A model generated the notes under the pieces. It ran no database searches. It saw only the letters and a list, made by a program, of their open reading frames with translations, and was not told the DNA's origin. A DNA stretch of 64,000 nucleotides from Trypanosoma brucei (taxonomy: Eukaryota), in NCBI GenBank assembly GCA_000002445.1, contig CH464491.1, positions 4,032,001 through 4,096,000 on the forward strand. Direction: 5' to 3'. Shown here piece by piece: positions 1 to 64,000 of the stretch; within the stretch, counting starts at the first letter, position 1; each line of letters starts with the position of its first letter. A program made the translations under genes and the position numbers.

Positions 1-1627
1 CGACCGCCGAGCCCGTAGGCAATGACGCGCGGGCGTTAGCAGCGGTATTCTGTTCGATTACAGTAGCCGGTACTGGGAGACACTCATTGGTTAGGGGAAG
101 GAAGCATACAGCCCCAGTAGCCGAATACGGAACCATACCCAGAAGTATTTCTTTCTGTAGTCCCTTTCCTTCCACATCGCCTTCGCACTCCAAGCAGGCT
201 AGGACAGTAGCCCATGGATCTTCCGGGTCTGGTTGTAAAGAAGCGCCATGCCAAATGGCTCTGGTAACCTCCGCGGGGGGGGACACCAGCAACATTTCAT
301 CCCACGGAAAGGGTTCGGGCATGACGTTTCTTAACGGGACAGCGGACTCCACATTTCGTTGATATCGTGAGCGCCGTACCAAAAGAGGGCCCAGGTCTTC
401 AGATAGCACAAGAAGTGTGTCCAAGTCCGAGTCCTTCCATTCGCTCAACCAGTAACCCGGCCCAACGCATGGAATGACACGGCAGAGGTCAAGTGATGAT
501 GATTCATCGCCTTCACACTGCAGCGGCAGGATTTTCGCCTTTATGTGTGACAAAATGTCCTCCCGCTGAATTAATCGCTTCTCTTCCAAGTTAATCACAA
601 GTTCCACAATATCACAAGTGGAGTGCAGCAAAAAATGCAGGGGCGACTTCTTCTCGGACCGCGCACCATGTGGTGGGTCGCTGGAGTGCGCGATGTACAT
701 GCCGGTAGACGACACCACTTCGTCGTCTGGTCCCCCGACCGGGGAGCAAGGACGGCATCCGGTTTGTACACTCCACATGAGTGCCACTGACCTTTCCTTG
801 TCTTTCTTGCCGTTTTCCGCCCATATGTAAAGGGCGGAAGCGTCAAACGCCGCGGCAACAACGAAGGAAGCTCCAGGGGTATACCTGCATGCCGTAATAC
901 CACACCCCGTTTGGGGTTCTGGCAGGGAAAAGAAACGACTGAGACGATTTTCGTCCAAATACCACTTGCACACTCCAGCCGCACCGGCGACAACCGCAAT
1001 AAATGTATTCGGATTACTCGGGCAGCTATTCATAGAAAGCACGTAGCCTCGTGGTGCCCACTCACTTGAAGCTGCTGAGAAAAAGGGGCGGCAAAGATTC
1101 ATTGTGCTCGTTGTTAGTGCCGCCCACACCAACTGCTGAGTTGAACCACTTTCCTGTAGCCTCCAGTACATAACCGTACCATCCTCACAGCCTACTGCGC
1201 CCCACGTCACACCCTGCGGTACGTGAAGACTGGTAAACAGCACCCCCCTTTTCCCGCATGGGGACAACGCAGAAGAGATCCCATGAAATGCGTAGTCGAG
1301 AAGCACCAGCCGCTCCGGGGAGAGCAGCAGCACACTTGAAGTTCCAGAAAAGATGCTACAGTCAATCCAACGGACGCAGTTTGGGACCTGCAGCAGCATC
1401 TGCCGCCTACCACGCGCAACAAGCAGTGCAGGCACGTTATTGCCGACGCATAGGACAACTTGGCGAACCGGGTCATGGGCACAAAGATGATATGAAGTGT
1501 AATCCACCGTTTCATCCACGCACTGCATTTGGGCCCGCTTCAGGGTCGCTGCTTCGGGGTCACCTGCCTCGGTCTTGAACGCCGTTACGTCCGAAGGATT
1601 CAGCCATCGCATCAAATTTTCGAACAT
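1..1627 (-). CDS. Partial CDS, 5' end complete (ATG at 1627), 3' end runs off the window start. Hypothetical protein with WD-repeat-like signatures.
   Basis: Manual translation of the minus strand from the ATG at 1627 to position 1 gives 542 codons with no stop (MFENLMRWLNPSDVTAFKTEAGDPEAATLKRAQMQCVDETVDY...CEDGTVMYWRLQESG...ASALYIWAENGKKDKERS...). An in-frame TGA lies immediately upstream of the ATG. It is absent from the ORF track because it is truncated by the window edge. Segments such as CEDGTVMYW and ASALYIW resemble WD40 blade ends. Confidence 0.55.
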   Translation of the reverse strand, partial: MFENLMRWLNPSDVTAFKTEAGDPEAATLKRAQMQCVDETVDYTSYHLCAHDPVRQVVLCVGNNVPALLVARGRRQMLLQVPNCVRWIDCSIFSGTSSVLLLSPERLVLLDYAFHGISSALSPCGKRGVLFTSLHVPQGVTWGAVGCEDGTVMYWRLQESGSTQQLVWAALTTSTMNLCRPFFSAASSEWAPRGYVLSMNSCPSNPNTFIAVVAGAAGVCKWYLDENRLSRFFSLPEPQTGCGITACRYTPGASFVVAAAFDASALYIWAENGKKDKERSVALMWSVQTGCRPCSPVGGPDDEVVSSTGMYIAHSSDPPHGARSEKKSPLHFLLHSTCDIVELVINLEEKRLIQREDILSHIKAKILPLQCEGDESSSLDLCRVIPCVGPGYWLSEWKDSDLDTLLVLSEDLGPLLVRRSRYQRNVESAVPLRNVMPEPFPWDEMLLVSPPAEVTRAIWHGASLQPDPEDPWATVLACLECEGDVEGKGLQKEILLGMVPYSATGAVCFLPLTNECLPVPATVIEQNTAANARASLPTGSAV

Positions 1628-2742
1628 CTCCAAGTTACCCACAGCTACAGAGTCAAATAATCAAAAAAAAAGTATGAACAACAATAGGTAGTGCAAATCT
1701 GGACCTGTGCGCTGGGGAACAGTGTCTACTTCAAACTGCAGCGAAGCATTACCGAAAAAAAATCCACATACAAGTGAAAATACGTGGGTGGGGCGAGACC
1801 GTTGTCAGAAGGGGGGAAACATACGTCACTGTCCGTGAAATGTGATTGGATGGCAGTAGCATGGAAAAATATTTAGCGTTCTCTCGTTTAAACGGAAGGA
1901 ATATAACAACTGGAAGGAAAAAATAAATACTCATCCGCAGCCGCGCCGGGCACCCTAGAAAAAGTTTCTAGTTTTTACAAGGTAAGTTAGTCTCGGTCCT
2001 TAACTCAACTCATCGTGGCACGGAATGTAACTCAGAGCACCGTTCCGTGGCCTTTTTCTAATCCCGCTGCTGTGGCGCAAGTCGAAATCGTACGTGTGCG
2101 CATAAGATTTATTCGTGGGCACCGAAAATATATTGGTAGTTCATATGAGCTTTATGGTTTGGGCTAGTGGTTGATTCCAAGAGAGAGAGAGAGCAGAGAT
2201 GCAATGAAAGGCGTAATATACGGAAGCTCACCGATCCAATTTCCCCTTCCCCGGTTATCAAACGGAGTGGAATGTCTTGGTCCACTTGATCCGAACTCCA
2301 CGTAAACAGCGGAGGCATTCGTGCAGACGCTTATGGGTCGAGCAAAAAATAAATAAAAGATAAACAACTAAATTAATGAAACACGGCATAAATAATAATA
2401 ATAATAGTAAATGAGCAACGGCGGCATAAAACAAAACTTTTTAATGACGAATAAAAACTATGACAACGTGGAGGAACGTCTCAGCCTTGTATATATCAAT
2501 ACGAACTTCGCCACTAGAAACAACCAGCGCGTATGAAATAAAACAAAAGCGTAAGTGACTGAGTTCTGAATTCAATACAACCAAGTCACAATCCATCCCC
2601 ACGCCCTGTTACGCCCGTTTGCCGCGTTCCCCTATTTTTTCGTTTAACGATATTGAAAATTAAGGCGAAAGGAAAGGGAGGTATTCAAAATAAAAATAAG
2701 AATAAAAAATACGGGTGCAAAAACAACATAGAATAAAAATCT

Positions 2743-3831
2743 TTATGCACCACTCCGTCCGACCACAAGAAAGGGCGGCAAATGTGCGTACTGTGAGGGA
2801 ACGAACGGCCTGAAGGGAGGTAGCGGCTCGACCTCAACACCCACAAGGTGTTCACCCACCTCGACCGGATGTAGATCATTAAAGTACAATACAACTGTCA
2901 GCCTACGACGTTGCTGCGTTTCCTTCGCACAGGAAGGAAACCTGCGCCCATCAAACCATGCCGCAGCATCCTCCGTGGGGTGGCACTCCCCTGTATTAAG
3001 CAACTTCCTTGTGGTACCGAGCAACTTGGAGGCTACAGGGCGGCAGAGGAAAATGTTCACAGCGCCGTAGCCCGTCATATAAGTCACACACGTTTTGGAC
3101 AGCTCCTGTTGCTCTCGCTCCAATATAACACGGATGGGCGGCATGACACTACGCGGCGTCACGCGGTCACTTCTTGGCTCCCACCACAGTCGAATACTCA
3201 TGGAGCGGTGGGCCGCGCATATCTGCAGTTCAGAGTCCAGCCGTGTCAACTTGTGGGTGCCGGAGAGCGTTGTGATCGCCTTCCGAATACGTGGGTCACG
3301 CGTGTCGCCTTGTGTTACGATCCCAACTGTAAAGTAGTTGGCGGACGTTCGTGTGATGTAAACACCCATAACAAGGGCCCTCCGTCGCGGAGTGCAACGG
3401 TCCGTGCCAAATATACTTGCGGCAGCGCGATGTGCTGCATGTTTCCACAGGAGTTCGGCGCTTTTCTCTGAAAGATCCTCCGCTATATGGCTGCGAGTTT
3501 GAACTGTGTACCCGGCATACGAGGCCATCATGGAGAGTGATTCCTGGTGGGCAAGAGCGGAAAGATGCCGGTGCAAAACCGACATATTATCATCGTCGGC
3601 ATTAGAAGTTGGTACCGCGGCTGCCCCCTTTCCAACGTGGTGCTCGACAGTGTGAAAAACGTCCGAAATTTTCTCACAGACTTTAATAGGCTCGCTCTGC
3701 CCAAGCGTCTCGTGTCTGTAGAACACGCATGCGACATCTGTTGGACGCATATACGCTGTAATACTTGTCATTTCCCTTCCGTTATTACACGGCCACTCCC
3801 ACCGGAGAGGGGTATCTGCGGAGTTCGACAC
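2743..3831 (-). CDS. Hypothetical protein (362-aa ORF; the true start may be an internal Met).
   Basis: Long minus-strand ORF co-oriented with the rest of the cluster. No recognisable domain. The N-terminal start is ambiguous. Confidence 0.4.
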   Translation of the reverse strand: MSNSADTPLRWEWPCNNGREMTSITAYMRPTDVACVFYRHETLGQSEPIKVCEKISDVFHTVEHHVGKGAAAVPTSNADDDNMSVLHRHLSALAHQESLSMMASYAGYTVQTRSHIAEDLSEKSAELLWKHAAHRAAASIFGTDRCTPRRRALVMGVYITRTSANYFTVGIVTQGDTRDPRIRKAITTLSGTHKLTRLDSELQICAAHRSMSIRLWWEPRSDRVTPRSVMPPIRVILEREQQELSKTCVTYMTGYGAVNIFLCRPVASKLLGTTRKLLNTGECHPTEDAAAWFDGRRFPSCAKETQQRRRLTVVLYFNDLHPVEVGEHLVGVEVEPLPPFRPFVPSQYAHLPPFLVVGRSGA

Positions 3832-4093
3832 TTTCCTGGGTTGTGTATTTTTTGATTTTTATTGATTAAAGTCAACAGCTTTTGACCTGGATTGCCTTCA
3901 TCAGGGGAAAATGCATGTTAAGAGAAGCAACCAGTGGTGAGATTGCGCAAACACAGCCAACAGAACTAGGAGGGAAGGGTGATGCACCCGACATCAACCT
4001 GTGGGAAACTTGGGGAAAGTAAGGTTGTGAGGAGGAGAAGGTTTATTCGCACAGATTCCCCTTTTAGTCAACAAGTTGCCTCAACGAGGTATG

Positions 4094-4128
<35 letters not shown>
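4094..4128. repeat. (CA)6-7(TA)11 compound microsatellite.
   Basis: cacacacacacacatatatatatatatatatatat read directly. Intergenic. Confidence 0.95.
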
Positions 4129-4235
4129 GCACTTAAACCCCACGGGCGTCCACTCCTGCACCTCCTCAGGCTGGAAGGCGCGTGAAGCACATGAGCGCCT
4201 TCGGAGGGTGACGAACCGCCAACGCGGCCATACAC

Positions 4236-4853
4236 CTACAACGACACAATGGTGACAGTATCTGAGAACCGCTTTAGCTCTTGATTGGAGTCGCTCTCCG
4301 GGGCATTAAAAACTGATTTCTGAAATACCACCGCCTGCTCATCGGCCCCAACAAGCTGCACTGCGTCACCCGCAATGCGTGCCGCCTCCCTCAGCACCTC
4401 TTCAAGCTTTTCTCCTGACTTCAGACCCAGGTAAACACTGAGGTCTTTGGTTTGAATGTGTCCAAGCGTACAGCCAATCACCGTTAGGATGGCGGCGCGC
4501 ATGTTTGGCTCGAAGCTTGGCCGCGCTGGGAGTGTACCTTCGGACTCTCGCCACACTTGCCAGAACTGAGGGAAGTTACCCGAACTGAGGTAATTCTCCA
4601 GATCGTAAATGAGGATTATATCCTTTTCAATATAAGAGGCGTCCTGCACGTGGCTGGAAATGAGAGAGATACAGGCGGAAAAGTCGCTGGTGTGGAAACG
4701 TGGAAGCGCCTGCAGCAAAATTCCCAGCAAAAGCTGTTTTTCCGGTTGACTGCCCGATACGACGTAGCTCTTAAGGAAACGGAGAAACAGTTGGAGATCA
4801 TACTTATCCTGCTGAAGCGCCTCACGCAGCTCCTTGTCCAAATCTTGGTTCAT
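4236..4853 (-). CDS. eIF3 subunit K-like protein (PCI/winged-helix family).
   Basis: 205 aa. The segments LLQALPRFHTSDFSACISLISS and DLENYLSSGNFPQFWQVW align by eye with human eIF3k LLKALTNLPHTDFTLCKCMIDQ and DLLETCHFQAFWQAL. Size and position match. Confidence 0.55.
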   Translation of the reverse strand: MNQDLDKELREALQQDKYDLQLFLRFLKSYVVSGSQPEKQLLLGILLQALPRFHTSDFSACISLISSHVQDASYIEKDIILIYDLENYLSSGNFPQFWQVWRESEGTLPARPSFEPNMRAAILTVIGCTLGHIQTKDLSVYLGLKSGEKLEEVLREAARIAGDAVQLVGADEQAVVFQKSVFNAPESDSNQELKRFSDTVTIVSL

Positions 4854-5977
4854 ATTCCCTTACCTTATTAACTTGTTGCAGAGTTTCTTCTTTCCCTTAG
4901 TCCGTAAACAAAACTTATCTCCTTGTCTTTCGTTCTCCCTTCCGCACCTGTTTCCTTATTGGTTTCCGTGTGCAAAATCGCGGCACTTCTGGCGTAGATA
5001 GGGAGGGGGAGAAGGCATAAGGATGGAGGAAATCTCGCGTGATAACAAAACAGCGCCAGCGGCAAGCATGGATGGCACTTGCCACAGTTGTGAGAGAGGA
5101 AAAGATGCGCTTCAGGTTAGCAATGAGTTATTTACTCCTCCCCCAAAATTCTCAGGCATCAAACAGACACACATCTTCCCAATGCAGTACTTCGTCGCCC
5201 CATTCAAGTAAATCTTGCTTGTACTCCTTTGTCTCCAAACACTCACCATAGGCACCCCTTCCCAACACCTCCCCCTCCCTGAACATTTGAGCGTTAAAAC
5301 AGGCGTGTTAGCACGCCAGAAAAAATTAAACGAGAACAGTAATGGGTAATGGAGGTGCTTTGGACTGGGATGCGCCAAAGGCAGCATTATGTGATTTGCG
5401 TGTGTACGTAAGCAGCGAATTGTCGGCACTACTCCCACCTTCCGACACATCGTGTCAGTCCAAAAGATTATCAATGATCCCCGCCATCCGATTAGGCGAT
5501 GATGAACCAATCCTGTGAAGGAATATAATTTTTGCCGCGCTAACACCCCATTTGCAGTGTCTTAAATCATTCATTATTGTACGCGAGTTACCAACCACAC
5601 GTTGGCAACCTTACGCCCCTCGATGGTTATTCCTCATATCGATTTATTTTCCCACATTGTCTCTGTCCACATGCTGTGCGCGCGCCTCTCTGACTCTTTG
5701 ACGCTAGTGGTCTCGGCAGCGTGTGAATTGCAAACGCGACAAGGTTATGGGATTATCTGCCGAGAAGGAAACGAAACCAGTGTTTAACTTCACCGTGAAT
5801 CACTCACACTGTATGGTCTCGGAGCACGGGTGTACAACGCCTTCCTGAAGAAGCGCTTAATAGATTGATCAAAACGCACATGCACCAGCCGCAGTGGTCA
5901 CGGACAGCTGGAGAGGGGGTATGTGAACGAAGAACGGGCAATGGAAATTGGTGACCACGATGCAATCCACACTTTCC

Positions 5978-8902
5978 TCACATCTGGAACTCTGCGAGAA
6001 GTGGTGGTAATCCCTTGCGGAAGCGTGTTTTCAACGTGAAATCACGTGCTAGCTGGTACCCCCGCGCCGGTTGCAAGGGCCCAATGTGTACCGTTGTGTC
6101 AAACGGGTCCCCTGGAACTGTGTCCCAGCTGTCGAACGCGAAGAGTGGAAGTGCCTCGCCAAGCGTCACCACTCGCAGCTGTGTTTCCAGGCCGAAGCTG
6201 TCGATTGCCGGTACTAACGCCCGGACGCACACAAATGTAGTTGCTGCTATGGGTTCCTCCGATACAATACTCCCGCGACGCATTTGCAGTACCTCTGCAA
6301 TTTTTTCCACAGACCCTGGGGGGCACATAATGTCAACCTTTAGCACTGGCTCAAGAAGCTGCGGATGCGCACCGAGTAGCGCCTGTTTAGCTGCGGTTCT
6401 CGCACCAGCCATAATCGCCGCGTCTCTGGCATCAGGCTCCAGGTCTGCGAAAATGAGGCGCAGTGCCGCTCCGCGAACGACGTCGCCGATCAGCGGCCCC
6501 GCTGCCACTGCAGAGCGGAACCCAGCGGTAATGGCTTGCAACCGCTGCTCTGTGAGTCGTTCGAACTCCTCGTGCTCCTCGTCAAGCGTATCATTAATGA
6601 GCACACTCGGCCCTTTCGTTGTGTGTGGGCCTGTCGCTATTATGTTCCGCGCGTCAAGAGCGTCCATGTCGTGTTGCTGTAACGTCGTCCATAGCTTAAC
6701 AACACTGTCGGTACCGGGCGAAGGAAACAGATTGATTTGCTCATTTTCGATTTGTTCAGTCAGTTTGGTTGGGAGCGAGCCGGCCGTAAAACCAATATGT
6801 GCCCAGTTTGACGAAGTGACAGCTAAAGCACCATCCTTTTCTAACACAGTCTCCGAAAAGGAAACAAATGGCGGAGATATGCCAAGTTTCACCCCTTTGC
6901 ACAAGGCACACCGCAACTCGTGTAGAGCAGTGTCGAGGTGCAACTCCCCATAGCCACTAATGGTGAACTCCCCCGTTTCCTCTTTGTGCGCGTCTAGGCC
7001 AGGTGTTGTGCGAATCAATATTTGAAGACTTTGCTGTAACTGGTTTGCTTTTGCTGGATTTTTCAGTTCAACTCCAACATGCACAAATGGTTTTCCGCAC
7101 TTAAGGGGTAGTACTCTCACTTCATCGAGCCACGAAGCGCCAGACTCTCTGGCGGAGTCTATAGTGTTTTCCTCTTCCCATAACAAACTCGTGGCAGCGA
7201 CTCCGCCGACCATCACAAGGTGACTTCCTGCTCGTGTATCAAAGCCGGTGACGAGAACAACCTGGCCTGCGTACGCGCAATCCACATCGACAAATCCGTC
7301 CAACATTTTCAGCAACAACTCCTTTACCGTAAACGTATAAAAAGGCTCAGCATCACTGGAATGCTCATCCACCACAACCACCTTTACCCCACGTTTCAGT
7401 ACGCCGTGCAGTACACGAACAACGGCAAAGTTCTCCTCACCATTATTTTGAGATCGTATTATCGGTGCGATGGCTGCTGCTGAGTCTTCTTCCTCTACAT
7501 TCAGCCGGTACTGCGTCTTCAGCCACGCTGAGCGTTTGTCAGTTGCGGGCAATACGTTTAGAAGCGCATCAATACCCTCCAACGCGGGGTCACCGCAGAA
7601 AAGTTGCACTGCCTCGCGTACAGCACTGATGGGCCCTCGCGGCAGTGGATTAAGCTTATTGCTGAGTACCTGCGAGCCTTTTCCAGTAAGTGAATGAGCA
7701 ACAACCTTGTACAGAGGCTCAAGCACAAGTGTAACAAAGGAAGGTTTCTGGCGGAAGTTTGTAATGCGAACGAACCTTCCCTCCTCAAAAGTCACTTGCC
7801 CCCACAATTGCTGCGATAAAGCGATCGCATCCACGGATGGGTACTTGCTGCTGTACTTCAACGCAAACGTCTCCGTGGTGAAAAAACATCCGATGTTGGA
7901 GGAAGCGAAACAAACAGTGCCGTTCAGCGGCGACACCAAGAAGGGAGAGCATCCACTTCCAAAACTAGAAATTTCATTGTTTACCGCATCCACCACCATG
8001 CGCAACTTTCGATACGCATCGAGCGGAGGGAGCTTCAAATCCATTATAAGGCGATCAATTTTCGTTATAACAAGCACAATTGGTATTCCTTCCTGCAATA
8101 CAACCTGGCGCAGGAGCCGAGCGCCGTTACTTGTGAGCGACTCAGCGGCGTCAACGCAAAAAAGCACAGCGTCCGCTAGACGTAGCGCGGCTGCTGTTTC
8201 CGCCGCAAAATCGGGGTGACCGGGAGTGTCGACAAACGTCATTAGGTGTGAGGTCTGTTCATAATGTGCACCCGCGACAACCTCCGTCACGACGCTGCTC
8301 TTCACGGATATGCCTCGCTCAACCTCGTCCTCTCGCTGCCTGTAGGCACGACCGCCTAGAAGCAGTGACAAGAGTGAAGTTTTTCCGTGGTGCAAGTGCC
8401 CCGCAACCGCAACGATACGCTGTCGTGAAGGGACGCCTCGCAGGAGATCCAAGAAGTCCCGCGTCGACGGCTCTTTCGACACCACCTCCCCAATTAGAAG
8501 AGGATGTACCAGACGATCTTCCAACAAAAACTTTCCTCCGGCAGCATCCCTGCGATTTTTCATGGTTGATGATGCAACGTCACGACCAGCCACCAAAGGC
8601 TCATCGATTGACTGGTTGGCAACTTCTCCAATGACAAGCTCAACATCGTCGCCAAAGTCACCACTTGACCCACTCGTCGTGTCGTCGTCGTGCCTTCGCC
8701 GCTCGTGTTCTACAGAGTCGCTACCATCACTGCCTCTGTTACTTTCTGTACCGCTCCCGGCTGACCCTGAAGAATCGTTATCGTTGTCGTCGCTAGTAGA
8801 TCTCACTTCGTGGGTGCCGTCGTACTCCCTGCTGGTGCTGTCGCCACACCCACTTTGGTCACTGGGGACTCTGTTCCCCTCTTCATCATAACCAAAGTTC
8901 AT
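5978..8902 (-). CDS. EF-2-family GTPase, probable U5 snRNP 116-kDa protein (Snu114/EFTUD2 homologue).
   Basis: G1 motif AGHLHHGKTSL (the Snu114-type HLHHGKT), G3 DTPGHPDF and G4 ITKIDRL. EF-2-like domains follow. An acidic, Ser-rich N-terminal region precedes the G domain, as in Snu114. The start is set at the internal Met MNFGYDEEG (ATG at 8902) rather than the ORF-track extension to 9301. Confidence 0.7.
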   Translation of the reverse strand: MNFGYDEEGNRVPSDQSGCGDSTSREYDGTHEVRSTSDDNDNDSSGSAGSGTESNRGSDGSDSVEHERRRHDDDTTSGSSGDFGDDVELVIGEVANQSIDEPLVAGRDVASSTMKNRRDAAGGKFLLEDRLVHPLLIGEVVSKEPSTRDFLDLLRGVPSRQRIVAVAGHLHHGKTSLLSLLLGGRAYRQREDEVERGISVKSSVVTEVVAGAHYEQTSHLMTFVDTPGHPDFAAETAAALRLADAVLFCVDAAESLTSNGARLLRQVVLQEGIPIVLVITKIDRLIMDLKLPPLDAYRKLRMVVDAVNNEISSFGSGCSPFLVSPLNGTVCFASSNIGCFFTTETFALKYSSKYPSVDAIALSQQLWGQVTFEEGRFVRITNFRQKPSFVTLVLEPLYKVVAHSLTGKGSQVLSNKLNPLPRGPISAVREAVQLFCGDPALEGIDALLNVLPATDKRSAWLKTQYRLNVEEEDSAAAIAPIIRSQNNGEENFAVVRVLHGVLKRGVKVVVVDEHSSDAEPFYTFTVKELLLKMLDGFVDVDCAYAGQVVLVTGFDTRAGSHLVMVGGVAATSLLWEEENTIDSARESGASWLDEVRVLPLKCGKPFVHVGVELKNPAKANQLQQSLQILIRTTPGLDAHKEETGEFTISGYGELHLDTALHELRCALCKGVKLGISPPFVSFSETVLEKDGALAVTSSNWAHIGFTAGSLPTKLTEQIENEQINLFPSPGTDSVVKLWTTLQQHDMDALDARNIIATGPHTTKGPSVLINDTLDEEHEEFERLTEQRLQAITAGFRSAVAAGPLIGDVVRGAALRLIFADLEPDARDAAIMAGARTAAKQALLGAHPQLLEPVLKVDIMCPPGSVEKIAEVLQMRRGSIVSEEPIAATTFVCVRALVPAIDSFGLETQLRVVTLGEALPLFAFDSWDTVPGDPFDTTVHIGPLQPARGYQLARDFTLKTRFRKGLPPLLAEFQM

Positions 8903-9290
8903 ATTAGAATCAGACGCGCACTCCGGTCGGAAGAGCAATTCCCAACCGACAGTGGGACCGTTATTGTTACTCTTTTTCTTCCACTGGCGGCAGAAACATA
9001 GCAGGCGGGTAGAAACAAGATTGGGGGAGACACAAGAGCAGAATGTATGCGAGGGGAAAACTCCATGGTGAAGGTTCCACGTGCCAGAATTTGCATGCAC
9101 CACGGGCGCAGGATGAAGAGTAGCGGTTAACTCAGTGCCCGCACAGAGGGAAGAAATTTTTGCACCGACACACCCATCCCAACGCCATTCATTAATGACA
9201 AAGAACAAGCCCAGGACTCGCCCCCTGCTAGCAAGCGTGCAACTTAGTGCACCGCAGGGAAAAGGGTCGATAAAAAAGGGAGAACCCCTT

Positions 9291-9911
9291 TCAACCCTCA
9301 TTAGAAACTATGCCATAGGGATTACGCAGGGATGGCGGTTCCAGCCTCACGCCTGGAGCATCGTGGAACGTGGCGAGAACACGGTGCTCCAGCGACAACC
9401 GGTGTTGCTGTCGTTCGAGCCCAGTGCGAATCTGCCTTTCACGTATTTGCCGCAGCTCCTCTGGGGAATTCGCCTCCAAACGCATAGCCATCGCACCCAC
9501 CATTTCGCTTATGTCTGGGTGACGCACCTCAATGGGTTTTGCATTCATCGCTACCACCGCTATGAGCATAAAGCCCAACATGAGAAAAGCAGCAATGAAG
9601 TTTTGTGATTCTGGGGTGAAATTGTACTCCGTGCGGCGTACTTCCCAGTCAAGACACGAGACGAGGCCCAAACGGTTGATGTATAACGTACGCGAGAGCC
9701 GCTCGTCCTCCAAAACCTGCAGGTCTTTGTGGGCCTGATTGATGAGCTCACGCTGTGCCGACGGGCTTGTGATGCCGCGGTTCCTTCTAAAACCCGAGCG
9801 GATTTGCTGCAGGAGCAGCATCCGGATGGTCACATTTGGGATGCTGTTGGCTGCCTTCAGGTAGCGGCGGTAGAGGAGCGCTACCGCCTCCCTTGGAAGA
9901 AGGGCTGACAT
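9291..9911 (-). CDS. LYR-motif (Complex1_LYR-like) protein with a C-terminal transmembrane segment.
   Basis: N-terminal ALLYRRYLKAANSIPN...IRSGFRRN fits the L-x-x-LY-R/K LYR signature. Hydrophobic stretch FIAAFLMLGFMLIAVVAMN. 206 aa. Confidence 0.45.
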   Translation of the reverse strand: MSALLPREAVALLYRRYLKAANSIPNVTIRMLLLQQIRSGFRRNRGITSPSAQRELINQAHKDLQVLEDERLSRTLYINRLGLVSCLDWEVRRTEYNFTPESQNFIAAFLMLGFMLIAVVAMNAKPIEVRHPDISEMVGAMAMRLEANSPEELRQIRERQIRTGLERQQHRLSLEHRVLATFHDAPGVRLEPPSLRNPYGIVSNEG

Positions 9912-10413
9912 TCCTTCCTGTTACGTCACCCACCACACTTCCTTGTCTCCCCTGAATCAGTGGGGCGTTCCCTCAGCAACTGTTCCTGTTCCTGTATCCG
10001 TTTTTTTAAAAAGTTAAGATGTGGCATGAACAATCGACAAAGCAACAATGACAACAATATGAAGTACATCTGTGCATGCATGCATGTGTGTGGCATTAAA
10101 TCAAATAATGACATGTAAGCGACCGAGCAGCGTAAAACAACAGTGACACGAACAGTAACAATGCCGAGGTTGCGTGAAGGACCTGGGCGAGTTGAAAAGA
10201 AAAAATAAAGAGAAGGCACAAAAATATTATAATAGTGAGGGAGAACTTTAGTTTTACACCATTCATGGTAACGAATAAAATTACTAAAAATGCAACTGAG
10301 AGGAGCAAACTACAATGTTTTTAACGTACACCTTCCCTTCTTCCTCTGCTTCCTTGACGACGGTTCGTACGCTAGGCGCCATGCATAGGGTTGCATCAAC
10401 CACTAACTCAACT

Positions 10414-13400
10414 TTATCCTATGAATTTAAGTCTCAACTCGCGCCGTTGCTTCTTCTTGAACGGCCCTTGCCGTCCTTCCGCAGCAGCTTCTACAGTGGT
10501 ACCTTCTTCAACGGGGCCAAATTTAGCCCCGCAACCGCTGGGTGTCACGCCAAATGGATTAGTATAGCCATCAAACTTTTCGTCGCTGCGACCATTCACT
10601 GTTGCGTTATCGCGGGACTTAATCGGTGTGGAAACATCTTCCCCATCTCTACTGGATAATAAAAACGGTAGCTGCGGTAAAGTTGCAGCGTCCAACGTAA
10701 CTGGAGGCCTGACTTCTTGCTGTTTACGATATTTACTAAGAAGTACCGAAGAAGCAATGCCAGCCCCACCATCTACTGAACAGGATGAGCTCAATGGAGT
10801 ATCAGCAGTGGCTGTAAGCTTCTGACCGATACCACAAAGCGTCTTCCTTGAGTCGTTCACAAGGAGGAAACACGCCTCAAAAATGGGAGCGTCACAAACG
10901 TTAAGGGGTAACGACCTCAGCAAGCAGTACTGAAGTTTCTGCAAAGCTACAGTTAACTTTGCAACAGTGAAACCCGTCAGTTTCCCCCAAGCATCGAAGC
11001 GTTGGGAATACCACGAGCAAAGAGACGCCACTACCAAGATATTGTGGCGTAGCGCTTCAACGACCTCAACCAGCCGCCTGCTCTCTTCATCCCATACAGC
11101 TGTAAATGAAATCGCTCTTTGAAGTCCAACACCAACAACATCGCAAAGAGCCTTCAAGGGTCCAAAGGAAAACGGCAACTCGGGCGCAGAGCATTTAGAT
11201 TTCGACGTCACGGGAGAATAAAATTTATCATCAACAGATAATTTCGCACCTGGAACAATACCTAACTTTTTTGTAACATTCTGGATAAACAACATACGCT
11301 GCTGAGAAAGCACAACAGCATCCGATACGTCAAATTCAAACGAACGCAACTTGTCAAGCACGTTACGAACACCAACACGCAGTTGCTTCGCAACAGAACC
11401 ACGACGAAAAGACGACACAGCAGGGCAACCAACCAAAGAGAAAACGCCACGATCAGAACAAGAAAACTGACTAAAAACAGTATTCACCAACTGTTCTTCA
11501 TCCGAACAAAAGGATATTTTCATATCATCCACAAATAAACGACGAGACATATCAACAACATCAACATCAACTTCGCAACAGTACTGTTCCTTCCCTATAT
11601 CCACCAAACGCGTTACGCACATTTCAGACGCCTGTACACGTTCACGCTCATTTTGTAATTCAGTACGAAGTGATTCCACCTCATGGGTGTATCGAACACG
11701 CTGTTCCTCCATAGCTATCTCAAGAGTTGAAAGTTGTTCCCGATGCAATTTCTCCATACCTTCATGGTTCTCTTGTACAACTTTCTCAGACGCCTGTACA
11801 CGTTCACGCTCATTTTGTAATTCAGTACGAAGTGATTCCACCTCATGGGTGTATCGAACACGCTGTTCCTCCATAGCTATCTCAAGAGTTAAAAGTTGTT
11901 CCCGATGCAATTTCTCCATACCTTCATGGTTCTCTTGTACAACTTTCTCAGACGCCTGTACACGTTCACGCTCATTTTGTAATTCAGTACGAAGTGATTC
12001 CACCTCATGGGTGTATCGAACACGCTGTTCCTCCATAGCTATTTCAAGAGCTAAAAGTTGTTCCCGATGCAATTTCTCCATACCTTCATGGTTCTCTTGT
12101 GCAACTTTCTCAGACGCCTGTACACGTTCACGCTCATTTTGTAATTCAGTACGAAGTGATTCCACCTCATGGGTGTATCGAACACGCTGTTCCTCCATAG
12201 CTATTTCAAGAGTTGAAAGTTGTTCCCGATGCAATTTCTCCATACCTTCATGGTTCTCTTGTGCAACTTTCTCAGACGCCTGTACACGTTCACGCTCATT
12301 TTGTAATTCAGTACGAAGTGATTCCACCTCATGGGTGTATCGAACACGCTGTTCCTCCATAGCTATTTCAAGAGTTGAAAGTTGTTCCCGATGCAATTTC
12401 TCCATACCTTCATGGTTCTCTTGTGCAACTTTCTCAGACGCCTGTACACGTTCACGCTCATTTTGTAATTCAGTACGAAGTGATTCCACCTCATGGGTGT
12501 ATCGAACACGCTGTTCCTCCATAGCTATTTCAAGAGCTAAAAGTTGTTCCCGATGCAATTTCTCCATACCTTCATGGTTCTCTTGTGCAACTTTCTCAGA
12601 CGCCTGTACACGTTCACGCTCATTTTGTAATTCAGTACGAAGTGATTCCACCTCATGGGTGTATCGAACACGCTGTTCCTCCATAGCTATTTCAAGAGCT
12701 AAAAGTTGTTCCCGATGCAATTTCTCCATACCTTCATGGTTCTCTTGTGCAACTTTCTCAGACGCCTGTACACGTTCACGCTCATTTTGTAATTCAGTAC
12801 GAAGTGATTCCACCTCATGGGTGTATCGAACACGCTGTTCCTCCATAGCTATTTCAAGAGTTGAAAGTTGTTCCCGATGCAATTTCTCCATACCTTCATG
12901 GTTCTCTTGTGCAACTTTCTCAGACGCCTGTACACGTTCACGCTCATTTTGTAATTCAGTACGAAGTGATTCCACCTCATGGGTGTATCGAACACGCTGT
13001 TCCTCCATGGCTATTTCAAGAGCTAAAAGTTGTTCCCGATGCAATTTCTCCATACCTTCATGGTTCTCTTGTGCAACTTTCTCAGACGCCTGTACACGTT
13101 CACGCTCATTTTGTAATTCAGTACGAAGTGATTCCACCTCATGGGTGTATCGAACACGCTGTTCCTCCATAGCTATTTCAAGAGTTGAAAGTTGTTCCCG
13201 ATGCAATTTCTCCATACCTTCATGGTTCTCTTGTGCAACTTTCTCAGACGCCTGTACACGTTCACGCTCATTTTGTAATTCAGTACGAAGTGATTCCACC
13301 TCATGGGTGTATCGAACACGCTGTTCCTCCATAGCTATTTCAAGAGCTAAAAGTTGTTCCCGATGCAATTTCTCCATACCTTCATGGTTCTCTTGTGCAA

Positions 13401-16400
13401 CTTTCTCAGACGCCTGTACACGTTCACGCTCATTTTGTAATTCAGTACGAAGTGATTCCACCTCATGGGTGTATCGAACACGCTGTTCCTCCATAGCTAT
13501 TTCAAGAGCTAAAAGTTGTTCCCGATGCAATTTCTCCATACCTTCATGGTTCTCTTGTGCAACTTTCTCAGACGCCTGTACACGTTCACGCTCATTTTGT
13601 AATTCAGTACGAAGTGATTCCACCTCATGGGTGTATCGAACACGCTGTTCCTCCATAGCTATTTCAAGAGCTAAAAGTTGTTCCCGATGCAATTTCTCCA
13701 TACCTTCATGGTTCTCTTGTGCAACTTTCTCAGACGCCTGTACACGTTCACGCTCATTTTGTAATTCAGTACGAAGTGATTCCACCTCATGGGTGTATCG
13801 AACACGCTGTTCCTCCATAGCTATTTCAAGAGTTGAAAGTTGTTCCCGATGCAATTTCTCCATACCTTCATGGTTCTCTTGTGCAACTTTCTCAGACGCC
13901 TGTACACGTTCACGCTCATTTTGTAATTCAGTACGAAGTGATTCCACCTCATGGGTGTATCGAACACGCTGTTCCTCCATAGCTATTTCAAGAGCTAAAA
14001 GTTGTTCCCGATGCAATTTCTCCATACCTTCATGGTTCTCTTGTGCAACTTTCTCAGACGCCTGTACACGTTCACGCTCATTTTGTAATTCAGTACGAAG
14101 TGATTCCACCTCATGGGTGTATCGAACACGCTGTTCCTCCATAGCTATTTCAAGAGTTGAAAGTTGTTCCCGATGCAATTTCTCCATACCTTCATGGTTC
14201 TCTTGTGCAACTTTCTCAGACGCCTGTACACGTTCACGCTCATTTTGTAATTCAGTACGAAGTGATTCCACCTCATGGGTGTATCGAACACGCTGTTCCT
14301 CCATAGCTATTTCAAGAGCTAAAAGTTGTTCCCGATGCAATTTCTCCATACCTTCATGGTTCTCTTGTGCAACTTTCTCAGACGCCTGTACACGTTCACG
14401 CTCATTTTGTAATTCAGTACGAAGTGATTCCACCTCATGGGTGTATCGAACACGCTGTTCCTCCATAGCTATTTCAAGAGTTGAAAGTTGTTCCCGATGC
14501 AATTTCTCCATACCTTCATGGTTCTCTTGTGCAACTTTCTCAGACGCCTGTACACGTTCACGCTCATTTTGTAATTCAGTACGAAGTGATTCCACCTCAT
14601 GGGTGTATCGAACACGCTGTTCCTCCATAGCTATTTCAAGAGCTAAAAGTTGTTCCCGATGCAATTTCTCCATACCTTCATGGTTCTCTTGTGCAACTTT
14701 CTCAGACGCCTGTACACGTTCACGCTCATTTTGTAATTCAGTACGAAGTGATTCCACCTCATGGGTGTATCGAACACGCTGTTCCTCCATAGCTATTTCA
14801 AGAGCTAAAAGTTGTTCCCGATGCAATTTCTCCATACCTTCATGGTTCTCTTGTACAACTTTCTCAGACGCCTGTACACGTTCACGCTCATTTTGTAATT
14901 CAGTACGAAGTGATTCCACCTCATGGGTGTATCGAACACGCTGTTCCTCCATAGCTATTTCAAGAGCTAAAAGTTGTTCCCGATGCAATTTCTCCATACC
15001 TTCATGGTTCTCTTGTGCAACTTTCTCAGACGCCTGTACACGTTCACGCTCATTTTGTAATTCAGTACGAAGTGATTCCACCTCATGGGTGTATCGAACA
15101 CGCTGTTCCTCCATAGCTATTTCAAGAGCTAAAAGTTGTTCCCGATGCAATTTCTCCATACCTTCATGGTTCTCTTGTGCAACTTTCTCAGACGCCTGTA
15201 CACGTTCACGCTCATTTTGTAATTCAGTACGAAGTGATTCCACCTCATGGGTGTATCGAACACGCTGTTCCTCCATAGCTATTTCAAGAGCTAAAAGTTG
15301 TTCCCGATGCAATTTCTCCATACCTTCATGGTTCTCTTGTGCAACTTTCTCAGACGCCTGTACACGTTCACGCTCATTTTGTAATTCAGTACGAAGTGAT
15401 TCCACCTCATGGGTGTATCGAACACGCTGTTCCTCCATAGCTATTTCAAGAGCTAAAAGTTGTTCCCGATGCAATTTCTCCATACCTTCATGGTTCTCTT
15501 GTGCAACTTTCTCAGACGCCTGTACACGTTCACGCTCATTTTGTAATTCAGTACGAAGTGATTCCACCTCATGGGTGTATCGAACACGCTGTTCCTCCAT
15601 AGCTATTTCAAGAGCTAAAAGTTGTTCCCGATGCAATTTCTCCATACCTTCATGGTTCTCTTGTGCAACTTTCTCAGACGCCTGTACACGTTCACGCTCA
15701 TTTTGTAATTCAGTACGAAGTGATTCCACCTCATGGGTGTATCGAACACGCTGTTCCTCCATAGCTATTTCAAGAGTTGAAAGTTGTTCCCGATGCAATT
15801 TCTCCATACCTTCATGGTTCTCTTGTGCAACTTTCTCAGACGCCTGTACACGTTCACGCTCATTTTGTAATTCAGTACGAAGTGATTCCACCTCATGGGT
15901 GTATCGAACACGCTGTTCCTCCATAGCTATTTCAAGAGCTAAAAGTTGTTCCCGATGCAATTTCTCCATACCTTCATGGTTCTCTTGTGCAACTTTCTCA
16001 GACGCCTGTACACGTTCACGCTCATTTTGTAATTCAGTACGAAGTGATTCCACCTCATGGGTGTATCGAACACGCTGTTCCTCCATAGCTATTTCAAGAG
16101 CTAAAAGTTGTTCCCGATGCAATTTCTCCATACCTTCATGGTTCTCTTGTGCAACTTTCTCAGACGCCTGTACACGTTCACGCTCATTTTGTAATTCAGT
16201 ACGAAGTGATTCCACCTCATGGGTGTATCGAACACGCTGTTCCTCCATAGCTATTTCAAGAGTTGAAAGTTTTTCTTTATATTTTTTTTGTTCATTTTGT
16301 TTTTTCGTATTTAAGTTTTCAATGTGTTTATGGTGTTGCTGCTCTTTTGCCTTAATGATGTTTGAAAGTTCCTGTTCCCTTTCGCACTGTGCCGCTAATG

Positions 16401-17295
16401 TTAGTTTCATTGCTATTATTTGTTCTTGGTGGCTTGTTTGAATATCTGCGAGAGTTAGAGTGCCTTGTTTGACTTCTGCGGCTTCCGTATTTTGTATCAT
16501 GTCTCTTAGTGTTTGATGCAGTATCTTTATGTTTTCTCGTAAAGCTGCCTGTTCTTCTTTGTCTATATTATTTTCTTTTATTTTTATTTCTCGTAAACGT
16601 CGTTCGTACTCTTCTTTGGTTTTTGTCATTTCTATTTCCTTTTCTTGTAGTGTGAGTTGAGATTGTTGTAGCTGTGTTGTGGATCGTTGAAGTTTCCTTT
16701 CATGTTCGTGTAGTGCTGCCTTTAATGCACTATTTTCCTGTTGTATTCTTTCGTGTTCATTTTGCAGGATTGCCGTTAGTTGTGAATTTTCTTCATAGTT
16801 TTGAAGCTTTTGTCGGACGCTTTCTAGTTCCTTTACCGTGCTATCGCGCTCACACTTCGTTTTGTGGAATTCTTCTCGCAAGTGTTCAAGGTTAACATCT
16901 GTGTCTTTATAAGTAGTAAAACCCTGCTGCATTGTGTGCGGAGAAAGCGTGTGATCCATTGCGTCTGTCTCGCTAGGTGCTGAGCTGCCAGCGGTGCTCT
17001 CTGGAGCAAGTCCCTCTCGGCGCTTGTAATAATAAATTATGGTACGCCACAGCTTAGCGATGCGGTTTGCCGTTGCAGCTGCTTTGGGTGAGCCGTTAGG
17101 TAACGAAAGGTACGCTGTCAGTGATGTCAGCGCCATGTAAATATCGGCCATGGCTTCTGGTAAGTCATGCGCAGCGCTGCTTGTGAGTTTGTACTGTGCA
17201 TCCCTAAGCGAATTTCCAATTCGCGCTTCTATAGTCCTTCGACTGCCTTCGATATCGCTCGTGTTTTCTATTAACTGAGCGTCCTTGAAACTCAT
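10414..17295 (-). CDS. Giant charged repeat protein (2293 aa) with about 28.6 tandem 54-aa repeats; coiled-coil/cytoskeletal-type repetitive antigen candidate.
   Basis: Unique N-terminal domain (about 345 aa). Then repeats of LEIAMEEQRVRYTHEVESLRTELQNERERVQASEKVAQENHEGMEKLHREQLLA. Then a unique 404-aa C-terminal domain. Single uninterrupted minus-strand ORF. Confidence 0.8.
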   Translation of the reverse strand: MSFKDAQLIENTSDIEGSRRTIEARIGNSLRDAQYKLTSSAAHDLPEAMADIYMALTSLTAYLSLPNGSPKAAATANRIAKLWRTIIYYYKRREGLAPESTAGSSAPSETDAMDHTLSPHTMQQGFTTYKDTDVNLEHLREEFHKTKCERDSTVKELESVRQKLQNYEENSQLTAILQNEHERIQQENSALKAALHEHERKLQRSTTQLQQSQLTLQEKEIEMTKTKEEYERRLREIKIKENNIDKEEQAALRENIKILHQTLRDMIQNTEAAEVKQGTLTLADIQTSHQEQIIAMKLTLAAQCEREQELSNIIKAKEQQHHKHIENLNTKKQNEQKKYKEKLSTLEIAMEEQRVRYTHEVESLRTELQNERERVQASEKVAQENHEGMEKLHREQLLALEIAMEEQRVRYTHEVESLRTELQNERERVQASEKVAQENHEGMEKLHREQLLALEIAMEEQRVRYTHEVESLRTELQNERERVQASEKVAQENHEGMEKLHREQLSTLEIAMEEQRVRYTHEVESLRTELQNERERVQASEKVAQENHEGMEKLHREQLLALEIAMEEQRVRYTHEVESLRTELQNERERVQASEKVAQENHEGMEKLHREQLLALEIAMEEQRVRYTHEVESLRTELQNERERVQASEKVAQENHEGMEKLHREQLLALEIAMEEQRVRYTHEVESLRTELQNERERVQASEKVAQENHEGMEKLHREQLLALEIAMEEQRVRYTHEVESLRTELQNERERVQASEKVAQENHEGMEKLHREQLLALEIAMEEQRVRYTHEVESLRTELQNERERVQASEKVVQENHEGMEKLHREQLLALEIAMEEQRVRYTHEVESLRTELQNERERVQASEKVAQENHEGMEKLHREQLLALEIAMEEQRVRYTHEVESLRTELQNERERVQASEKVAQENHEGMEKLHREQLSTLEIAMEEQRVRYTHEVESLRTELQNERERVQASEKVAQENHEGMEKLHREQLLALEIAMEEQRVRYTHEVESLRTELQNERERVQASEKVAQENHEGMEKLHREQLSTLEIAMEEQRVRYTHEVESLRTELQNERERVQASEKVAQENHEGMEKLHREQLLALEIAMEEQRVRYTHEVESLRTELQNERERVQASEKVAQENHEGMEKLHREQLSTLEIAMEEQRVRYTHEVESLRTELQNERERVQASEKVAQENHEGMEKLHREQLLALEIAMEEQRVRYTHEVESLRTELQNERERVQASEKVAQENHEGMEKLHREQLLALEIAMEEQRVRYTHEVESLRTELQNERERVQASEKVAQENHEGMEKLHREQLLALEIAMEEQRVRYTHEVESLRTELQNERERVQASEKVAQENHEGMEKLHREQLSTLEIAMEEQRVRYTHEVESLRTELQNERERVQASEKVAQENHEGMEKLHREQLLALEIAMEEQRVRYTHEVESLRTELQNERERVQASEKVAQENHEGMEKLHREQLSTLEIAMEEQRVRYTHEVESLRTELQNERERVQASEKVAQENHEGMEKLHREQLLALEIAMEEQRVRYTHEVESLRTELQNERERVQASEKVAQENHEGMEKLHREQLLALEIAMEEQRVRYTHEVESLRTELQNERERVQASEKVAQENHEGMEKLHREQLSTLEIAMEEQRVRYTHEVESLRTELQNERERVQASEKVAQENHEGMEKLHREQLSTLEIAMEEQRVRYTHEVESLRTELQNERERVQASEKVAQENHEGMEKLHREQLLALEIAMEEQRVRYTHEVESLRTELQNERERVQASEKVVQENHEGMEKLHREQLLTLEIAMEEQRVRYTHEVESLRTELQNERERVQASEKVVQENHEGMEKLHREQLSTLEIAMEEQRVRYTHEVESLRTELQNERERVQASEMCVTRLVDIGKEQYCCEVDVDVVDMSRRLFVDDMKISFCSDEEQLVNTVFSQFSCSDRGVFSLVGCPAVSSFRRGSVAKQLRVGVRNVLDKLRSFEFDVSDAVVLSQQRMLFIQNVTKKLGIVPGAKLSVDDKFYSPVTSKSKCSAPELPFSFGPLKALCDVVGVGLQRAISFTAVWDEESRRLVEVVEALRHNILVVASLCSWYSQRFDAWGKLTGFTVAKLTVALQKLQYCLLRSLPLNVCDAPIFEACFLLVNDSRKTLCGIGQKLTATADTPLSSSCSVDGGAGIASSVLLSKYRKQQEVRPPVTLDAATLPQLPFLLSSRDGEDVSTPIKSRDNATVNGRSDEKFDGYTNPFGVTPSGCGAKFGPVEEGTTVEAAAEGRQGPFKKKQRRELRLKFIG
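11625..16260. repeat. 162-bp tandem repeat array, about 28.6 near-identical copies (coding, inside the 2293-aa gene).
   Basis: Period measured directly: the motif gtatcgaacacg ends at 11700 and again at 11862, 162 bp apart. Units differ at only 2 to 3 positions (agttgaaag/agctaaaag, ttgtgcaac/ttgtacaac, ccatagctat/ccatggctat). Confidence 0.9.
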
Positions 17296-18112
17296 TTTCC
17301 TTTTTCTGTTTGACGGCGACGATAAGTGTAGGGGGAGGTGGCACCTTGGAGGAACCGCCGCTACGACGCTCTCCTGTCTGCTTCCCCTTCTCGGAGAAAA
17401 GAAAAACGATTACCCAGCTAAGGTGTCCGATACTATTGAGAAAAGTGGTGCAGGGTGAGTTTAAGAAGTCACTTTAAACAACAAACTGTATTGATAACAA
17501 CAACACAAATAAACTAGGATGGTGTCGCACTGGAGGTTAGTCACCGTCACTAATGTGCCAAATACAAATGCCGTAGCAGTCTACTACACTTATTAATGCT
17601 CGTTTCGTTAAGCGTGCCAAATCCATGCGATAACCCCCACCACCTCGCCGAAACAGCCCCTCAATGACCGTTATCCGCCGCTTGAAGCACCGTGGGAGAG
17701 CTCGAACAACCCTCTTCTTCGTTGCTGCTGCCTTGACGACATTCACCAGGGCGACTCTGCATCTCCTTTTGTGCGCCCAACAGAACTTGAGTAAAAGGAC
17801 TCAAGTGACTAATTACTGTGCATGTTTTTCCGGGCCCTGGCGTAGCCGCTTCTGAGGTTTGCAGTTGAGGTGGACATAATCCAAGGCGACACGCCTCCTC
17901 CTCCTTCCCACGACAATCAGAAAAGGGACTGGAAGGGGATGAAACACGTGCCCATCGTGGGGGAGAGGGTGACGACTCAAAAATACCTGCAGCGACCTCC
18001 TTAGGTCACTTAACGCAGAGATATGTGGGAGTCAGGCGACATTTCCAGCGACACCGAATAACGTCTAAATTAGCATGGTGTCTTTAATACGAAAAATGTT
18101 TACGCCCGACTG

Positions 18113-20359
18113 TTAAGACTTCGGAAAAGCCATTCCAACAAATTGCCCATCTTCTGTCCACTGTTTTTTTGTTTTCTGTGCCTCGTAGTACCTCTTCGCC
18201 TCCATCCGACGTTTGTTCAGGGACTTTAACTTCCCCTTAACATACTCCTGCTGCTTCTCTTCCACGGAGCTGCTTGGGAGTGAGACACTCGGCACCGCTG
18301 ATAGGGCAAAGCTCCGCGCCAGTCCCTCCAAGTCTAGCCGGTGAACGTTGAATATGTTTTGAAGGAGGTGACTCTGGTATGCGCCCACGTGAGCTCGGAA
18401 CGCACTTACGGAACTCTTCGCCACGATGGGATCCAACTGCAGTACGTGTTCCAACTTCATCTGGATGGGGGGGAGCTTGGCTGGCATTGGGTACTTTTCA
18501 AGTGAAATACCAAACTTTGAGAGGTAACGCACAAAGCCCGCCTCCTCAGGAGTCAGAAACAGTAACGCATTACCGACATTACCAGCGCGAGCTGTGCGCC
18601 CAATGCGATGCACGTATTCTGTGGGGTCAAGAGGGGGATCGTACTGCAGAATCCACTCCACATCCGGAATATCTAAACCGCGAGCGGCAACGTCGGTACA
18701 AAGCAGCACGCCGGTTGTCCATTCATTGAACGCTTGAAATGCCGCCACGCGCTGGCGGTGCTTCATTTGTCCATGCAGCATTATCACTTCATTATGGAAC
18801 CCAACGGATCCCAACATTTGAAAGTGAAATATAGTGCTGGCCACCGTAGAGCAGAACACCATCGCCTTCGATGTGCGGGCAACGCGCTTGACAAACGCGT
18901 ACAAGCAGAGTAAGCGTTCATGCACAGGGGTAATGTGGCAGAACTGTCGAAGAGTGTCCGGAATGGGTTTGATGTCACCTCCCGCCTCATTGCCACCAGT
19001 GTCTGACGCTCGCCCTCTTTTAAGCTGGTCATCAACATCCGGATCATCATAAGAGCAGTACGGTGGAAAGGTGGCAGATGCAGCATCAACACAACCCGCA
19101 GCTACCGCAGAATCAAAAGCTTCGGTACCTAATTGTACCGGAATCGGGGCACTGCCTGTTGTCGTGATGAAGAGTGGCTTGCGAGAAAGCGAAAGCCGGG
19201 CCAACTCCCCAATAGACTTCGAGTTAGTTGCTGAAAACAAATACGTCTGACGGGAGCGCGGCAGTCGCTGAACAATGGCATCAAGGCTTCTCTGAAAACC
19301 GTCGGCCAGCATTCGGTCTGCTTCGTCCAGAACGAGAGCGCGTAGCCGGGAGAGATCCCACCCCGAGCAATGCTGAACATGGTCATGTATACGTCCCGGC
19401 GTTCCAACCACTATGGAAACGCCTGAGTTAAGTTGCCGCCGTTCCTCTGACACTTTTGTACCCCCAGTAATGAGGTGTACGGAAAACGCAGCAATATCAC
19501 TAGAAATGTGTTGACATATCCCCCTCAGCACATCATGTGTTTGTACGCACAGCTCTTTGGTGGGGGAAAGCATTAAACTGTACGTGACATTCGGCCGCTT
19601 ACTTACGAGACCGATGATGGAATGAAGCACCGGCACACAGAAGGCTAGTGTTTTCCCTGAACCAGTCTGCGCCTGACCGAGGAGATCGTAGCCCTGAAGG
19701 GCATAGGGTATAACTCGCTCCTGAATGGGTGTCATTCGGCAAAATCCCTCCTGCTGAAGTGCTTGAACAACGTTTTCATTAACCCCAATAAGCGGGTGGT
19801 TAAATCGTGCACCAGTCTCAACCTTCTTTCGTACCCTACGAACTCTGGCTTCATCATCCAAAACTTCAGTGATGTTGCTAAGTCTCGTACCTGCCTTCGC
19901 ACCCCCAGTGTTGAAAAGGGTCTGGAAATCCTCTTCATTGTCAAAATGATGCAACAGCAACTTATCCGTCTCAGAAGCAGTGTCTTTCTGTCCTTCCCTG
20001 CTCCTTGTCTTTCGAAGATGTGTTGTGCGGCGATTGGCGTGTTCTTCTGCGAGGCGGTCGAGATACTCCGTGTCTTGCATGTTGTACAATTCTGTTTTCT
20101 TAATAAGCAACTTACCGTGAGGACCTACCGGTGGGCGAAACGGGCCACTTCCCATCACCATTACATCATCGGCGCCGGAGTCGACTTCTTCCTCCCCTTC
20201 TTCCACGTACTCGTTGTCCAATCCTGCCTTGCCATTGGCAGCTTTTGCCTCTCGCTCCCGTTGGCGCTTCCTACGACCCTTGATGCCCATTTGGTTGCGA
20301 CACCCCCGCACTTTACACACGTTTCCCTTGTGTGTTTGATATTTCAATGCGGTATGCAC
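18113..20359 (-). CDS. ATP-dependent DEAD-box RNA helicase, DDX10/Dbp4-like (ribosome biogenesis type).
   Basis: Q motif FCRMTPIQ, motif I AQTGSGKT, Ia PTKELC, II VLDEAD, III SAT and VI HRIGRTARAG. YLFSATNSKSIGELARLSL resembles the Dbp4/DDX10 signature. An alternative start is Met24 (ATG at 20290). Confidence 0.8.
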   Translation of the reverse strand: MHTALKYQTHKGNVCKVRGCRNQMGIKGRRKRQREREAKAANGKAGLDNEYVEEGEEEVDSGADDVMVMGSGPFRPPVGPHGKLLIKKTELYNMQDTEYLDRLAEEHANRRTTHLRKTRSREGQKDTASETDKLLLHHFDNEEDFQTLFNTGGAKAGTRLSNITEVLDDEARVRRVRKKVETGARFNHPLIGVNENVVQALQQEGFCRMTPIQERVIPYALQGYDLLGQAQTGSGKTLAFCVPVLHSIIGLVSKRPNVTYSLMLSPTKELCVQTHDVLRGICQHISSDIAAFSVHLITGGTKVSEERRQLNSGVSIVVGTPGRIHDHVQHCSGWDLSRLRALVLDEADRMLADGFQRSLDAIVQRLPRSRQTYLFSATNSKSIGELARLSLSRKPLFITTTGSAPIPVQLGTEAFDSAVAAGCVDAASATFPPYCSYDDPDVDDQLKRGRASDTGGNEAGGDIKPIPDTLRQFCHITPVHERLLCLYAFVKRVARTSKAMVFCSTVASTIFHFQMLGSVGFHNEVIMLHGQMKHRQRVAAFQAFNEWTTGVLLCTDVAARGLDIPDVEWILQYDPPLDPTEYVHRIGRTARAGNVGNALLFLTPEEAGFVRYLSKFGISLEKYPMPAKLPPIQMKLEHVLQLDPIVAKSSVSAFRAHVGAYQSHLLQNIFNVHRLDLEGLARSFALSAVPSVSLPSSSVEEKQQEYVKGKLKSLNKRRMEAKRYYEAQKTKKQWTEDGQFVGMAFPKS

Positions 20360-20667
20360 TTTACCGCCCTACCTGCCCCAGTAGGCCTAACCTCATTATT
20401 GCGAATGTTGCAAGTGAGTGGATGGATCAAGGGAAAGAAAAATGCACGTAACAACATACAAGTAGAGGTCGTAAAGACTAAATTTATCCAATCACTAATT
20501 ACTACATCCATTTATGCGCCTGTCTGTATGGCTCTCGCGAAACAAGTATCTATGAACACCCCATGTGAAGAAATCAGCAGTATATCCACGCAACCACCAT
20601 CCACACTTCCCGTGGAAAGCACGCAATCCCTACAAGATCTCGTTGTCACACACCAACCCTAACGTAA

Positions 20668-22665
20668 TCAACAGGATGCCAGGTTGCTCCGACACGCAGT
20701 TACCGTAGCGTTTGCGTTAGAAGCGCTACGGCCACCGATATCCCTTGAAGAGCACTTGCCCTTATCATTTGCCTGGACCACGAAGAGGCGCGGATACAGT
20801 ACTCCAGTTTTCATGGCCATTCCTTTCCGCAATAACCCTGCTGACTGCTTGCGTGACCCCTCCAACACAACAGCATTCCATAGGAACCAACCTACACGAC
20901 ACTTGACAGCACATATGTCCTCCGCCGACTTGGGGAAGTAAGCGCTGCCTGCCTCAATAAAGCTTTCCGTGGTGGGGGCGTTTGAGCCACAGTCGCCACA
21001 GTCATGCAAGTTCCGAAAATGCGTGACAGTCCCCTGCTCCAATCGCTGAAGCTCCCATTGGACAGCGCTGGGGGTGCCTTGAGGGTAAACAGCATCCGTG
21101 AAGGTACACCTAACGAGAAGACGGTGGCGGAAATGGTCATGAGACCCAGCATCCTCGGCATCGTCTACTTTTTCTGACGGTTTGCTGCTGGCCACTGTGA
21201 TGTCTTTTCGCTGAACTGCGTTACCTCCCTCGTCCGTCCCACCGCCGCCATGCCCATCTCTCTGCTGTTCCTTCGGAAGTCCCTCATTGCACCTTTCTCC
21301 GCTGAGTTGATCACCGCGGTGCCACACCGTTTGTTTCTCTAGTTCGCATACCGTACGGGACAACAGCCGTTTTATTAGTTGTCCTCGCACGGGGGTCGCA
21401 CCCTTGTCTAACGTGGCGTTGATGGTTGGACTGAAGTACTCACCCCCAACAAACGCTCTCCAGATTCCGTAGGCCTCGTCCGCGGTGACTTTGTGCCAGT
21501 AAATAACGGCTGATTCTCTTTTCAGAAGAGGCGCATGCCACGGATCTTTTGTGAAGTGGAGGTCGTGCCCTTGCTTCCACGCCGCATTCCACAATGCATT
21601 GAATGTCCGTGGCCAATCACAGTAGCCACTGGCTACTGCTGGGCCGAGATGAAGACATCCTGGAGGTGAGCTGAGTGCAGGCGCAACAGGGACCTTACCA
21701 AATAGGCACTCGCAGAGCGCTTCCGCGCCCTGCTCAGTCACGCTGGGAAAGTACTCTCGGATGGTCATCTCCGGTGGTATTGGTATAGTTCGCTGAAGCA
21801 ACACATCTCCGCCATCCATAAACATCCCTCTCGGTGGAAGTTTGATAACGCTAACACCACCCTTGTCGTCCCCCCGAAGCAGCGGAGCAAAGATAGGACT
21901 TGCGCCACGATACCGCGGCAACAAAGAGGGATGCAAATTGACGGTGAATCTCAATTTCTCAAGTAGTTTGTTCGGCAGGAAGTACCGAAACGACACCACG
22001 ACTGCTACATCAAACATCTCCAGGGGTCGCCCCGCGATGTGATCGACTTGCGCCACACCGCTAATGACAGGCGTTGGCAAATGCTTGGGATGCAGCAGGT
22101 ATTCCAGTGTTTTACTTTTCGCCATAGACGTCGGGTGGTCAACAGGCACTAAGGGTATGCCGTGCTCTACACAGTATCGCGCCACGGGGTATTGACGCCT
22201 GTACTGTTTGAACACTGTGAAAGGATCGGCAGGAAGGAAGGGACAAACAACCACAAGTTGGGATTTCTCGCTACCGGTTGCCGCGCTGCACCCTTTTTCC
22301 TGAAGGGGACGAGCATCCATGATTAGCTGAAGGCGGTTGTGAAGAGCCTTCAAAGCTACTAGCGAGACAATATCACCACCGAAGAAAATGATGGAAGGGG
22401 GTTTGGACATTCCGCAAACAGTAAAAGCACAGTTCGGCGTACCCCTCGTTTTATCGCCATTGCCGGTGATCGTGACCTGCTCGACACATCCCACCATAGT
22501 GGAGGGGGCGGGTGGATCGGTGGTGCTGCTTCTCGATCGACGATTTACCAGAAAGGAAGAAATGTGGCTCCAGAAACAAGCTCTTGCCACACTATGTCCA
22601 CACCTCGATATGCACTGCCGCATGCGTGAAGGCACTGATCCGACGCCTGTTGCCGCCTTCCACAC
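20668..22665 (-). CDS. Methionyl-tRNA formyltransferase, enlarged kinetoplastid-type (probably mitochondrial).
   Basis: Formyltransferase core IIFFGGDIVSLVALKAL and NLHPSLLPRYRGASPIFAPLLRGD (bacterial Fmt has NVHASLLPRWRGAAPI). 665 aa against about 310 to 390 aa elsewhere. The exact start is uncertain. Confidence 0.7.
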   Translation of the reverse strand: MWKAATGVGSVPSRMRQCISRCGHSVARACFWSHISSFLVNRRSRSSTTDPPAPSTMVGCVEQVTITGNGDKTRGTPNCAFTVCGMSKPPSIIFFGGDIVSLVALKALHNRLQLIMDARPLQEKGCSAATGSEKSQLVVVCPFLPADPFTVFKQYRRQYPVARYCVEHGIPLVPVDHPTSMAKSKTLEYLLHPKHLPTPVISGVAQVDHIAGRPLEMFDVAVVVSFRYFLPNKLLEKLRFTVNLHPSLLPRYRGASPIFAPLLRGDDKGGVSVIKLPPRGMFMDGGDVLLQRTIPIPPEMTIREYFPSVTEQGAEALCECLFGKVPVAPALSSPPGCLHLGPAVASGYCDWPRTFNALWNAAWKQGHDLHFTKDPWHAPLLKRESAVIYWHKVTADEAYGIWRAFVGGEYFSPTINATLDKGATPVRGQLIKRLLSRTVCELEKQTVWHRGDQLSGERCNEGLPKEQQRDGHGGGGTDEGGNAVQRKDITVASSKPSEKVDDAEDAGSHDHFRHRLLVRCTFTDAVYPQGTPSAVQWELQRLEQGTVTHFRNLHDCGDCGSNAPTTESFIEAGSAYFPKSAEDICAVKCRVGWFLWNAVVLEGSRKQSAGLLRKGMAMKTGVLYPRLFVVQANDKGKCSSRDIGGRSASNANATVTACRSNLASC

Positions 22666-23024
22666 CTTTCTCGGTAGAATTCAGTAGTTAAAAAAACAGC
22701 GCACGGAATTAGGTGGAATTATCATGAAAGTGCGCCACAGCTGCACTGTTTTCCCTCTTCAGATAAGGCTGAAGTGTTGGCCAACCCCTACGCTATAACA
22801 ATAACAACATAAAGCAAGCGGAACGCATTAGGCGAAAAGGTGGTGGTGACCACATTCTCACATTTACCGAACAGCGAGCTTGCTAACAAAGATATAGGGC
22901 CGTCTCGGTTCCGGTGCAAGCGGGACACAACCCACCTTTCGATCACGGCCGCCCGCAGCGGCGATGGAAAAGTGGTTGGTCACTTTCCTACCCACATCAA
23001 CACGAGAAAATGAAATATGATTAC

Positions 23025-23110
23025 TTAATAATAATAATAATATAAAAATAATAATATAATAATATAATAATAATAACGACAATAATGATTGTAATAATTG
23101 TGGTAATAAA
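23025..23110. repeat. AT-rich (AAT/ATA)n low-complexity block.
   Basis: ttaataataataataatataaaaataataatataataatataataataataacgacaataatgattgtaataattgtggtaataa. Intergenic. Confidence 0.9.
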
Positions 23111-23235
23111 ATGAAAAGAGGTAGCACAAAATACTCCCTTCTTTGATAATTGAAAAACCTGGGTATGCACAAGAGCACACACCGACGCTCGCGTCCCGAC
23201 GCGAAGAAAGCGAACAGAGAAACAAAACGGAGTTA

Positions 23236-23865
23236 TTAAGCTTTTTCTTCGGCAGCACCGTCCCCCTCGTCCGCTTTGCCCTCGTTTTCTTCATCGGAAT
23301 CGTCTGCATCGGACAACTTGCCATCCTTCTTAGCCAACTCCCACCACGATGTCTCTTCAGCCTTTGCCAGTCGGATCACAATCTGCCCACTCGGGTCCTT
23401 GACTTTGTAGCTGCTTTCTTTGCTCTTTATTGCCTTTGCCAAACAAAGAACAAGTTGTTTCCTTCGCTGCGTTGCGACATCCTTCGAGGTCTGCACATTC
23501 GCAATGTACGACACTGTCAAACGGCGTTTTCCGAATTCCACCTGTAGCGTGTCTTCCACCATTGTTTCTTTTTCATCCAGTTTTGTGTCAATGTATACCG
23601 TAACATTCTTCTTACCGTCACACCAGCTGTGCTTCGTGATCGGATAACTTGCTGTGGAAGCTGGCAACACCGATGGGTCGGACTTCTTCAGCAAAACAGG
23701 TTTCGGCATAGGCGCAACATCGCCTACCTTCGCTCGTTCTTTCTCGTGGTTATGCCAGTAATAATAGGAGTTAGCTTGCTTCTTCTTAGCTGCGGAGTCG
23801 TGCTGCTCATTTTGGGTAGGTGGAATGGCTTCAGTGCCAGCCACTGCCTCCGTATCGGCCATCAC
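23236..23865 (-). CDS. CS-domain (p23/HSP20-like fold) co-chaperone-like protein, CacyBP/SIP- or Sgt1-like.
   Basis: 209 aa. ITKHSWCDGKKNVTVYIDT resembles the CS-domain start (YGWDQ...V.I.I). Acidic C-terminal tail SDADDSDEENEGKADEGD. Confidence 0.45.
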   Translation of the reverse strand: MMADTEAVAGTEAIPPTQNEQHDSAAKKKQANSYYYWHNHEKERAKVGDVAPMPKPVLLKKSDPSVLPASTASYPITKHSWCDGKKNVTVYIDTKLDEKETMVEDTLQVEFGKRRLTVSYIANVQTSKDVATQRRKQLVLCLAKAIKSKESSYKVKDPSGQIVIRLAKAEETSWWELAKKDGKLSDADDSDEENEGKADEGDGAAEEKA

Positions 23866-24136
23866 CTACTCAGATTACTTCTTAGACTTCACGCACACAA
23901 CAGCTATACTAAGTACGTTGAAGGTTGCAATGTAAAAGGTGAGGAACTCGGTTTAGAACAATATGATTAGAGAAATTAGGGGCAAAAACTCAACGGGTGT
24001 TCATGCAAACAAAATAACAATGATCATAATCGCAACGTAACACAACTCTCGTCCCGACGGCAAAACCTTAGCAACACCAGTGTGTGCAAAAACTGTTTAC
24101 CCCGCCCAATCACTCCAATTTGGGGAAACAGAAGCA

Positions 24137-26293
24137 CTACCAGTCATCCCACTCCTCCCCCTCATCATCAACTAGTATATCTGCCTTGGCTTTCACAATG
24201 CGTGATTTACCAACAACAGAGCCCGCATCCTGCCTATCAGAAGGAGCAGCTACACTCTCCAAGCGAGCAACAATACTAGGATTTTCGGAGTGGTCACTCT
24301 CGTCTTCATCAACGAAACTAACTGAGGTAGAAACTATATACTTTTGGTAGACAGTAAGATATTCATCTGCTTGCTTCCGGCAAACGATGCTCCTACAAAC
24401 TCCTTCCTCATGCTCAAGAACCGCAAAAAGCTTAGAAAAATGGGGTGAGTGCCCACAGCATGCTTCCTCCTCAGCTCTGAGACGTGCTTCCTCTTCAGCT
24501 CTGAGACGTGCTTCCTCCTCAGCTCTCAGACGTGCTTCCTCCTCAGCTCTGAGACGTGCTTCCTCTTCAGCTCTCAGACGTGCTTCCTCTTCAGCTCTCA
24601 GACGTGCTTCCTCTTCAGCTCTCAGACGTGCTTCCTCTTCAGCTCTCAGACGTGCTTCCTCTTCAGCTCTCAGACGTGCTTCCTCTTCAGCTCTCAGACG
24701 TGCTTCCTCTTCAGCTCTGAGACGTGCTTCCTCCTCAGCTCTGAGACGTGCTTCCTCTTCAGCTCTCAGACGTGCTTCCTCTTCAGCTCTCAGACGTGCT
24801 TCCTCCTCAGCTCTGAGACGTGCTTCCTCTTCAGCTCTGAGACGTGCTTCCTCTTCAGCTCTGAGACGTGCTTCCTCTTCAGCTCTCAGACGTGCTTCCT
24901 CTTCAGCTCTCAGACGTGCTTCCTCTTCAGCTCTGAGACGTGCTTCCTCTTCAGCTCTCAGACGTGCTTCCTCCTCAGCTCTGAGACGTGCTTCCTCTTC
25001 AGCTCTGAGACGTGCTTCCTCTTCAGCTCTCAGACGTGCTTCCTCTTCAGCTCTGAGACGTGCTTCCTCTTCAGCTCTGAGACGTGCTTCCTCCTCAGCT
25101 CTCAGACGTGCTTCCTCTTCAGCTCTCAGACGTGCTTCCTCTTCAGCTCTCAGACGTGCTTCCTCTTCAGCTCTCAGACGTGCTTCCTCTTCAGCTCTCA
25201 GACGTGCTTCCTCTTCAGCTCTGAGACGTGCTTCCTCCTCAGCTCTGAGACGTGCTTCCTCTTCAGCTCTCAGACGTGCTTCCTCTTCAGCTCTCAGACG
25301 TGCTTCCTCTTCAGCTCTCAGGTGTGTCTCTTCCTCGGAGTTATCTGACGTCTTGCAAATCCTAATAAGATGCTCTTTACCATCGTGTTGTCTCATTTTC
25401 CCTTTCTTAGCAGGTGTGTCACTTTCGTTAATTCGAGGATGGAGTTTGCCGCTGCTGGTGCTTATTTTATTTGTGCATTCATTTTGTACGTATTCTCCTG
25501 TGTGAACTCTGCTTTCCTGTGTGCATTGAGCGTGTAGCAAGCTACTGTTTTTGTTTCCTGTGGGTTGAGCCTCTGATCCTATAATGCGATGCTTCGCGGT
25601 CTTATCGTTATTCTGGTCGTGCTGATGTGCGAACTCGCTAGGGATGTCGTTGCCCACTTGGTTAATAAGGTCGTACTTTTCCTCTCTCAACAGCGTTCCA
25701 ATCTTTTTTACAGTTCCCATATCCGCTGTACATGTTTCCCAAATGCTGTTTATGCGCTGTTGAAGATGAACGATGTTCTCTACATTTATCAACCCAGGTT
25801 GCACTTTGTACTCCTCGAAGATCAATTCACACTTGCGGAGACGCTGATCCACGGCATCTTCCCACCAGGTGTAGACGCTGAGAAAGTCACTTGTATGCGT
25901 TATTTTTTCCTCTAGGCTTAATTGAAGGAGGAACTGCGCCTCTCCGTGGATACGTTTGGAAGTGAGAGTTATAAGACTGACAGACTCCGTAATGTATCGA
26001 AACAATTCTTCTGGTTCCAGAGATGTACGCTTTTCTTCCGCAAGACATAAAAGTGGTGGCGGTTTTTCATATTCGCCAGCCAGTTCGGCACTGCCAGCGC
26101 CAGAGTCGAGTACAACAGGGGATGATGTGAGTTTGTTCATCCAACCGACGACGTGCTCCTCGAGGAGGGAAAACCCCGAGCTCATTGCTGCACTTCGTTG
26201 CTGTTTCTGTTCAGGTGCAGCGGCGAGCTCGTCTCGCGTTGGGGCAACCGTGCGCCGAGCCGCGTTCTTTATGTCTATTAAAAAGTTCCACAT
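24137..26293 (-). CDS. Repeat protein with about 36 tandem EEEARLRA octads (candidate ER/K single alpha-helix spacer) flanked by unique N- and C-terminal domains.
   Basis: 718-aa ORF. The central part is (EEEARLRA)n encoded by a 24-bp repeat. About 330 aa of unique N-terminal sequence and about 100 aa of unique C-terminal sequence. Confidence 0.7.
24455..25325. repeat. 24-bp tandem repeat (gcttcctcttcagctctcagacgt and variants), about 36 copies, coding.
   Basis: Visible periodicity. Units vary only at two positions (ctc/ctt and cag/gag on the plus strand). On the minus strand these are synonymous Leu (ctg/ctc) and Glu (gaa/gag) codon changes. The translated repeat is invariant. Confidence 0.9.
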
Positions 26294-26830
26294 GATATAG
26301 AAGTGACGGAAGGAAGTCTCGTGCTAGTGGACGACGGGTAATTTTCTCGTTCTCTAAGCAAACACGAATTCCCTGCCGTAGATGTACGCGAGCGCTCAGC
26401 CCACAACGTTGTGCGGGGAGCGTGTCTTCTTACCCTTTTTTTTTAGCAGAGGACCGAGGGAAAGGAGAGGGGGGGGGGCGAGAAAGCGAATAAAAATTGG
26501 GACAGTATGTGGAATTCATGAATGCTCATGTATACCCCAGAGCACGGAGAATGTAGAACATAGACAAGTGGTCTTTCCGTCTCTCCATCCGTTCGCGGAA
26601 TTTGATACAAATTGGCGTTAAGAATGTAACCTTCAGAAAAGGGTGGTGGTGGTGGTGGTGATGTAAGGAAAAAGCGGCCGCGAGCCCACGCGCTCCATTG
26701 AATTGGATAAACGATATGTGCGAGGCTACACGAAAGGGGAGCTAAAGGGAAACTAATAAAACAGCGACCGCACAACAACTTGTTGTGGAAATGAAAGATT
26801 GGTGGTCTTAAAAAGTTCTCACCACTGCGG

Positions 26831-27682
26831 TTAAGCCGGGTACATATTGTCCTTGAAAAACCCATCTGGTCTGTACAATGGATGAATACGCGTCCCACCA
26901 ACCATCGTACTGAATTTCCCCCATGGGAATTCCCCGGACGGTTGCTCTAGAGTTGTCGGCATAGGCGGACCCGTACGCAAGTGCGGCAGCGCGTAGTATC
27001 GCTCCATTGTTGTTGTTCTTAATATTCCTCGCTCGTGTGCTGCCTTCCTATAGGCTTTCTTTTTATTCTGTAGCACGATATCTTCCGCAAGCATTACGAC
27101 GTGCTGCAACAGGCCGTGTGGAACTACACCCATTTCCTCTTCTCCCCACTCCAACAGTTCCGACGTGGCATCGCAAGCCTGTTGAATAGTGCGCAGTCCC
27201 GTGCGCTCCTCCACCACTTTCAAGTGTCTTTCAATTTCCTTTCGCGACCACGCCCTACTTGTGTACTGATGAATGAAGGGAGCCATGAAGCTTAGCGGAA
27301 AGTGACTGGGTAGGCCGTACTCCTGTCCTACCTCCGCGTAGTAGTTCCAGAGAGGAACACCCTCATTCGCTCCCGTCACAGCAGCCGAAAATGTACGTCT
27401 GCAACTCAACTCCTGATGCTGCCGCACAGGGTCGTCATTCCAACGCGCCCACGGCCAATGACGGTATGCTCCGCGTCGTCGAAGCCGGTGGTACCATTCC
27501 ACTCCAGTACGCGGGTCCCACGTGTTGCCGTACTCATCAGGTGACTTGTTAGCGAGTGGTGAGCGGGCGTGGGCAAGTTTCGGTGGGAGGTACCAAGCGC
27601 GGTGTCGACGGTGGGCGTACACCATAACACGGTTCTCATAGCCCTTTGCACGAGACCCAAGGGCCGGAAAGGTCGGACGCAT
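26831..27682 (-). CDS. Hypothetical protein, 283 aa, Trp/Arg-rich.
   Basis: Minus-strand ORF co-oriented with the cluster. No recognisable domain. The overlapping out-of-frame ORF 27406..27984 is judged spurious. Confidence 0.4.
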   Translation of the reverse strand: MRPTFPALGSRAKGYENRVMVYAHRRHRAWYLPPKLAHARSPLANKSPDEYGNTWDPRTGVEWYHRLRRRGAYRHWPWARWNDDPVRQHQELSCRRTFSAAVTGANEGVPLWNYYAEVGQEYGLPSHFPLSFMAPFIHQYTSRAWSRKEIERHLKVVEERTGLRTIQQACDATSELLEWGEEEMGVVPHGLLQHVVMLAEDIVLQNKKKAYRKAAHERGILRTTTMERYYALPHLRTGPPMPTTLEQPSGEFPWGKFSTMVGGTRIHPLYRPDGFFKDNMYPA

Positions 27683-28398
27683 TGCGAAACTGCAATGATG
27701 CTTGCACTATTTACCCTGGCGTGTGGAAAGGTCCAGTTTATTGTATCAGCTGTTGCCACCCGCTGATTCGCTTGCAGTGCAAAAGACAGAACCACATTTA
27801 AGCAAGGAAACGAAAGGAAAGAAGTGATGTTTGAAGTGCAAAAGAGGATATGTTGGCCCGCGAAGGGCACTGCGATAAGATATGCACCACACATATATCT
27901 ATCCAGGTCCGCGTGCGGCCGTATGTCGCGTATCATCCCTTCACCAGGAAGGTTGAATAAAAGTTGATGCATATATTGGACCACATATTTGTTATTGTAA
28001 TTGCCGGTTTGGTAGCTGCATTAACAAGCCGATTCATAGAAAAAAAAACAAAAAAAGTTTTTTTTTTAAAAAAGTAAACCAATAGTGAACAAGACAGGGA
28101 GAAAAAAAAAGCTTCTTGCGGACGTAAGAGGGAAGTGGTTTAGCAACAAAAAAGCCCAAACTAGAATAGCTATGAAAAAAAATAATAATCAGTGAAACAA
28201 AGAAAGCTGACCATGAGAACCTCTTTTCTCTTTTGCCCACTTTTGTGAGACACAGAAGCAAAAAGGCAACGTTGTGACAAGGAAGCGCACCATCAGCAGC
28301 GCCACTGCAATAGATGCAAGGGTTCCATCCCAATGCTGACGCCTCTTCAGCTGCGTAACTGTAAAAATTGAAACGAATGAGGATGGATTAAAATACCT

Positions 28399-29268
28399 TC
28401 AACTCAGCTCGCGTTGCTCTGCACGCCACAAAGTACGGCGTGGAAGCCGCGGCCTGATTATCGTGAGATCACAAGAAATGGACGACGGCCGCGGAGTCGC
28501 TACAGCTGCCGCCGAAGGTCTGAAGGCAGCGGAATGCGCCTCCAGTTGCTCATCGTCGAAAGTGATAACCTTCCGCTTCCGCTTTCCCAATGTGTCATTC
28601 GCATCTTTGCCAACATTAAGCTCTACTCGAGCTGCAGAGACATGTCTCGGCTCTGGAACCGCACCCGCTGCTTCGTCGCCAGTGTTCGACACGGCGGCTT
28701 CAGCGCATTTGAAGTGAACAACAAACGAATGTCTGAACCCTTTCTTGGAGTCTCCCCATCCATCCCCAATGCTTGATGGGCTTTGGTTTTGCTCACAGCA
28801 CAGGTGGTGGTGTTTGATCGCTTCCTCAATTTTCCTTCTTAGGCTCAAGGCAGCGTCTCGGAGCTTCGCTGGGGATATAATTTCGTACGAGGACCGCACT
28901 GTTTTTTTCACGGCAGACACCGCTGGATGAGGCGGCAACTCCGAGCGAAGAATGTCTTCAATTTCTCGGGTTAACGCCTCCCGTGAGCTTGCAAGTGCTT
29001 CTACTGCACCAACACACCGGTGTCGCTGCTCCTCCAATGTGCTTTTCTTCACAGAAACCTCCCTTGAGGCTTCTTCATGCTGCTCCTGTAGCTCGCGCAT
29101 AGATTCCTGTGCTGTTTTTATCTCAACTTCCGCAGTGGCGATAAGAAGGCGAAGAGCCCTAATTTCTTCTTCCTCTGTGTTGGCCTTCAACTGCGCAGCG
29201 CAGAGCATGTCATAAATTCTCTCCACAGAATCAACTGAAGGGGAGGGGGACCGCTTGACCATACTCAC
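28399..29268 (-). CDS. Hypothetical coiled-coil protein, 289 aa.
   Basis: Charged, heptad-like segments (EEEIRALRLLIATAEVEIKTAQESMRELQEQHEEASREV). Co-oriented ORF. Confidence 0.45.
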   Translation of the reverse strand: MSMVKRSPSPSVDSVERIYDMLCAAQLKANTEEEEIRALRLLIATAEVEIKTAQESMRELQEQHEEASREVSVKKSTLEEQRHRCVGAVEALASSREALTREIEDILRSELPPHPAVSAVKKTVRSSYEIISPAKLRDAALSLRRKIEEAIKHHHLCCEQNQSPSSIGDGWGDSKKGFRHSFVVHFKCAEAAVSNTGDEAAGAVPEPRHVSAARVELNVGKDANDTLGKRKRKVITFDDEQLEAHSAAFRPSAAAVATPRPSSISCDLTIIRPRLPRRTLWRAEQRELS

Positions 29269-29641
29269 CTCCCTTTGCCTTGTGCAGTGACTTGCGTTTT
29301 GGTGACGATACGTACAAATGTAATAATACGATAAATGGTGCTGTAAAAATGGCAGAAAAAAAGAGAAAGTGGGGTTATGCTCATGTTAGTACTATACAGC
29401 GTCATCGGTCCGGGGGCAGAGTTGTATCAAAATAAAATTCTTGATACACCTTTTTGATGTCAAGTCAATTGTCAATGTCGCTTCCATCAAGAGTTACGCG
29501 CTTTCCTGCACCTTTCAAAACAAGCATCCACAATTCCGCCCACAGTTGTAGTTGACAAAGACGTGCGGGAGATGCTGGGAAGACAGCCACCCTAGATGAG
29601 CAAGGTAACAAATTACGCATTCCCCTCCCCCCCCTGTATAC

Positions 29642-31951
29642 TTAGGAAGTGGCATAGCGCCAAACGTCCTCCAAAATACACGCGGCAGCCTGATGAAAGA
29701 GGGAAAATGACCCACAGCTTCCTTTTGACTGCTGCTGCTGCTGCTGCTGAAGTGCGACCACCTCGGCCTCCCGCCCAACTTCATCACCTTCAAGCAGCAA
29801 CACTTCTTGTACCAGGGAGTCACGCGTGGTGCCTTTAATCAAATGGCGTCTAATGGTGTAGAACGCCGTCATTACGGATGCCTCATCTTCATCGCTATCC
29901 AATGTTGAGCAAGTCGCATCGCAAAAATCATCTCGCAAAACTGAAAGGGGGAAAACCGTCATCCTGGAGGTGAATACTGGTTTATCATCCTTCTGTCTCA
30001 TGTTTATTTGCGGTTTCTTCCGGAACAAAGAACAGCCACCAACCTTCTTTATTTCGTACTTTACCGAAGCACGTGGTCCACCTCCAAGGGAGGTGAGTCC
30101 TTGCAATACCTTGAGACAATCCACATGCACAGAACTGGTACCACCACCATTGTGGAAGTTGTGACTTAACGACGCCGTCTTCCCACGAATGGTACCGCCA
30201 TCAACCTTACCACCCACTTGTCCGCACAATGTGTTGTGCCAGGAATGTTGAAACCAGCCTACGCCATACCGTCTCGAGTTTACCACATCTCCGTCACCGT
30301 CATCATTGCATATCAGCGAGAAGAGGCAGTGGCAGCCCGCCCCACGAATCTTATTCCGCACATGAGCCTCTGCAACAACAATATGGCTTGCTGCCACGCA
30401 CCACATTATGTCAAGCGGAAGAGTAGTGACATCTCTATGCCATACAAACCCTCCAGAGCCAGCTTTCTTATAATTAAATGGCAGGCAGACGGAACAGCCA
30501 CAAGCGCAAGATGAGGGAGGAGCAGTTGCTTTAGTCGGTACCTCATCTTCACCTGCGGGTGCAGCACGGAGGTTCTCCGCTTCAGCGCGATTTATCTCCT
30601 GCAGTAATTCATGAAACCGCGAGGTTGGATGACTAACCTCCACACATAGTGCTAAATGCGATGCGAAAATATCAGTATTCCCTTGGGCTGGTCGGACAGC
30701 CGTGTGAACAGGCGCTAAGGTTTCTGTTTCCGCGCTGCCATGACCGCTGCCTTCCAAATACCTTATTGCGCCACCAGTTCTGACAACCGTCCTTGAAGTG
30801 GCGAGACGTTTCCTCACGAACTGAATAAATCGCTCGTGATCCATTACACCACCACTCCCTTGTGTCTCCACAACAAAACCAAGCACGCAACAGAGAGCGC
30901 TTCCAACGCTTGTAAGAACAACGTTAAAAGGAACGCTACCACCGCAGCACCGGAGAGAGATCTCGCGGACGTGAATAAGTTGCAGGGGATGTGGTGACCC
31001 GCTTTGCGTTTCGTCATATGGCCAACAACTTAGTTGTTCAACAGCCAAAGCAGCGATGAGGAAACGGTCTCTGTGGTCACTTTTGCCAAAGAATGAGGAT
31101 GAGGCACAAAGAAGACCACTTGCAGAGAAAAATGCAACAAAAGGCAGTGCATCACTGTCCGGGGCCCAAAGCTGTTCGCACGACTTCACCTCAATACTGT
31201 ACGTCGCCGCAAGTGATTGAGCAATGACCGCAAACAAACACTGACATGAGCATTGTGCAAGTCCTTCCAACAACCGTAGGCTCTTACGGTCAGCGGTTGG
31301 TAACGAGGATACGGGGGACTTGTATGTGCAGGGGCCCACACGACAAAAAAGGAAACTGATAGGCACAATATCCTGTGAAACGAAAAATAGGAGGGCCTTA
31401 CGCCGTGCCAATAGGCGCCGGCGAGCTACAGACTCTGCTTTGCTTTTTCCTTGTATTTTGCTATCTGTTGCCTCCCAAGCGACGACGCGCCGCTCAAGGC
31501 CATCGGTATCGGGTACATTTCCACCTGCAAGTCCGTCGTACTCCAAAACGTCCTTTCCAGCGTGAGCCATTCCATCACCGCGCGGATTCCCTTTATCAGT
31601 GGGTGACGAAGTCACAGAGAGTGCATCAAGTAGCATCTGCATCCCACTACCACTTGTGCGACAGAGGACGTCCAACACACAGTCAAGTGTGAGTTCCAGC
31701 TCCCCTTCCGTTACGGCTGTTCCACCAACTGCAATTGTCACATCGCCTAATTCACCACCCATTCTCTGCTGGTGTAGGAGAACCAGCATTTCCTCCGCAT
31801 GTTCGTCACTGGTGCTACGGAAACAGTGAAAAACGCGAGATGCGAGCGGCGCCTGAAATAACTGATCTATGTCACTTAAAAAAGGGAGAGGGCCGAGTGA
31901 TGGCGCGAAGAGCCGTCGGCCATCGCTCGACTGAAGGTGAATCCACGGCAT
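29642..31951 (-). CDS. Hypothetical protein, 769 aa, with a poly-Q run.
   Basis: Long co-oriented ORF. (CTG)n at 29733..29750 on the plus strand encodes QQQQQQ near the C-terminus. Confidence 0.55.
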   Translation of the reverse strand: MPWIHLQSSDGRRLFAPSLGPLPFLSDIDQLFQAPLASRVFHCFRSTSDEHAEEMLVLLHQQRMGGELGDVTIAVGGTAVTEGELELTLDCVLDVLCRTSGSGMQMLLDALSVTSSPTDKGNPRGDGMAHAGKDVLEYDGLAGGNVPDTDGLERRVVAWEATDSKIQGKSKAESVARRRLLARRKALLFFVSQDIVPISFLFCRVGPCTYKSPVSSLPTADRKSLRLLEGLAQCSCQCLFAVIAQSLAATYSIEVKSCEQLWAPDSDALPFVAFFSASGLLCASSSFFGKSDHRDRFLIAALAVEQLSCWPYDETQSGSPHPLQLIHVREISLRCCGGSVPFNVVLTSVGSALCCVLGFVVETQGSGGVMDHERFIQFVRKRLATSRTVVRTGGAIRYLEGSGHGSAETETLAPVHTAVRPAQGNTDIFASHLALCVEVSHPTSRFHELLQEINRAEAENLRAAPAGEDEVPTKATAPPSSCACGCSVCLPFNYKKAGSGGFVWHRDVTTLPLDIMWCVAASHIVVAEAHVRNKIRGAGCHCLFSLICNDDGDGDVVNSRRYGVGWFQHSWHNTLCGQVGGKVDGGTIRGKTASLSHNFHNGGGTSSVHVDCLKVLQGLTSLGGGPRASVKYEIKKVGGCSLFRKKPQINMRQKDDKPVFTSRMTVFPLSVLRDDFCDATCSTLDSDEDEASVMTAFYTIRRHLIKGTTRDSLVQEVLLLEGDEVGREAEVVALQQQQQQQSKGSCGSFSLFHQAAACILEDVWRYATS

Positions 31952-33106
31952 GTTAAAAAGTTAAAGCCGTTTTTCCGAGTTGCGGAACTCACCTATACCC
32001 GCCTACTTACGACCAAGGGGGAAAAAAATAACAAAAATATCAATGGAAAAATGATGCGGCTCAACCATTAACACGACCCAAAAACACAAGTATGAGTAAC
32101 AGAGGGAGGGTGAGTGAATATGAAAGAAAACAAACTGTAGAAGCGCCCGTAATGAAAGTAATTGAAAAAAAGAACATAACGGAATACAACCCTCCCCAAT
32201 GGGGATGGCTCTCCCCTGCCCCACCATACGCTACATAATAGTGCGATCTATTTTAGCTCCACTGCCGGTCACCCATAAACGACCAACCTTTCCCGCTATT
32301 GAGCGGGTGACGTAATGGTTTGACTTGCACGCACGCAGACGAATGCACTTAACTTAATACACGTGCATAACGTCATCCCCCTTCTTACATGGTCAAAACA
32401 GGGGGAAAACGCGGTCAAGAGAATAATGCGCGGAGGTGTAGAAGAACATTGCGATCAACTAGGAGTTAAAATAAGTGCAAAGAAATAAATAAAAGTAACC
32501 AAACGAACGAAACAAATTCAACTCGTGGCACGCTCGACTGCTGTAAATGCGTTCAGCGCACACCATCTTTTTTCCTCCTCCTCCTCCTCCCTTCCGAACG
32601 AACAAACAACTGTGCCATGTTTGTGACTGTCCGTCATTCAATCGCCGGTTTATCATCTCCGGTGCGGCGGTAGTCCACTGCTTTTTCGATGCCGAAACCA
32701 CCGACAAACTGTTGCTACTGTGTGGCGCCGTTGAGGCAGCAAAAAAAAAAAGTAGCACAAAACGCGCCGCTGCAAGCCCCCACGACACCCGTGCCGGAAC
32801 TTAATTACCCTCTCCCTCTACATATAAGCCCATCAAAAGTTTGCACGTAATGGAGGAGACGCACTTTCCAATGAATAAAAAAATTGTTGTCGCACAAAGA
32901 GGGAATGATTTTAAAAAAAGTCTAAGTCACCAAACAGCAGCCCCTAATGGAACGAACAACCTCGAAAGCACGATAAACAAACAAGAGCGGAAAGAAATAG
33001 GGGCTACATCTCCCACAATCAGCCACGGTTTGCGCTGTCAACCCAAACTCATTATATACCCATATACATATACAAAAATATAAACGATAATGAGATCCTT
33101 TTCGTT

Positions 33107-34483
33107 CTAATAGACGTATGGGATCAAGCGATAACGAACTATTCTATGGAATTTGTGCATATCTTCTGCACCATACTTTTCACGCATCTGCTCTTCGTCC
33201 CTCAATTGGCGGTGAATCAAAAGCAGAGCAAAATACACTGGCTGAAAGTATGGCAGTGGTTCCGTAAACCCCGTAAGTGCTGACCATGAAAGGGTCATAA
33301 GCCAATCCCCTACATAATTCGGATGGCGGCACACGCCCCAGTAGCCCGACACAATCAGCGATTTGCCGCTGGACGTATGCATAACCTTCAGCGCCGCATT
33401 CGCTGGATCTTTTGGATTTTGTCGAAAACGACTTTTTTGATTGTTTGAGCCACGAAACACAGCGTAGCCAACAAGCGCCACCGCAGCGCAAATGCCTACG
33501 TGCATGTAGCTCAGCTGCGAGGCATGATAAGCCAGGAACTTTGCTTTCAGTGTATAAGTGAAAGGTACCCACGCCAAATCGCCGAAGCACAGCATAAACC
33601 CAAAACCATCATGCACGATGTCCATCATGGTGAGGTTTCCCTCTTCATAAAGAAGCCCGTCCAACACATAGAAAGACTCTAGCAGGGCAACCACAATAAT
33701 GCTGGGCGAGCATGTACCGACCTCCATCGCTTTTGCCACAAATGCCCAATTCAGGACGCTCCAACCAATGAGACCGGGACGCAGTTCACACATAAACTTC
33801 CAGTCAAGCGAACCCGTACGTGGATTGAGCTCACGGCCAACCCAGAAATCGTATAAGTAGTTTCCAGTGTTTCCTCCGGGGGAAAACGACACCTGAGAAG
33901 AGCGGAAGGAAGCGACGTATAGCACGATGCTCATAAAAACAGAAATGATGATGGCAGCCACCATGAGTGGCATAAACATGTCAGCCAGCCAGGCTAGACG
34001 AATCACATCAGCGTAGTGCATACTACCCAAAATAGCATGTACAAGTGTGAACACATGCAACGCGTTGATATTGTACGTGAGACATGTTCCATCAGAGAGT
34101 TTCACACCCTTCACTTGCTTTCCAACCGGAGTAATGTAAAGAAGTGCATGAAATGCCATCCACAACAACTCGACACCAAGTGCCAGTACCAATCGCGGCA
34201 CTCCCACATCCAATGCCAACAATATCATTGCGGGAAGGTCCCATACATTATGCACACTACACGAATTTTCTGAGCACAAGACATTGAGACCAATAACTGT
34301 GAGCGGCAGAAGCACCACCATCCCAAGTGCTCCCAGAGGGCCTCCCCACTCGTAGGAGCGGTTTTTATTCGTCACTGGTGTTTTAGTTCTGGGAGTGACG
34401 GGACTCTTTTTAGTCCTCCCGGGCGTCCGAGGTGCAGGCGATGCGGAGCGAGATTTTGTACCCTTGCGGCTCCGTGGCGGCAT
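33107..34483 (-). CDS. Sterol reductase of the ERG4/ERG24 family (sterol C-14 or C-24(28) reductase) with a basic SP/TP-rich N-terminal extension.
   Basis: C-terminal family signature GYWGVCRHPNYVGDWLMTLSWSALTGF...LLIHRQLRDEEQMREKYGAEDMHKFHRIVRYRLIPYVY. Multiple transmembrane segments. N-terminus MPPRSRKGTKSRSASPAPRTPGRTKKSPVTPRTKTPVTNKNRS. Confidence 0.8.
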   Translation of the reverse strand: MPPRSRKGTKSRSASPAPRTPGRTKKSPVTPRTKTPVTNKNRSYEWGGPLGALGMVVLLPLTVIGLNVLCSENSCSVHNVWDLPAMILLALDVGVPRLVLALGVELLWMAFHALLYITPVGKQVKGVKLSDGTCLTYNINALHVFTLVHAILGSMHYADVIRLAWLADMFMPLMVAAIIISVFMSIVLYVASFRSSQVSFSPGGNTGNYLYDFWVGRELNPRTGSLDWKFMCELRPGLIGWSVLNWAFVAKAMEVGTCSPSIIVVALLESFYVLDGLLYEEGNLTMMDIVHDGFGFMLCFGDLAWVPFTYTLKAKFLAYHASQLSYMHVGICAAVALVGYAVFRGSNNQKSRFRQNPKDPANAALKVMHTSSGKSLIVSGYWGVCRHPNYVGDWLMTLSWSALTGFTEPLPYFQPVYFALLLIHRQLRDEEQMREKYGAEDMHKFHRIVRYRLIPYVY

Positions 34484-34793
34484 TTGATGCTAATCCTTGC
34501 GTTACTTTTTCTGCAACGAATAACAAACAATATGGGGAGAAATGTATTTTTTTTCTTTTAAATGTCCAGTTTGATACTCTGTCAGTGTGTTCCTACGTAG
34601 TACAGTCGTTTTCCTTTTAAATAAACGGGCTCGGTACCTATGACTAAGTCAAAATAGTGGGGTGATTAAGCGGTACGGAATATTACAAACCTTAGCGAGG
34701 AACAAACCCATTCGTGGGATTATACCAGCGCATCCATCACTTTTCCTTCCGTCCTTTTGGGTGGATAAAGCAGACAAGGAGATGCTCCTCTCA

Positions 34794-35273
34794 CTACTCA
34801 TGGGAAACATCGGTGTCCGAAACGACTAACATAAGTCCTACCACCACAAGAAGCGCTCCCGCCAACCACGTGATTGTCACCACTTCATGAAACACAAAAA
34901 AACCGAGGATGGCGCTCACCCCAAAGTTGGCTCCGGTGTTAACAACTTGACAAACGGGTGTAGGTCCGCAAGACAGCGCCCTCACATACCACCTCCACAT
35001 CTGTGCAGTGCAGTAGCCATTCGCCGCCAGTGATACGGCGCGGAGCCCAAGAACCAACGCAGCAGCCAACGAATTACTCCTGGCGTCGATACCTACCAAC
35101 GCAAAAAAAAAACTCACAACTCCAGAAAGAGACGTGGCACTGCCGCTGTTATCGTGCGCAAACGCAAGCTTTCCAACAACTGCCGAGAGGGCACCGAACG
35201 TACCTGCTAGCAGGGAATACAACAAATACTGGCGCCCGCCCACAGTCCCCTCTTTCCTACTCTGCTTTGACAT
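34794..35273 (-). CDS. Small multi-pass membrane protein (159 aa; 4 predicted TM segments, TMEM42/EamA-half-like).
   Basis: Hydrophobic segments LLYSLLAGTFGALSAVVGKLAF, VVSFFFALVGI, AAALVLGLRAVSLAANGY and AILGFFVFHEVVTITWLAGALLVVVGLMLVV. Confidence 0.45.
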   Translation of the reverse strand: MSKQSRKEGTVGGRQYLLYSLLAGTFGALSAVVGKLAFAHDNSGSATSLSGVVSFFFALVGIDARSNSLAAALVLGLRAVSLAANGYCTAQMWRWYVRALSCGPTPVCQVVNTGANFGVSAILGFFVFHEVVTITWLAGALLVVVGLMLVVSDTDVSHE

Positions 35274-36622
35274 TTCCTTTATTTCCCCCTCATTTTTTTT
35301 GTTTCCATCTCGGTTTTGTCACAACAACAACAAGAGGTAGAAAAGAGGTGAAGTTATCTCTTTTTTTTAAAAAAAAGACTTGGTTCGCTGTTGGGTACTG
35401 CTACCACCATGCAATTTCAAAGCTTTACGAACCAGTTTTCGGCTAACGCCACCACAACAGATGCATTTAGCAGTGTCGAAGAATATACGTGCACGCGCGC
35501 ATGTGATGGGAGCCTCAATGAACAGCACGGAGGTAAATGAGCCTAATGCAAGTTAACGTGCATCCATCGTAGAAACTGGGTAAAACACAGGCGACAAAAT
35601 AATAATAATAATAATTCAAAAGACAGCCACCGAAGACGACTTATGGAGAGATCAGACGTAAGGACGACATGCAGCCGGCGAGTAGGGAGGAATCCAAGTT
35701 AATATTCTCCCAAACGACGGGATTTTTTCCATATTGCCTTATATATATATATATTTGCGATGCGGATACTCGGTTGACAGTTTCCAGTTTAACAATTCAC
35801 ACACTCACTTACATCACACAAGCTCCTACTCTTCTTTTTTTTTGCTTTCCCCTTCACCCGCCATACGCATAGAGACAACTTCACACAGTTGATTCAAGTG
35901 ATTTCAAAGGTTTCATCACAACACAACCACACACGCACGTAACATTTGTTGCGGTGCATGAGCGAAAGTGACAAAAAAGCATTACCACTGAGAACCCACA
36001 TTAAGTGAGAGGAACTATTTGTATTAAAGAGGAAGGAAGGGACTGGCGAGTGGAAACAAAAAAAGAAAAAAAAAAAGAAGCGCACGACCACTGAATGGAA
36101 GGCAAACACAACCCGGAGTGAATAAATGTTATCATCCCTCGCTCATGGTTTAATAGTCCATTGAGTATTCTCATATGAGAAATTAAAAAAAATGTCCTGT
36201 TAGAAGTAAAAGAATCTCGTTCAACCACGCCCACAGAGGCATGGGTCCATCAAAATTACGCCTGAACCTAAAGATCTACCGTCCTTTCCCATTGCCCATG
36301 TACATACTGGCTATAGAACCTGTAATACCTTCCACACGAATTCAGGAAAGGAGGAGGGGGGGGGAAAGAAAAAAGTAAAAAAAAAAAGACAGCAGCGATA
36401 TGTGGAGCGGGATTTCGAGGACTTCCACCTTTTTAAAGACCCGCTCAAATTATGTATTTGTGTTTACGTTGGTTGATGAAGAGCGTACTAATCCTCCATC
36501 TATTTGTCATTGGAGTCCCCAAGAGGGATAAGGCGATGGAACATTTTCAGAGTGAGTAAAACAGTCACCACAGCGCCAGTGGTTGCGACACCGATGCGAT
36601 AAAGTGTCTAACATAATCAAGC

Positions 36623-36670
36623 ATATTTAATATATAACTCGGGCAGTGACCGAGTTATATATTAAATATA
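36623..36670. repeat. Perfect 20-bp inverted repeat with 8-nt loop (hairpin).
   Basis: atatttaatatataactcgg / gcagtgac / ccgagttatatattaaatat. The arms are exact reverse complements. Lies in a 2.3-kb gene-free interval. Confidence 0.9.
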
Positions 36671-37548
36671 GTACAGAAAGTAGACGCCAACAACATATAA
36701 GATTTGTTACACAGTGTTCCTATGAGTGCAAAATAGTGAGAAAAAAAAACGGAAGGACAGTAACGCTGAAAACAACAAGACAGATGTATTAACAAGTGAT
36801 CCAGTTGGGCAAATGTGTCAGCCGCTTGAAAATGGCCGCTTGCAAACAATTCTTGGAAACAATTAGTCGGTTCCCCTTAGGGACGCACGAAACATTGTCC
36901 CCTTCCCTCCTCCCCCCTCCTGGAGCCGCAACCACATAATAGTAGCGGTTAGACAACACCGCAACTACAGAGGAGAAGGCAAGAAAAAGAAAAAAAAAGA
37001 GGGAAATGACCGCTGTAAACAGCAACGCTACTTTTAAGTAATGATAGCTTGGAAAGGAAATACAGTAAACAACTTTCTCTCCACTTGCGAACGGATCACT
37101 TCTCCCTAAAAGCAGCTGCTTCCGTTAAGTAAATATGTTTTAGAACATGATGATGTGTAGCATCTGACACAAGAAGATGTACTATATTTCAAAAAAATAA
37201 AATAAAATAAATAAAATAAGGAAAAGTAATAAGTGCTTCTTGTGCTCGCAGTATGCAAACTAACGTGATGAGAGTGATTGTACTTTCCTAAGAAACAAGA
37301 AAGAGGGGATGCCCCATGGTAATCGATCCCCCAGTACCTTTTTGTTTTCTTCACTGTATTCCTTGCATCCGCATTTGTTGCACTGATTTCAACCTGCATC
37401 TGTTATTCTTTTTGTCGTTATAAAAATATGATCCCTTCGCCTTTTCGCTAATGCGTCGCTGACGATTACTGCTTACATTTTGTGGCCTGCTGAGCATCGT
37501 CCGTTGCAATGGTCCACTATCCTCACATTCCCATTCTCTTACCTCCTT

Positions 37549-37567
37549 TATATATATATATATATAT
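37549..37567. repeat. (TA)9-10 microsatellite.
   Basis: ttatatatatatatatatatatt read directly. Confidence 0.9.
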
Positions 37568-37592
37568 TTTTTCGGTTGTACTTATTTTCGCG

Positions 37593-38519
37593 TTAGAAAC
37601 GATAGACGTGATCTTTTGTATAACCCATATCTCCCAAGATGCCACCGACGTCAGGGGCGTTGTTAAGTACTGTTCCCGTTGGTTGGTACGCAAGACCACC
37701 GCTCATTGCCTTGAGCACATTGGGCGAAGAGCCAACCACCTTCGTCATCATTGGGTCCGGGCCACAAACTAACACGAGGTTATTATCCGCTGGTTCAGGC
37801 ATAGTTTCTTTTATCATCTGCGGCGTGATGTATCCAATATAACCATTATAGTCACTTTGCGGATTCTCCAACATATCCACGGTGTAATGAACACTAAGGC
37901 GGTCAGCATGTTTTTTTGCCGTGCCGTCTAGCATTCCTTTGAGGAGGATTTTGTTCTCGGACCTGTTGGCAAATAGAAGTGAAAGTTTGGTCTTGTCGCC
38001 AGGGGTGTCGAGCGAAGCGTTCATGAATTGTAGGAGCGGACATATTCCAGTGCCACCACCAATCAGTCCCACCTCAGCCCATCGGTTCTTCTTGTATTGC
38101 AACTTGTATTGAACAACCCGAAAGAGAAGCGTGTCTCCAACATTCATGGAGAACAGATGTTCCGTGAAGCGACCACGGGGTTGTTTCTTAACGAGAAGGT
38201 CAAAGTAACCCATTGTTCCATTGGGGGTTATGGGCGTGTATGACCGCATCGGCTGGTCCACAATGTTGGCACCCTCCTTAAGACAGGCTTGTAGAGTACT
38301 GCATGGTACAAGATCAAAAGTGTCATCGACACGAGGCAGAAGGAAGCGGAAGATGGCGACATCTTCGGCTAAGTTGATAACCTCACCCAATGCAAGTGGT
38401 TTGAACTTTGTGTCAAGCACGGCGTTTGTGCGACACTCAGCTGTATGTTGCTGCGAAGATACACGTGCTTTAAAAGCCGCACCAAGAATGGAGGCAGCAG
38501 TAAAAGTAAGGAATTTCAT
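37593..38519 (-). CDS. NADH-cytochrome b5 reductase (FAD/NAD-binding ferredoxin reductase family).
   Basis: FAD-binding RSYTPI, NAD-binding GGTGICP and C-terminal CGPDPMM. N-terminal membrane anchor. 308 aa. Confidence 0.8.
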   Translation of the reverse strand: MKFLTFTAASILGAAFKARVSSQQHTAECRTNAVLDTKFKPLALGEVINLAEDVAIFRFLLPRVDDTFDLVPCSTLQACLKEGANIVDQPMRSYTPITPNGTMGYFDLLVKKQPRGRFTEHLFSMNVGDTLLFRVVQYKLQYKKNRWAEVGLIGGGTGICPLLQFMNASLDTPGDKTKLSLLFANRSENKILLKGMLDGTAKKHADRLSVHYTVDMLENPQSDYNGYIGYITPQMIKETMPEPADNNLVLVCGPDPMMTKVVGSSPNVLKAMSGGLAYQPTGTVLNNAPDVGGILGDMGYTKDHVYRF

Positions 38520-38574
38520 AATCAGAGTACAGTAGTTTAAAATAATATCAATAACTATTACCTATGTTCCTTCG

Positions 38575-38631
38575 TTTACACTAACCTCACCACAATTTAC
38601 GAAAACAAGACAGGAGGAAAAAGAAAAACAA
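38575..38631 (-). promoter_or_regulatory. Candidate polypyrimidine tract plus AG trans-splice acceptor for the cytochrome b5 reductase mRNA.
   Basis: On the minus strand: tgtttttctttttcctcctgtcttgttttc, followed by gtaaattgtggtgAGgttAG about 60 to 110 nt upstream of the ATG at 38519. Confidence 0.35.
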
Positions 38632-39178
38632 TGTCAAATGCAGCTTTTCGGATTGGTGTGCAGCATCAAGAAAATTTAGCAACTGCTAGTAGCATCACGA
38701 AACTCTAGGTTTAGCGGATAGAAGGGGCTGTGTAAAGAAAGATATCCCACGCCCACGGAGCGCTGCCGAAAAGCCAATATCTGGCAATACCAACTTAACA
38801 ACGCGTTCTCCACGACGTTCCCCTCTTCCCCCCACTCCTTCCCGTTGGTCCCATTAAATGATGATCGGTTCACCCTTGTGATGCTCTTCCTCTCCTCTTC
38901 CCGCTTGACGGACCTGCAAAGGTAGAATACAACACGCACATATGAAAATAAATTCCCGTCTCCTGATACCACAAGCACTGATCGCGTTTCGAAGGAGGAA
39001 CTAAGTGTCCCACTACCGGAGACACTTAAAACGGAACCAGAAGACGACCTTTAGTTTTCCTGCCGAACGGGGATGGTGCTGGAAAAAAAAACAGGAGTAA
39101 GAGTGGGCGCAGAAGAAAGGAATGTGCAAATGCATACTTACCTGCGCCCCTTACTTTTCACCTATCTTGCCAATCGAA

Positions 39179-40798
39179 CTAAGCGATCGTTGACTTCCCT
39201 AGCAACAAATCAACCTCTCGCTCCAACTCGGATGCCTGAGCTGCGCACACTTCCATCGCACTCAACTGACAGTCGATGAGGCCGACAAACTTGGCCAGAT
39301 CATCCGACTGGCGAAGGTGCCGTACAGAACCATTGTGTTGCCTGACACATTGCTGCAGTCGAAGTTTTAAAGTTTCTACTTCATCAAAAAGGTTAATTAC
39401 AGCCGTGTAAGTTTCCTCACGTGCCTCGTCCACACTGTTGAATGTTGGTCGTACCTGCGCGAAGATAGGCTGAACGGCATCTTCAAAGCGCTGCAACATT
39501 GTTCCGATTGCAGCCTGTTTGTTCTTGAGCTCTATGAGTGTTTGTCGTGTGACGTCGGCATTGGCAATAGCCTCTTCAAGGTGGGACGAGTGTGAAAGAA
39601 TCTCATTCCCACGCTCGATTATCTGCCGGTCACGGAGCATCATGAGCTGTGACAATTCCGAAAAGTCACGGTAATCTTTAGAGAAAGCTTTATCAAACTG
39701 CGCCAGTATGGTTGAAAGCATCTTCCCCCTGAGCTCTAACGAAGCTTGCTTACCTGAAATTGCAGTGGGGTCGCCCGCTCCTACTGTTCCAGTAGCTCCA
39801 GCGCTTTGATTTCCTCCAGTGACACCAGCGCCTAGGGAGGGACCCAACCCTGCTCCTCCCGCGCCGGCCGTTGCTGGCGGGGCGTTGCCACCCGTTTCAG
39901 ATGGTTTTGTGATGGAGCTAAAGGGACCGCCTCCAGTGGTGGCCGCACCAGCAGTAGCATTAGTTGAGGCAGGGTTAGTTGGTGCGGTAGCGCCGGCCCC
40001 AAACCCAGCGAAAGGCGTAGGCGCTGCACTCGGGTTGCTTCCAGAAGCTGGTGGTGTAGCACCGAAACCGCCAAATGCAGCTGGTGCACCGGCTTTGACT
40101 GTGTCACCTGAGGGGGGGTTTGTAACCATGGTCGTTGCCGCTGGAACCGCAGTAGCGGTGCCCGCTGTTGGATTTGTTCCGGTGTTTCCAGGATTGGATG
40201 CACTCCCGTCAAAGGTGGTGTTTGCCGGGGTCGCCCCACTTGCCGGTGTTTGTCCAACCGCACTGGTTGCGGCGCCAAACCCACCTGTGCTAGGTGCAGT
40301 TGCGGTAGTCCCTGTAGTTGAAGTTTGGCCGAATCCGGCACCAAAAGGATTAAGGGTTGTCTTTGCACCACTGCCGAAGCCACTGAACCCTGAGGTGGGA
40401 GCAGCGGACGTGCTAGGCGCCGCTGCAGCGCCGACCCCTGTTGGCACAACAGAGTTGCCACCTTCGCCCTTACCCGGAGTCGCTCCAAAACCGAGGACGG
40501 TTTGCCCAAGTACAGGTGCCGGCTGTGTGGCACTGCTTGTTGATTGCGCTCCGACGGCAAATCCTCCTGTGGAGGGACCACTCCCGAAACCGCCCATCCC
40601 TGCTGCCGGAGCTGAGCCTCCGGACTGGTTCGCGGTTTGGCCGAAAGGGTTTGTTACTCCTGCTACGGACTCGGTGTTACTCTGTCCAAAGGATCCGAAA
40701 CCTAGCACGGGGGCAGCAGCAGTAGCGTTTGTGTCAACTGCCGGCTGTCCAAATCCCCCACCAGATGGCGCTCTTCCTCGCACAGCAAAGCCCTTCAT
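39179..40798 (-). CDS. FG-repeat nucleoporin with a C-terminal coiled-coil (Nup62/Nsp1-type), possibly Nup53a-like.
   Basis: About 400 aa of Gly/Ala/Thr/Pro-rich sequence with many GFG/FGQ/FGA/FGS motifs, then a structured helical C-terminal domain. Very GC-rich, so the antisense strand is also open. Confidence 0.75.
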   Translation of the reverse strand: MKGFAVRGRAPSGGGFGQPAVDTNATAAAPVLGFGSFGQSNTESVAGVTNPFGQTANQSGGSAPAAGMGGFGSGPSTGGFAVGAQSTSSATQPAPVLGQTVLGFGATPGKGEGGNSVVPTGVGAAAAPSTSAAPTSGFSGFGSGAKTTLNPFGAGFGQTSTTGTTATAPSTGGFGAATSAVGQTPASGATPANTTFDGSASNPGNTGTNPTAGTATAVPAATTMVTNPPSGDTVKAGAPAAFGGFGATPPASGSNPSAAPTPFAGFGAGATAPTNPASTNATAGAATTGGGPFSSITKPSETGGNAPPATAGAGGAGLGPSLGAGVTGGNQSAGATGTVGAGDPTAISGKQASLELRGKMLSTILAQFDKAFSKDYRDFSELSQLMMLRDRQIIERGNEILSHSSHLEEAIANADVTRQTLIELKNKQAAIGTMLQRFEDAVQPIFAQVRPTFNSVDEAREETYTAVINLFDEVETLKLRLQQCVRQHNGSVRHLRQSDDLAKFVGLIDCQLSAMEVCAAQASELEREVDLLLGKSTIA

Positions 40799-41134
40799 TC
40801 CGTTCTTTTCTTATTAATTGCCTTTCCCTCTTCAACTTTACTTCCTGGCACCCCTCTTTATAGTGTGGTATTCGTTCTGTAAATGCGGGCCCTAACGAAC
40901 CTAATCTAACCTTTAGGAGAATCGGACCAAATATCTCGTTAGAGAAAACCGTGTCAATGAGAGACGTGGGACAACAACGAAAATCGGAAAAAATATTTCG
41001 GGTTTAATGGTACGTGAATGTTCTTTTCCTATGGTCCAAAATGTACAATTTTTACTCTTGCTTCCACAGAATGTTAGAAAATAGCCAGGAACCCTTGTGC
41101 GAGAATGTCAGTGGCGGCCGTTCCACGAAACCAC

Positions 41135-43036
41135 TCACCTTCGCACCCCATAGTGGATCATGTAAGCAAATATAGCTTGTGCCCGCTCGGCCATCCCGTG
41201 TGAAAAGCACTTCTTCACCGCAGATTGAAAGGCAACCTCTGATATTGGGACGTGCAAATCACACATACGTGAAAAAAGTCGCACAGACACCTCCCAAGAT
41301 GCGCCAGGTGGTGGGGCCCGTTCCAACGCATACTGAACTGCGTCGTGCACTTTAGCCGATGGCAAGTAAAAATATCTGCGAACCGGATCATCCAAAAGTT
41401 TATCCAAGAACCAAAGGGCCTGTCTCCACTCTCCCTCTCTGGAAGATTGTAACAGTAAGTGTTCGTATGACTCGTTCTCCACCTTAATCCCCTTGGCTTT
41501 CATTACACGAGTCCACGAAAGTGACTCTCCGGCGGTGTTGGTGCTTCTTAGCATGACATTGAAGGCTCTTCCTGTGGCGTCCGCACCGAAGTGTTTGGAC
41601 AACTGCTTCTGACAAAGAAGCCTTGATGCCAAAGACCCCTTCTGACACTTATTCAACATACGAAACAGATCGAGGAAGATGTCAACAGCAATATGGTCTT
41701 GTGGAACGACAAGGTCCTCAGGCTTACTGTACACTAGGTACTGCTGCAATGTGCGCAAAGCCTCTACCCAACGATTACCACGGATGCATGCCTGCAACAA
41801 CTTTTGCGTTGCGTCGCGGTCGTCAGCAAGCAGCAGGTCACCTTGTTGAACCATTAGTGACGCGTAGTAAAGAGCCAGATACCACTGTTGTCGCAGTATC
41901 CGACACATATGGTAAACAGAAACCATATTCGGGGAAACAACCTTGTTGCGAGAGACGGAACCAAATCCATCTCCCTTATCTTTGCTTCCACCCTCAGGGT
42001 TTCTTCCACCCACCATGAAGCATTCAACTACCCGGCATGCCATCTGCCAGTTTTCTCTACACATGGTAAGAACCGCTAGAGCATCGTTAATTGGAGACGA
42101 TGTGGTTATATGCACGTCCGCTGTGTGCGCGAGGCCCAGCACACGGATTGCAAGACTCCACCACGACGGAGCTGAGGAGCCCAAGATTGAGTCCTCTGCC
42201 CTCCTTTTCTGCTTTCGCTCTTCTGTTGTACCCTGAGTAAGGCGCCCTTGTGAAGCACGGTAGATGCTGCGAAGGGCAGCTGCTACCTCTACCTCTGTCC
42301 ACGCAACAGGGGAAATTTCACCAAAGCACCGCAGCACCATCTCCCAGCGACCCGCGCTACTGAACAGCTCCATCGCAGCCCCCAACACTTTAGGGCTTAC
42401 CGTAACGTCAGACAACATCCGAATCGCCTCTTCCCACCGACCCTCTCGCGACAATTTCCTCGCGCAACTCACCGCAACACTGTCGCTAAGCATAAACTCA
42501 ACCTTCTCCGGCAGCCGTACGAAATCATCCACATTATTCTGATGGATATGCCGTACAATTGGCGCCATTTCCGGGTGGTAAATCAAGCGCGTTACCTCAG
42601 CACCCGCTTCGTCACTTTCTACAGAGAATAAAAGGGCTGTTTTAGCAAGTCGCCGCAAGGGCAGACAAGTGCAGTCGGTTGTGGTAATGGCAGACTTCTC
42701 TGCAACCACTTCGGTCGACACCTCCGATACCACGTTGTCCTCCTTTTCGCATCCTTGTGGAAAGAGTTTTTTTGGTTGATAACTCATGGGGAGTTTCTGG
42801 ATGTGGTCCTGCTTCTGTTGATGCATTTGATGCAGCTGGGCGTAGATATACCTGACAAGTGAAGGCATGTCATCACCACGTGCCAAACGAGACAGAAAGA
42901 AAGCGAACAACTTCGAGGCACATGACCGAGACTTCTCTCCACACACCGAGTGAGAGTCCGCAGAGGAGGAGGAGAGCGAAGGGAAGATGGAACTCGAGCA
43001 AGCACCATGGGACCCTTTACCGCCTTCGCTGCTCAT
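41135..43036 (-). CDS. Helical-repeat protein (PPR/TPR-like), 633 aa; candidate organellar RNA-binding protein.
   Basis: Repeated roughly 35-aa amphipathic helix-pair segments with Ala/Leu/Trp/Tyr periodicity (e.g. VYHMCRILRQQWYLALYYASLMVQQGD, AFNVMLRSTNTAGESLSWTRVMKAKGIKVENESYEHLL). No precise family call is possible by eye. Confidence 0.45.
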   Translation of the reverse strand: MSSEGGKGSHGACSSSIFPSLSSSSADSHSVCGEKSRSCASKLFAFFLSRLARGDDMPSLVRYIYAQLHQMHQQKQDHIQKLPMSYQPKKLFPQGCEKEDNVVSEVSTEVVAEKSAITTTDCTCLPLRRLAKTALLFSVESDEAGAEVTRLIYHPEMAPIVRHIHQNNVDDFVRLPEKVEFMLSDSVAVSCARKLSREGRWEEAIRMLSDVTVSPKVLGAAMELFSSAGRWEMVLRCFGEISPVAWTEVEVAAALRSIYRASQGRLTQGTTEERKQKRRAEDSILGSSAPSWWSLAIRVLGLAHTADVHITTSSPINDALAVLTMCRENWQMACRVVECFMVGGRNPEGGSKDKGDGFGSVSRNKVVSPNMVSVYHMCRILRQQWYLALYYASLMVQQGDLLLADDRDATQKLLQACIRGNRWVEALRTLQQYLVYSKPEDLVVPQDHIAVDIFLDLFRMLNKCQKGSLASRLLCQKQLSKHFGADATGRAFNVMLRSTNTAGESLSWTRVMKAKGIKVENESYEHLLLQSSREGEWRQALWFLDKLLDDPVRRYFYLPSAKVHDAVQYALERAPPPGASWEVSVRLFSRMCDLHVPISEVAFQSAVKKCFSHGMAERAQAIFAYMIHYGVRR

Positions 43037-43397
43037 GCGTGACGGGCCCGTCAGGGGCTAGTCCCACTCCGTCTTTTCCTTCCTACAGTGTTCTGGTTTC
43101 TGTGACAAAGAAGAGAAATCTTCTTGGTAACAATGTAGATGAAAGTTAGAATGGAGAGAGAGGGAAATTTTCGCCATTGTGCTTCCGTTCCCTCCATGTT
43201 CGATTGCAACCATCACACAACCGTTATAGTTTCCTGACAATCAATTACCGTGCACAGCACAAGGAGCATCAACCAAACTACAACAGGGAGAAAGTAAACG
43301 CACAACCCTGATGTCAATAAGGCAACCATACGGGTAACAACAGACGCCGATCAGCCAAAACCCTACCAGTATCGGACAGCACACAATATTCATTCAC

Positions 43398-44642
43398 TTA
43401 AGCATTAGACCTCCGTGATAGGTACACGTTACCCGCGTTGTCCATTGTGTAGCCTAAGGAAACAACGTTATCCCGCACTGAAGCCTGAGATACGCGGAAC
43501 CACTCAACAGCCTCTTGTCTGGTTTGAGGTGAGAGATGTTTTGCCTTCATTTCAGTGTACAGGGAGTGCAACTTCAATACTGACCTCGCCACCTCGCTAA
43601 ATGGTACAGCAGACCTTCCATCGTTTGTCCACTGCTTCAGGAAAGTGTCAGTAAGACTCTTTAAATCTTCCCTATTCACTCCTGAAAGATCAGGTCCACC
43701 CACTGATTTACTCTTTTCGTCGGTTTCACTGAGCGCTGAGGTGGAAAGAACTGACACAGGGGGTTCACTCGTTGCAACTCCTTTGTTGTTGCTCTCCTGG
43801 GTTTTGGACGCAGACATCTTAGTCTTGCCTCCAGTGCTATTCTTCATTTCCACTTCACTTTCGTTGTCGTTTCTGTTAACAGCGCCGTTACTTTCGAATT
43901 TGCTCCTCTTACCAAAGGAACCTTCACTACCTTTGTCCCACAAATTTTTCGTATCCTGGCGTTTTCTGGGCTTTTCATCGTTCGAAGAATATCCTCCTCC
44001 ATCTTCACCTTCATCTTGATAATCATCATCAATATAGCTCCGCTTGAACTGAACTTTGCGCGTATCTACACCCGAGTACCACGAGCTTGAGATGCCTTCT
44101 CCGTCCTTTACTGTGCCCGCGCGCTCGCAACGGAGTGCGTGAATTGGTGTGTTGAGAGGCTTCAAGTCAGCAACACCAACATCACCATCCACGATTGCGG
44201 GGAGTGTTAGCAGAAAACAGCTCTTCTTTTCATACCCCGGGAGCGGTAACGAACTAAAACGCAGCTCCTCTTCCTCCTCCTCATCATCATCACCGGATAA
44301 GTGCGGTAAGCGAAGTGCACCACGATATACGGAACGGGTTGCACGACCCCATGCACTTCTCGGTGCTTCTAGAATATGAAGTGTCTTAAGGGAATGCACA
44401 TCCGAACCGGGCAAAGAAGTCACTGAAAAGAGGCGAAGCCCCGAATCCTTTTTTTTCGACTCCTCCTCCTCCTCCTCATCCCCCGAGTGCTCGCCGCTGT
44501 CAATAATGTACCTCACAACATGATGCTGTTCTGTCAAAGCGTCAGCTGCTCGTTGACGCTTTTCCGCTGCCAGGCGCGCATCCTCCTCGATTCGGTGCCT
44601 CGGTAACACAACAGGCACCACATCCAAGGTCTTCCGTATCAT
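43398..44642 (-). CDS. Hypothetical acidic protein, 414 aa.
   Basis: Co-oriented ORF with poly-Glu tracts (EEEEEESKKKD, DDDEEEEEEL; (TCC)n on the plus strand at 44455..44475). Confidence 0.5.
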   Translation of the reverse strand: MIRKTLDVVPVVLPRHRIEEDARLAAEKRQRAADALTEQHHVVRYIIDSGEHSGDEEEEEESKKKDSGLRLFSVTSLPGSDVHSLKTLHILEAPRSAWGRATRSVYRGALRLPHLSGDDDEEEEEELRFSSLPLPGYEKKSCFLLTLPAIVDGDVGVADLKPLNTPIHALRCERAGTVKDGEGISSSWYSGVDTRKVQFKRSYIDDDYQDEGEDGGGYSSNDEKPRKRQDTKNLWDKGSEGSFGKRSKFESNGAVNRNDNESEVEMKNSTGGKTKMSASKTQESNNKGVATSEPPVSVLSTSALSETDEKSKSVGGPDLSGVNREDLKSLTDTFLKQWTNDGRSAVPFSEVARSVLKLHSLYTEMKAKHLSPQTRQEAVEWFRVSQASVRDNVVSLGYTMDNAGNVYLSRRSNA

Positions 44643-44952
44643 CTACCTTATATCGGTGAGTAGAAGGGAAAGAGTGAACCATGCTGAAAGTAGAAAATAA
44701 AGGAATAATCCACCAGAGGAACATTAGGGACCGTCAATAACACAGTAAAAAGGAGAGAAAAAAAGAAGACAGCAGTTCGAAGAACAAATAAAAATCACTC
44801 GCGCGTACACTATGAAGCGACTGTCACTGTTTTGAAGGATAAAGTGATTGGTATACACTTTTCCTACCGCTTTTGTGGAAAAACTAATAGACGTGGGTGG
44901 GTCCATACAGATAACTCACTTTCCGCCCCCCCCCCCCAATATGTAAACGATA

Positions 44953-45816
44953 CTAAGGCCTCTGCCCAGCTGACTGTGCGGAGTCACAGATCTCCTGAAG
45001 TTTCGCAAGAAGCTCACTCCACACAGGGCCCTTCGTTGGTGAACATAACAAAAAATTGCACCCTGCACGCGCAGCTGCAACTCTATCCTCATCTTCATCG
45101 CCAATATGAATCCAGTGGAGCATCGATGTTACACCACACTTCTTGCAGGAGGCTATAATTCCCTGGGGTGATGGCTTGGCAGCACCAACGGCGTCAGCGA
45201 AGAATAGCTCTCCAAGTAAGTCGGTTTCCCCTTGGTCCTTCAGCATTTCACCAATTACTGCGACCAGCCGTGAGTCAGTATTTGAAACAAGTGTTGGAGG
45301 GTCACAGCAAACTCCAGGGGGAACATCGTTTTCCCGCCATTGTTTGAGGGCTCGGAGTGTTGGAAGGGCTTCAGGAAGCCAGCAGTAGGGTTCCGGTGTG
45401 GAAAACCGACGCAATGTATTTTCGATAAACTCGCGCCAGTCCTCCCCCTGCCGTACCTCCTCAACTGCAGACATCATTGCCTCGTCTTGATGACAAAAAT
45501 TTCCCTCCCGGTCAAATGTTCCATCCACAACACGGTACCAAAAACTTAATACTTCTTCAGGTGCTACGCCACCCAAGGGCATTTCTTCTCCATCGCCCAA
45601 ACCGTTTTCCATCCAGACTTTGCGAGACTTCGATATTTCTGACTTCATGCTGCGTTTGAAGCTTGCCTCAAGGTCTCTTTCATCCATAGCTGGAAATTGC
45701 AATCCCTTGCGCGCAAGAAATCGAAGAAGGTCACAGCCATACTGGTAGCCGGCCGACCGCCGAACGGCCAATAAAGTGCCAACAAGATCGAACGAAACGC
45801 CCACACGGTCACCCAT
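44953..45816 (-). CDS. HAD-superfamily hydrolase (haloacid-dehalogenase/HDHD3-like subfamily).
   Basis: Motif I FDLVGTLL (the DxYGTL-type of L-2-haloacid dehalogenases) and motif IV HIGDEDEDRVAAARAGC near the C-terminus. 287 aa. Confidence 0.6.
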   Translation of the reverse strand: MGDRVGVSFDLVGTLLAVRRSAGYQYGCDLLRFLARKGLQFPAMDERDLEASFKRSMKSEISKSRKVWMENGLGDGEEMPLGGVAPEEVLSFWYRVVDGTFDREGNFCHQDEAMMSAVEEVRQGEDWREFIENTLRRFSTPEPYCWLPEALPTLRALKQWRENDVPPGVCCDPPTLVSNTDSRLVAVIGEMLKDQGETDLLGELFFADAVGAAKPSPQGIIASCKKCGVTSMLHWIHIGDEDEDRVAAARAGCNFLLCSPTKGPVWSELLAKLQEICDSAQSAGQRP

Positions 45817-46114
45817 ATTTCCGCGGTGTAATAAACGGTGCGTTTGCGTAAATTTTTGCTGTTGTTCTAAAATGCCCCCTGTTTAAAAGAAAATCCATGT
45901 AAACGAGCAGTGGTATCGAAACACTGAGAGTTAACAGTATTTCACGGTAGTACGTTGCCAACCACAAAAAGATGTTCCACGCCCACCAAAAAATTACTCT
46001 CACAAAGCACCAGAGAGTTACACCACCACTTCCATCACCTGCCACTTTCTGGCACACAGTAGTAAAGTGCAAACGACTCACCTGATATATCATTAAAACA
46101 AAGAAAACATTTAG

Positions 46115-47815
46115 TCACTGTCCCTCACTTAGACTCCCACAGATGCGCTCTTTTAGACAAGGAAACCCTTCTCTAACGTGATCAGTAAGGACGGTCTCAT
46201 CAGTGTCCTCTTCCTCGTCATTGCCTTCTTGGGAACTAGTGTCTTCATCCCCTTCACCGTTAGTTTCCTCATCCTCATCGATTACAACTTCCTCGTCAGT
46301 ACCCTCTTGGGAGCTGGTATTCTCATCTCCTTCACTCTCAGTCTCCTCTTCCTCATCAGTGTCCTCTTCCTCACTTTCTGATTCTTCCTCTTCATCATCC
46401 TCAATGACAGTCTTACGGGCCGCCCTGTCCCTCATCTGACTGTTCCGTTCCCCCTTCGCTGCAATTTGGCGCATTCGGGAAAAAAGGACAGAATCAGGTG
46501 GAAAGTGGTGGACTTCGTCAACCACAGCGAGCGGGAGGCTATGCATCAAAAAGGAAGGTCCGTACATGGTAAAATATTCACAGTCCTCGGGAACTTCAAC
46601 ACCCTTGTCTGTCGACAGGTCGGGAGACCACGAGAAGTAGCTGGTTTCACCGTTACGTAGAGCGGTTGCACAGCTAAATACGTCGCGTGTCAGTACCCCG
46701 GCCAGACGGGCCGCGACCACATCCACGTTGCAACTACCACCTAGCATGAGCACTTTCGCAGAATGACTTGCAGACTCGGTAAGAAGCGTACGAAGAATCC
46801 GTTGGTATCCTCCTATGGTTAAATTCAAAAGGCCATAGGGATCTCCAGATAAGGAATTCGACCCACAAACAACGACTACTGCTCCCAACTCGACCCCGGC
46901 CCTCCTGAACGCAGAATAGATGCCACGCTGGGCCATCGGCACAACAAGAGCGTCAGTTGCCCCCACAGGCAGTGGAATGTTCATGGTGTAGCCGCGTCCC
47001 AAACCACTCCCTATTTCTTCCAACGAACCGGTTCCAGGGAAGATTCCTATACCGTACGCATGAAGAGATAGGGTAACTACTCGAGGATCCGACAGAAAAG
47101 CCTCCTGCGCCCCATCACCATGATGAGCGTCAAGATCAACCGCAAGAACCACATTTCTATTCGCTGGTAGAAGTTTGCGTAACTCTAATACGGCGAGAAC
47201 AACGTCATTGACCAAGCACGAACCCCCAGCTGAAGCGCGCTTTGCATTATGTTTCCCACCCATCCAATGAATAGCGGCGAATCGGGATGGCTGTGCGAGC
47301 AAGCGAGTGGCCGCAAGTGTACCTGACACAACGGCCTGAGTGAATCGCCACATACCAGAGAAAGGCGCGCTGTCACCCACGAGGTTAAACCTTTTGTCCC
47401 CATTTTGTGGGAAAAGCACGAACGGTGGCAGGGGGGCTGAGCAACGTCTAGAAGCGAATCTTTTTGATGGCGTGCCCCTTATATTGCTGCATCCTGAAAA
47501 TGAGAGAACGTGCTCATCATCCCCCGAAGCCACCTCGCGTAAACTCAAATAGCGCACGTATGACTCGTCGTGGAACACAGTCATATCTTCCACATCAACA
47601 CTTGGTAGATTGCGATCGACCCATTCAAAAATGTCATTACAAAAGGCAGCTTCACCGCCTACTTCCTTCCGGGGGAAAGGGGTGCAGCCGTAATGACGCA
47701 CCATATCAATGATGAGTTTGTTGTGCTGAAGCGCGGGAAGACTAGCGGGTGCATCGACATCGGTACTAACGATGACTGCTACCGGCGGGATGGAAGCAGG
47801 AGGCTCCACAACCAT
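46115..47815 (-). CDS. Histone-deacetylase-family protein (class I-like fold) with non-canonical active-site residues and a duplicated acidic C-terminal tail; probable DAC2-type paralogue.
   Basis: HDAC signatures GGKHNAKRASAGGSCLVNDVV, DLDAHHGDG, CGSNSLSGDPYGLLNLT and GGSCNVDVVAAR. Tail (GDENTSSQEGTDEE / GDEDTSSQEGNDEE) is a tandem duplication. 566 aa. Confidence 0.8.
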   Translation of the reverse strand: MVVEPPASIPPVAVIVSTDVDAPASLPALQHNKLIIDMVRHYGCTPFPRKEVGGEAAFCNDIFEWVDRNLPSVDVEDMTVFHDESYVRYLSLREVASGDDEHVLSFSGCSNIRGTPSKRFASRRCSAPLPPFVLFPQNGDKRFNLVGDSAPFSGMWRFTQAVVSGTLAATRLLAQPSRFAAIHWMGGKHNAKRASAGGSCLVNDVVLAVLELRKLLPANRNVVLAVDLDAHHGDGAQEAFLSDPRVVTLSLHAYGIGIFPGTGSLEEIGSGLGRGYTMNIPLPVGATDALVVPMAQRGIYSAFRRAGVELGAVVVVCGSNSLSGDPYGLLNLTIGGYQRILRTLLTESASHSAKVLMLGGSCNVDVVAARLAGVLTRDVFSCATALRNGETSYFSWSPDLSTDKGVEVPEDCEYFTMYGPSFLMHSLPLAVVDEVHHFPPDSVLFSRMRQIAAKGERNSQMRDRAARKTVIEDDEEEESESEEEDTDEEEETESEGDENTSSQEGTDEEVVIDEDEETNGEGDEDTSSQEGNDEEEDTDETVLTDHVREGFPCLKERICGSLSEGQ

Positions 47816-48761
47816 AGCTGGGCATGCAATCAGTTGGTTATATATTTAAATGTACACTATGATTTAGAATAGCAGTCACAGACTTGAGAAAAATACTTCA
47901 AGCCTAACATCTTTTGTGCGATGTGTGGTTGAGAAAATTTTTTGTCTCCGGTTTCAGCATAACAAGCGAAATATGGATAGATGCAAAAAGCCAGCAGTCA
48001 CCTTTTCAACCGCAGACCAACGGAGTGGTGGGGTAAACAAACGTCGGAGGGAAGGTATGCATGTGAACGTGCCTTTCTAACCCATGGTATATTGCTTTAA
48101 TCACCTCCCACTTCACGCGGTCGCCGGGAGAAAATAAAATGCACTAATGAGGTGCAGTCCACCACCCCAGTTTCTCCCACGTATTTAATAGTTCATTGCA
48201 CGAATGCAGAGAAAAAGGTACACATGCTCCACCAGTAGCGCTCATGTCGGGATCACCCTCGCATAGATATTAACCAACTACATCCACGCATACCACTTTG
48301 TCTCTTTCTTTCCTTATTTCTTGACACCTGCGACGAACTCACGACAATAACGGCAAATTACAAGAAAAAAAAACATTTCCAACGTGAAGCACTACCCAAG
48401 ACCAACTGTGCAACAGATAAGAAACGAGCAAAGGTGGTGCGAATCTTTAGACAAACACGACACGTAACGCAACCTCATGGCAACAGTCCCGCCTGGTAGG
48501 CGAATATACGCGCTCCGCCCGCAACTGCTACAGCTTCACTTACGCTAAGAAACGAACTAATGACAGAGATGAGGAAAAAGAGAGGGAGGGTATAAATTTA
48601 TCTGAGATTGATTGTATGAGGGTAAAGTGCGCATGTGAACTCTGTGTGACACGTCACATTAACACCGCGGTTCACCATCTCCCGTCTTTCCGTTCGACAA
48701 AAAAAAAACGTATTAACAATGACGTGAAGGGTCAGCAGATGCATCTCATGGCGTGTGCGCT

Positions 48762-48788
48762 GAGAGAGAGAGAGGGGGGGGGGGGGGG
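48762..48788. repeat. (GA)6 followed by a G15 homopolymer.
   Basis: gagagagagagag then 15 G read directly. Intergenic. Would be C15 on the transcribed minus strand. Confidence 0.9.
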
Positions 48789-49047
48789 TGAAAAACGCAC
48801 AGTTTGCATTGGGCGCAATCCATGTAGCAGAGAACACGTATACACACATATGTATATGTATACATATGTGTATGTTTATTAAAAAAGAAAAAAAACGAAA
48901 AATTATATCACAAAAAGTGTAAAATACTTAACGTTGTAAACTTCACTCTTTAAAGAAAACAACAACAACTCCCACACCACTACGCTACAGACGCTTTTCA
49001 ATACAAGTCGAAAAATATTATTCGACCAACAGCACTTCCAGAGGTTT

Positions 49048-52041
49048 CTATCCATCTATTTTCCTGTTAGCAAGCTTACGAACTGCCTCCTCCCGCCGTC
49101 GTTCCTTCCACTCCCTCCACGCCGCCTGGACAATTAGAGCTGCTTCTTCGCGCAATGCGCGGTGCCGCATCAGCGAGGCCGTCGCGTGTGTGGGAAACTT
49201 TCGCGACTTGCAGTCAAATGCTGTCAGAAGCTTCATGGCACGAAACGATGAAGAGGATCTAGAGTCACCCTCTGCCCGCATGCTGCGAGTTAAAGAAGCC
49301 AGAGCACCTCGAGACCATTTCGGCGACGGCGCGAGTAGTTCATCTTCAGGAGGTGTGGGGAGCTCCGTGTTTTCAACTGCAGAATTCACACAAGTCCCCA
49401 CGGGTTTCGATGACAACGAAGGACAACATAAACCGCCCTCGCCTCCAGTCCTATCCGCCAAATTATCGTTTCCCTCACCGTTGAAGCTGGTGTGACGTTC
49501 TGGCCCGGAAACATACGTAACAGTCATCACCGGATGGTTGACCCCCTTATTAGCACTCACCGAAGGGGAATTGTAATGAGCACAGTTTCCACACTGGGAG
49601 TGAAGGTTGGGGTGCTGCATCCACATCCTTTCCGATACCCCGATGACGTTAGCCGCACAGGGGCATGCAGCACAACAAGGCTGGGCTACGGTTCCTGAAC
49701 AACGCCTTCCACTACCAAAAACAGAGAAACAGTTTGACCCTCCAGGGTACCGATGTTCGGGGTAGCCCTGAGGGTCACCTGACGATGGCTTATAACAGAC
49801 ACATCGGCAACAGGAAAAGGGGTCAGAGTGCTGCGGTTTCACTTCCCTCGAAATGCTCTCGTATTTTTGATGGAGCAGCGTCTCGTGCACGTAACGGGTT
49901 GAACGACGAGCCGAAACAAACGCCAACAGAACATCATATGGATGGCGCTGCAGTGTGCCATTACCGTTCTTTGATTCATCCCTTATTTTCAACCCGCCCG
50001 TCGCAAATGCGGTCTCTCCAACTCCAGGAACACATCTATGAGGACAATCTATTGGTAAATTCCCTCCGCATGACACTACCGGAGGCCCGGTACAACCCAG
50101 CAAGTGAGAAAAATTCGGTTTACAGGGACATCCTTTCCAGTACCTAACGAACTCCGACACCTTTGCTCGACTAAAAGCTTGCAGAATTCGGACGCACCAC
50201 GTGACCGACGGCACGAATTCTCCACACCCAAAGGGTCGCCTGGGCTCTGAACACACCCCATAAAGGGATTTTGCTCCCTGAGCAACTCCATTTGATAGCC
50301 GTTGTCCCACCGCCCCTTGACCATTGCCTACACGTGACGTTCTCCTGTTCCATGGTTCTGCCAATCCAGCTCGGTGAGACGAAAACAACTTTCTTGGCAT
50401 ATCCCGTCCATTCATTGGTGTGCTTCCCGCCGACTGCCGAGAACGCGCTCCCCGGTTGCCCTTCGCAGCGGGGTCTGTGTAAGCTGAGAAGTCACGTACT
50501 ATGAACGGGGTTGCAGTTGGTGTGCCGTCCTCCTCTTTAGGATGAAATACGTAAGTGGAGTTGTTCCACTGAGGTTGAGCAGCGGGCGCTAGCGGTGAAC
50601 TGTAGCTTTGCCAGTTATTTGGTATCCTTGACAAGCTGTTACCTCCTCGACGAGGATCTATGGGTGTCGAACCGGCCGGCCCCCAGCCGCTAGGCCCAGA
50701 CGGCCCCAATCCCCTCTTCGGTCTTTGATGTTGTTCCTCTTCTATCAACGGCTCGGGGTTTCCAGCCATTGCGACCTCGACTCTGCGTGGCAGGGTTGTT
50801 GTGACGATGACACTTTGGGGGGGCACAGATGAAGGGTGTTTCTTCGACCCCATTGCTGCTTGTACCCTCGGATCGTAACCGCTACGCTTGTGAAGTCGTT
50901 TACACTGCTGTATGCGCTGACGCACTTCGCTTAACCATACGTTCTCCCCTTTGCTAAGTTTCACCACTGATGACAGCCAGCGTTCACACTGCTGAAAGCG
51001 GTTAACAGCTGCCTTGAATGCGTTTTTGCCACTAAGCCAGGCACCGTGGATATCCAACACGCGGGCGAGAAGACAAACCTCTTCTCGCCATTTGATGTAC
51101 GTGTTAATTGTTCTATCCCCCGCCGCTGCATTGGCGCCACCAGGCTCCACTGAGCTGAACTGCGATAATCGATTGAGCCGCGAACGCTGCATGTCATGTT
51201 GACACACTCGTTTCTCAATGATTTCCTCTGCTATTGAAATTAGGGATAACGCCTCGTCGACAAGACCAAGCTCATACTGTATCTGTGCCAAGTTAAAGTA
51301 CGTTACCCCAATCGTCTCCACATTCAGTGATTCTTCCAACTCCAGGGCTCGACCCATGCGGCGTGCAGCCAGATCATATTCGGCTATCTTAAAGTGGTAC
51401 AACCCAATGTTATTCTCTATAATAGCTACGGCACGCTCGCGCGCTCTCTCGTGCCGCTTAGTAAAATATGGAACACAAACCACCCGTACTCCACCCACGC
51501 ACTTGAGACCACATGACCCACCCGCTTGAGTACCTAAAGGGGACCCCGGTGAGGCCTCGCTATCGTTGGATAAGGGAGAAGACAACGAATCGTTACCAGA
51601 AAAGAATGGAAAGTCCTTTCCTGCGCCTTTTCGTGTCATTGACTCCACGTTGAGAAGCATTTGCAGTGCATGGGTGTAGCGCTTCTCGTTGAGGAAGCGC
51701 AAAGCCGTGACATTCGCTACACGGATGTAATGGTCCGCCCGTCTCGACAACGTATCTTCAAGATCAAAAAGCTGCTGAATTGCGGTGCGTGTGGTCTCAC
51801 ATGTCTCACTTTTCGGCAACGCGTGTTCGGCGTCCTCTGACAAACTAATAGTACTATCCAGTCTATGAATATAAAACCGTTGCTGGAAGACATACTCAGC
51901 CGCTTCGTGCAGTTTCTCCTGCAATTGGGGTAGGTCTTCCTCGGGTCCGTTGGCTGCACTTAGCGATTTCTCATAATTTCTATTCCTACCGTGCGGGGAG
52001 GCTCCTCTGCGAGTGGCTCCCGCCGGCGTTTGCTGCTTCAT
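49048..52041 (-). CDS. Hypothetical protein, 997 aa, with TPR-like N-terminal half, a central Cys/His-rich region and a C-terminal IQ motif.
   Basis: TPR-like YFNLAQIQYELGLVDEALSLISIAEE. Cys cluster CPCKPNFSHLLGCTGPPVVSCGGNLPIDCPHRC...CCRCVCY...QPCCAACPC. C-terminal AALIVQAAWREWKERRREEAVRKL fits IQxxxRGxxxR-like calmodulin-binding motifs. Confidence 0.55.
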   Translation of the reverse strand: MKQQTPAGATRRGASPHGRNRNYEKSLSAANGPEEDLPQLQEKLHEAAEYVFQQRFYIHRLDSTISLSEDAEHALPKSETCETTRTAIQQLFDLEDTLSRRADHYIRVANVTALRFLNEKRYTHALQMLLNVESMTRKGAGKDFPFFSGNDSLSSPLSNDSEASPGSPLGTQAGGSCGLKCVGGVRVVCVPYFTKRHERARERAVAIIENNIGLYHFKIAEYDLAARRMGRALELEESLNVETIGVTYFNLAQIQYELGLVDEALSLISIAEEIIEKRVCQHDMQRSRLNRLSQFSSVEPGGANAAAGDRTINTYIKWREEVCLLARVLDIHGAWLSGKNAFKAAVNRFQQCERWLSSVVKLSKGENVWLSEVRQRIQQCKRLHKRSGYDPRVQAAMGSKKHPSSVPPQSVIVTTTLPRRVEVAMAGNPEPLIEEEQHQRPKRGLGPSGPSGWGPAGSTPIDPRRGGNSLSRIPNNWQSYSSPLAPAAQPQWNNSTYVFHPKEEDGTPTATPFIVRDFSAYTDPAAKGNRGARSRQSAGSTPMNGRDMPRKLFSSHRAGLAEPWNRRTSRVGNGQGAVGQRLSNGVAQGAKSLYGVCSEPRRPFGCGEFVPSVTWCVRILQAFSRAKVSEFVRYWKGCPCKPNFSHLLGCTGPPVVSCGGNLPIDCPHRCVPGVGETAFATGGLKIRDESKNGNGTLQRHPYDVLLAFVSARRSTRYVHETLLHQKYESISREVKPQHSDPFSCCRCVCYKPSSGDPQGYPEHRYPGGSNCFSVFGSGRRCSGTVAQPCCAACPCAANVIGVSERMWMQHPNLHSQCGNCAHYNSPSVSANKGVNHPVMTVTYVSGPERHTSFNGEGNDNLADRTGGEGGLCCPSLSSKPVGTCVNSAVENTELPTPPEDELLAPSPKWSRGALASLTRSMRAEGDSRSSSSFRAMKLLTAFDCKSRKFPTHATASLMRHRALREEAALIVQAAWREWKERRREEAVRKLANRKIDG

Positions 52042-52473
52042 GATGCTGGGACTTGCTGCCGCTTTCCACTTGCAGCACCCACAACTTCTGTAAGTGGGAA
52101 GACAATGGTTACAAGCGAAAAAAAGGGGGGGATTTCTTGCCTAGATCACCGACCGCACCACGCCTTACCTGAAGACTGTGCAGTAGACGGTCCGATGTTG
52201 ATCCAACGGTTTCTGTAGGGCACAATAAGACGGTGGGAAAAGAGCATGGAAATTAAAGAAACAGAGTACCAGTTGGTCAATAAAAGCAAGAGCACGAGTC
52301 AAAAATAGCAGAAAGGGTAGATTGAAATGAGATGCGTCCACAATAGTGGGGCATACAAAGATGTTCGTTAACAAAGACATTTGTGCGAGGGCTAGCACAC
52401 TTTCAACTCACAAGCCTCATATGCCATAGGTACAGGCGTGAAACTCTGAATGTTTCGCTTCTTTCGAAGTTGT

Positions 52474-54348
52474 TTATACTGGAGAGTTGCGCGGAGTTAA
52501 TGAACTAGGGAAACTGTCCTCTTCAACTTCCCTTGCGTATGAACGGCTACCCCGTCGAGGCCGCAAGCATTCATACACAGTCGGTAAGGTGCACAAAGAT
52601 GATCTGTCTTCGCCGCTTCGTATCATCATTCTCACAACATCGTCAAATTCAGCGATTAGGGCGTAATCTTCCTTTTTCAAAGGAGCATCCATCCCGCATA
52701 TGACTGAGACACGAACGGCAAATGCTCGCAGGACAGCCTCACAAAGGTCCACAACAATTGTTTCTTTTCGTCCGCCCCATCCAGGGCGCCTCCTAGCATG
52801 GTCTAGCAGTTGCACAACGTGCTGGGTTGATTTCAGGATCTCTTCAACTTCACCCCGAAACGATACGAACGCGGTAAGCCGAAATGACCACTGCAGTAGC
52901 GCTCGAAGGAGAAGGTGACGCACAAACGCGTCCCCACCACTCGCAGGGCTGTGCGGCTCACCATCTAGCTGCAGCGCGCACAGCGGAATAGCACGAAAGG
53001 CAGCGTATGCTTTGTGGACACCCCTAACTTCAGGCTCCTTCTCTTGAGCCACGTCGGCACACATCCAGAGGCGTAGGAACGCCGCGTACGTGACCGACGG
53101 AACCGAGGAGGAAGGAGGGAACACATTACATTGTTCGGCCCGTGCAAGTAGCATGCCTACGTCAACTGAATTGGCCTTCAACACAGTGCTTGGCCGGATG
53201 TATAATAGCCGCGCAAGCAGCATTACGACATTTTCCGCCTTGGCCTCCTTACTAAACAGCGGTAATACATGCAAAAACGCATGGCGTGCAGAGCGGAAAC
53301 GGTTTTCTTCATTGCTCACAGCACAGTGGCAGCTGAGCAAAGCGACCCAGATCAGAGGCAAAAGCTGTAACCGACGCTGCTGAGGGAAACAGTGGTTATC
53401 GTGCACACCAGAACACGCTGTACCAGCCGCACTTCCGGGGAAGCACAATGTTGAGACGGCCAGTCCGCCATTGACCTCCTCCCCAAACCACCGGTTACAC
53501 CCCTCGGGTGACTTGACGTACGATAACAACTGTTTGTCTTCTCGAGGCATCCCGGCATGCGCGAGGATCTTGCACACAAGCTTAACATAGGTGGAAAATA
53601 GGCCGCGAAACGGAGCGTGCAACCGCCGCATGTCAAACAGGGGTTCAGTGTGATCAAGAAGTCCCCAGTAACACACACCTTGGCTGTAATGCACCGCTGC
53701 CCAGTGAAGCGAATTCCACATGTCACTTCCTTGAGATGCCAACCTTTTGTTTGCTGCCATCAGGGTACCGGATGCGGAGGCTGTGGATAAACTTTTCAGT
53801 ATTTCTTCCACATTTTTCGATACAAATATGCTGCAGGAAATAACAGCACCTATGAGGTCTTCACAATACTTGTCCGCAGTTTGATATAATGCAGTGAGAT
53901 GCAAAAGCACGGATGCATAAAATATGTACTCCACTATGCGACTTAAATCTTCCACCGATAGCGTACCGGTGTTCTCCCCCCAACGCTGCCGCTCAACGCG
54001 GAAGGATGTAAGCATATGATGGCAGTGATACGCAGCATACCTGGCTGCATCCTCTTGACGCTGAGATACGCCCTCGCCATCGTGTGAATGATGTTGGAGT
54101 TGTTCCTCACTGACACAATCCTCGGTCTCCACCATGGAGGCGTTGTGTCTCCCCGTCGAATCTATAAGACGCAAAGCCCTCCTGAGTGGTAGACGGTAGT
54201 GAGGAATATTAGTCCCTTGATGCTGTCCCAGACTCCGGTTGGTGCCGCGAACTAAATGTGCACACCGGGCTTGGATGAAAGTGGCTCCTGTCATTCTAGT
54301 AGCTCGTAACAGCGTAGCTCCCCCCGCGCAAGCAGAACAGTGCTTCAT
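52474..54348 (-). CDS. Hypothetical protein, 624 aa.
   Basis: Long co-oriented ORF. No recognisable domain. Confidence 0.5.
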   Translation of the reverse strand: MKHCSACAGGATLLRATRMTGATFIQARCAHLVRGTNRSLGQHQGTNIPHYRLPLRRALRLIDSTGRHNASMVETEDCVSEEQLQHHSHDGEGVSQRQEDAARYAAYHCHHMLTSFRVERQRWGENTGTLSVEDLSRIVEYIFYASVLLHLTALYQTADKYCEDLIGAVISCSIFVSKNVEEILKSLSTASASGTLMAANKRLASQGSDMWNSLHWAAVHYSQGVCYWGLLDHTEPLFDMRRLHAPFRGLFSTYVKLVCKILAHAGMPREDKQLLSYVKSPEGCNRWFGEEVNGGLAVSTLCFPGSAAGTACSGVHDNHCFPQQRRLQLLPLIWVALLSCHCAVSNEENRFRSARHAFLHVLPLFSKEAKAENVVMLLARLLYIRPSTVLKANSVDVGMLLARAEQCNVFPPSSSVPSVTYAAFLRLWMCADVAQEKEPEVRGVHKAYAAFRAIPLCALQLDGEPHSPASGGDAFVRHLLLRALLQWSFRLTAFVSFRGEVEEILKSTQHVVQLLDHARRRPGWGGRKETIVVDLCEAVLRAFAVRVSVICGMDAPLKKEDYALIAEFDDVVRMMIRSGEDRSSLCTLPTVYECLRPRRGSRSYAREVEEDSFPSSLTPRNSPV

Positions 54349-54780
54349 ATAGGATTTGGTTTATGCAACTGCTGCCATCAAAAAAAGTCTTTATACAAGC
54401 AACGAATAACTACGAAGACCTATGATGCCTATCAGCGTGACACTCAATTACAGACAAACATCCACTGACGAAGGGCACGAAGATAATCAATATGTCAAGC
54501 AGCAACAAACCATACACAAAAACATTTGAGAGTTTCATTTGACACTCAAGCAGTTGAGGACACCCTATGTAAGGGTTAGGTTAAAATAACGTTTTGGGCG
54601 CCATCCTGTGCAGCAGTTGCGTTGTTGTTTTTTGACCCGCCCTGCCCTTCTTCTCCCTCTTCTTCTCAACACACACAGGGGTCGCTTAGTTTTAACCGCC
54701 TTAAGCTTTTCTCCAAGTTTGCATCACTGCTGAGCAGATTCTTCACGCAGGTAGGTGCTTCGCACACACTGCCCTGCCTT

Positions 54781-55788
54781 TTATGAACTCGTGCTATCAT
54801 CGTCATTTCCATCCTCATCCTCATCCTCACTCTCCTCTCGTTTATCAGATATTTTGTGGATGACACAGTAATACGCCGGCCCCCGACCATTATCTCGGTC
54901 AGGTAGTACAATGTGTCCAAACTCTGTCTTCTCGCCAATGGGTACTGGGGGATGCATTAGCTCCACCTGACAGCGCGTTCGTTTTAATGCCTCACGGACA
55001 ACTTCATCGTTTTCTAGCGGTGAAATGGAACACGTAGTGTACACAATACGCCCCCCAGGTCGACATGTCTCGATAGATCGAAGAAGTAACCCCCGCTGAG
55101 TGTGGCTTAGCTCCACACAAGCTTGTAGGGACCAGTGCAGTGGACTAACTGCATGCTTGCCACTGTGCTGGAGCAGTTGTCGTTCTCCCGTGCATGGGGC
55201 GTCAACGAGAACGCGGTGGTAAGTCGATGGGTCGTGCCAAGTTTCTGGTTTGCGCTGTGTAACAGTTACAGGGACGTAATTGCTAGGCACGTACTCCTTG
55301 ATGTTGCGGCGCAAACGGGCACAGCGGTCACCGCGCTGCTCATTGGCGGTTAATGAAGCACTATTAGATAGGAACTGGGAAATTGCTATGGATTTACCGC
55401 CCACTCCCGCACAGAGATCAAGAACAAGGTCAAATTGTTGTACGCCTAGTAGCTCTACAGCCAGTGCAGTTGTGTAATCTAAGGGATAGTGCGCCTTTAC
55501 ATTGAATTCATCAATGGCCGGTGGGGGCATCTCACCACTTCCCAGTGGGCTAAACAACTGAAGAAGCAAGGCGTCGTCAACGCGCTTCACGTCCCCCATA
55601 GCACTTTCAAAGGGGAGCTTAACAAATTTGTTCCAGAGAACAGACCTGTCGCAAGCCGGTGCGCACAGTGCCTTGCGGAGCGCTGCCCAGCGTTCCCCGT
55701 AATGACTGCCGTAAAAGTCCTCAAATGTTTCGCTCTTCCGCAGTCCGTTGGTGTTACTTCTTCGGTTCCCTTTCCTTCTCGAGTGCAT
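54781..55788 (-). CDS. NOL1/NOP2/Sun-family RNA (cytosine-5) methyltransferase (NSUN4-like size).
   Basis: SAM motif I VLDLCAGVGGKS, motif IV LVDAPCTGERQ with catalytic Cys, and motif VI IVYTTCSISPLENDEVV with a second Cys. 335 aa. Acidic C-terminal tail. Confidence 0.75.
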   Translation of the reverse strand: MHSRRKGNRRSNTNGLRKSETFEDFYGSHYGERWAALRKALCAPACDRSVLWNKFVKLPFESAMGDVKRVDDALLLQLFSPLGSGEMPPPAIDEFNVKAHYPLDYTTALAVELLGVQQFDLVLDLCAGVGGKSIAISQFLSNSASLTANEQRGDRCARLRRNIKEYVPSNYVPVTVTQRKPETWHDPSTYHRVLVDAPCTGERQLLQHSGKHAVSPLHWSLQACVELSHTQRGLLLRSIETCRPGGRIVYTTCSISPLENDEVVREALKRTRCQVELMHPPVPIGEKTEFGHIVLPDRDNGRGPAYYCVIHKISDKREESEDEDEDGNDDDSTSS

Positions 55789-56374
55789 TTTCTGGTTGCC
55801 TACCTTTGTCTCTTCTTAGTCACCCAATACAACTCCTGCTCGGGCCCTTTCCGAAAATTGCCTTTTGATACTGGTGAAATGATGTTGTCCCCAGCAGTAT
55901 CGCCAACGGAAGGTCCTCACTACCTCAGGCTGTGAGGTCAGCTGTGCAGACGAGTTGTGGTGGACTTTTACCAAACCTGTTTGCACAAGCGAGTGGGGCG
56001 CCGATAGTATGTGGAGACAAAATAGGTGGTGGGACGGATACACAGTAGAATAGCTTACAGCTCACCTCACGTAAAGGAAAAAGAGTAAATCAGCGTTAGA
56101 TGGAAAAGGGGGCCCTGAAGTGTTGATTCGCTCAGGTATTTTCTTTTTACGACCACTGCTGGTACCCCCCCCCCCAAATAGTCACTACCAGTGAATCTTT
56201 TGCCGTCTGCTCCGCCGGTTTGCATCGTGCTTCCAGGAACAGAACCCTCCGCTCCTGCGCCCTTTCCCCCCGTCCAACCTCTCTTCCCCCCCTCGCCGGT
56301 TTATTAACTCAGAGAGGATGTAGAGAGCTAGTAGCCACCCATTCACAACATTCACCGCCCAACAACCGTTTTAA

Positions 56375-57562
56375 TCACGATGCATCTTCCCCGTTACCTG
56401 TCGAAGGAGTAATACTCCCATCGCCAAGACCCACCACTTCTTGCAAATTAGAATAGGGTGGAGGCGTGTACCGTATCGCCATATAGTTGTCTCCGCGCAG
56501 CGGTTTCTGCAGTTGGTCAATCATGGAAGCCTTCATCCATGCACATCCAGTAGCAGGATCCGCTAACTGCGCCCATGCACGATCAATAGGGTCCGGCGAC
56601 TGCCGAAGGAGCCGTGCATCCCAGTTTCTCATGTACTGCAACGGGACCACCTGTGGCCCCTCGACGCGAATGTCCGAGGGGACTTCCGCTACAAAATAGC
56701 GTACAGGAACGCGCCAGTAGTATTGTGGAACAGTCTGATACAGATGGCCGGTGGGGTATACATTTGAAGCATCTACGGTAATGCCCGTTTCTTCCCACAG
56801 TGTACGTATAGCCGCCTCTTTGTAGCGCTCGTAGAGCAACGTCCACTTTCCTGGGAGTTTTAGGGAAATAGGAGGAATGTCGGGAGGCCGTAGTTCACGG
56901 TTTATCCTGCGTAACATTAGCCACTCGACCTCACTTGAGTTCGCCAGCCGCCTAAAGATGCCCAGCCGTACGTATACAGGGTCTTGCTGTATAGCCGCCT
57001 CCATGAGCTTGTGACAGTTGAAAATGCCACGCTCCGAGCCAAAAAGGTAAACCGTAATATCCACATCATCCGCCGTCTCGTATGCCCCCCACTGCGTGCC
57101 ATCTCCTTCGTCGCTTCCACTGCCTTTTACAGCATTCTCAGAAAGCCTCTCTGGGTATGTGGGTTCCAATTCAATATGTACCCCAGTGCGATACTTCAGC
57201 TCGGCAGCCCATTCCCTCATCGGTCCTGACACCTTACGAGCGAGTGCTGCCTTCGTCTGCCACTTGTACACAAATGAATTGGTGAGGAGATCAAAGCGTG
57301 CTGGTGGATGCGATAATTTCTCCAGTTGAATGGTGCTCGTGTCACCTGCCGTCCCGTCACCCGACGAATGGGGCTGCTGCAGGTGTACGTCGAAGGGTAG
57401 TGCGTGCCCCTCCGTATCAAGCGCTGAAGCAAGCTCCCCCCGAAGCGCGTCATCATCGCTGATGAAGGCGCTGCTATCGATGGATTTGTTGTCACCAGAT
57501 ATGAAGCGACGCCCAACCGCCACACAAGGACGTGCAAGGGTGAAAAATAATTGCTTGCGCAT
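56375..57562 (-). CDS. MERS1: Nudix hydrolase with mitochondrial-type presequence; probably the MERS1 (mitochondrial edited mRNA stability factor 1) orthologue.
   Basis: Nudix box G..(x)..E..x7..RTLWEETGI (REUxEExGU with the first Glu replaced by Thr). N-terminal MRKQLFFTLARPCVAVGRRFIS resembles a mitochondrial targeting peptide. 395 aa. Lies immediately downstream of TUT4, which matches my recollection of the T. brucei MERS1/TUT4 adjacency. Confidence 0.6.
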   Translation of the reverse strand: MRKQLFFTLARPCVAVGRRFISGDNKSIDSSAFISDDDALRGELASALDTEGHALPFDVHLQQPHSSGDGTAGDTSTIQLEKLSHPPARFDLLTNSFVYKWQTKAALARKVSGPMREWAAELKYRTGVHIELEPTYPERLSENAVKGSGSDEGDGTQWGAYETADDVDITVYLFGSERGIFNCHKLMEAAIQQDPVYVRLGIFRRLANSSEVEWLMLRRINRELRPPDIPPISLKLPGKWTLLYERYKEAAIRTLWEETGITVDASNVYPTGHLYQTVPQYYWRVPVRYFVAEVPSDIRVEGPQVVPLQYMRNWDARLLRQSPDPIDRAWAQLADPATGCAWMKASMIDQLQKPLRGDNYMAIRYTPPPYSNLQEVVGLGDGSITPSTGNGEDAS

Positions 57563-58229
57563 GCGAAAATCCGCTAGTTACTCCCCGATACGCAACTGCT
57601 GCCGCACGTCGTGGGGTTATATTTGCCACTTGTCGTTCACAACACCACTCCCTTCTGATGTGTTCTCAGATTTTATTTACTTTTTACCTTCGAATAACCA
57701 AACTGATGCGGTAACACTTCTATTGTGGCAGTGCAAACTTATGTCACTCCACGTTAGTCAAACGTCGCCCTATGAAATGCGATGTGCTAATGAACTGTTC
57801 TCCCTTTGCTCCTGATCACAGCGGTCCTTTTGTTTCCAAAACGGCTTCGACTTGAAGAAAAAACTCGATAGGCTTCCTCTGCCAGCACTTCCTTCCGTCA
57901 CCGGGGCCGCGCTTTCAAACTCTCTAAAGCGAGATGAGGCAATATATAATCGGATATAGAAGGTGTCGGGAGACAGAAGAAAAAAAAACAGGGGTATCGC
58001 GCACAAGCGGGTAAACGCTAGGAATTGCAGACATGTAGAAGCCAGAAAGCAGGGTTTTGATTAGTGAGGTTGTGAAAGGGCACCAAGTCAAGGAAATTTG
58101 ACTAAATGCAGCCACAAGATTCTTGTTTCCCTTCTGCATAAAATACAGTAGATTAATGTGAATAAATGAGATACCTCCCTTCCCCTTTTCTTCACCGTGG
58201 TAAGGAACGTTCCCCTCTCCCCCCCCAAC

Positions 58230-59231
58230 CTAGACAATAGTGAGTAGCGCCGTGTCACGTGCCTTCTCCAAATGCCTACGAAGAAAGTCGCGCTTTAGCG
58301 GTGTAACGTTTCTACCAACATTCAGATTTAGTTCGTAGGGGTCCTCGATGCACCACTGATAGTGGACCTTTTCGCCGTTCATACGGGCAAAGTCTTCCGC
58401 GCTCTTTGTCCAATCCAATTCTTCCTTAGTTGTGATACCTGGCCGGTTCAATGAGATTACTTGTTTGTCCGAATCAAACTCATGAAGGAAAAAATGCAGA
58501 AAATCTAGCACCTGTGTTCCCAGCTCTAATCCCTCGTCTGCCGGTTCCTCCAGCGGGAGATGGGGTGGCAAAGGTTCAACGCGGGAAACATCGATAGTGG
58601 AAGGAGGCACAAACTGGAGGTGATTCCGCTGCAGTAGATAGTAAACTACCATTAAGTTGAAACCATAGGAAGTTATGCTTCCACCAATGACAGATGCGTT
58701 AAGTCCTGTTTGTTTACTCCACCGCTTGATGCTCATGCTCAACCAGCGACACGGTGGATTTTGCTCAAAATAAGCGCGAAGTAAGGCGCTATTTCGTACT
58801 CCATTGCGCCTGTACGCAGTGATGTCGAAATCCACAGCACCACCACCCTTAACACGCACAACAGGCACACGCGTTCGCCGGACCTCTTCCACATTCCACG
58901 ACAGATGCTTCTGCCTTATCACACGCGCTAATTTAGCCAGGATGTCAGCCTGCAACCCCTTAGCTACCTGAGTGGCTGCATCCCCACCTTTCCCATCCTC
59001 CACATCCGTTTTATTGAGCACAACAAAGTCCACATCGCTTCCCTTCTCGTGCACACCGTACACAACAGTGGAACCGAATGTATAAAGCCGCATCAGTGGG
59101 TCGACAGCGGCAACGCAGTCCAGCACGAGGCGGTATGTTGCGTCCACATGCCGAGTGTGTAAATCTTTCGAGACGAACTGTTTGAAGGAATTCACAAGAC
59201 TTCGGCCGACCACTGCTGGTGATGGTGGCAT
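58230..59231 (-). CDS. TUT4: Minimal RNA uridylyltransferase TUT4 (Cid1/Pol-beta nucleotidyltransferase superfamily).
   Basis: 333 aa. Nucleotidyltransferase motif FGSTVVYGVHEKGSDVDF places the catalytic Asp at 66 and 68. The third Asp is at 136 and Asn147/Ser148 follow. These match the residue numbering I recall for the T. brucei TUT4 crystal structure. PAP-associated domain follows. Confidence 0.85.
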   Translation of the reverse strand: MPPSPAVVGRSLVNSFKQFVSKDLHTRHVDATYRLVLDCVAAVDPLMRLYTFGSTVVYGVHEKGSDVDFVVLNKTDVEDGKGGDAATQVAKGLQADILAKLARVIRQKHLSWNVEEVRRTRVPVVRVKGGGAVDFDITAYRRNGVRNSALLRAYFEQNPPCRWLSMSIKRWSKQTGLNASVIGGSITSYGFNLMVVYYLLQRNHLQFVPPSTIDVSRVEPLPPHLPLEEPADEGLELGTQVLDFLHFFLHEFDSDKQVISLNRPGITTKEELDWTKSAEDFARMNGEKVHYQWCIEDPYELNLNVGRNVTPLKRDFLRRHLEKARDTALLTIV

Positions 59232-59300
59232 TTGACGTTGGCACTTTCACTCAACAGCGGGTTGGCGTACCAGCTCCTTCACTTGAAATTGATAATGAAC

Positions 59301-59360
59301 GACCTCAGCTCAGAAGCGAGGGGAAGCAAAAGGAGCAAAACTGCGAAAGGAAGGTGAAAG
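59301..59360 (-). promoter_or_regulatory. Candidate polypyrimidine tract plus AG trans-splice acceptor for the TUT4 mRNA.
   Basis: On the minus strand, about 70 to 130 nt upstream of the ATG at 59231. ctttcaccttcctttcgcagttttgctccttttgcttcccctcgcttctg is followed by several AG dinucleotides (gAGctgAGg). Fits kinetoplastid spliced-leader addition signals. Not verifiable without RNA data. Confidence 0.35.
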
Positions 59361-59754
59361 ATCAGGGTCAGCAATAACAACATGACATATTGAGACGGAG
59401 CACGAATAATGAGCCACCAAAGGACATAAGACGAAGCAGCCTTCATTCCAGGTGAAAATATGAAATACCTAAAGCAATGTGTATGGATTTGGGGAGGGGT
59501 CACCCACACAGAAAGTTATTTCAAGTTCAGAAAATAAAAATGAGAAAAAATAGCTAAAAAAGGAAAGGAAATAATAACAAACCAAAAATGAAATCAAATT
59601 TATAGGCCCAACGACCGTAATAGCAGTTAAACTACAAAAAAGTAAAGGCCTCTCTGTGCGGTAGTGCCTCTATCCACAAGAGACAAGAAGAACAACCACA
59701 ACCCGTAGAAGGATCCGGTGTGAATTATAGTGCAAAGGTTGGGGTACTACTATT

Positions 59755-61353
59755 CTAGGTCTCCGGCCTTTCAACCTCCGAAATGGTCACCAACATATCC
59801 GTCAACTTTTCAGTGACACTCTGTGTTAACTGCTCTTCGAGTTGCTGCATTGCTGTTACCATTCTTTGAACGGTCTCCCGACTGCCCACCTGATAGCGCA
59901 CTACAACTGAGTTAATGTCCTTCACGTAATTACGCATGTGACGCATATGCTGCACCAACTGCCCCTGGTGAGAAGGCGGTTGATGTAACGGTGCATGGGG
60001 TTTGTAACATGGACTCGGCGAACCCGGAACGGTCGACCTCGACCCCCACACCTCAACCTTCTTCTGTTCAAGTTTCTGAAAAGGGCAAGCCACAATATCC
60101 GTATTGGGGGAAACACGGTTGTTGGGTGGGGCAGACTCACATTCCTTATTCGCTTCTCGTATTTCCTCATATTCTTCCTTATCCCCTTCACCTCTTCCTT
60201 CCCCGCCAGTCAGTGTGTTGTCATCGGACTCCTCCTCCGCGCAGTCACCATCGGCAGTAAACGTAACGCTTGGGGTGCTGAAGAGTCGGTGAGGAGCACC
60301 CGCCCCCAGTGGCCGGGGTGGGGGAGAGTGTGGCTCACAAGGATGCTCGGGGAGGAGCCGTGGCGGGGAATATCGCCGAGTTGGCAGACTTTGAGGGTTG
60401 GCGGTGGGGGGACGCGGGGGACCACCGTCAGCCCCGGCGTTCGGCCGACAAAGCGGGGAGTGTGGCGAGGTGCCTAACCTTACCGCATTCTCTGCATGGC
60501 GTCGCGACGACTTTTTCTGTGGTACAGGTGATGGACATCGAGCAAGTAGGTGACCCAGACGCTCCGCGTTCAGCTTGATGATGGACTCTGTGCGCGACAG
60601 GAGGCGTGCAGCAGCACGGCTAGCAGTCTGCGAAACAGAACTGACATGAACATCGAGACCGATAACACGTTCCGCTCGTTCCAACCCTCTTACAAGGAAA
60701 GCAGCAACAACATCATCCATGTGCTGCACGTCCAATACTACATGTACGCCGTTATGTTGTCGGATGCACGGTGACGGTGGCCCTGCGGCCCTTGCGTTCA
60801 GGAGAGCTGGAGAGCACAGTCTCTGGTATATAGGGTTACAGCACATGTCCATGTCGTTGGCCCGTTGTGCCTCACAGGCTTTGAGTGCAAAACGCCCATT
60901 TTCCCTCTCCGGTGCCCCTGATGGTGACGGCTGAGCCACGCGTTGGGCATGCGAGTACTCTTCACCGTTGGGAACTCTGCATCGCGCGTCAGTAGATGGC
61001 CTGGAGGGTCTGTAGGAAAGTGTGAAGTGAGCCAGGGCCGACATCAACACCTTAGACTGTAAGACACTGATGCCACCAACCAACCGAAGATACTGAAGGC
61101 CTCGACAGCGTGACGCACCGAGTAATACGACCTTAAGTGATTCCGGTGGGATGTATTGTGTGTGAAGAGTAACTGTAGTGAGTGAAGTGTTTGACTCAAG
61201 CATAGGTTTCAGCCACTGCGCCACAGGTAACGACACGGCACCCTGTGGCGTACTTCCTAGTGTTACTCTGGAGATCTTATTGTGAAAAAGCGCCATAACA
61301 ACCGCATGAATCATCGCCGTCAGGCCCACTGCACAGACCTTGGTACCTAACAC
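59755..61353 (-). CDS. Hypothetical protein, 532 aa, Pro/Ser-rich central region.
   Basis: Co-oriented ORF. No recognisable domain. Confidence 0.5.
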   Translation of the reverse strand: MLGTKVCAVGLTAMIHAVVMALFHNKISRVTLGSTPQGAVSLPVAQWLKPMLESNTSLTTVTLHTQYIPPESLKVVLLGASRCRGLQYLRLVGGISVLQSKVLMSALAHFTLSYRPSRPSTDARCRVPNGEEYSHAQRVAQPSPSGAPERENGRFALKACEAQRANDMDMCCNPIYQRLCSPALLNARAAGPPSPCIRQHNGVHVVLDVQHMDDVVAAFLVRGLERAERVIGLDVHVSSVSQTASRAAARLLSRTESIIKLNAERLGHLLARCPSPVPQKKSSRRHAENAVRLGTSPHSPLCRPNAGADGGPPRPPTANPQSLPTRRYSPPRLLPEHPCEPHSPPPRPLGAGAPHRLFSTPSVTFTADGDCAEEESDDNTLTGGEGRGEGDKEEYEEIREANKECESAPPNNRVSPNTDIVACPFQKLEQKKVEVWGSRSTVPGSPSPCYKPHAPLHQPPSHQGQLVQHMRHMRNYVKDINSVVVRYQVGSRETVQRMVTAMQQLEEQLTQSVTEKLTDMLVTISEVERPET

Positions 61354-61857
61354 CGTAGTACAAAGTACAGAAATATATATATTTCTTTACGTATAGCGTG
61401 CGTTGAACCCTTGTAACTTGTTGGGGTGTGTGGGGTCTCAGTATCGCCTCCTGGAGTGCGCTGGGTGAGGAAGATAGTACCAAATTACAAAAAGAGGACG
61501 GAAAGATTACGGGATACAGGCAAAAGCGGCAAGAGGCTGAGAACACCAAATGCCCAGGATACTAACAGCGGGTATATACACCATAAAAATCAGACGCTGC
61601 TGGGGATAAAGGAGACCACTTGCAAAAAGAAAGGGGAAGGGATGTGCTTTAGGAACTAGATTCGTCATTGAAAAACAATAAAGAAAAACACTAAAGAAAA
61701 CCACTGGGTGCAAGTGAATGGTGCCACAACTGGGCCAACGTACAAGTGCACCAGCGCCAGTGGTAGTTCTTGAGGGCACAACCCGCGCACGTTCTATACT
61801 CAGCGAGGCGCGTACAAGTACTACAAAGGAGCGTGAAGATTGACGCTTATTCCCAGG

Positions 61858-61858
61858 C

Positions 61859-61891
<33 letters not shown>

Positions 61892-61908
61892 TGATATATG
61901 ATATATCT
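61858..61908. repeat. (TA)n microsatellite (interrupted).
   Basis: atatacatatatatatatatatatatatatatgatatatgatatat read directly. Intergenic. Confidence 0.9.
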
Positions 61909-63095
61909 CCTCCCGTGCTTATTCGTAGAGGTATTATGTTGAAAACTTTTGCGGGTCGGATACCTTTGTCGTGACGTCATGCGACACTTGCATAAGCTCC
62001 TCTCCAATGCCTGTCAACCGTTTGCTTTGCGCTGTGTGTGCGTCAAGGACCCTAATAAATACAAAGTGATGATACAAGGAAAAGCTTGTCACCACTCCAG
62101 CAGCAAATCCGGCGATTTTGATCCTGAGCATTTGGCTGAACAAAACTACTGCTGATTCTTTAGGCGAAACGCAGCAGACACCAAAATATATATATATATT
62201 CACACATACTTCGGGTGTATACAAATGCACCAAATATATGATGGGAGAAAAGTGAGATGTCACAAGGAAAGAGAAAAAAGCTGGTGAAGAGCTGAAGTGG
62301 AGGCAACGATGCATTCTTGCATCACAAAGATTCGCGTATGGTTGGCTGGAAATAAAACAAATACATGTGGAGGAGGGGGAGTGAACCGCTAGGAGGAGGG
62401 CGAACAGTGACGGAAAGTGTGGAAGAAAACTAATAATATTAATAACAATAATGGTAACAATAGAACCTTTTCCCGTGCACCACGCACTTTCTGATTTGCT
62501 GGCGATGCGCCCACCACTGATATATGCAAGCAGTCAGTTGCACAACACAACAATAACATCGCGCATTGGCGAGATCGTCAATCCCTCCTCGCATTCGCTA
62601 CAGTTGTTTCATTTTTACTTTTATTTCTCTCACAGAGCATATCATAAAAGCAAAGTCTCTCCACATGCATCTGGATCAATTCAACACCCCTCGCTAGACG
62701 AAGCCAACCGGTGCAAAAACAATTTAATGTAGACAAAACGAAGTAAAAAAAAAAGGAAAAGGTGCTCGCGCGTCTTCCTACACGCCATCTTCATTTGGTG
62801 TCTGTTTTGTTCCCACTGAACATGACATCACATCCCCCGAGGTTCGACGACTCGAGTTGCATGATACCACTTCATCGGAGATTTTTTCCCCACGCCCTTC
62901 TTTTTTTTGCTCATAACCTCCTTCCAAACCCCAGTGTGCGGCTGGACTAAACGCAATCATATGCCCAAACATCCCCTCCTCCCTCTTTATCACCACCGAA
63001 GACGACATTCTTCACGTGTTGGTAAGTGAGAGTTCTCTCGCCAGTATCTTCATTTTGCATCAAGGCAAGAACGCGCGCAGTAGAGTGGATTATTC

Positions 63096-63485
63096 TCAGT
63101 TGGAAAGGCGTACGGTGATATGATTCTCCCCATCCACAGAAAATGGCAAGTCATTCAGCGAGAGAGGGTCAAGTAATTGGCGATCTTCAAAAAAGAGAGT
63201 TGTGCGCTCATACGGCAAACCATCCACATCCTCCAATTGTGCCTTCAGGTACGACACCGTCTGTCCCATAAAATGTTCCCGGTGCTGTACGGAGCCATCT
63301 GGTAGGTGGAAGACAAGTTTCAGTAATTCACCGGCCAGTTCGCGCTCTTCGCCTGTGAGCTGATCAATCTGCGGTCTCTTCGGCTTTGGCTTGCCGTTTG
63401 CAGCTTCCTCAGCGTCGTCCACTGGGCCCTTCGGCGTTGCCTCCCACTCATCCGCAGAGTCACTGAAATCGGCTACCTCACTCAT
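63096..63485 (-). CDS. Small acidic hypothetical protein (129 aa), possible beta-grasp/ubiquitin-like C-terminal half.
   Basis: Co-oriented ORF. LVFHLPDGSVQHREHFMGQTVSYLKAQLEDVDGLPYERTTLFFEDRQL has a ubiquitin-like alternation pattern. Weak evidence. Confidence 0.35.
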   Translation of the reverse strand: MSEVADFSDSADEWEATPKGPVDDAEEAANGKPKPKRPQIDQLTGEERELAGELLKLVFHLPDGSVQHREHFMGQTVSYLKAQLEDVDGLPYERTTLFFEDRQLLDPLSLNDLPFSVDGENHITVRLSN

Positions 63486-64000
63486 CGGAAGGAAAATATA
63501 TTTTTTTTCTCCACTGAAACCCTTTTTTCTCCCTTATCAAGCTAATAGCTTACATTGCAGTGTAACACCATATATGATTTTCGGATGTAGGAAAAAAAGG
63601 GATAAGTGTGATTCACTTGAAGGCGAGAGTGAAGGGAGTGGATTGAAACCTTGGAATGACATGAGCACTCCCAGCAAGATACGGTAAAAAATTAAAAGGC
63701 GGGGGCTCTCCTGCTAGGAGTAGTGCGCGAAAGTCTGCCAAACAGCTCGATCTCGCTCAGTATAAACAAGCCTCCCTGCTCTCTCCCAACGCGAGATATG
63801 ACAAAACTTGACACCAAACGATTAGTCACGAGCGGGGAGCCTTGTCGTTGGCAAGGGACCAGCACACGTGAGATGCCTCTCCACAATGACAAACCAAAAA
63901 CTTCCCTCCCCCACAATTTGTTACAATTTGATCATTTCCACGACTTGCGTAAGCATAACCTCTACAGAATCTCTGAAACCTAGCAATGTGACGTTACTGG

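What the first reader, a model, noticed from the sequence alone, without database searches (positions are those of the whole stretch)
10414..17295. Giant protein whose 4.6-kb core is about 28.6 almost identical 162-bp (54-aa) tandem repeats
The repeat units are nearly identical at the nucleotide level, with only 2 to 3 variable sites per 162 bp. These give LLAL/LSTL and VAQ/VVQ variants. This points to recent expansion or ongoing concerted evolution, for example by unequal crossing-over or gene conversion. It differs from the EEEARLRA array in the same transcription unit, which varies only at synonymous sites. Highly charged 54-aa repeats with unique flanking domains are typical of kinetoplastid cytoskeleton- or flagellum-associated repetitive antigens. 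Copy number here is very likely strain-variable and may be collapsed or mis-estimated in a short-read assembly. The 1584-aa plus-strand ORF (11687..16441) is a shadow of this array and should not be annotated.
Basis: seen in the sequence. Interest (0 to 1): 0.6.

Follow-up and report, generated by a model that had tools for sequence, protein, structure and literature searches.

The report
Known trypanosome basal-body repeat protein TbBBP270
This is the already named but functionally unstudied Trypanosoma brucei basal-body protein TbBBP270 (Tb927.11.15450), whose long helical middle consists of 28.6 almost identical 54-amino-acid repeats that have been kept uniform within each trypanosome species by ongoing recombination.

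Summary
A 6,882-nt minus-strand ORF (10414..17295, 2,293 aa) holds 28 full units and one partial 162-bp unit (11624..16275). Seventeen units are identical and only 5 sites vary.

The window is T. brucei brucei TREU927 chromosome 11, and the gene is Tb927.11.15450, or TbBBP270. Dang et al. 2017 found it by TbCEP57 BioID, gave its mass as 269.6 kDa, and placed it at the distal ends of the mature and pro-basal body. TrypTag data show it enriched at the new flagellum's basal body.

- The syntenic T. cruzi orthologue, from a PacBio assembly, has 18.1 units of the same 54-aa period, register and 3' truncation point. T. rangeli has the same unit length.
- Units are about 99% identical within a species and 51-54% identical between species. 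This is concerted evolution of an ancient array, not a recent expansion.
- T. b. gambiense DAL972 has 14.7 units with a different dominant variant. Three other assemblies (T. equiperdum, T. rangeli and one Logan contig) end inside the array.

The plus-strand ORF is a shadow. The repeats are predicted to form one continuous alpha-helix. A spacer or tether role, like that of p197, is inferred and not shown. There is no evidence that the protein is an antigen. The gene is known, so interest is low to moderate.

The parts
10414..17295 (-). Complete CDS of Tb927.11.15450 / TbBBP270 (2,293 aa, 269.6 kDa, pI 5.3), including the stop codon at 10414..10416
   Evidence: ORF list and translation. Computed mass is 269,649 Da, matching the 269.6 kDa listed for TbBBP270 in Dang et al. 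2017 Table S1. The position between the LYR gene Tb927.11.15440 and the Fmt-like gene Tb927.11.15470 fits.
17017..17295 (-). N-terminal conserved three-helix bundle (aa 1-93), with the motif RIGxSxRDAQYxLT...YLxLPNGxPKAAAxAxRIAK
   Evidence: AF2 model gives helices 3-38, 42-63 and 71-93 with pLDDT 75-92. It is 48% identical to T. cruzi over the first 100 columns. Foldseek returns only generic three-helix bundles such as MIT, Habc and GAT, none with E<=1e-3.
16897..17010 (-). Predicted disordered linker (aa 96-133)
   Evidence: pLDDT is about 30 with no secondary structure. Alignment to T. cruzi is poor here.
16261..16890 (-). Unique alpha-helical region (aa 136-345) leading into the array. Its last ~20 aa are a decayed partial repeat unit.
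   Evidence: AF2 predicts helices 136-273 and 282 onward. The N-terminal domain as a whole is 36.6% identical to T. cruzi by BLASTP, E 1e-50. In alignment A4, Tb 'ENLNTKKQNE...QKKYKEKLST' lines up with the T. cruzi partial unit.
11725..16260 (-). 28 full 162-bp / 54-aa tandem units with consensus LEIAMEEQRVRYTHEVESLRTELQNERERVQASEKVAQENHEGMEKLHREQLLA. TRF places the array at 11624..16275.
   Evidence: Mean pairwise unit identity is 99.2% and the minimum is 97.5%. The units are predicted as one unbroken alpha-helix with pLDDT 85-89.
11623..11724 (-). Truncated 29th unit (34 aa, ending ...ERERVQASE). The T. cruzi array ends at the same point within the unit (...ERQRAEE), as does the T. rangeli array (...ERRRAEEAE).
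10417..11622 (-). Unique C-terminal domain (402 aa, pI 8.6, Cys- and Val-rich, not repetitive)
   Evidence: No Pfam family. It is 99% identical to the T. equiperdum fragment TEOVI_000498000. The AF2 model is unusable, with pLDDT 33.5.
10786..11343 (-). Conserved core of the C-terminal domain (C-domain aa 94-279), including the motif AKxxVALxKxQxCLLxSxxLxxxDAxIxEACxLLxND (about 10852..10962)
   Evidence: Exhaustive HMMER hits to T. cruzi (E 8e-6, query 94-279) and T. rangeli (E 6e-7, query 158-270). Alignment A3.
11687..16441 (+). Antisense shadow ORF (1,584 aa). Not a gene.
   Evidence: One antisense frame of the 162-bp unit has no stop codon, so it stays open for the length of the array. With 54 codons per unit, an open alternative frame is expected in roughly 7% of frames. 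Apart from antisense overlaps of minus-strand ORFs, every ORF of 200 aa or more in the window is on the minus strand. N- and C-terminal tags on the minus-strand product both give basal-body signal.

Best explanation
The locus is the Trypanosoma brucei brucei TREU927 chromosome 11 gene Tb927.11.15450. It encodes TbBBP270, a 270-kDa trypanosome-specific structural protein of the flagellar basal body.

Architecture: a conserved N-terminal three-helix bundle, a disordered linker, and then about 1,750 residues of essentially continuous alpha-helix. About 1,546 of those residues are 28.6 near-identical 54-aa repeats. A conserved non-repetitive C-terminal domain of 402 aa follows.

Shown here:
- The array is ancient. 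The syntenic T. cruzi orthologue shares its period, register and 3' truncation point, and T. rangeli shares its period and 3' truncation point.
- It is homogenised within each lineage by unequal crossing-over or gene conversion, that is, concerted evolution.
- This turnover also changes copy number and the dominant variant between T. b. brucei and T. b. gambiense.

Shown by others: the protein sits at the distal (flagellar) ends of the mature and pro-basal body, close to TbCEP57, and is brighter at the new flagellum's basal body.

Inferred, not shown: the two conserved ends are docking modules, and the repeat helix is an extended rod or tether. Fully extended, it would be up to about 230 nm in T. 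brucei and about 145 nm in T. cruzi. This would be analogous to the repeat spacer of the basal-body/TAC protein p197.
For: Organism and locus:
- Seven neighbouring ORFs match T. b. brucei TREU927 proteins exactly (EAN80495-80509), on a 5.26-Mb contig.
- Gene IDs are anchored by Pfam domains plus the literature: eIF3k-like = 15420, LYR = 15440, Fmt-like = 15470, CS-domain = 15480.
- The computed mass of 269,649 Da matches the 269.6 kDa listed for TbBBP270 = Tb927.11.15450. [quoted passage not shown]
- 3D-SIM shows two foci on top of the microtubule arrays.

New-flagellum bias (TrypTag Table S1):
- N-terminal tag: anterior 2796 against posterior 7653, log2 -1.37, p 3e-13.
- C-terminal tag: 4024 against 6143, p 0.0013. 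Posterior corresponds to the new flagellum.

Array.

Orthology:
- Exhaustive HMMER with the C-terminal domain finds T. cruzi PWV05998.1 (1,744 aa).
- Its locus has the same gene order: Fmt, DEAD helicase, repeat protein, LYR, EF-G-like GTPase, eIF3k.
- The T. cruzi array is 162 bp x 18.1 copies at 99% identity.

Concerted evolution:
- Mean within-species unit identity is 99.2% in both species. Between-species identity is 51-54% at the nucleotide level and 22/54 at the amino-acid level.
- Register and 3' boundary are the same. T. cruzi shows an 8-unit higher-order pattern repeated twice.
- The T. rangeli unit is also 54 aa, and 20 positions are invariant across the three species.

Turnover: DAL972 has 14.7 units and no N gaps. 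Twelve of its 14 units are the LST type, against about 10 of 28 in TREU927, and it has a private M5I variant.

Helix: the AF2 model is a continuous helix through three units with pLDDT 85-89.

Precedent: p197 has about 26 near-identical 175-aa repeats that act as an alpha-helical spacer anchored at the basal body.
Against: - No functional data exist for TbBBP270. Dang et al. did not choose it for RNAi, so the spacer or tether role is an analogy.
- By light microscopy the protein appears as compact foci, not as a 200-nm fibre. This neither requires nor excludes an extended rod.
- Heptad periodicity of the unit is not significantly above shuffled controls. Fourier p is 0.36-0.44 and local a/d occupancy p is 0.04-0.07. 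Dimeric coiled coil versus single helix is therefore unresolved.
- Rod length is not conserved: 28.6, 14.7 and 18.1 units in the three assemblies. This argues against a strictly tuned ruler.
- The copy numbers come from Sanger-era assemblies, and the TREU927 reference is known to collapse p197 from about 26 repeats to 3.5.
- The flanking domains differ between TREU927 and DAL972 mostly at nonsynonymous sites, 17 aa changes among 22 nt differences. This suggests weak constraint.
Confidence: 0.6

Rival explanations
1. The near-identity and the copy number are assembly artefacts. Under this view the true locus has a few diverged copies, or a very different number of units, and the reference shows a consensus stamped out many times.
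For: The TREU927 reference is known to mis-assemble this type of array: p197 has 3.5 repeats in the reference against about 26 in reality. Three other assemblies end inside the array: T. equiperdum OVI 39 nt into it, Logan contig L006 at the same place, and T. rangeli AM80. TREU927 and DAL972 differ by exactly 14 units, and this could be partly technical.
Against: The array carries an aperiodic pattern of real variants, which a stamped consensus would not produce. DAL972 was assembled independently and shows the same unit with different variant frequencies and a private variant. The PacBio T. cruzi TCC assembly shows the same architecture, 18.1 units at 99% identity. The published mass used for TbBBP270 is that of the full model.
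Confidence: 0.1
2. The array is a recent, T. brucei-specific expansion of a short motif, not an old array kept uniform.
For: Units are 97.5-100% identical. p197 is a precedent, because its repeats are absent from other kinetoplastids.
Against: The syntenic T. cruzi orthologue and the T. rangeli orthologue have arrays with the same 54-aa period and end at the same position within the unit; the T. cruzi units also share the register. The units themselves are only 39-41% identical in amino acids to the T. brucei unit. Independent expansions would not be expected to share period, phase and boundary.
Confidence: 0.04
3. The main biological significance of the repeats is immunological. TbBBP270 would be an immunodominant tandem-repeat B-cell antigen, like T. 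cruzi FRA and MAP or T. brucei GM6 and MARP.
For: It has the general profile of kinetoplastid tandem-repeat antigens: large, charged, intracellular and cytoskeletal, with near-identical repeats. The comparison itself rests on my own knowledge of that class.
Against: No searchable paper contains any of seven 12-mer peptides from the T. brucei or T. cruzi units. A basal-body protein present as two foci per cell is a low-abundance antigen. Twenty unit positions are conserved across three species, which points to a structural constraint.
Confidence: 0.1
4. The repeat helix is tolerated filler. Only the conserved ends and some alpha-helical linker matter, and array length drifts neutrally through replication or recombination slippage with no functional tuning.
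For: Copy number differs two-fold between subspecies and 1.6-fold from T. cruzi. Differences between TREU927 and DAL972 in the flanks are mostly nonsynonymous. For p197, any alpha-helical segment could link the two ends, although length mattered for function.
Against: The unit is 41% identical in amino acids between T. brucei and T. cruzi, at least as conserved as the N-terminal domain (36.6%) and the C-terminal domain (30.6%). The 54-aa period has been kept exactly in three species. The reading frame is intact over 4.6 kb.
Confidence: 0.3
5. The 1,584-aa plus-strand ORF (11687..16441) is a real gene.
For: It is long and uninterrupted.
Against: It lies almost entirely inside the array, and it exists only because one antisense frame of the unit lacks stop codons. 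It has a GTG 'start' under the bacterial ORF rule. Every other ORF of 200 aa or more that does not overlap a minus-strand ORF is itself on the minus strand, consistent with one polycistronic unit. Tagged products of the minus-strand ORF are expressed and localise specifically.
Confidence: 0.02

Closest known systems
TbBBP270 (Tb927.11.15450), Dang et al. 2017 mBio, PMC5210500
   Same: It is the same gene. Chromosomal position and predicted mass (269.6 kDa) both match. The published data are: found by TbCEP57 BioID, '31 x CC', located at the distal ends of the pro-basal and mature basal bodies, and seen as two foci on top of the microtubule arrays by 3D-SIM.
   Different: The paper does not describe the repeat architecture, its conservation or its copy-number variation, and it reports no functional test. 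Those points are added here.
p197 (Tb927.10.15750), exclusion-zone filament protein of the tripartite attachment complex
   Same: It is also a T. brucei basal-body-anchored giant protein with unique terminal docking domains. Its central alpha-helical region consists of about 26 nearly identical tandem repeats. The array is a known assembly problem.
   Different: - Its unit is 175 aa, not 54 aa.
- Its repeats are T. brucei-specific and absent from the T. cruzi orthologue, whereas the BBP270 array is shared with T. cruzi and T. rangeli.
- It attaches at the proximal (kinetoplast) side of the basal body, whereas BBP270 is at the distal side.
- Its spacer function has been shown experimentally; that of BBP270 has not.
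- Sequence homology between the two was not tested.
MARP2 / TbBBP268 (Tb927.10.10280)
   Same: It is a repetitive protein of similar mass that is detected at the basal body.
   Different: It is a different gene on chromosome 10. I first suspected identity because of the mass and rejected the idea.
Tb-291 (EARLRAEE-repeat membrane-associated protein), 7 kb upstream in the same window
   Same: It has an in-frame, highly homogenised tandem array and lies in the same polycistron.
   Different: Its unit is 8 aa (24 bp x 35.9) and its variation is purely synonymous. It is an unrelated protein annotated as membrane-associated.
Kinetoplastid tandem-repeat antigens (T. cruzi FRA and MAP, T. brucei GM6 and MARP). 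From my own knowledge, not tested here.
   Same: They are large cytoskeletal proteins with near-identical charged repeats.
   Different: No evidence of antigenicity was found for this protein.

Membership tests
TbBBP270 / Tb927.11.15450 (gene identity) | Chromosomal position: T. brucei TREU927 chromosome 11, between Tb927.11.15440 (LYR) and Tb927.11.15460/15470 (DEAD helicase, Fmt-like) | tested here: met
   Neighbouring ORFs match TREU927 proteins exactly. Pfam domains of the neighbours agree with the literature use of IDs 15420, 15440, 15470 and 15480.
TbBBP270 / Tb927.11.15450 (gene identity) | Predicted mass of 269.6 kDa, as published | tested here: met
   The computed mass of the 2,293-aa ORF is 269,649 Da. 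Table S1 of PMC5210500 gives 269.6.
TbBBP270 / Tb927.11.15450 (gene identity) | Residue-by-residue identity to the database protein record | not testable with these tools
Trypanosome cytoskeletal proteins with near-identical tandem-repeat rods (p197-like architecture) | Many in-frame, nearly identical tandem units forming a central alpha-helical region | tested here: met
   There are 28.6 units with mean identity 99.2%. AF2 predicts a continuous helix with pLDDT 85-89.
Trypanosome cytoskeletal proteins with near-identical tandem-repeat rods (p197-like architecture) | Unique terminal domains conserved in orthologues | tested here: met
   N-terminal domain: 36.6% identity to T. cruzi, E 1e-50. 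C-terminal core: 30.6% identity, E 5e-15. Alignments.
Trypanosome cytoskeletal proteins with near-identical tandem-repeat rods (p197-like architecture) | Basal-body or cytoskeletal localisation | not testable with these tools
Trypanosome cytoskeletal proteins with near-identical tandem-repeat rods (p197-like architecture) | Array length sets a physical distance (spacer function) | not testable with these tools
   It needs U-ExM of doubly tagged length variants, as was done for p197.
Canonical heptad coiled coil | Significant 3.5-residue hydrophobic periodicity or a/d occupancy | tested here: inconclusive
   The Fourier power at harmonics 13-17 is not above shuffled controls, p 0.36-0.44. Local a/d occupancy is 0.60-0.62 against 0.53-0.55 in shuffles, p 0.04-0.07, in all three species. 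Dang et al. list '31 x CC' from a predictor.
Kinetoplastid immunodominant tandem-repeat antigens | Recognition by sera of infected hosts | not testable with these tools
   No paper in the library contains the repeat peptides. This is absence of evidence only.
Any Pfam domain family | A score above the gathering threshold in the N-terminal domain, the unit or the C-terminal domain | tested here: not met
   Every hit is below its cut-off. The best are Tup_N at 14.9 bits against 28.7, and Phasin_2 at 17.4 against 24.9. The C-terminal domain has no hit. A PDB profile search of the C-terminal domain finds nothing better than E 0.2.
MARP2 / TbBBP268 | Gene Tb927.10.10280 | tested here: not met
   BBP268 is on chromosome 10. 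This window is from chromosome 11.

The most novel reading that the evidence does not exclude
TbBBP270's repeat helix is a length-setting tether at the distal end of the assembling (new or pro-) basal body. On this reading, the exact 54-residue period has been preserved by selection since before the T. brucei / T. cruzi split. Fifty-four residues correspond to 15 turns of an ideal alpha-helix and were found in all three species examined. The period would be kept because it matches a structural periodicity of a partner lattice, while concerted evolution turns over the sequence and copy number. Copy-number differences (28.6, 14.7 and 18.1) would then change basal-body or transition-zone geometry between lineages.
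Probability: 0.15. Interest if true: 0.5.

Novelty: already known. Interest (0 to 1): 0.3.

Why it matters
The gene is annotated, named and localised, so the finding does not reveal a new element.

What this analysis adds is a clean example of concerted evolution. A 54-aa array has kept its period, phase and boundary across T. brucei, T. cruzi and T. rangeli, while it is homogenised to about 99% within each genome. Its assembled copy number halves between T. brucei subspecies.

In practice, BBP270 should be flagged as a locus where reference copy numbers and predicted masses are unreliable, and where short-read assemblies yield truncated gene models. Examples are TEOVI_000498000 and TraAM80_06781.

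If the repeat rod is a spacer at the distal end of the new basal body, it would be a second tractable case, after p197, of repeat number setting a cellular distance in trypanosomes.

Tried and rejected
1. The search for homologous proteins with the N-terminal domain, one unit and the C-terminal domain found no hit. The run was capped at 8,000 word-sharing candidates, and coiled-coil words probably swamped it.
2. The same tool with an alignment of the N-terminal 100 aa found no hit and did not even recover T. cruzi P0033, which was in the alignment. Negatives from that tool are therefore uninformative here, and presence in Leishmania, T. congolense and T. vivax remains untested.
3. I suspected BBP268 because of its similar mass. 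It is MARP2, on chromosome 10.
4. Exact-product look-ups of the DEAD helicase and of Tb-291 found nothing on record.
6. The AF2 model of the C-terminal domain had pLDDT 33.5, so I did not use it for a fold search.
7. A Foldseek search of the N-terminal model against the PDB gave no hit with E<=1e-3, only generic three-helix bundles. MIT-like 2w2u had TMt 0.76 but E 0.4.
8. The supplements of the TrypTag 2023 paper and of the transition-fibre paper did not contain the gene ID in the stored text.
9. Peptide-string searches of the literature returned nothing.
10. Fourier and salt-bridge tests could not separate coiled coil from single alpha-helix.
11. Rfam and tRNA scans of the whole window found nothing.
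Full report
**Observation**

Tandem Repeats Finder reports one array at 11624..16275 with period 162, 28.7 copies, 99% matches, no indels and score 9108. It lies inside a 2,293-codon minus-strand ORF, 10414..17295, that has no internal stop.

I sliced the ORF in the register that starts LEIAMEEQ. This gives 28 full 54-aa units (16260 down to 11725) and a 34-aa truncated 29th unit (11724..11623).
- Seventeen units are identical at the nucleotide level.
- Only five unit positions vary.
- Positions 6 and 12 are synonymous singletons in unit 21 and in units 28 and 29.
- Position 110 gives Ala/Val. Positions 158 and 160 give LLA/LST.

The contrast with the EEEARLRA array also holds: it has 35 perfect 8-aa copies with two synonymous variable sites.

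**Organism and gene**

Seven neighbouring ORFs are exact matches to Trypanosoma brucei brucei TREU927 proteins EAN80495-EAN80509, on a 5.26-Mb contig. They include Tb-291, C-14 sterol reductase and the NUDIX protein MERS1. Apart from antisense overlaps, every long ORF is on the minus strand, as expected for one polycistronic unit.

Pfam domains of the neighbours match how the literature uses the systematic IDs:

| Window ORF | Domain | Gene ID |
|---|---|---|
| 4236..4853 | eIF3k-like | Tb927.11.15420 |
| 9291..9911 | LYR | Tb927.11.15440 |
| 20668..22665 | formyltransferase-like | Tb927.11.15470 |
| 23236..23865 | CS domain | Tb927.11.15480 |

This leaves Tb927.11.15450 for the giant ORF and 15460 for the DEAD-box helicase.

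Dang et al. 2017 confirm the assignment. [quoted passage not shown] The mass I computed from the ORF is 269,649 Da. [quoted passage not shown] It was not chosen for RNAi, and it is the only paper in the searchable library that names it.

A 2026 TrypTag preprint uses Tb927.11.15450 as its example of a basal-body protein specific to the new flagellum. Its Table S1 gives these values for dividing cells:
- N-terminal tag: 2796 (anterior) against 7653 (posterior), log2 -1.37, p 3e-13.
- C-terminal tag: 4024 against 6143, p 0.0013.

[quoted passage not shown] Signal from tags at both ends also supports translation of the whole minus-strand ORF.

**Anatomy**

- No Pfam family reaches its threshold in the N-terminal domain, the unit or the C-terminal domain.
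- An AF2 model of residues 1-507, aligned with T. cruzi, has mean pLDDT 78. It predicts a three-helix bundle (3-93), a disordered linker (96-133), a helix at 136-273, and a second helix from 282 that runs unbroken through all three modelled repeat units with pLDDT 85-89.
- Foldseek against the PDB gives nothing with E<=1e-3, only generic three-helix bundles.
- The C-terminal 402 aa are basic, rich in Cys and Val, and non-repetitive. Their AF2 model is unusable, with pLDDT 33.5, and a PDB profile search finds nothing.
- The unit is 39% charged with net charge -5.
- Its hydrophobic periodicity is not significantly above shuffled controls. Local a/d occupancy is only marginally raised, p 0.04-0.07, in three species.

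I therefore call the array an alpha-helical rod and leave open whether it is a coiled coil or a single helix. Fully extended, the array would span about 230 nm.

**Orthologues and concerted evolution**

An exhaustive HMMER search with the C-terminal domain found only three proteins:
- a 402-aa T. equiperdum fragment, 99% identical;
- a 394-aa T. rangeli fragment, E 6e-7;
- T. cruzi TCC PWV05998.1, 1,744 aa, E 8e-6.

The T. cruzi locus comes from a PacBio assembly and has the same gene order as the window: Fmt, DEAD helicase, repeat protein, LYR, EF-G-like GTPase, eIF3k. Its protein has the same plan:
- The N-terminal domain is 36.6% identical, E 1e-50, and the C-terminal core is 30.6% identical.
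- Its array is 162 bp x 18.1 copies at 99% identity.

Mean within-species unit identity is 99.2% in both species, with a minimum of 97.5%. Between species, units in the same register are only 51-54% identical in nucleotides and 22/54 in amino acids. Both arrays end at the same point within the unit, after ...ER.R.....

The T. rangeli contig starts inside an array of 54-aa units that ends at the same point. Twenty unit positions are invariant across the three species: LE.A.E.QR.....EV..LR..L..ER.R....E..A.......E..H.EQL...

The array is therefore ancient, and its uniformity within each genome is concerted evolution. It is not a recent expansion. Three details fit this:
- T. cruzi has an 8-unit higher-order pattern repeated twice, which points to multi-unit unequal exchange.
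- In T. brucei the most divergent units are at the 3' edge.
- The 5' edge holds a decayed partial unit.

The unit is at least as conserved between species as the flanking domains. This argues that it is under structural constraint.

**Copy number and assembly**

The T. b. gambiense DAL972 orthologue is 1,537 aa, with 14.7 units and no N gaps.
- It differs from TREU927 by exactly 14 units.
- It is dominated by the LST variant, 12 of 14 units, against roughly 10 of 28 in TREU927.
- It carries a private M5I variant.

Three other contigs end inside the array. The T. equiperdum OVI contig ends 39 nt into it, a Logan contig ends at the same place, and the T. rangeli AM80 contig also ends in it. This explains the truncated gene models.

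For p197, the TREU927 reference shows 3.5 repeats against about 26 in reality. The absolute numbers here should therefore be treated as assembly values that still need long-read confirmation.

**Shadow ORF**

One antisense frame of the T. brucei unit has no stop codon. This is enough to create the 1,584-aa plus-strand ORF. In the GC-rich T. cruzi unit, five of the six frames are open. Nothing else supports that ORF.

**Mechanism**

*Shown here:* gene identity, architecture, conservation, homogenisation and turnover.

*Shown by others:* basal-body localisation, proximity to CEP57 and the bias towards the new flagellum.

*Inferred:* the conserved ends dock the protein, and the repeat helix acts as an extended rod or tether at the distal end of the (pro-)basal body. 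This follows the example of p197, whose near-identical repeat helix sets the distance between the basal body and the mitochondrial outer membrane.

*Against a strictly tuned ruler:* unit number varies among lineages, and most of the differences between the subspecies in the flanking domains are nonsynonymous, 17 aa changes among 22 nt differences.

*Antigenicity:* this remains untested. No paper contains the repeat peptides.

**Verdict**

This is a correct observation of an already annotated, named and localised gene. The analysis adds evidence for concerted evolution of an ancient array, for differences in assembled copy number, and for truncated gene models in other assemblies. Interest is low to moderate.

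Noticed in passing
window 24137..26293 (-), array 24461..25321: This is Tb-291 (EAN80495). It has 35 perfect EEEARLRA units, and its 24-bp units differ only at two synonymous sites, giving four nucleotide types. The T. b. equiperdum homologue is 734 aa against 718 aa, a difference of two 8-aa units, so this array also varies in copy number. Pfam gives a spurious DUF2345 hit on the repeat.
   Followed up: partly
L001 11009..13944 (T. cruzi TCC PRFC01000121.1): The T. cruzi BBP270 array has a clean 8-unit (1,296-bp) higher-order pattern of variant sites: 67, none, 115, 67, none, 92, 115, none. The pattern occurs twice, which implies a recent duplication of an 8-unit block.
   Followed up: partly
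L003 1..1585 (T. rangeli AM80 MKGL01000259.1); L002 1..1248 (T. equiperdum OVI): The annotated genes TraAM80_06781 (394 aa), the adjacent 119-aa model and TEOVI_000498000 (402 aa) are truncated pieces of the BBP270 orthologue at contig ends. The T. rangeli contig also has a frameshift inside the repeat.
   Followed up: yes
window 10417..11622 and 16261..17295 compared with L004 (T. b. gambiense DAL972): The non-repeat flanks of BBP270 differ between TREU927 and DAL972 at 22 nucleotides, which give 17 amino-acid changes. Substitution is close to neutral or faster, so the protein is evolving quickly. No formal dN/dS test was done.
   Followed up: partly
window 5978..9301 (-) and 9291..9911 (-): The longest ORF of the EF-G-like GTPase (1,107 aa from its first ATG) overlaps the 3' end of the LYR gene by 11 nt. 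The DAL972 and T. equiperdum models are 974 aa and the T. cruzi model is 960 aa. The true start is therefore probably a downstream ATG, and the overlap comes from the longest-ORF rule.
   Followed up: partly
window 46196..46372, within ORF 46115..47815 (-): A diverged 78-bp x 2.3 repeat (73% matches) and an 18-bp repeat lie in a CT-rich stretch, which would encode an acidic Glu/Asp-rich segment on the minus strand.
   Followed up: no
window 34484..37592: This is the longest stretch without an ORF of 200 aa or more. It overlaps the lowest G+C in the window (0.416 at 36-38 kb). It has no Rfam or tRNA hit. The offset between gene IDs and protein accessions suggests that one gene without a protein accession lies somewhere between Fmt and MERS1. 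The MERS1 gene ID used for that comparison is from memory.
   Followed up: partly
bioRxiv 10.64898/2026.02.17.706163, section 8: The preprint contradicts itself. One sentence says 'anterior (new) or posterior (old)', while its introduction and the Figure 3 legend say the posterior kinetoplast belongs to the new flagellum. Table S1 (15450 brighter at the posterior, 6800 brighter at the anterior) agrees with the legend and with the 'old and new ... respectively' reading.
   Followed up: yes
tool behaviour: The word-indexed protein search did not return the T. cruzi orthologue, even when the query alignment contained its own N-terminus. The exhaustive HMMER search found it. The TREU927 and DAL972 full-length proteins appear to be missing from that collection.
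   Followed up: yes

Follow-up and report, generated by a model that had tools for sequence, protein, structure and literature searches.

Tb-291 of Trypanosoma brucei carries a homogenized octad array predicted to form a long single alpha-helix

The minus-strand open reading frame (ORF) at 24137..26293 of the window analyzed here (64,000 nucleotides of T. brucei contig CH464491.1) is the Tb-291 gene itself. Much of its product is a tandem array of the octad EEEARLRA that plausibly forms, as predicted from its sequence, a long monomeric, charged single alpha-helix (SAH, or ER/K helix). With modest confidence, we read Tb-291 as a trypanosomatid-specific peripheral membrane protein in which this SAH-type spacer would support a tether or adaptor function in vesicular transport. 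The conserved N-terminal amphipathic helix, the three-helix bundle, and the acidic EEW(D/G)D(D)W end are described here for the first time, and together they suggest a peripheral-membrane tether. The gene and its repeat have been known since 1994, which the first-pass annotation of the window did not recognize; not being new, they add little as a discovery.

Gene identity and prior literature

The translated ORF matches XP_829607.1 / EAN80495.1 / UniProt Q381N6 with 100% identity over 718 aa, an entry annotated in T. brucei brucei TREU927 as "Tb-291 membrane associated protein, putative," and orthologues in other genomes are labeled "vesicular transport-associated repeat protein." The match also bears out Trypanosoma, the genus assumed in the first-pass annotation. 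We assigned the minus strand as coding because the other long ORFs in the window all lie on that strand and because conservation extends to the M1-W2 start and to both terminal regions of the protein. Coding on the plus strand was rejected, with the ORFs at 24387..25505 and 24449..25348 (ASSSALRR, CFLFSS) representing mirror artefacts of the repeat. Synteny at the locus is kept in T. b. equiperdum and T. grayi. The features of the gene are as follows.

24137..26293, minus strand: Tb-291 coding sequence, single exon with an ATG start, 718 aa plus stop, within a minus-strand polycistronic unit
26246..26293, minus strand: N-terminal amphipathic helix (aa 1-16), candidate peripheral membrane anchor
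25652..26062, minus strand: conserved folded domain (aa 78-214), predicted antiparallel three-helix bundle with helices at 94-123, 134-163, and 171-203
25337..25642, minus strand: non-conserved, probably disordered linker (aa 218-319), S/K/H/N/T/Q-rich
24461..25336, minus strand: octad repeat region (aa 320-611), EEETHLRA, 35 x EEEARLRA, EEEA
24473..25312, minus strand: the 35 perfect EEEARLRA units (aa 328-607), at exact 8-residue spacing
24326..24430, minus strand: short conserved C-terminal helix (aa 622-656), consensus LE.EEgv.R..v.R.aq..y...
24140..24325, minus strand: acidic, probably disordered tail (aa 657-718), 17 D/E versus 6 K/R
24140..24157, minus strand: terminal EEWDDW-COOH, family-conserved, translation confirmed

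The N-terminal 319 aa had zero matches in a word-indexed protein search. Relatives of Tb-291 were recovered by an exhaustive HMMER search of a 1.84-billion-protein set, in which no T. brucei paralogue of the N-terminal domain was found, and a profile search for the family gained just two extra Leishmaniinae sequences. The sole match to a repeat-only query was one 107-aa metagenomic fragment, with Tb-292 absent from the matches to that query. Pfam matches on the full protein, to DUF2345 across the repeat and to Cornifin at a score under the cut-off, were rejected as low-complexity artefacts.

The EARLRAEE repeat of T. brucei Tb-291/Tb-292 is the subject of a paper by Lee, Russell, D'Alesandro, and Van der Ploeg (J Biol Chem 1994, 269:8408, PMID 8132566), cited by PMC5619722 and PMC1538635. 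The published EARLRAEE and the EEEARLRA used here are one repeat in different registers; the literal string EEEARLRA appears in no paper of the searched literature, and no discussion of the helix type of the repeat was found in the searchable literature. Tb-291 is described as membrane-associated, with a possible role in vesicular transport (PMC5619722). Its L. infantum orthologue, Lci8 (LinJ.32.2420), shares its layout, with short, identical E/R/A/Q repeats between the N- and C-terminal regions. The Tb-292 orthologue Lci12, in contrast, is shorter in its N-terminal region and carries transmembrane segments toward its C terminus (PMC5619722), whereas Tb-291 has no transmembrane segment anywhere. 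The maximum over Kyte-Doolittle 19-residue windows is only 0.68 in Tb-291, and a transmembrane anchor was rejected on this basis.

The octad array and its charge lattice

The first-pass annotation counted about 36 copies of the octad, which is correct because 35 perfect units are flanked by a degenerate first unit, EEETHLRA (aa 320-327), and a truncated last one, EEEA (aa 608-611). Tandem Repeats Finder detects 35.9 copies of a 24-bp unit across 24461..25321, with 96% matches. The DNA differences listed in that annotation (Leu ctg/ctc and Glu gaa/gag only) are exact: 2 of the 24 nucleotide columns vary among the 35 units, both synonymously, with GAA/GAG at 28/7 in column 3 and CTG/CTC at 20/15 in column 18. 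All four combinations of the two columns are present, in 17, 11, 4, and 3 units. The remaining 22 columns, among them 6 of the 8 third-codon positions, show the same base throughout the 35 units.

The i/i+4 pairing previously claimed for the octad (E1-R5, E3-R7, R5-E1', and R7-E3') is likewise borne out, with zero same-sign i+4 pairs. We scored SAH character with our own simplified charge and periodicity scores, by which the repeat region carries 0.46-0.5 opposite-charge i/i+4 pairs per residue (0.23 E-to-R plus 0.23 R-to-E). Its ~292 aa are without Pro or Gly and without same-charge i+4 pairs, in agreement with the pattern that defines SAHs, namely dense opposite-charge i/i+4 (and i+3) pairing with few same-charge pairs along more than about 30 residues that lack Pro and Gly. 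The computed i+4 opposite-charge density of EEEARLRA is 0.5 per residue, compared with 0.2 for idealized EAAAK and 1.0 for E4K4. The charge period of the array is 8, and FT_CHARGE seeks charge periods of 6-9 residues. The residue order is near-optimal, though not astronomically unlikely: 17% of the 1680 orderings of E3R2A2L equal its four i+4 salt-bridge pairs without a same-sign pair, while the observed combined i+3/i+4 score is attained by just 4.3%.

The repeat is 61-62.5% charged, 25% Ala, and 12.5% Leu; Ala and Leu are both strong helix formers. Classical SAH or ER/K helices typically have an E+K+R content of about three quarters or more, and the charged fraction of 62.5% lies below that of classical ER/K helices, which may count against the SAH reading. 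The region has a net charge of -39, about -1 per octad, which could destabilize the predicted helix at low ionic strength.

Evolution of the array

Comparison of orthologues, a check proposed in the first-pass annotation, showed that repeat number varies and an E/R/A-rich repeat persists; the Leu is not kept. TREU927 has 36 units, T. b. equiperdum 38, T. grayi about 16, T. vivax 95.8, and L. infantum 61 x 10 aa, and the repeats span 130 to about 770 aa (the latter in T. vivax), a roughly six-fold range between species. Unit length also varies across genera, at 8, 9, 10, or about 20 aa, with 10 aa in Leishmania. The T. vivax unit, EEEA[RK][RQ]RA, has no Leu and is 0% hydrophobic, and Leu is absent from most units in T. 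grayi. In Leishmaniinae the lattice is much weaker, with a salt-bridge net score per residue of 0.12-0.30 versus 0.62. In every lineage compared, the repeat remains E/R/A(Q/L)-rich and lacks both Pro and Gly, and across Trypanosomatidae it keeps its position between the same two conserved ends. With about 16 to 96 units per array and Leishmania units of 10 aa, the array is therefore not a fixed ruler. A six-fold variation in length is hard to square with a defined spacing, and would equally be expected of a fast-evolving immunodominant repeat.

The octad was initially described as invariant in protein, which is true of the 35 perfect units in this window but fails in T. b. equiperdum, where 8 of 37 units read EEESRLRA. 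Non-synonymous variation among units of another isolate had been named as an observation that would refute the SAH proposal, and the Ala to Ser replacement in T. b. equiperdum is variation of this kind, albeit a conservative change. The accompanying claim of purifying selection rather than homogenization holds in its first half only. Selection on the peptide is indicated by pN/pS among units of 0, 0.11, 0.28, 0.40, and 0.07 in five arrays, all below 1; taken by themselves, the two synonymous sites of this window offer little evidence of it, at (18/72)^2 = 0.06. Homogenization is present as well. The array is under concerted evolution, because 22/24 columns do not vary and because TREU927 and T. 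b. equiperdum differ in the order of their units and in strain-specific unit variants. In our reading, unequal crossing-over and gene conversion keep the array homogeneous, so that copy number and unit variants change fast, while selection preserves its E/R/A helix-forming character.

The same data bear on a different explanation, in which the repeat is a fast-evolving, low-complexity polyampholyte, maybe helical, that has no length-dependent mechanical role, is tolerated and homogenized by DNA turnover, and draws attention mainly as an immunodominant tandem-repeat B-cell antigen, with the function of the protein residing in its N- and C-terminal regions. The wide spread in copy number, the differences in unit length and sequence between genera, and the strong homogenization of the arrays are all consistent with this, as is the isolation of Lci8 using visceral-leishmaniasis patient sera. 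Such a repeat would not, however, readily account for a composition that stays E/R/A(Q/L)-rich and Pro/Gly-free in every lineage, for pN/pS below 1 in 5/5 arrays, or for a constant position between two conserved ends, and a helix-forming salt-bridge pattern is unexpected for a neutral low-complexity insert. We consider this explanation unlikely overall.

Absence of a coiled-coil seam

The first-pass annotation argued that a Leu every 8 residues is incompatible with a coiled-coil seam, and the periodicity analysis agrees. Leu, Leu+Ala, and charge all have power at periods of 8, 4, and 2.67 (4.4-4.7) and essentially none at 3.5, 3.6, and 3.67 (<=0.01). In each of the seven registers, hydrophobic residues occupy 12% of heptad a/d positions and charged residues 62%; the hydrophobic moment of the array is 0.01. 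Both the a/d hydrophobic periodicity and the conservation of core hydrophobic residues among orthologues that characterize canonical coiled coils are thus absent. The Leu is dispensable in orthologues, with T. vivax at 0% hydrophobic, which argues against a coiled-coil seam. A coiled coil was rejected for the array on the basis of the missing hydrophobic periodicity, the 12% a/d occupancy, and the non-conserved Leu.

AlphaFold2 models the array as two helices, aa 326-446 and 458-612 (pLDDT 86-94), although it cannot tell a monomeric helix from an oligomer. The break between them (aa 447-457) is arbitrary, falling inside perfect identical repeats, and may reflect a tendency to model hairpins. 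Self-association of the repeat, as a parallel or antiparallel coiled coil or a helical hairpin held together by the A4/A8 Ala stripe and the Leu, would make Tb-291 a golgin-like dimeric rod. A modeled hairpin is consistent with these two long helices and arbitrary break; Ala and Leu make up 37.5% of the unit, with Ala strictly at i and i+4; and coiled coils form the long vesicle tethers known so far. Yet we regard self-association as quite improbable, given that the array lacks a 3.5-3.67 hydrophobic period and a conserved Leu, that two copies in parallel would repel each other at a net charge of -39, and that its period-4.0 apolar stripe winds by 10 degrees per residue on an ideal helix, or one turn per 36 residues, which is far steeper than any supercoil known to us.

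The SAH spacer proposed in the first-pass annotation thus fits in its hallmarks (charge lattice, lack of a heptad period, and AlphaFold2 helix), making the helix plausible, and it is the accompanying description of a 43-nm rigid rod that was overstated. If fully helical, the array of about 292 residues would be about 44 nm long; the persistence length published for ER/K helices is about 15 nm, and array length varies about six-fold between species.

Comparison with known single alpha-helices

Charged SAH or ER/K helices include the lever extensions of myosin VI and X, caldesmon, and the linker of a Trichomonas Kelch-motif protein, with E4K4 and (EAAAK)n as models. The Tb-291 array resembles them in its dense i/i+4 Glu-Arg pairs, lack of a hydrophobic seam, exclusive use of strong helix formers, and spacer position. 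It differs in being a perfect, DNA-homogenized 8-residue tandem repeat where these helices are irregularly E/K/R-rich, and in having only Arg and no Lys, 25% Ala, 12.5% Leu, and a net charge of -1 per unit. Natural SAH examples of 10-30 nm are known, and the arrays of 292 aa in Tb-291 and about 770 aa in T. vivax are longer than these. A Legionella Dot/Icm substrate (PDB 8hcy chain C) contains EEEQRIKL octads whose charge pattern (E1E2E3-x-R5-x-K/R7-x) and i+3/i+4 scores are identical to those of Tb-291. This effector is an unrelated bacterial protein, with Ile/Leu in place of Leu/Ala and about 10 units; no paper for PDB entry 8hcy was found in a literature search.

Terminal regions and a putative tether function

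The N-terminal helix has a hydrophobic moment of 0.43-0.59 in 10/10 orthologues, with M1, W2, and R13 invariant, and AlphaFold2 predicts a helix at aa 2-16 at low pLDDT. The three-helix bundle is confidently predicted and bears the family signature LLxLSLEEQIAHTSDF...Y.WW...GRLLRDERYD; no diagnostic structural neighbor of the bundle was found, and Foldseek with the full-length model returned zero matches at E<=0.001. Spectrin repeats, three-helix bundles of about 106 residues that carry a family signature and mostly occur in tandem, served as one comparison for it. The linker (pLDDT 29-47) is unalignable between orthologues. Beyond the array, the C-terminal helix (alignment columns about 790-830) has pLDDT values of 49-60, and the 62-residue acidic tail falls below 50. 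The W(D/G)D(D)W at its very end is conserved in 6/6 full-length orthologues, from Trypanosoma to Leishmania.

Acidic Trp peptides are read by several kinds of domain, and adaptor appendage/ear domains, the Arp2/3 acidic-W motif, and the kinesin light chain W-acidic motifs fit the Tb-291 end equally well. A tryptophan-acidic coat-capture motif has been described for the Dsl1 "lasso" and for ArfGAP1/Gcs1, whose di-Trp peptides bind the delta-COP mu-homology domain (PMC7145657, PMC4868844). Like these ligands (ELM LIG_deltaCOP1_diTrp_1), Tb-291 has two Trp 2-3 positions apart in the acidic, disordered far end of an elongated membrane-associated protein. The pattern of a Trp pair amid acidic residues in a disordered region is present as EEWDDW-COOH in Tb-291 and as WGDW or WDDDW in orthologues; this is a resemblance of motif, with no homology to the delta-COP di-Trp ligands, and makes the Tb-291 end a candidate ligand.

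Tb-291 is laid out, from N to C terminus, as a Met-Trp amphipathic helix, a three-helix bundle, a disordered linker, ~290 residues of octads, a short helix, and an acidic EEWDDW tail. The octads would most likely fold as one long, monomeric SAH or ER/K helix stabilized by salt bridges, whose surface would present two ladders of alternating Glu/Arg at i+4, one of Glu/Leu, and one all of Ala. This helix would act as a semi-flexible spacer, placing the C-terminal Trp-acidic peptide tens of nanometers from a putatively membrane-bound N-terminal end. By keeping the Trp-acidic end away from the membrane, such a spacer would let the protein reach out as a tether or adaptor for vesicular transport.

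A bolder form of this proposal would make the family a kinetoplastid-specific class of monomeric vesicle tethers that rely on a single alpha-helix, not on a coiled coil. The Met-Trp helix, possibly N-terminally acetylated, and the three-helix bundle would sit on an endomembrane, and a Glu/Arg/Ala helix of 40-115 nm, among the longest natural ones, would project the di-Trp end for coat capture (COPI via delta-COP, or an adaptor ear domain), a role filled by the Dsl1 lasso or golgins in other eukaryotes. In this full form the proposal is a long shot, and we put it forward as speculation.

Implications

As repeat antigens, Tb-291 and its Leishmania orthologue are in use or under consideration for serodiagnosis. 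If the single helix is confirmed, the arrays of this family would be very long natural SAHs with a perfectly regular octad as their unit, spanning 290 residues in Tb-291 and about 770 in T. vivax. They would then offer a natural length series relating tether reach to helix length, and possibly modular protein linkers. The Met-Trp N terminus, the three-helix bundle, and the EEW(D/G)D(D)W end provide concrete handles on the role of a "vesicular transport-associated" protein first described 30 years ago.

Gene identity and genomic context

The repeat lies within a minus-strand open reading frame (ORF) with an ATG start and 718 codons (24137..26293), whose product is identical to XP_829607.1 / EAN80495.1 / UniProt Q381N6 of T. 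brucei brucei TREU927, annotated as "Tb-291 membrane associated protein, putative" on a 5.26-Mb contig. Because of this exact match, and because the EARLRAEE repeat published earlier is the EEEARLRA octad in a shifted register, the gene and its repeat are already known. They have been so since the 1994 paper of Lee et al., which reportedly placed the proteins on the cytoplasmic surface of the vesicles and tubules that lie between nucleus and flagellar pocket. In the searchable literature, no treatment of the repeat as a single alpha-helix was found. A word-indexed protein search with the N-terminal 319 aa as query gave no match, and an exhaustive HMMER search of 1.84 billion representative proteins recovered Tb-291 itself and 9 orthologue clusters, all from Trypanosomatidae. 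Annotations given to orthologues are "vesicular transport-associated repeat protein" and "membrane associated protein-like protein." In L. infantum the orthologue is Lci8 (LinJ.32.2420), a serodiagnostic antigen whose 61 identical repeats of 10 aa lie between an N-terminal region of 331 aa and a C-terminal one of 242 aa (PMC5619722).

All other long ORFs of the window also lie on the minus strand, in the layout of a kinetoplastid polycistronic unit, and synteny of the upstream gene, Tb-291, CS-domain gene and formyltransferase gene, in this order, extends to T. b. equiperdum and T. grayi. Long plus-strand ORFs over the array (ASSSALRR and CFLFSS repeats) were rejected as mirror artefacts, the minus-strand product having conserved nonrepetitive ends.

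Features of the locus
1..64000, minus, about 25 long non-overlapping ORFs, one polycistronic unit
5978..9301, minus, EF-G-like GTPase
10414..17295, minus, 2293-aa ORF, a second large repeat gene 7 kb downstream of Tb-291 in the same transcription unit
18113..20359, minus, SPB4-like DEAD-box helicase
20668..22665, minus, formyltransferase-domain protein
23026..23098, (TAA)n-like microsatellite, about 25 imperfect copies, intergenic between the formyltransferase and CS-domain genes
23236..23865, minus, CS-domain protein
26831..27682, minus, Q381N5, 283 aa, "hypothetical protein, conserved," directly upstream of Tb-291
33107..34483, minus, sterol reductase ERG4/ERG24
46115..47815, minus, 566-aa ORF; a 78-bp unit (46196..46372, 2.3 copies, 73% identity) encodes an acidic stretch near its C-terminus

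In the 2293-aa ORF, a 162-bp unit (54 aa) recurs 28.7 times with 99% identity (11624..16275; unit ...LEIAMEEQRVRYTHEVESLRTELQNERERVQASEKVAQENHEGMEKLHREQL...), the units differing at LLA/LST and A/V alone; its exact sequence was absent from the protein collection, and its product had no significant Pfam match. Q381N5 has no Pfam match, and its accession 6HIV_BM marks it as one chain in a solved structure from T. brucei, taken to be that of the mitochondrial ribosome.

Domain architecture

A six-part map of Tb-291 was based on an orthologue alignment and two AlphaFold2 runs.

Domain map of Tb-291
aa 1-16, N-terminal segment; M1 and W2 invariant, hydrophobic moment 0.43-0.59 in 10/10 orthologues
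aa 78-214, conserved three-helix bundle
aa 218-319, linker; unconserved, low pLDDT
aa 320-611, octad repeat
aa 622-656, C-terminal helix; moderate conservation
aa 657-718, acidic tail; low pLDDT, 17 D/E and 6 K/R, ending in EEWDDW

All six full-length orthologues (Trypanosoma, Leishmania, Porcisia and Lotmaria) have W(D/G)D(D)W at the C-terminus with acidic residues before it, and an internal GW(G/D)DD..FEEV motif occurs in most non-brucei orthologues. No transmembrane segment was found in Tb-291 (highest Kyte-Doolittle 19-residue window, 0.68), and its membrane association must therefore, on sequence grounds, be peripheral.

Between TREU927 and T. b. equiperdum (locus L001), 7 of the 107 post-repeat codons (24140..24460, minus) differ, all seven nonsynonymously, while the 319 N-terminal codons show 6 synonymous and 3 nonsynonymous differences; relaxed or diversifying selection may have caused the changes in the tail, whose EEWDDW end is identical in both strains. 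A library protein of 1932 aa (P0011) weakly matches bundle residues 149-200 six times (E 4.8e-06), which may point to a helical module that recurs or be an artefact of composition.

Evolution of the array

The first-pass annotation had described an octad invariant in protein and variable at synonymous sites, accurately for this strain. Tandem Repeats Finder reports a single 24-bp array (24461..25321; 35.9 copies, 96% matches), and the translation parses into 35 perfect EEEARLRA units at exact 8-residue spacing (aa 328-607), with EEETHLRA before them and EEEA after. Only 2 of 24 nucleotide columns vary among these units, both synonymously (column 3, GAA/GAG, 28/7; column 18, CTG/CTC, 20/15), and all four codon combinations occur. 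The peptide is not invariant across isolates, however, since eight equiperdum units carry a GCA-to-TCA change (Ala to Ser), which is conservative for a helix. Nonsynonymous variation among units of another isolate is one of the observations that the first-pass annotation had named as counting against its reading.

From this pattern purifying selection had been proposed in place of recent homogenisation, an argument that is half wrong; comparison of the units shows both acting. Selection is supported by mean pairwise pN/pS among units (TREU927, 0; equiperdum, 0.11; T. grayi, 0.28, with an array pS of 0.43; T. vivax, 0.40; Leishmania sp., 0.07). As 18 of the 72 single-base changes in the unit are synonymous, two out of two has p ~0.06, so the window's two synonymous sites alone are weak evidence for it. 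Homogenisation follows from the invariance of 22 of 24 columns over 35 units, including 6 of 8 third-codon positions, where long-established units with separate histories would have come to differ. The equiperdum array has 38 units versus 36 in TREU927, and past the first 3 or 4 the unit types follow an entirely different order. Both strains contain variants of their own (in equiperdum, the Ser units and GAG at E3 in 7 units; in TREU927, one unit type), and every species compared has a species-specific unit type.

Repeat units and array lengths in orthologues
T. brucei: 36 and 38 octads in two strains
T. grayi: EEEARRQA; about 16 octads, possibly collapsed (short-read assembly)
T. theileri: EEE(E)ARRLA
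T. cruzi: EEAE[AS]RRLA
T. vivax: EEEA[RK][RQ]RA; 95.8 copies, about 770 aa (locus L003, 3836..6132, GCA_021307395.1)
Leishmaniinae: EEQARLQREA and longer E/Q/A/R/L units; 215-345 aa in the arrays sampled
L. infantum: 610 aa

The T. vivax gene model, a 470-aa "hypothetical protein," ends in GSVLRRKQ repeats, which are the 24-bp array translated in a shifted frame downstream of indels (the assembly, from long reads, contains frameshifts here), and it lacks the true C-terminus. Array length is not conserved across species, and a loosely constrained spacer or tether fits better than a molecular ruler. That the repeat is instead a polyampholyte and antigen that evolves fast and has no role depending on its length seems unlikely to us, though the arrays turn over between strains and one orthologue is a serodiagnostic antigen; an E/R/A-rich repeat without Pro or Gly is kept in all orthologues.

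A predicted single alpha-helix

We consider that the repeat probably forms a single alpha-helix, as the first-pass annotation proposed, although the sequence scores and AlphaFold2 model behind this assignment do not report oligomeric state. On an ideal helix the octad forms four i+4 ladders, two of alternating Glu and Arg (E1/R5 and E3/R7), one of Glu and Leu (E2/L6) and one of Ala (A4/A8). Charged residues make up 61% of the region, hydrophobic residues 12% and Ala 24%. Per residue there are 0.23 i+4 pairs from E to R and 0.23 from R to E, and same-sign i+4 pairs are absent. Its opposite-charge i+4 density (0.5 per residue) compares with 0.2 for (EAAAK)n and 1.0 for E4K4, all computed here; both are established monomeric helix formers, and Ala, Leu, Arg and Glu, the sole residue types of the octad, rank among the strongest helix formers. 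Among 1680 orderings of the same composition, 17% match the four i+4 salt-bridge pairs without a same-sign i+4 pair, and 4.3% attain the observed i+3/i+4 net score.

The claim that the octad lacks a coiled-coil seam was borne out: Fourier power of Leu, Leu+Ala and charge is confined to periods 8, 4 and 2.67 and is <=0.01 at 3.5, 3.6 and 3.67. Heptad a/d positions in any register are 12% hydrophobic and ~62% charged, and the hydrophobic moment is 0.01. An apolar stripe of period 4.0 at 100 degrees per residue would, by our own geometry, complete one turn around the helix in 36 residues, much more steeply than known supercoils do. In the AlphaFold2 prediction, helices span aa 326-446 and 458-612 (pLDDT 86-94); the modelled break at 447-457 is arbitrary, lying inside identical repeats, and may be the sign of a modelled hairpin. 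Self-association as a coiled coil or hairpin has that break in its favour and the periodicities against it, and we regard it as improbable.

The strongest evidence on helix type is comparative. T. vivax units contain 0% hydrophobic residues, so the Leu of the octad is dispensable, which argues against a conserved hydrophobic core. Against the single-helix reading stand a net charge of -39 and a clearly lower salt-bridge score per residue in Leishmaniinae units (0.12-0.30 versus 0.62-1.0 in Trypanosoma). The reading is reasonable and contradicted by none of the tests run, making the repeat a putative member of a well-known structural class. About ten EEEQRIKL octads in a Legionella Dot/Icm substrate (PDB 8hcy chain C, residues 645-721) share the charge pattern of EEEARLRA, and it looks as if this bacterial effector arrived at the design independently.

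The proposed rigid rod of ~43 nm agrees in length with 292 residues at 0.15 nm (~44 nm) and is overstated as to rigidity, since ER/K helices have a persistence length of ~15 nm and a helix of at least 44 nm would be semi-flexible.

Proposed role

Alignment and models show Tb-291 as a peripheral protein with two conserved ends and a long predicted helix between them. We hypothesize that Tb-291 docks on a membrane or membrane protein through its amphipathic Met-Trp N-terminus and its three-helix bundle, and that the helix would project the C-terminal acidic Trp motif for partner capture. Met-hydrophobic N-termini are NatC substrates, and Arl3/ARFRP1 and Grh1 are anchored by acetylated amphipathic N-termini. 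The delta-COP mu-homology domain is bound by Trp motifs amid acidic residues in disordered regions of Dsl1 and ArfGAP1/Gcs1 (PMC7145657, PMC4868844), the Dsl1 lasso being confined to a subset of fungi according to a review. The acidic Trp end of Tb-291 resembles these motifs. Acidic-Trp peptides are also read by adaptor appendage or ear domains, Arp2/3 (acidic-W) and kinesin light chain (W-acidic). These readers would fit the Tb-291 motif equally, making C-terminal partner capture a lead and not a result. What the analysis adds for this trypanosomatid protein is a map of its domains, its conserved termini and a view of how the array changes across species and strains.

What the first reader, a model, noticed from the sequence alone, without database searches (positions are those of the whole stretch)
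33107..34483. ERG4/ERG24 sterol reductase with a basic SP/TP-rich N-terminal extension resembling the lamin B receptor nucleoplasmic domain
The first about 45 residues (MPPRSRKGTKSRSASPAPRTPGRTKKSPVTPRTKTPVTNKNRS) are highly basic and contain four S/T-P sites in RS-like context. This organisation parallels the N-terminal chromatin- and lamin-binding, CDK-phosphorylated region that distinguishes metazoan LBR from plain sterol C14-reductase (TM7SF2). Kinetoplastids lack lamins and use NUP-1/NUP-2 instead. A sterol reductase with a basic, phospho-regulated nucleoplasmic tail would be a candidate inner-nuclear-membrane anchor in a lamin-free lineage. Alternatively the tail is only a regulatory or ER-retention appendage.
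Basis: partly seen in the sequence, partly recalled or inferred. Interest (0 to 1): 0.5.

Follow-up and report, generated by a model that had tools for sequence, protein, structure and literature searches.

The report
Trypanosome sterol reductase with LBR-like tail
This is the Trypanosoma brucei sterol C-14 reductase gene, whose protein carries a short, very basic, serine/threonine/proline-rich tail found only in the genus Trypanosoma; published data already place the protein at the nuclear envelope, so it is a testable but unproven candidate for a lamin-B-receptor-like membrane anchor in a lineage without lamins.

Summary
The ORF is on the minus strand (34483 to 33107). The tail is 43 residues. 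It has five S/T-P sites, not four.

The gene is Tb927.11.15530, the only ERG4/ERG24-family enzyme reported for T. brucei, and it groups with delta-14 reductases. The start codon is secure.

The tail has net charge +13 and no acidic residue, and the model predicts it to be disordered. Nine Trypanosoma sequences carry such a tail and share a core S-R-S-x-[S/T]-P. Leishmaniinae, Phytomonas, bodonid-like relatives and most other eukaryotes lack it. Its likeness to the LBR RS region is compositional only, so it is convergent rather than homologous. There is no Tudor domain.

Three published datasets agree on location. TrypTag scores it 'endoplasmic reticulum, nuclear envelope[strong]'. It passes the thresholds of the purified-nuclei proteome. 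It belongs to a nuclear-envelope protein cohort.

Nobody has shown inner-membrane residence, phosphorylation or chromatin binding. No paper I could search discusses the tail.

Similar basic RS tails occur on C-14 reductases of Capsaspora and at least one fungus, so the architecture recurs.

Verdict: known enzyme, real lineage-specific tail, plausible untested LBR-like role. Interest is moderate.

The parts
33107..34483 (-). Complete CDS of sterol C-14 reductase (Tb927.11.15530), 458 aa plus stop
   Evidence: ORF found. It is 99% identical to the T. equiperdum 'C-14 sterol reductase, putative'. The TrypTag C-terminal tagging primer for this ID encodes the end of the ORF.
34355..34483 (-). N-terminal tail, residues 1-43: polybasic (+13, no D/E), rich in RS and S/T-P, predicted disordered, facing cytoplasm or nucleoplasm
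   Evidence: Composition. AlphaFold2 pLDDT is below 50 for nearly all of residues 1-36 (all but residues 13 and 18), and there is no secondary structure before residue 48. Orientation is inferred from homology to LBR, whose N-terminus is nucleoplasmic.
34436..34453 (-). Residues 11-16, S-R-S-A-S-P: the conserved core S-R-S-x-[S/T]-P of the Trypanosoma tails, a candidate proline-directed or RS-kinase phosphorylation site
   Evidence: The motif SRSx[ST]P, or RSR[ST]P, occurs in all eight aligned Trypanosoma tails and in T. vivax. Order-specific similarity to the T. vivax, T. rangeli and T. cruzi tails gives z = 3.7, 2.4 and 2.2. Phosphorylation itself is inferred.
34415..34426 (-). Residues 20-23, T-P-G-R: the only full CDK-type consensus site (S/T-P-x-K/R) in the T. 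brucei tail
   Evidence: Regex count. [quoted passage not shown] The parallel is an analogy only.
34337..34354 (-). Residues 44-49, YEWGGP: conserved junction motif (E45, G48 and P49 invariant, Y44 nearly so) marking the start of the conserved reductase body
   Evidence: Alignments A1 and A2. The Pfam domain begins at residue 42.
34277..34342 (-). Predicted first transmembrane helix (residues 48-69)
   Evidence: AlphaFold2 model: helix 48-69, pLDDT 79-95.
33110..34360 (-). ERG4/ERG24 sterol reductase domain (residues 42-458), with the fold of the bacterial delta-14 reductase MaSR1
   Evidence: Pfam PF01222 at E = 1.9e-129. PDB sequence matches are 9l5r and 4quv, both delta(14)-sterol reductases. 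Foldseek best match is 4quv, E = 1e-23, TM-score 0.87.
33818..33865 (-). Sterol reductase signature 1, GNYLYDFWVGRELNPR (residues 207-222)
   Evidence: Regex match. The PROSITE pattern was recalled from memory.
33170..33220 (-). Sterol reductase signature-2 region, LIHRQLRDEEQMREKYG (residues 422-438), where the pattern's Cys is Met
   Evidence: The Cys-to-Met change is shared by all eight kinetoplastid-clade sequences checked, so it is a lineage trait and not a sign of decay.
34511..34542 (-). Pyrimidine-rich tract ending in AG, 29 nt upstream of the ATG: the probable trans-splice acceptor region
   Evidence: Sequence and scan. Its role is inferred from the general architecture of trypanosome genes; it was not checked against spliced-leader mapping data.
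34490..34492 (-). In-frame TAG three codons upstream of the ATG, which excludes a longer N-terminus
   Evidence: checked by hand.

Best explanation
The ORF encodes the T. brucei sterol C-14 reductase, a multi-pass enzyme of the ER and nuclear envelope that reduces the delta-14 double bond left after CYP51 demethylation.

The stem lineage of Trypanosoma inserted about 20-25 residues near the N-terminus. The result is a 43-residue disordered tail with net charge +13 and no acidic residues, rich in RS and S/T-P, projecting from TM1 into the cytoplasm or nucleoplasm.

The most likely mechanism has four steps. (1) The protein diffuses in the ER and outer-nuclear-membrane continuum. (2) Its small extraluminal domain (about 5 kDa) passes the peripheral channels of the pore. 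(3) At the inner membrane the polybasic tail binds chromatin, nucleic acid or the NUP-1/NUP-2 lamina electrostatically, which concentrates part of the enzyme pool at the nuclear envelope (diffusion-retention). (4) Phosphorylation of the conserved S-R-S-x-[S/T]-P core and the other S/T-P sites would lower the charge and loosen that binding.

This would make it a minimal, convergent analogue of the RS region of the metazoan lamin B receptor, not a homologue.

Shown here or in the literature: enzyme family and fold, reality and genus-wide conservation of the tail, predicted disorder, and nuclear-envelope enrichment of the C-terminally tagged protein.

Inferred: topology, inner-membrane residence, the causal role of the tail, phosphorylation, and the binding partner.
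For: Identity:
- Pfam ERG4_ERG24, E = 1.9e-129.
- The best PDB matches are delta-14 reductases.
- Every named protein among the top 120 hits is a C-14 reductase or a near-synonym (LBR, generic ERG4/ERG24), apart from a few generic labels such as 'hypothetical protein'; none is named as ERG4 or DHCR7.
- It is reported as the orthologue of mouse Tm7sf2.

Tail:
- Start codon secure.
- Residues 1-36 have pLDDT below 50, apart from residues 13 and 18.
- Nine Trypanosoma sequences have a 39-44 aa tail with net charge +5 to +15 and a conserved SRSx[ST]P core.
- Tail identity averages 38% against 75% for the enzyme body. Composition is kept while sequence drifts, as expected for a disordered region selected for charge.
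- The tail is absent outside the genus.

Location:
- TrypTag: 'endoplasmic reticulum, nuclear envelope[strong]'.
- Nuclear proteome: enrichment score 2.34, p = 0.02, against thresholds of 0.7 and 0.05. Only 7 of 96 lipid-metabolism proteins pass.
- Member of the 89-protein nuclear-envelope membrane cohort.

Precedent:
- In LBR, a basic RS segment plus one TM helix is required for retention at the inner membrane by diffusion-retention. Phosphorylation by SRPK1 and cdk1 releases oligomers and chromatin.

Recurrence:
- Basic RS/S-T-P tails occur on C-14 reductases of Capsaspora, a mucoromycote fungus and others.
- One kinetoplastid-like homologue carries a Myb/SANT domain at the same position.
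Against: - Light microscopy and cell fractionation cannot separate the inner membrane from the outer membrane or perinuclear ER.
- The fatty-acid elongases ELO1-3 are also enriched with nuclei, and the authors attribute that to co-purifying perinuclear ER.
- The nuclear-proteome value rests on 3 peptides, 2 of 4 nuclear replicates, and imputed whole-cell values.
- 'ER, nuclear envelope' is a common TrypTag annotation. Only the [strong] modifier is distinctive, and I could not count how rare it is.
- No tail has the KRxR or K[KR]x[KR] motif that is enriched in trypanosome nuclear proteins.
- No phosphorylation evidence was found.
- The gene ID and 'sterol reductase' were not found in the one supplementary text file held for the NUP-1/NUP-2 lamina study.
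- Trypanosomes have closed mitosis, so the main mitotic rationale for phosphorylating LBR does not transfer directly.
- Leishmania manages without the tail.
- Similarity to LBR is compositional only.
Confidence: 0.4

Rival explanations
1. The tail is an ER-resident regulatory appendage with no inner-membrane role. One version: an arginine-based (RxR) COPI retrieval or retention signal that keeps the enzyme in the ER and nuclear-envelope system. Another version: a phospho-regulated handle that controls enzyme turnover or activity. The nuclear-rim signal would then simply reflect perinuclear ER.
For: - An R-x-R motif lies in the first 12 residues of 8 of 9 Trypanosoma tails.
- TrypTag reports ER as well as nuclear envelope.
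- Other perinuclear ER lipid enzymes (ELO1-3) also co-purify with nuclei.
- The transcript is cell-cycle regulated in procyclic forms, peaking in late G1, which suggests the enzyme level is controlled.
Against: - T. vivax lacks R-x-R in its first 12 residues.
- A retrieval signal needs only 3-4 residues. It does not explain a 43-aa tail kept at +5 to +15 with almost no acidic residues and a conserved SRSx[ST]P core.
- Most ER lipid enzymes, for example all the GPI-biosynthesis enzymes, are not enriched with nuclei.
- The Leishmania orthologue presumably stays in the ER without the tail.
Confidence: 0.3
2. The tail is a weakly constrained low-complexity expansion with no specific function. Nuclear-envelope enrichment would be a property of the membrane-embedded enzyme itself: C-14 reductases may sit in perinuclear ER in many eukaryotes.
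For: - Tail identity within the genus is only 38%, against 75% for the body.
- ERG24 has the highest dN/dS of the sterol pathway in African trypanosomes (0.142; pathway mean 0.080, SD 0.028).
- Mammalian Tm7sf2, which has no LBR-type N-terminal domain (established knowledge), is also listed as a nuclear-envelope protein.
- In LBR, TM segments contribute to targeting.
Against: - Length (39-44 aa), basic charge, near absence of acidic residues and the SRSx[ST]P core persist across nine Trypanosoma sequences, including the divergent T. vivax and the T. cruzi clade.
- Neutral drift would not keep the tails almost free of acidic residues (0-3 D/E each) and net basic in every species.
- Order-specific similarity to the T. 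vivax tail is significant (z = 3.7).
Confidence: 0.22
3. The tail is an artefact or a different kind of signal. Either the true start is a downstream Met, or the basic hydroxyl-rich N-terminus is a mitochondrial presequence. One Leptomonas orthologue is annotated 'putative mitochondrial'.
For: - The composition (R/K/S/T-rich, no acidic residues) superficially resembles a presequence.
- The Leptomonas pyrrhocoris orthologue carries the name 'putative mitochondrial C-14 sterol reductase'.
Against: - The next Met is M55, inside TM1 and after the invariant YEWGGP.
- The frame is conserved in nine species, and there is an in-frame stop 3 codons upstream.
- Eight prolines in 43 residues make an amphipathic helix improbable, and the model shows no helix.
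- The C-terminally tagged protein, with its native N-terminus, is in the ER and nuclear envelope, not the mitochondrion.
Confidence: 0.03

Closest known systems
Sterol delta-14 reductase (yeast ERG24, mammalian TM7SF2/DHCR14, plant FACKEL, bacterial MaSR1; Pfam PF01222)
   Same: - Full-length domain match.
- 45% identity to the reductase part of vertebrate LBR.
- Best PDB matches are delta-14 reductases.
- Predicted fold superimposes on MaSR1 (TM-score 0.87).
- Signature 1 is intact.
- Reported as the orthologue of mouse Tm7sf2.
   Different: - A 43-aa polybasic RS/S-T-P tail, where most family members have 10-22 neutral-to-mildly-basic residues ending in LNP[KR]TT.
- The Cys of signature 2 is Met in all kinetoplastids.
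- Enzyme activity has not been tested here.
Lamin B receptor (LBR) of metazoa
   Same: - A C-14 reductase membrane body preceded by a basic, RS-containing tail carrying proline-directed sites.
- Nuclear-envelope enrichment of the protein.
- The core SRSx[ST]P and the T-P-G-R site recall the RSRSPGR SRPK1-docking and cdk1-site region of LBR.
   Different: - No Tudor domain (compare Esox LBR).
- No second globular domain.
- Tail of 43 aa against about 200 aa.
- No sequence-order similarity beyond composition, and absent from sister lineages, so an independent origin.
- Trypanosomes have no lamin B.
- Closed mitosis.
- Inner-membrane residence and chromatin binding are not shown.
RS-tailed C-14 reductases without a Tudor domain (Capsaspora owczarzaki XP_004343132.1; mucoromycote Halteromyces radiatus XP_051405275.1; unnamed fungal-like P0152; snail proteins P0094 and P0099)
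   Same: A disordered-looking, strongly basic N-terminal extension rich in RS and/or S/T-P, placed directly before the conserved reductase body, with no Pfam domain in the extension. The P0152 tail (MPPRTPRKRSATPTRKRAPSRSATPKRSR...) has net charge +13 and five S/T-P sites, very close to the T. brucei values.
   Different: - Different lineages and no alignable sequence, so independent gains are more parsimonious.
- None has been characterised, so they give no functional information.
- Capsaspora's tail has long perfect RS repeats, whereas T. brucei's is S/T-P-rich with scattered RS.
Trypanosome lamina proteins NUP-1 and NUP-2
   Same: They occupy the same compartment (the nuclear periphery). 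How this lamina is attached to the membrane is unclear: a 2023 review suggests the nuclear pore complex may facilitate its anchoring and does not contain the words 'transmembrane', 'LBR' or 'sterol'.
   Different: They are soluble coiled-coil proteins with no relation in sequence. The gene ID and 'sterol reductase' were not found in the one held supplementary file of the lamina study.

Membership tests
ERG4/ERG24 sterol reductase family (Pfam PF01222) | Full-length match to the family profile above the curated threshold | tested here: met
   432.7 bits against a cut-off of 27, E = 1.9e-129, residues 42-458 covering profile positions 3-432 of 432.
ERG4/ERG24 sterol reductase family (Pfam PF01222) | Multi-pass membrane fold of the MaSR1 type | tested here: met
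   AlphaFold2 model with pTM 0.84. Foldseek best match 4quv, E = 1e-23, target-normalised TM-score 0.87.
ERG4/ERG24 sterol reductase family (Pfam PF01222) | Sterol reductase signature 1: G-x2-[LIVF]-[YH]-D-x-[FYWI]-x-G-x2-L-N-P-R (pattern recalled from memory) | tested here: met
   GNYLYDFWVGRELNPR at residues 207-222.
ERG4/ERG24 sterol reductase family (Pfam PF01222) | Sterol reductase signature 2: [LIVM]2-[HR]-R-x2-R-D-x3-C-x2-K-Y-G (pattern recalled from memory) | tested here: not met
   LIHRQLRDEEQMREKYG has Met in place of Cys. All eight kinetoplastid-clade sequences checked share the change, while the metazoan sequences keep Cys. It is a lineage-wide variant of one pattern position and not grounds to exclude the protein from the family.
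Delta-14 sterol reductase subfamily (ERG24 / TM7SF2 / LBR body) as opposed to ERG4 (C-24(28)) or DHCR7 | Closest relatives are delta-14 reductases rather than ERG4 or DHCR7 | tested here: met
   - None of the named top-120 hits is called ERG4 or DHCR7; apart from a few generic labels ('hypothetical protein', 'unnamed protein product'), they are named C-14 reductase, delta(14)-sterol reductase, ERG24, generic ERG4/ERG24 or LBR.
- Both PDB matches are delta(14)-sterol reductases.
- Published reciprocal-best-hit orthology to mouse Tm7sf2.
- T. brucei is reported to lack ERG4.
- No tree including ERG4 or DHCR7 outgroups was built.
Delta-14 sterol reductase subfamily (ERG24 / TM7SF2 / LBR body) as opposed to ERG4 (C-24(28)) or DHCR7 | NADPH-dependent reduction of the C14=C15 bond of sterol intermediates | not testable with these tools
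   Needs an enzyme assay, or sterol profiling of a knock-down.
Lamin B receptor (LBR) | N-terminal Tudor domain (Pfam PF09465 LBR_tudor) | tested here: not met
   The window protein has no Tudor hit. The same scan finds it in Esox LBR at E = 5.7e-31 and in 13 of 44 extended homologues.
Lamin B receptor (LBR) | RS region: four or five consecutive RS dipeptides with the RSRSPGR docking and cdk1 site | tested here: inconclusive
   T. brucei has five RS/SR dipeptides, but they are not in one run (RSRK...KSRS). It also has S-P and T-P-G-R sites. Other trypanosomes have RSRS[KR]TP[RH]R. The composition is similar, but no order-specific similarity exists (z = 0.1-0.4).
Lamin B receptor (LBR) | Second globular nucleoplasmic domain (the HP1-binding region) | tested here: not met
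   Only 43 residues precede the reductase body, and the model predicts them to be disordered: no secondary structure before residue 48, pLDDT below 50 through residue 36.
Lamin B receptor (LBR) | C-terminal C-14 reductase membrane body | tested here: met
   Identity to Esox LBR is 45% over 99% of the query.
Lamin B receptor (LBR) | Residence in the inner nuclear membrane | not testable with these tools
   Published data give nuclear-envelope enrichment only. Inner and outer membrane are not resolved.
Lamin B receptor (LBR) | Binding to lamin B and to heterochromatin | not testable with these tools
   Trypanosomes have no lamins. Binding to NUP-1/NUP-2, DNA or histones needs experiments.
Lamin B receptor (LBR) | Common descent of the N-terminal region with metazoan LBR | tested here: not met
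   The tail is absent from Leishmaniinae, Phytomonas, bodonid-like relatives and most other eukaryotes, and the shuffle test is negative. It is therefore convergent.

The most novel reading that the evidence does not exclude
[quoted passage not shown] A 43-residue polybasic tail, tunable by phosphorylation, would tether the membrane to chromatin or to the NUP-1/NUP-2 lamina. That would make it the first integral-membrane anchor identified for a lamin-free nuclear periphery. Together with the RS-tailed reductases of Capsaspora and some fungi, and a Myb-fused one in a kinetoplastid-like organism, this would mean that C-14 reductase has been recruited repeatedly as a platform for binding chromatin at the nuclear envelope.
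Probability: 0.25. Interest if true: 0.75.

Novelty: new variant of a known kind. Interest (0 to 1): 0.5.

Why it matters
How the trypanosome nuclear periphery is fastened to the membrane is unclear. That periphery silences VSG and procyclin genes and positions telomeres. Reviews state that no lamina-associated membrane protein of the animal type is detected in trypanosomatids, and that LBR is confined to animals.

This protein has already been seen at the nuclear envelope three times. It was treated as 'just the conserved reductase domain', and the genus-specific tail was not discussed in any paper I could search.

If the tail drives retention at the inner membrane, it gives a simple genetic handle on membrane-chromatin attachment in a lamin-free eukaryote: a 43-residue deletion at a single-copy gene. 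It would also be a second, independent example of the puzzling fusion between a sterol enzyme and a chromatin tether, which bears on why LBR has that architecture at all.

If the tail is only an ER-retention or turnover signal, the finding is a modest note on a drug-pathway enzyme.

Tried and rejected
- **Plus-strand reading of the given coordinates.** It gives stops only; the gene is on the minus strand.
- **Homology of the tail to LBR.** Rejected by the shuffle test and by phylogenetic distribution.
- **Downstream start codon or mitochondrial presequence.** Rejected.
- **Phosphoproteome look-up.**
  - The gene ID is absent from the held, partly truncated supplements of the cell-cycle and DNA-damage phosphoproteomes.
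  - Urbaniak 2013 is not held.
  - Nett 2009 and a 2026 procyclic study have no held supplements.
  - The result is uninformative in any case, because tryptic peptides of the tail are at most 7 aa.
- **Interaction with the lamina.** Neither the gene ID nor 'sterol reductase' occurs in the single held supplement of the NUP-1/NUP-2 study.
- **Second ERG4/ERG24 paralogue.** Not pursued by sequence, because T. brucei is reported to lack ERG4. I had no kinetoplastid ERG4 sequence with which to examine the T. cruzi paralogue's N-terminus.
- **Classical NLS.** No K[KR]x[KR], KRxR or consistent bipartite pattern in the tails.
- **Rarity of the TrypTag modifier 'nuclear envelope[strong]'.** The search tool cannot match brackets and the table is truncated.
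- **Is the Myb-ERG24 fusion conserved?** It is a singleton; its closest relatives lack the Myb domain.
- **Gene neighbourhood as functional evidence.** Rejected. All the large ORFs (those reading from an ATG, plus several GTG-start ones) lie on one strand as one polycistron. In trypanosomes, gene order within such a unit is not taken as evidence of a functional link (established knowledge). The FG-nucleoporin gene 5 kb upstream is therefore treated as coincidence.
Full report
**1. The observation**

The stated coordinates translate to stops on the plus strand. The ORF lies on the minus strand, with ATG at 34483 and the stop at 33107-33109, and encodes 458 aa.

- The tail has 6 K and 7 R, no D or E (net +13), 13 S/T and 8 P.
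- It has five S/T-P sites (S15, T20, S27, T30, T35), not four.
- One is a full CDK-type site (T20-P-G-R). There are five RS/SR dipeptides.
- Among 16,628 43-residue windows from all 38 ORFs of at least 150 aa in the 64-kb window, this segment has both the highest charge and the highest S/T-P count.

The start codon is secure. An in-frame TAG lies three codons upstream. No ATG occurs in the 228 nt upstream. A pyrimidine-rich tract ends in AG 29 nt upstream, as expected for a trans-splice acceptor. The next Met (M55) lies inside the first membrane helix, after the invariant YEWGGP.

**2. What the gene is**

- Pfam ERG4_ERG24 covers residues 42-458 (E = 1.9e-129).
- The only PDB sequence matches are two delta(14)-sterol reductases.
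- An AlphaFold2 model (pTM 0.84) superimposes on the bacterial delta-14 reductase MaSR1, 4quv (E = 1e-23, TM-score 0.87).
- The closest database protein (99% identity) is the T. equiperdum 'C-14 sterol reductase, putative'. None of the named proteins among the top 120 hits is called ERG4 or DHCR7; apart from a few generic labels, they are C-14 reductases or LBRs.
- The gene is Tb927.11.15530, formerly Tb11.01.7170.
- A survey of the sterol pathway reports that T. brucei lacks ERG4 and ERG5. There is therefore no second paralogue to compare within this species. The same survey finds that ERG24 has the highest dN/dS of the pathway in African trypanosomes.
- Signature 1 is intact. In signature 2 the Cys is Met in all eight kinetoplastid-clade sequences checked.

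**3. Anatomy and distribution of the tail**

The model gives pLDDT below 50 for nearly all of residues 1-36 (all but residues 13 and 18) and no secondary structure before the first helix at residues 48-69.

In most homologues the segment before the conserved motif is 10-22 residues long, has net charge 0 to +5, and ends in LNP[KR]TT. This holds for the Leishmaniinae, Phytomonas, many unnamed kinetoplastid-like sequences and diverse other eukaryotes.

Every Trypanosoma sequence instead has 39-44 residues with net charge +5 to +15. The set comprises the T. brucei group, T. melophagium, T. theileri, T. grayi, T. conorhini, T. rangeli, T. cruzi marinkellei and an unnamed one.

T. vivax looked like an exception, but only because its annotation starts at an internal Met. 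The genomic ORF (L002:1743-3119) is 458 aa and begins MPLRTQKGSLSRSTSPKSPSR....

The tails share a core S-R-S-x-[S/T]-P, at residues 11-16 in most of the tails. The T. brucei tail aligns with T. vivax, T. rangeli and T. cruzi better than shuffled versions do (z = 3.7, 2.4 and 2.2).

Tail identity within the genus averages 38%, against 75% for the enzyme body. The sequence drifts while length, charge and the core motif are kept. This is the usual signature of a disordered region selected for composition.

The tail is thus a gain of about 20-25 residues in the Trypanosoma stem lineage. It is not a general kinetoplastid feature.

**4. Relation to LBR**

According to the LBR review:

- LBR has a Tudor domain, then an RS region with four or five RS dipeptides and the conserved RSRSPGR peptide that docks SRPK1.
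- A second globular domain follows, then the reductase body.
- The basic segment plus a TM helix is needed for retention at the inner membrane by diffusion-retention.
- Phosphorylation dissolves oligomers and chromatin binding.

The trypanosome protein shares the reductase body and an RS-plus-proline-directed-site tail. It has no Tudor domain (positive control) and no room for a second domain. Its similarity to fish and snail LBR N-termini is no better than that of shuffled tails (z = 0.1-0.4). It therefore works, at most, like the RS region of LBR. It is not a member of the LBR family.

**5. Experimental evidence already published**

- TrypTag C-terminal mNeonGreen tagging gives 'endoplasmic reticulum, nuclear envelope[strong]', not faint. 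N-terminal tagging was attempted without a line being obtained.
- In the proteome of purified procyclic nuclei the protein has an enrichment score of 2.34 and p = 0.0199, next to NUP82 and MEX67 in the ranking. The thresholds are 0.7 and 0.05. The value rests on 3 peptides, 2 of 4 nuclear replicates, and imputed whole-cell values.
- Only 7 of 96 lipid-metabolism proteins are in that proteome. The authors attribute three of them, ELO1-3, to co-purifying perinuclear ER.
- Padilla-Mejia et al. 2021 include the protein in their 89 nuclear-envelope membrane proteins. They note it as the single overlap with the metazoan cohort (Tm7sf2), but conclude that LBR is conserved only through its reductase domain.
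- Koreny and Field 2016 state that none of the lamina-associated cohort is detected in trypanosomatids.
- A 2023 review contains no occurrence of 'transmembrane', 'LBR' or 'sterol' and suggests only that the pore complex may help anchor the lamina.

No searchable paper discusses the tail. Inner-membrane residence is not resolved.

**6. Mechanism**

Best-supported reading (confidence about 0.4):

1. The enzyme diffuses through the ER and outer membrane.
2. Its small tail passes the pore membrane.
3. The +13 tail binds chromatin, nucleic acid or the lamina at the inner face. This concentrates the enzyme at the envelope.
4. Phosphorylation at the conserved SRSx[S/T]P core and the other S/T-P sites weakens the binding.

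Rivals:

- An arginine-based ER retrieval signal or a turnover handle, with the rim signal reflecting perinuclear ER (about 0.3).
- A weakly constrained low-complexity insert, with localisation set by the membrane body (about 0.2).
- A start-codon or presequence artefact (about 0.03; rejected).

Points against the favoured model:

- No classical NLS-like motif occurs in any tail.
- No phosphorylation data exist. The look-ups were negative or impossible, and the tail's tryptic peptides are too short to be seen.
- The protein was not found in the one held supplementary file of the lamina study.
- Mitosis is closed in trypanosomes.
- Leishmania lacks the tail.

**7. Wider pattern found on the way**

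A library-wide HMMER search shows many C-14 reductases with long N-terminal extensions. Of 44 examined, 13 have the LBR Tudor domain.

At least 13 others have basic RS-rich tails and no obvious Tudor motif (a simple pattern check). Pfam finds no domain in the extensions of Capsaspora and Halteromyces. They include:

- Capsaspora owczarzaki: 20 RS/SR dipeptides and 8 S/T-P sites.
- The mucoromycote Halteromyces radiatus.
- A nematomorph, Gordionus.
- An unnamed fungal-like protein whose tail (MPPRTPRKRSATPTRKRAPSRSATPKRSR...) matches the T. brucei tail in charge and S/T-P count.

One kinetoplastid-like homologue, on a single Logan contig, carries a Myb/SANT domain (E = 3.5e-14) in the same position. 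Its closest relatives do not.

The 'basic tail plus C-14 reductase' architecture is therefore recurrent. This makes the trypanosome case less unique. It makes the general idea more credible: that this enzyme is repeatedly recruited at the nuclear envelope.

**8. Verdict**

The gene and its enzyme class are already known, and so is its nuclear-envelope signal. The Trypanosoma-specific tail with its conserved SRSx[S/T]P core, read as a convergent minimal LBR-type module, appears not to have been described. It is directly testable. I rate it a new variant of a known kind, with interest 0.5.

Noticed in passing
L001:902-2407 (protein P0051; Logan contig from SRR22387785): A kinetoplastid-like C-14 reductase (54% identical to the window protein) has a Myb/SANT DNA-binding domain (Pfam E = 3.5e-14, residues 16-57) fused in one continuous 501-aa ORF directly before the reductase body. 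This is the same position as the Tudor domain of LBR. It is seen on one contig only, and its closest relatives (62-65% identity) lack the domain.
   Followed up: partly
Proteins P0145 (Capsaspora owczarzaki XP_004343132.1), P0150 (Halteromyces radiatus), P0198 (Gordionus sp.), P0152, P0147, P0209 (unnamed): C-14 sterol reductases outside the deuterostomes carry strongly basic N-terminal tails rich in RS and S/T-P, and a simple motif check finds no Tudor-like sequence in them. Capsaspora's tail has 20 RS/SR dipeptides. An RS tail on this enzyme is therefore recurrent, and in Holozoa it may predate the Tudor fusion. Published surveys restrict LBR to animals or deuterostomes.
   Followed up: partly
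L002:1743-3119 (T. vivax, GCA_019425475.1 contig NLFJ01000797.1): The annotated T. vivax C-14 reductase (372 aa, P0020) starts at an internal Met. The genomic ORF extends 86 codons upstream to give a 458-aa protein with the basic tail and TM1. The annotation is truncated.
   Followed up: yes
window 39179-40798 (-): A 539-aa ORF with many FG/GFG repeats and a C-terminal Nsp1_C domain (E = 4.3e-06), that is, a Nup62/Nsp1-type FG nucleoporin. It lies 5 kb upstream in the same polycistron as the reductase. I treat this as coincidence, because gene order within a trypanosome polycistron is not taken as evidence of a functional link (established knowledge).
   Followed up: partly
window 10414-17295 (-); repeats at 11624-16275: A 2293-aa ORF containing 28.7 copies of a 162-bp (54-aa) tandem repeat at 99% identity. 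The repeats are rich in E, Q, R and K and look coiled-coil-like. This region accounts for the low-GC, strongly skewed stretch at 12-16 kb.
   Followed up: no
window 24137-26293 (-); repeats at 24461-25321: A 718-aa ORF with about 36 copies of a 24-bp repeat encoding EEEARLRA. The spurious long ORFs on the opposite strand are by-products of the repeat.
   Followed up: no
window 37593-38519 (-): A 308-aa ORF with FAD_binding_6 and NAD_binding_1 domains. The domain pair is that of NADH-cytochrome b5 reductases (my reading; the scan gives only the two domain names), a class of ER electron donor used by sterol and fatty-acid desaturases. It lies 3 kb upstream of the sterol reductase.
   Followed up: no
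window 33170-33220 (-) and kinetoplastid homologues: The Cys of sterol reductase signature 2 is Met in all eight kinetoplastid-clade sequences checked, while the metazoan sequences keep Cys. The functional meaning is unknown.
   Followed up: partly
Proteins P0094 and P0099 (land snails Bradybaena and Candidula): LBR-sized C-14 reductases (571 and 576 aa) with RS/CDK-site-rich N-terminal regions of about 160 aa but no Pfam Tudor hit. They may be protostome LBR-like proteins without a recognisable Tudor domain.
   Followed up: no
window 1-64000: All the large ORFs that look like genes (those starting at an ATG, and several that start at GTG) lie on the minus strand, so the window sits within a single polycistronic transcription unit. 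The plus-strand ORFs of at least 200 aa overlap minus-strand genes or repeats.
   Followed up: no
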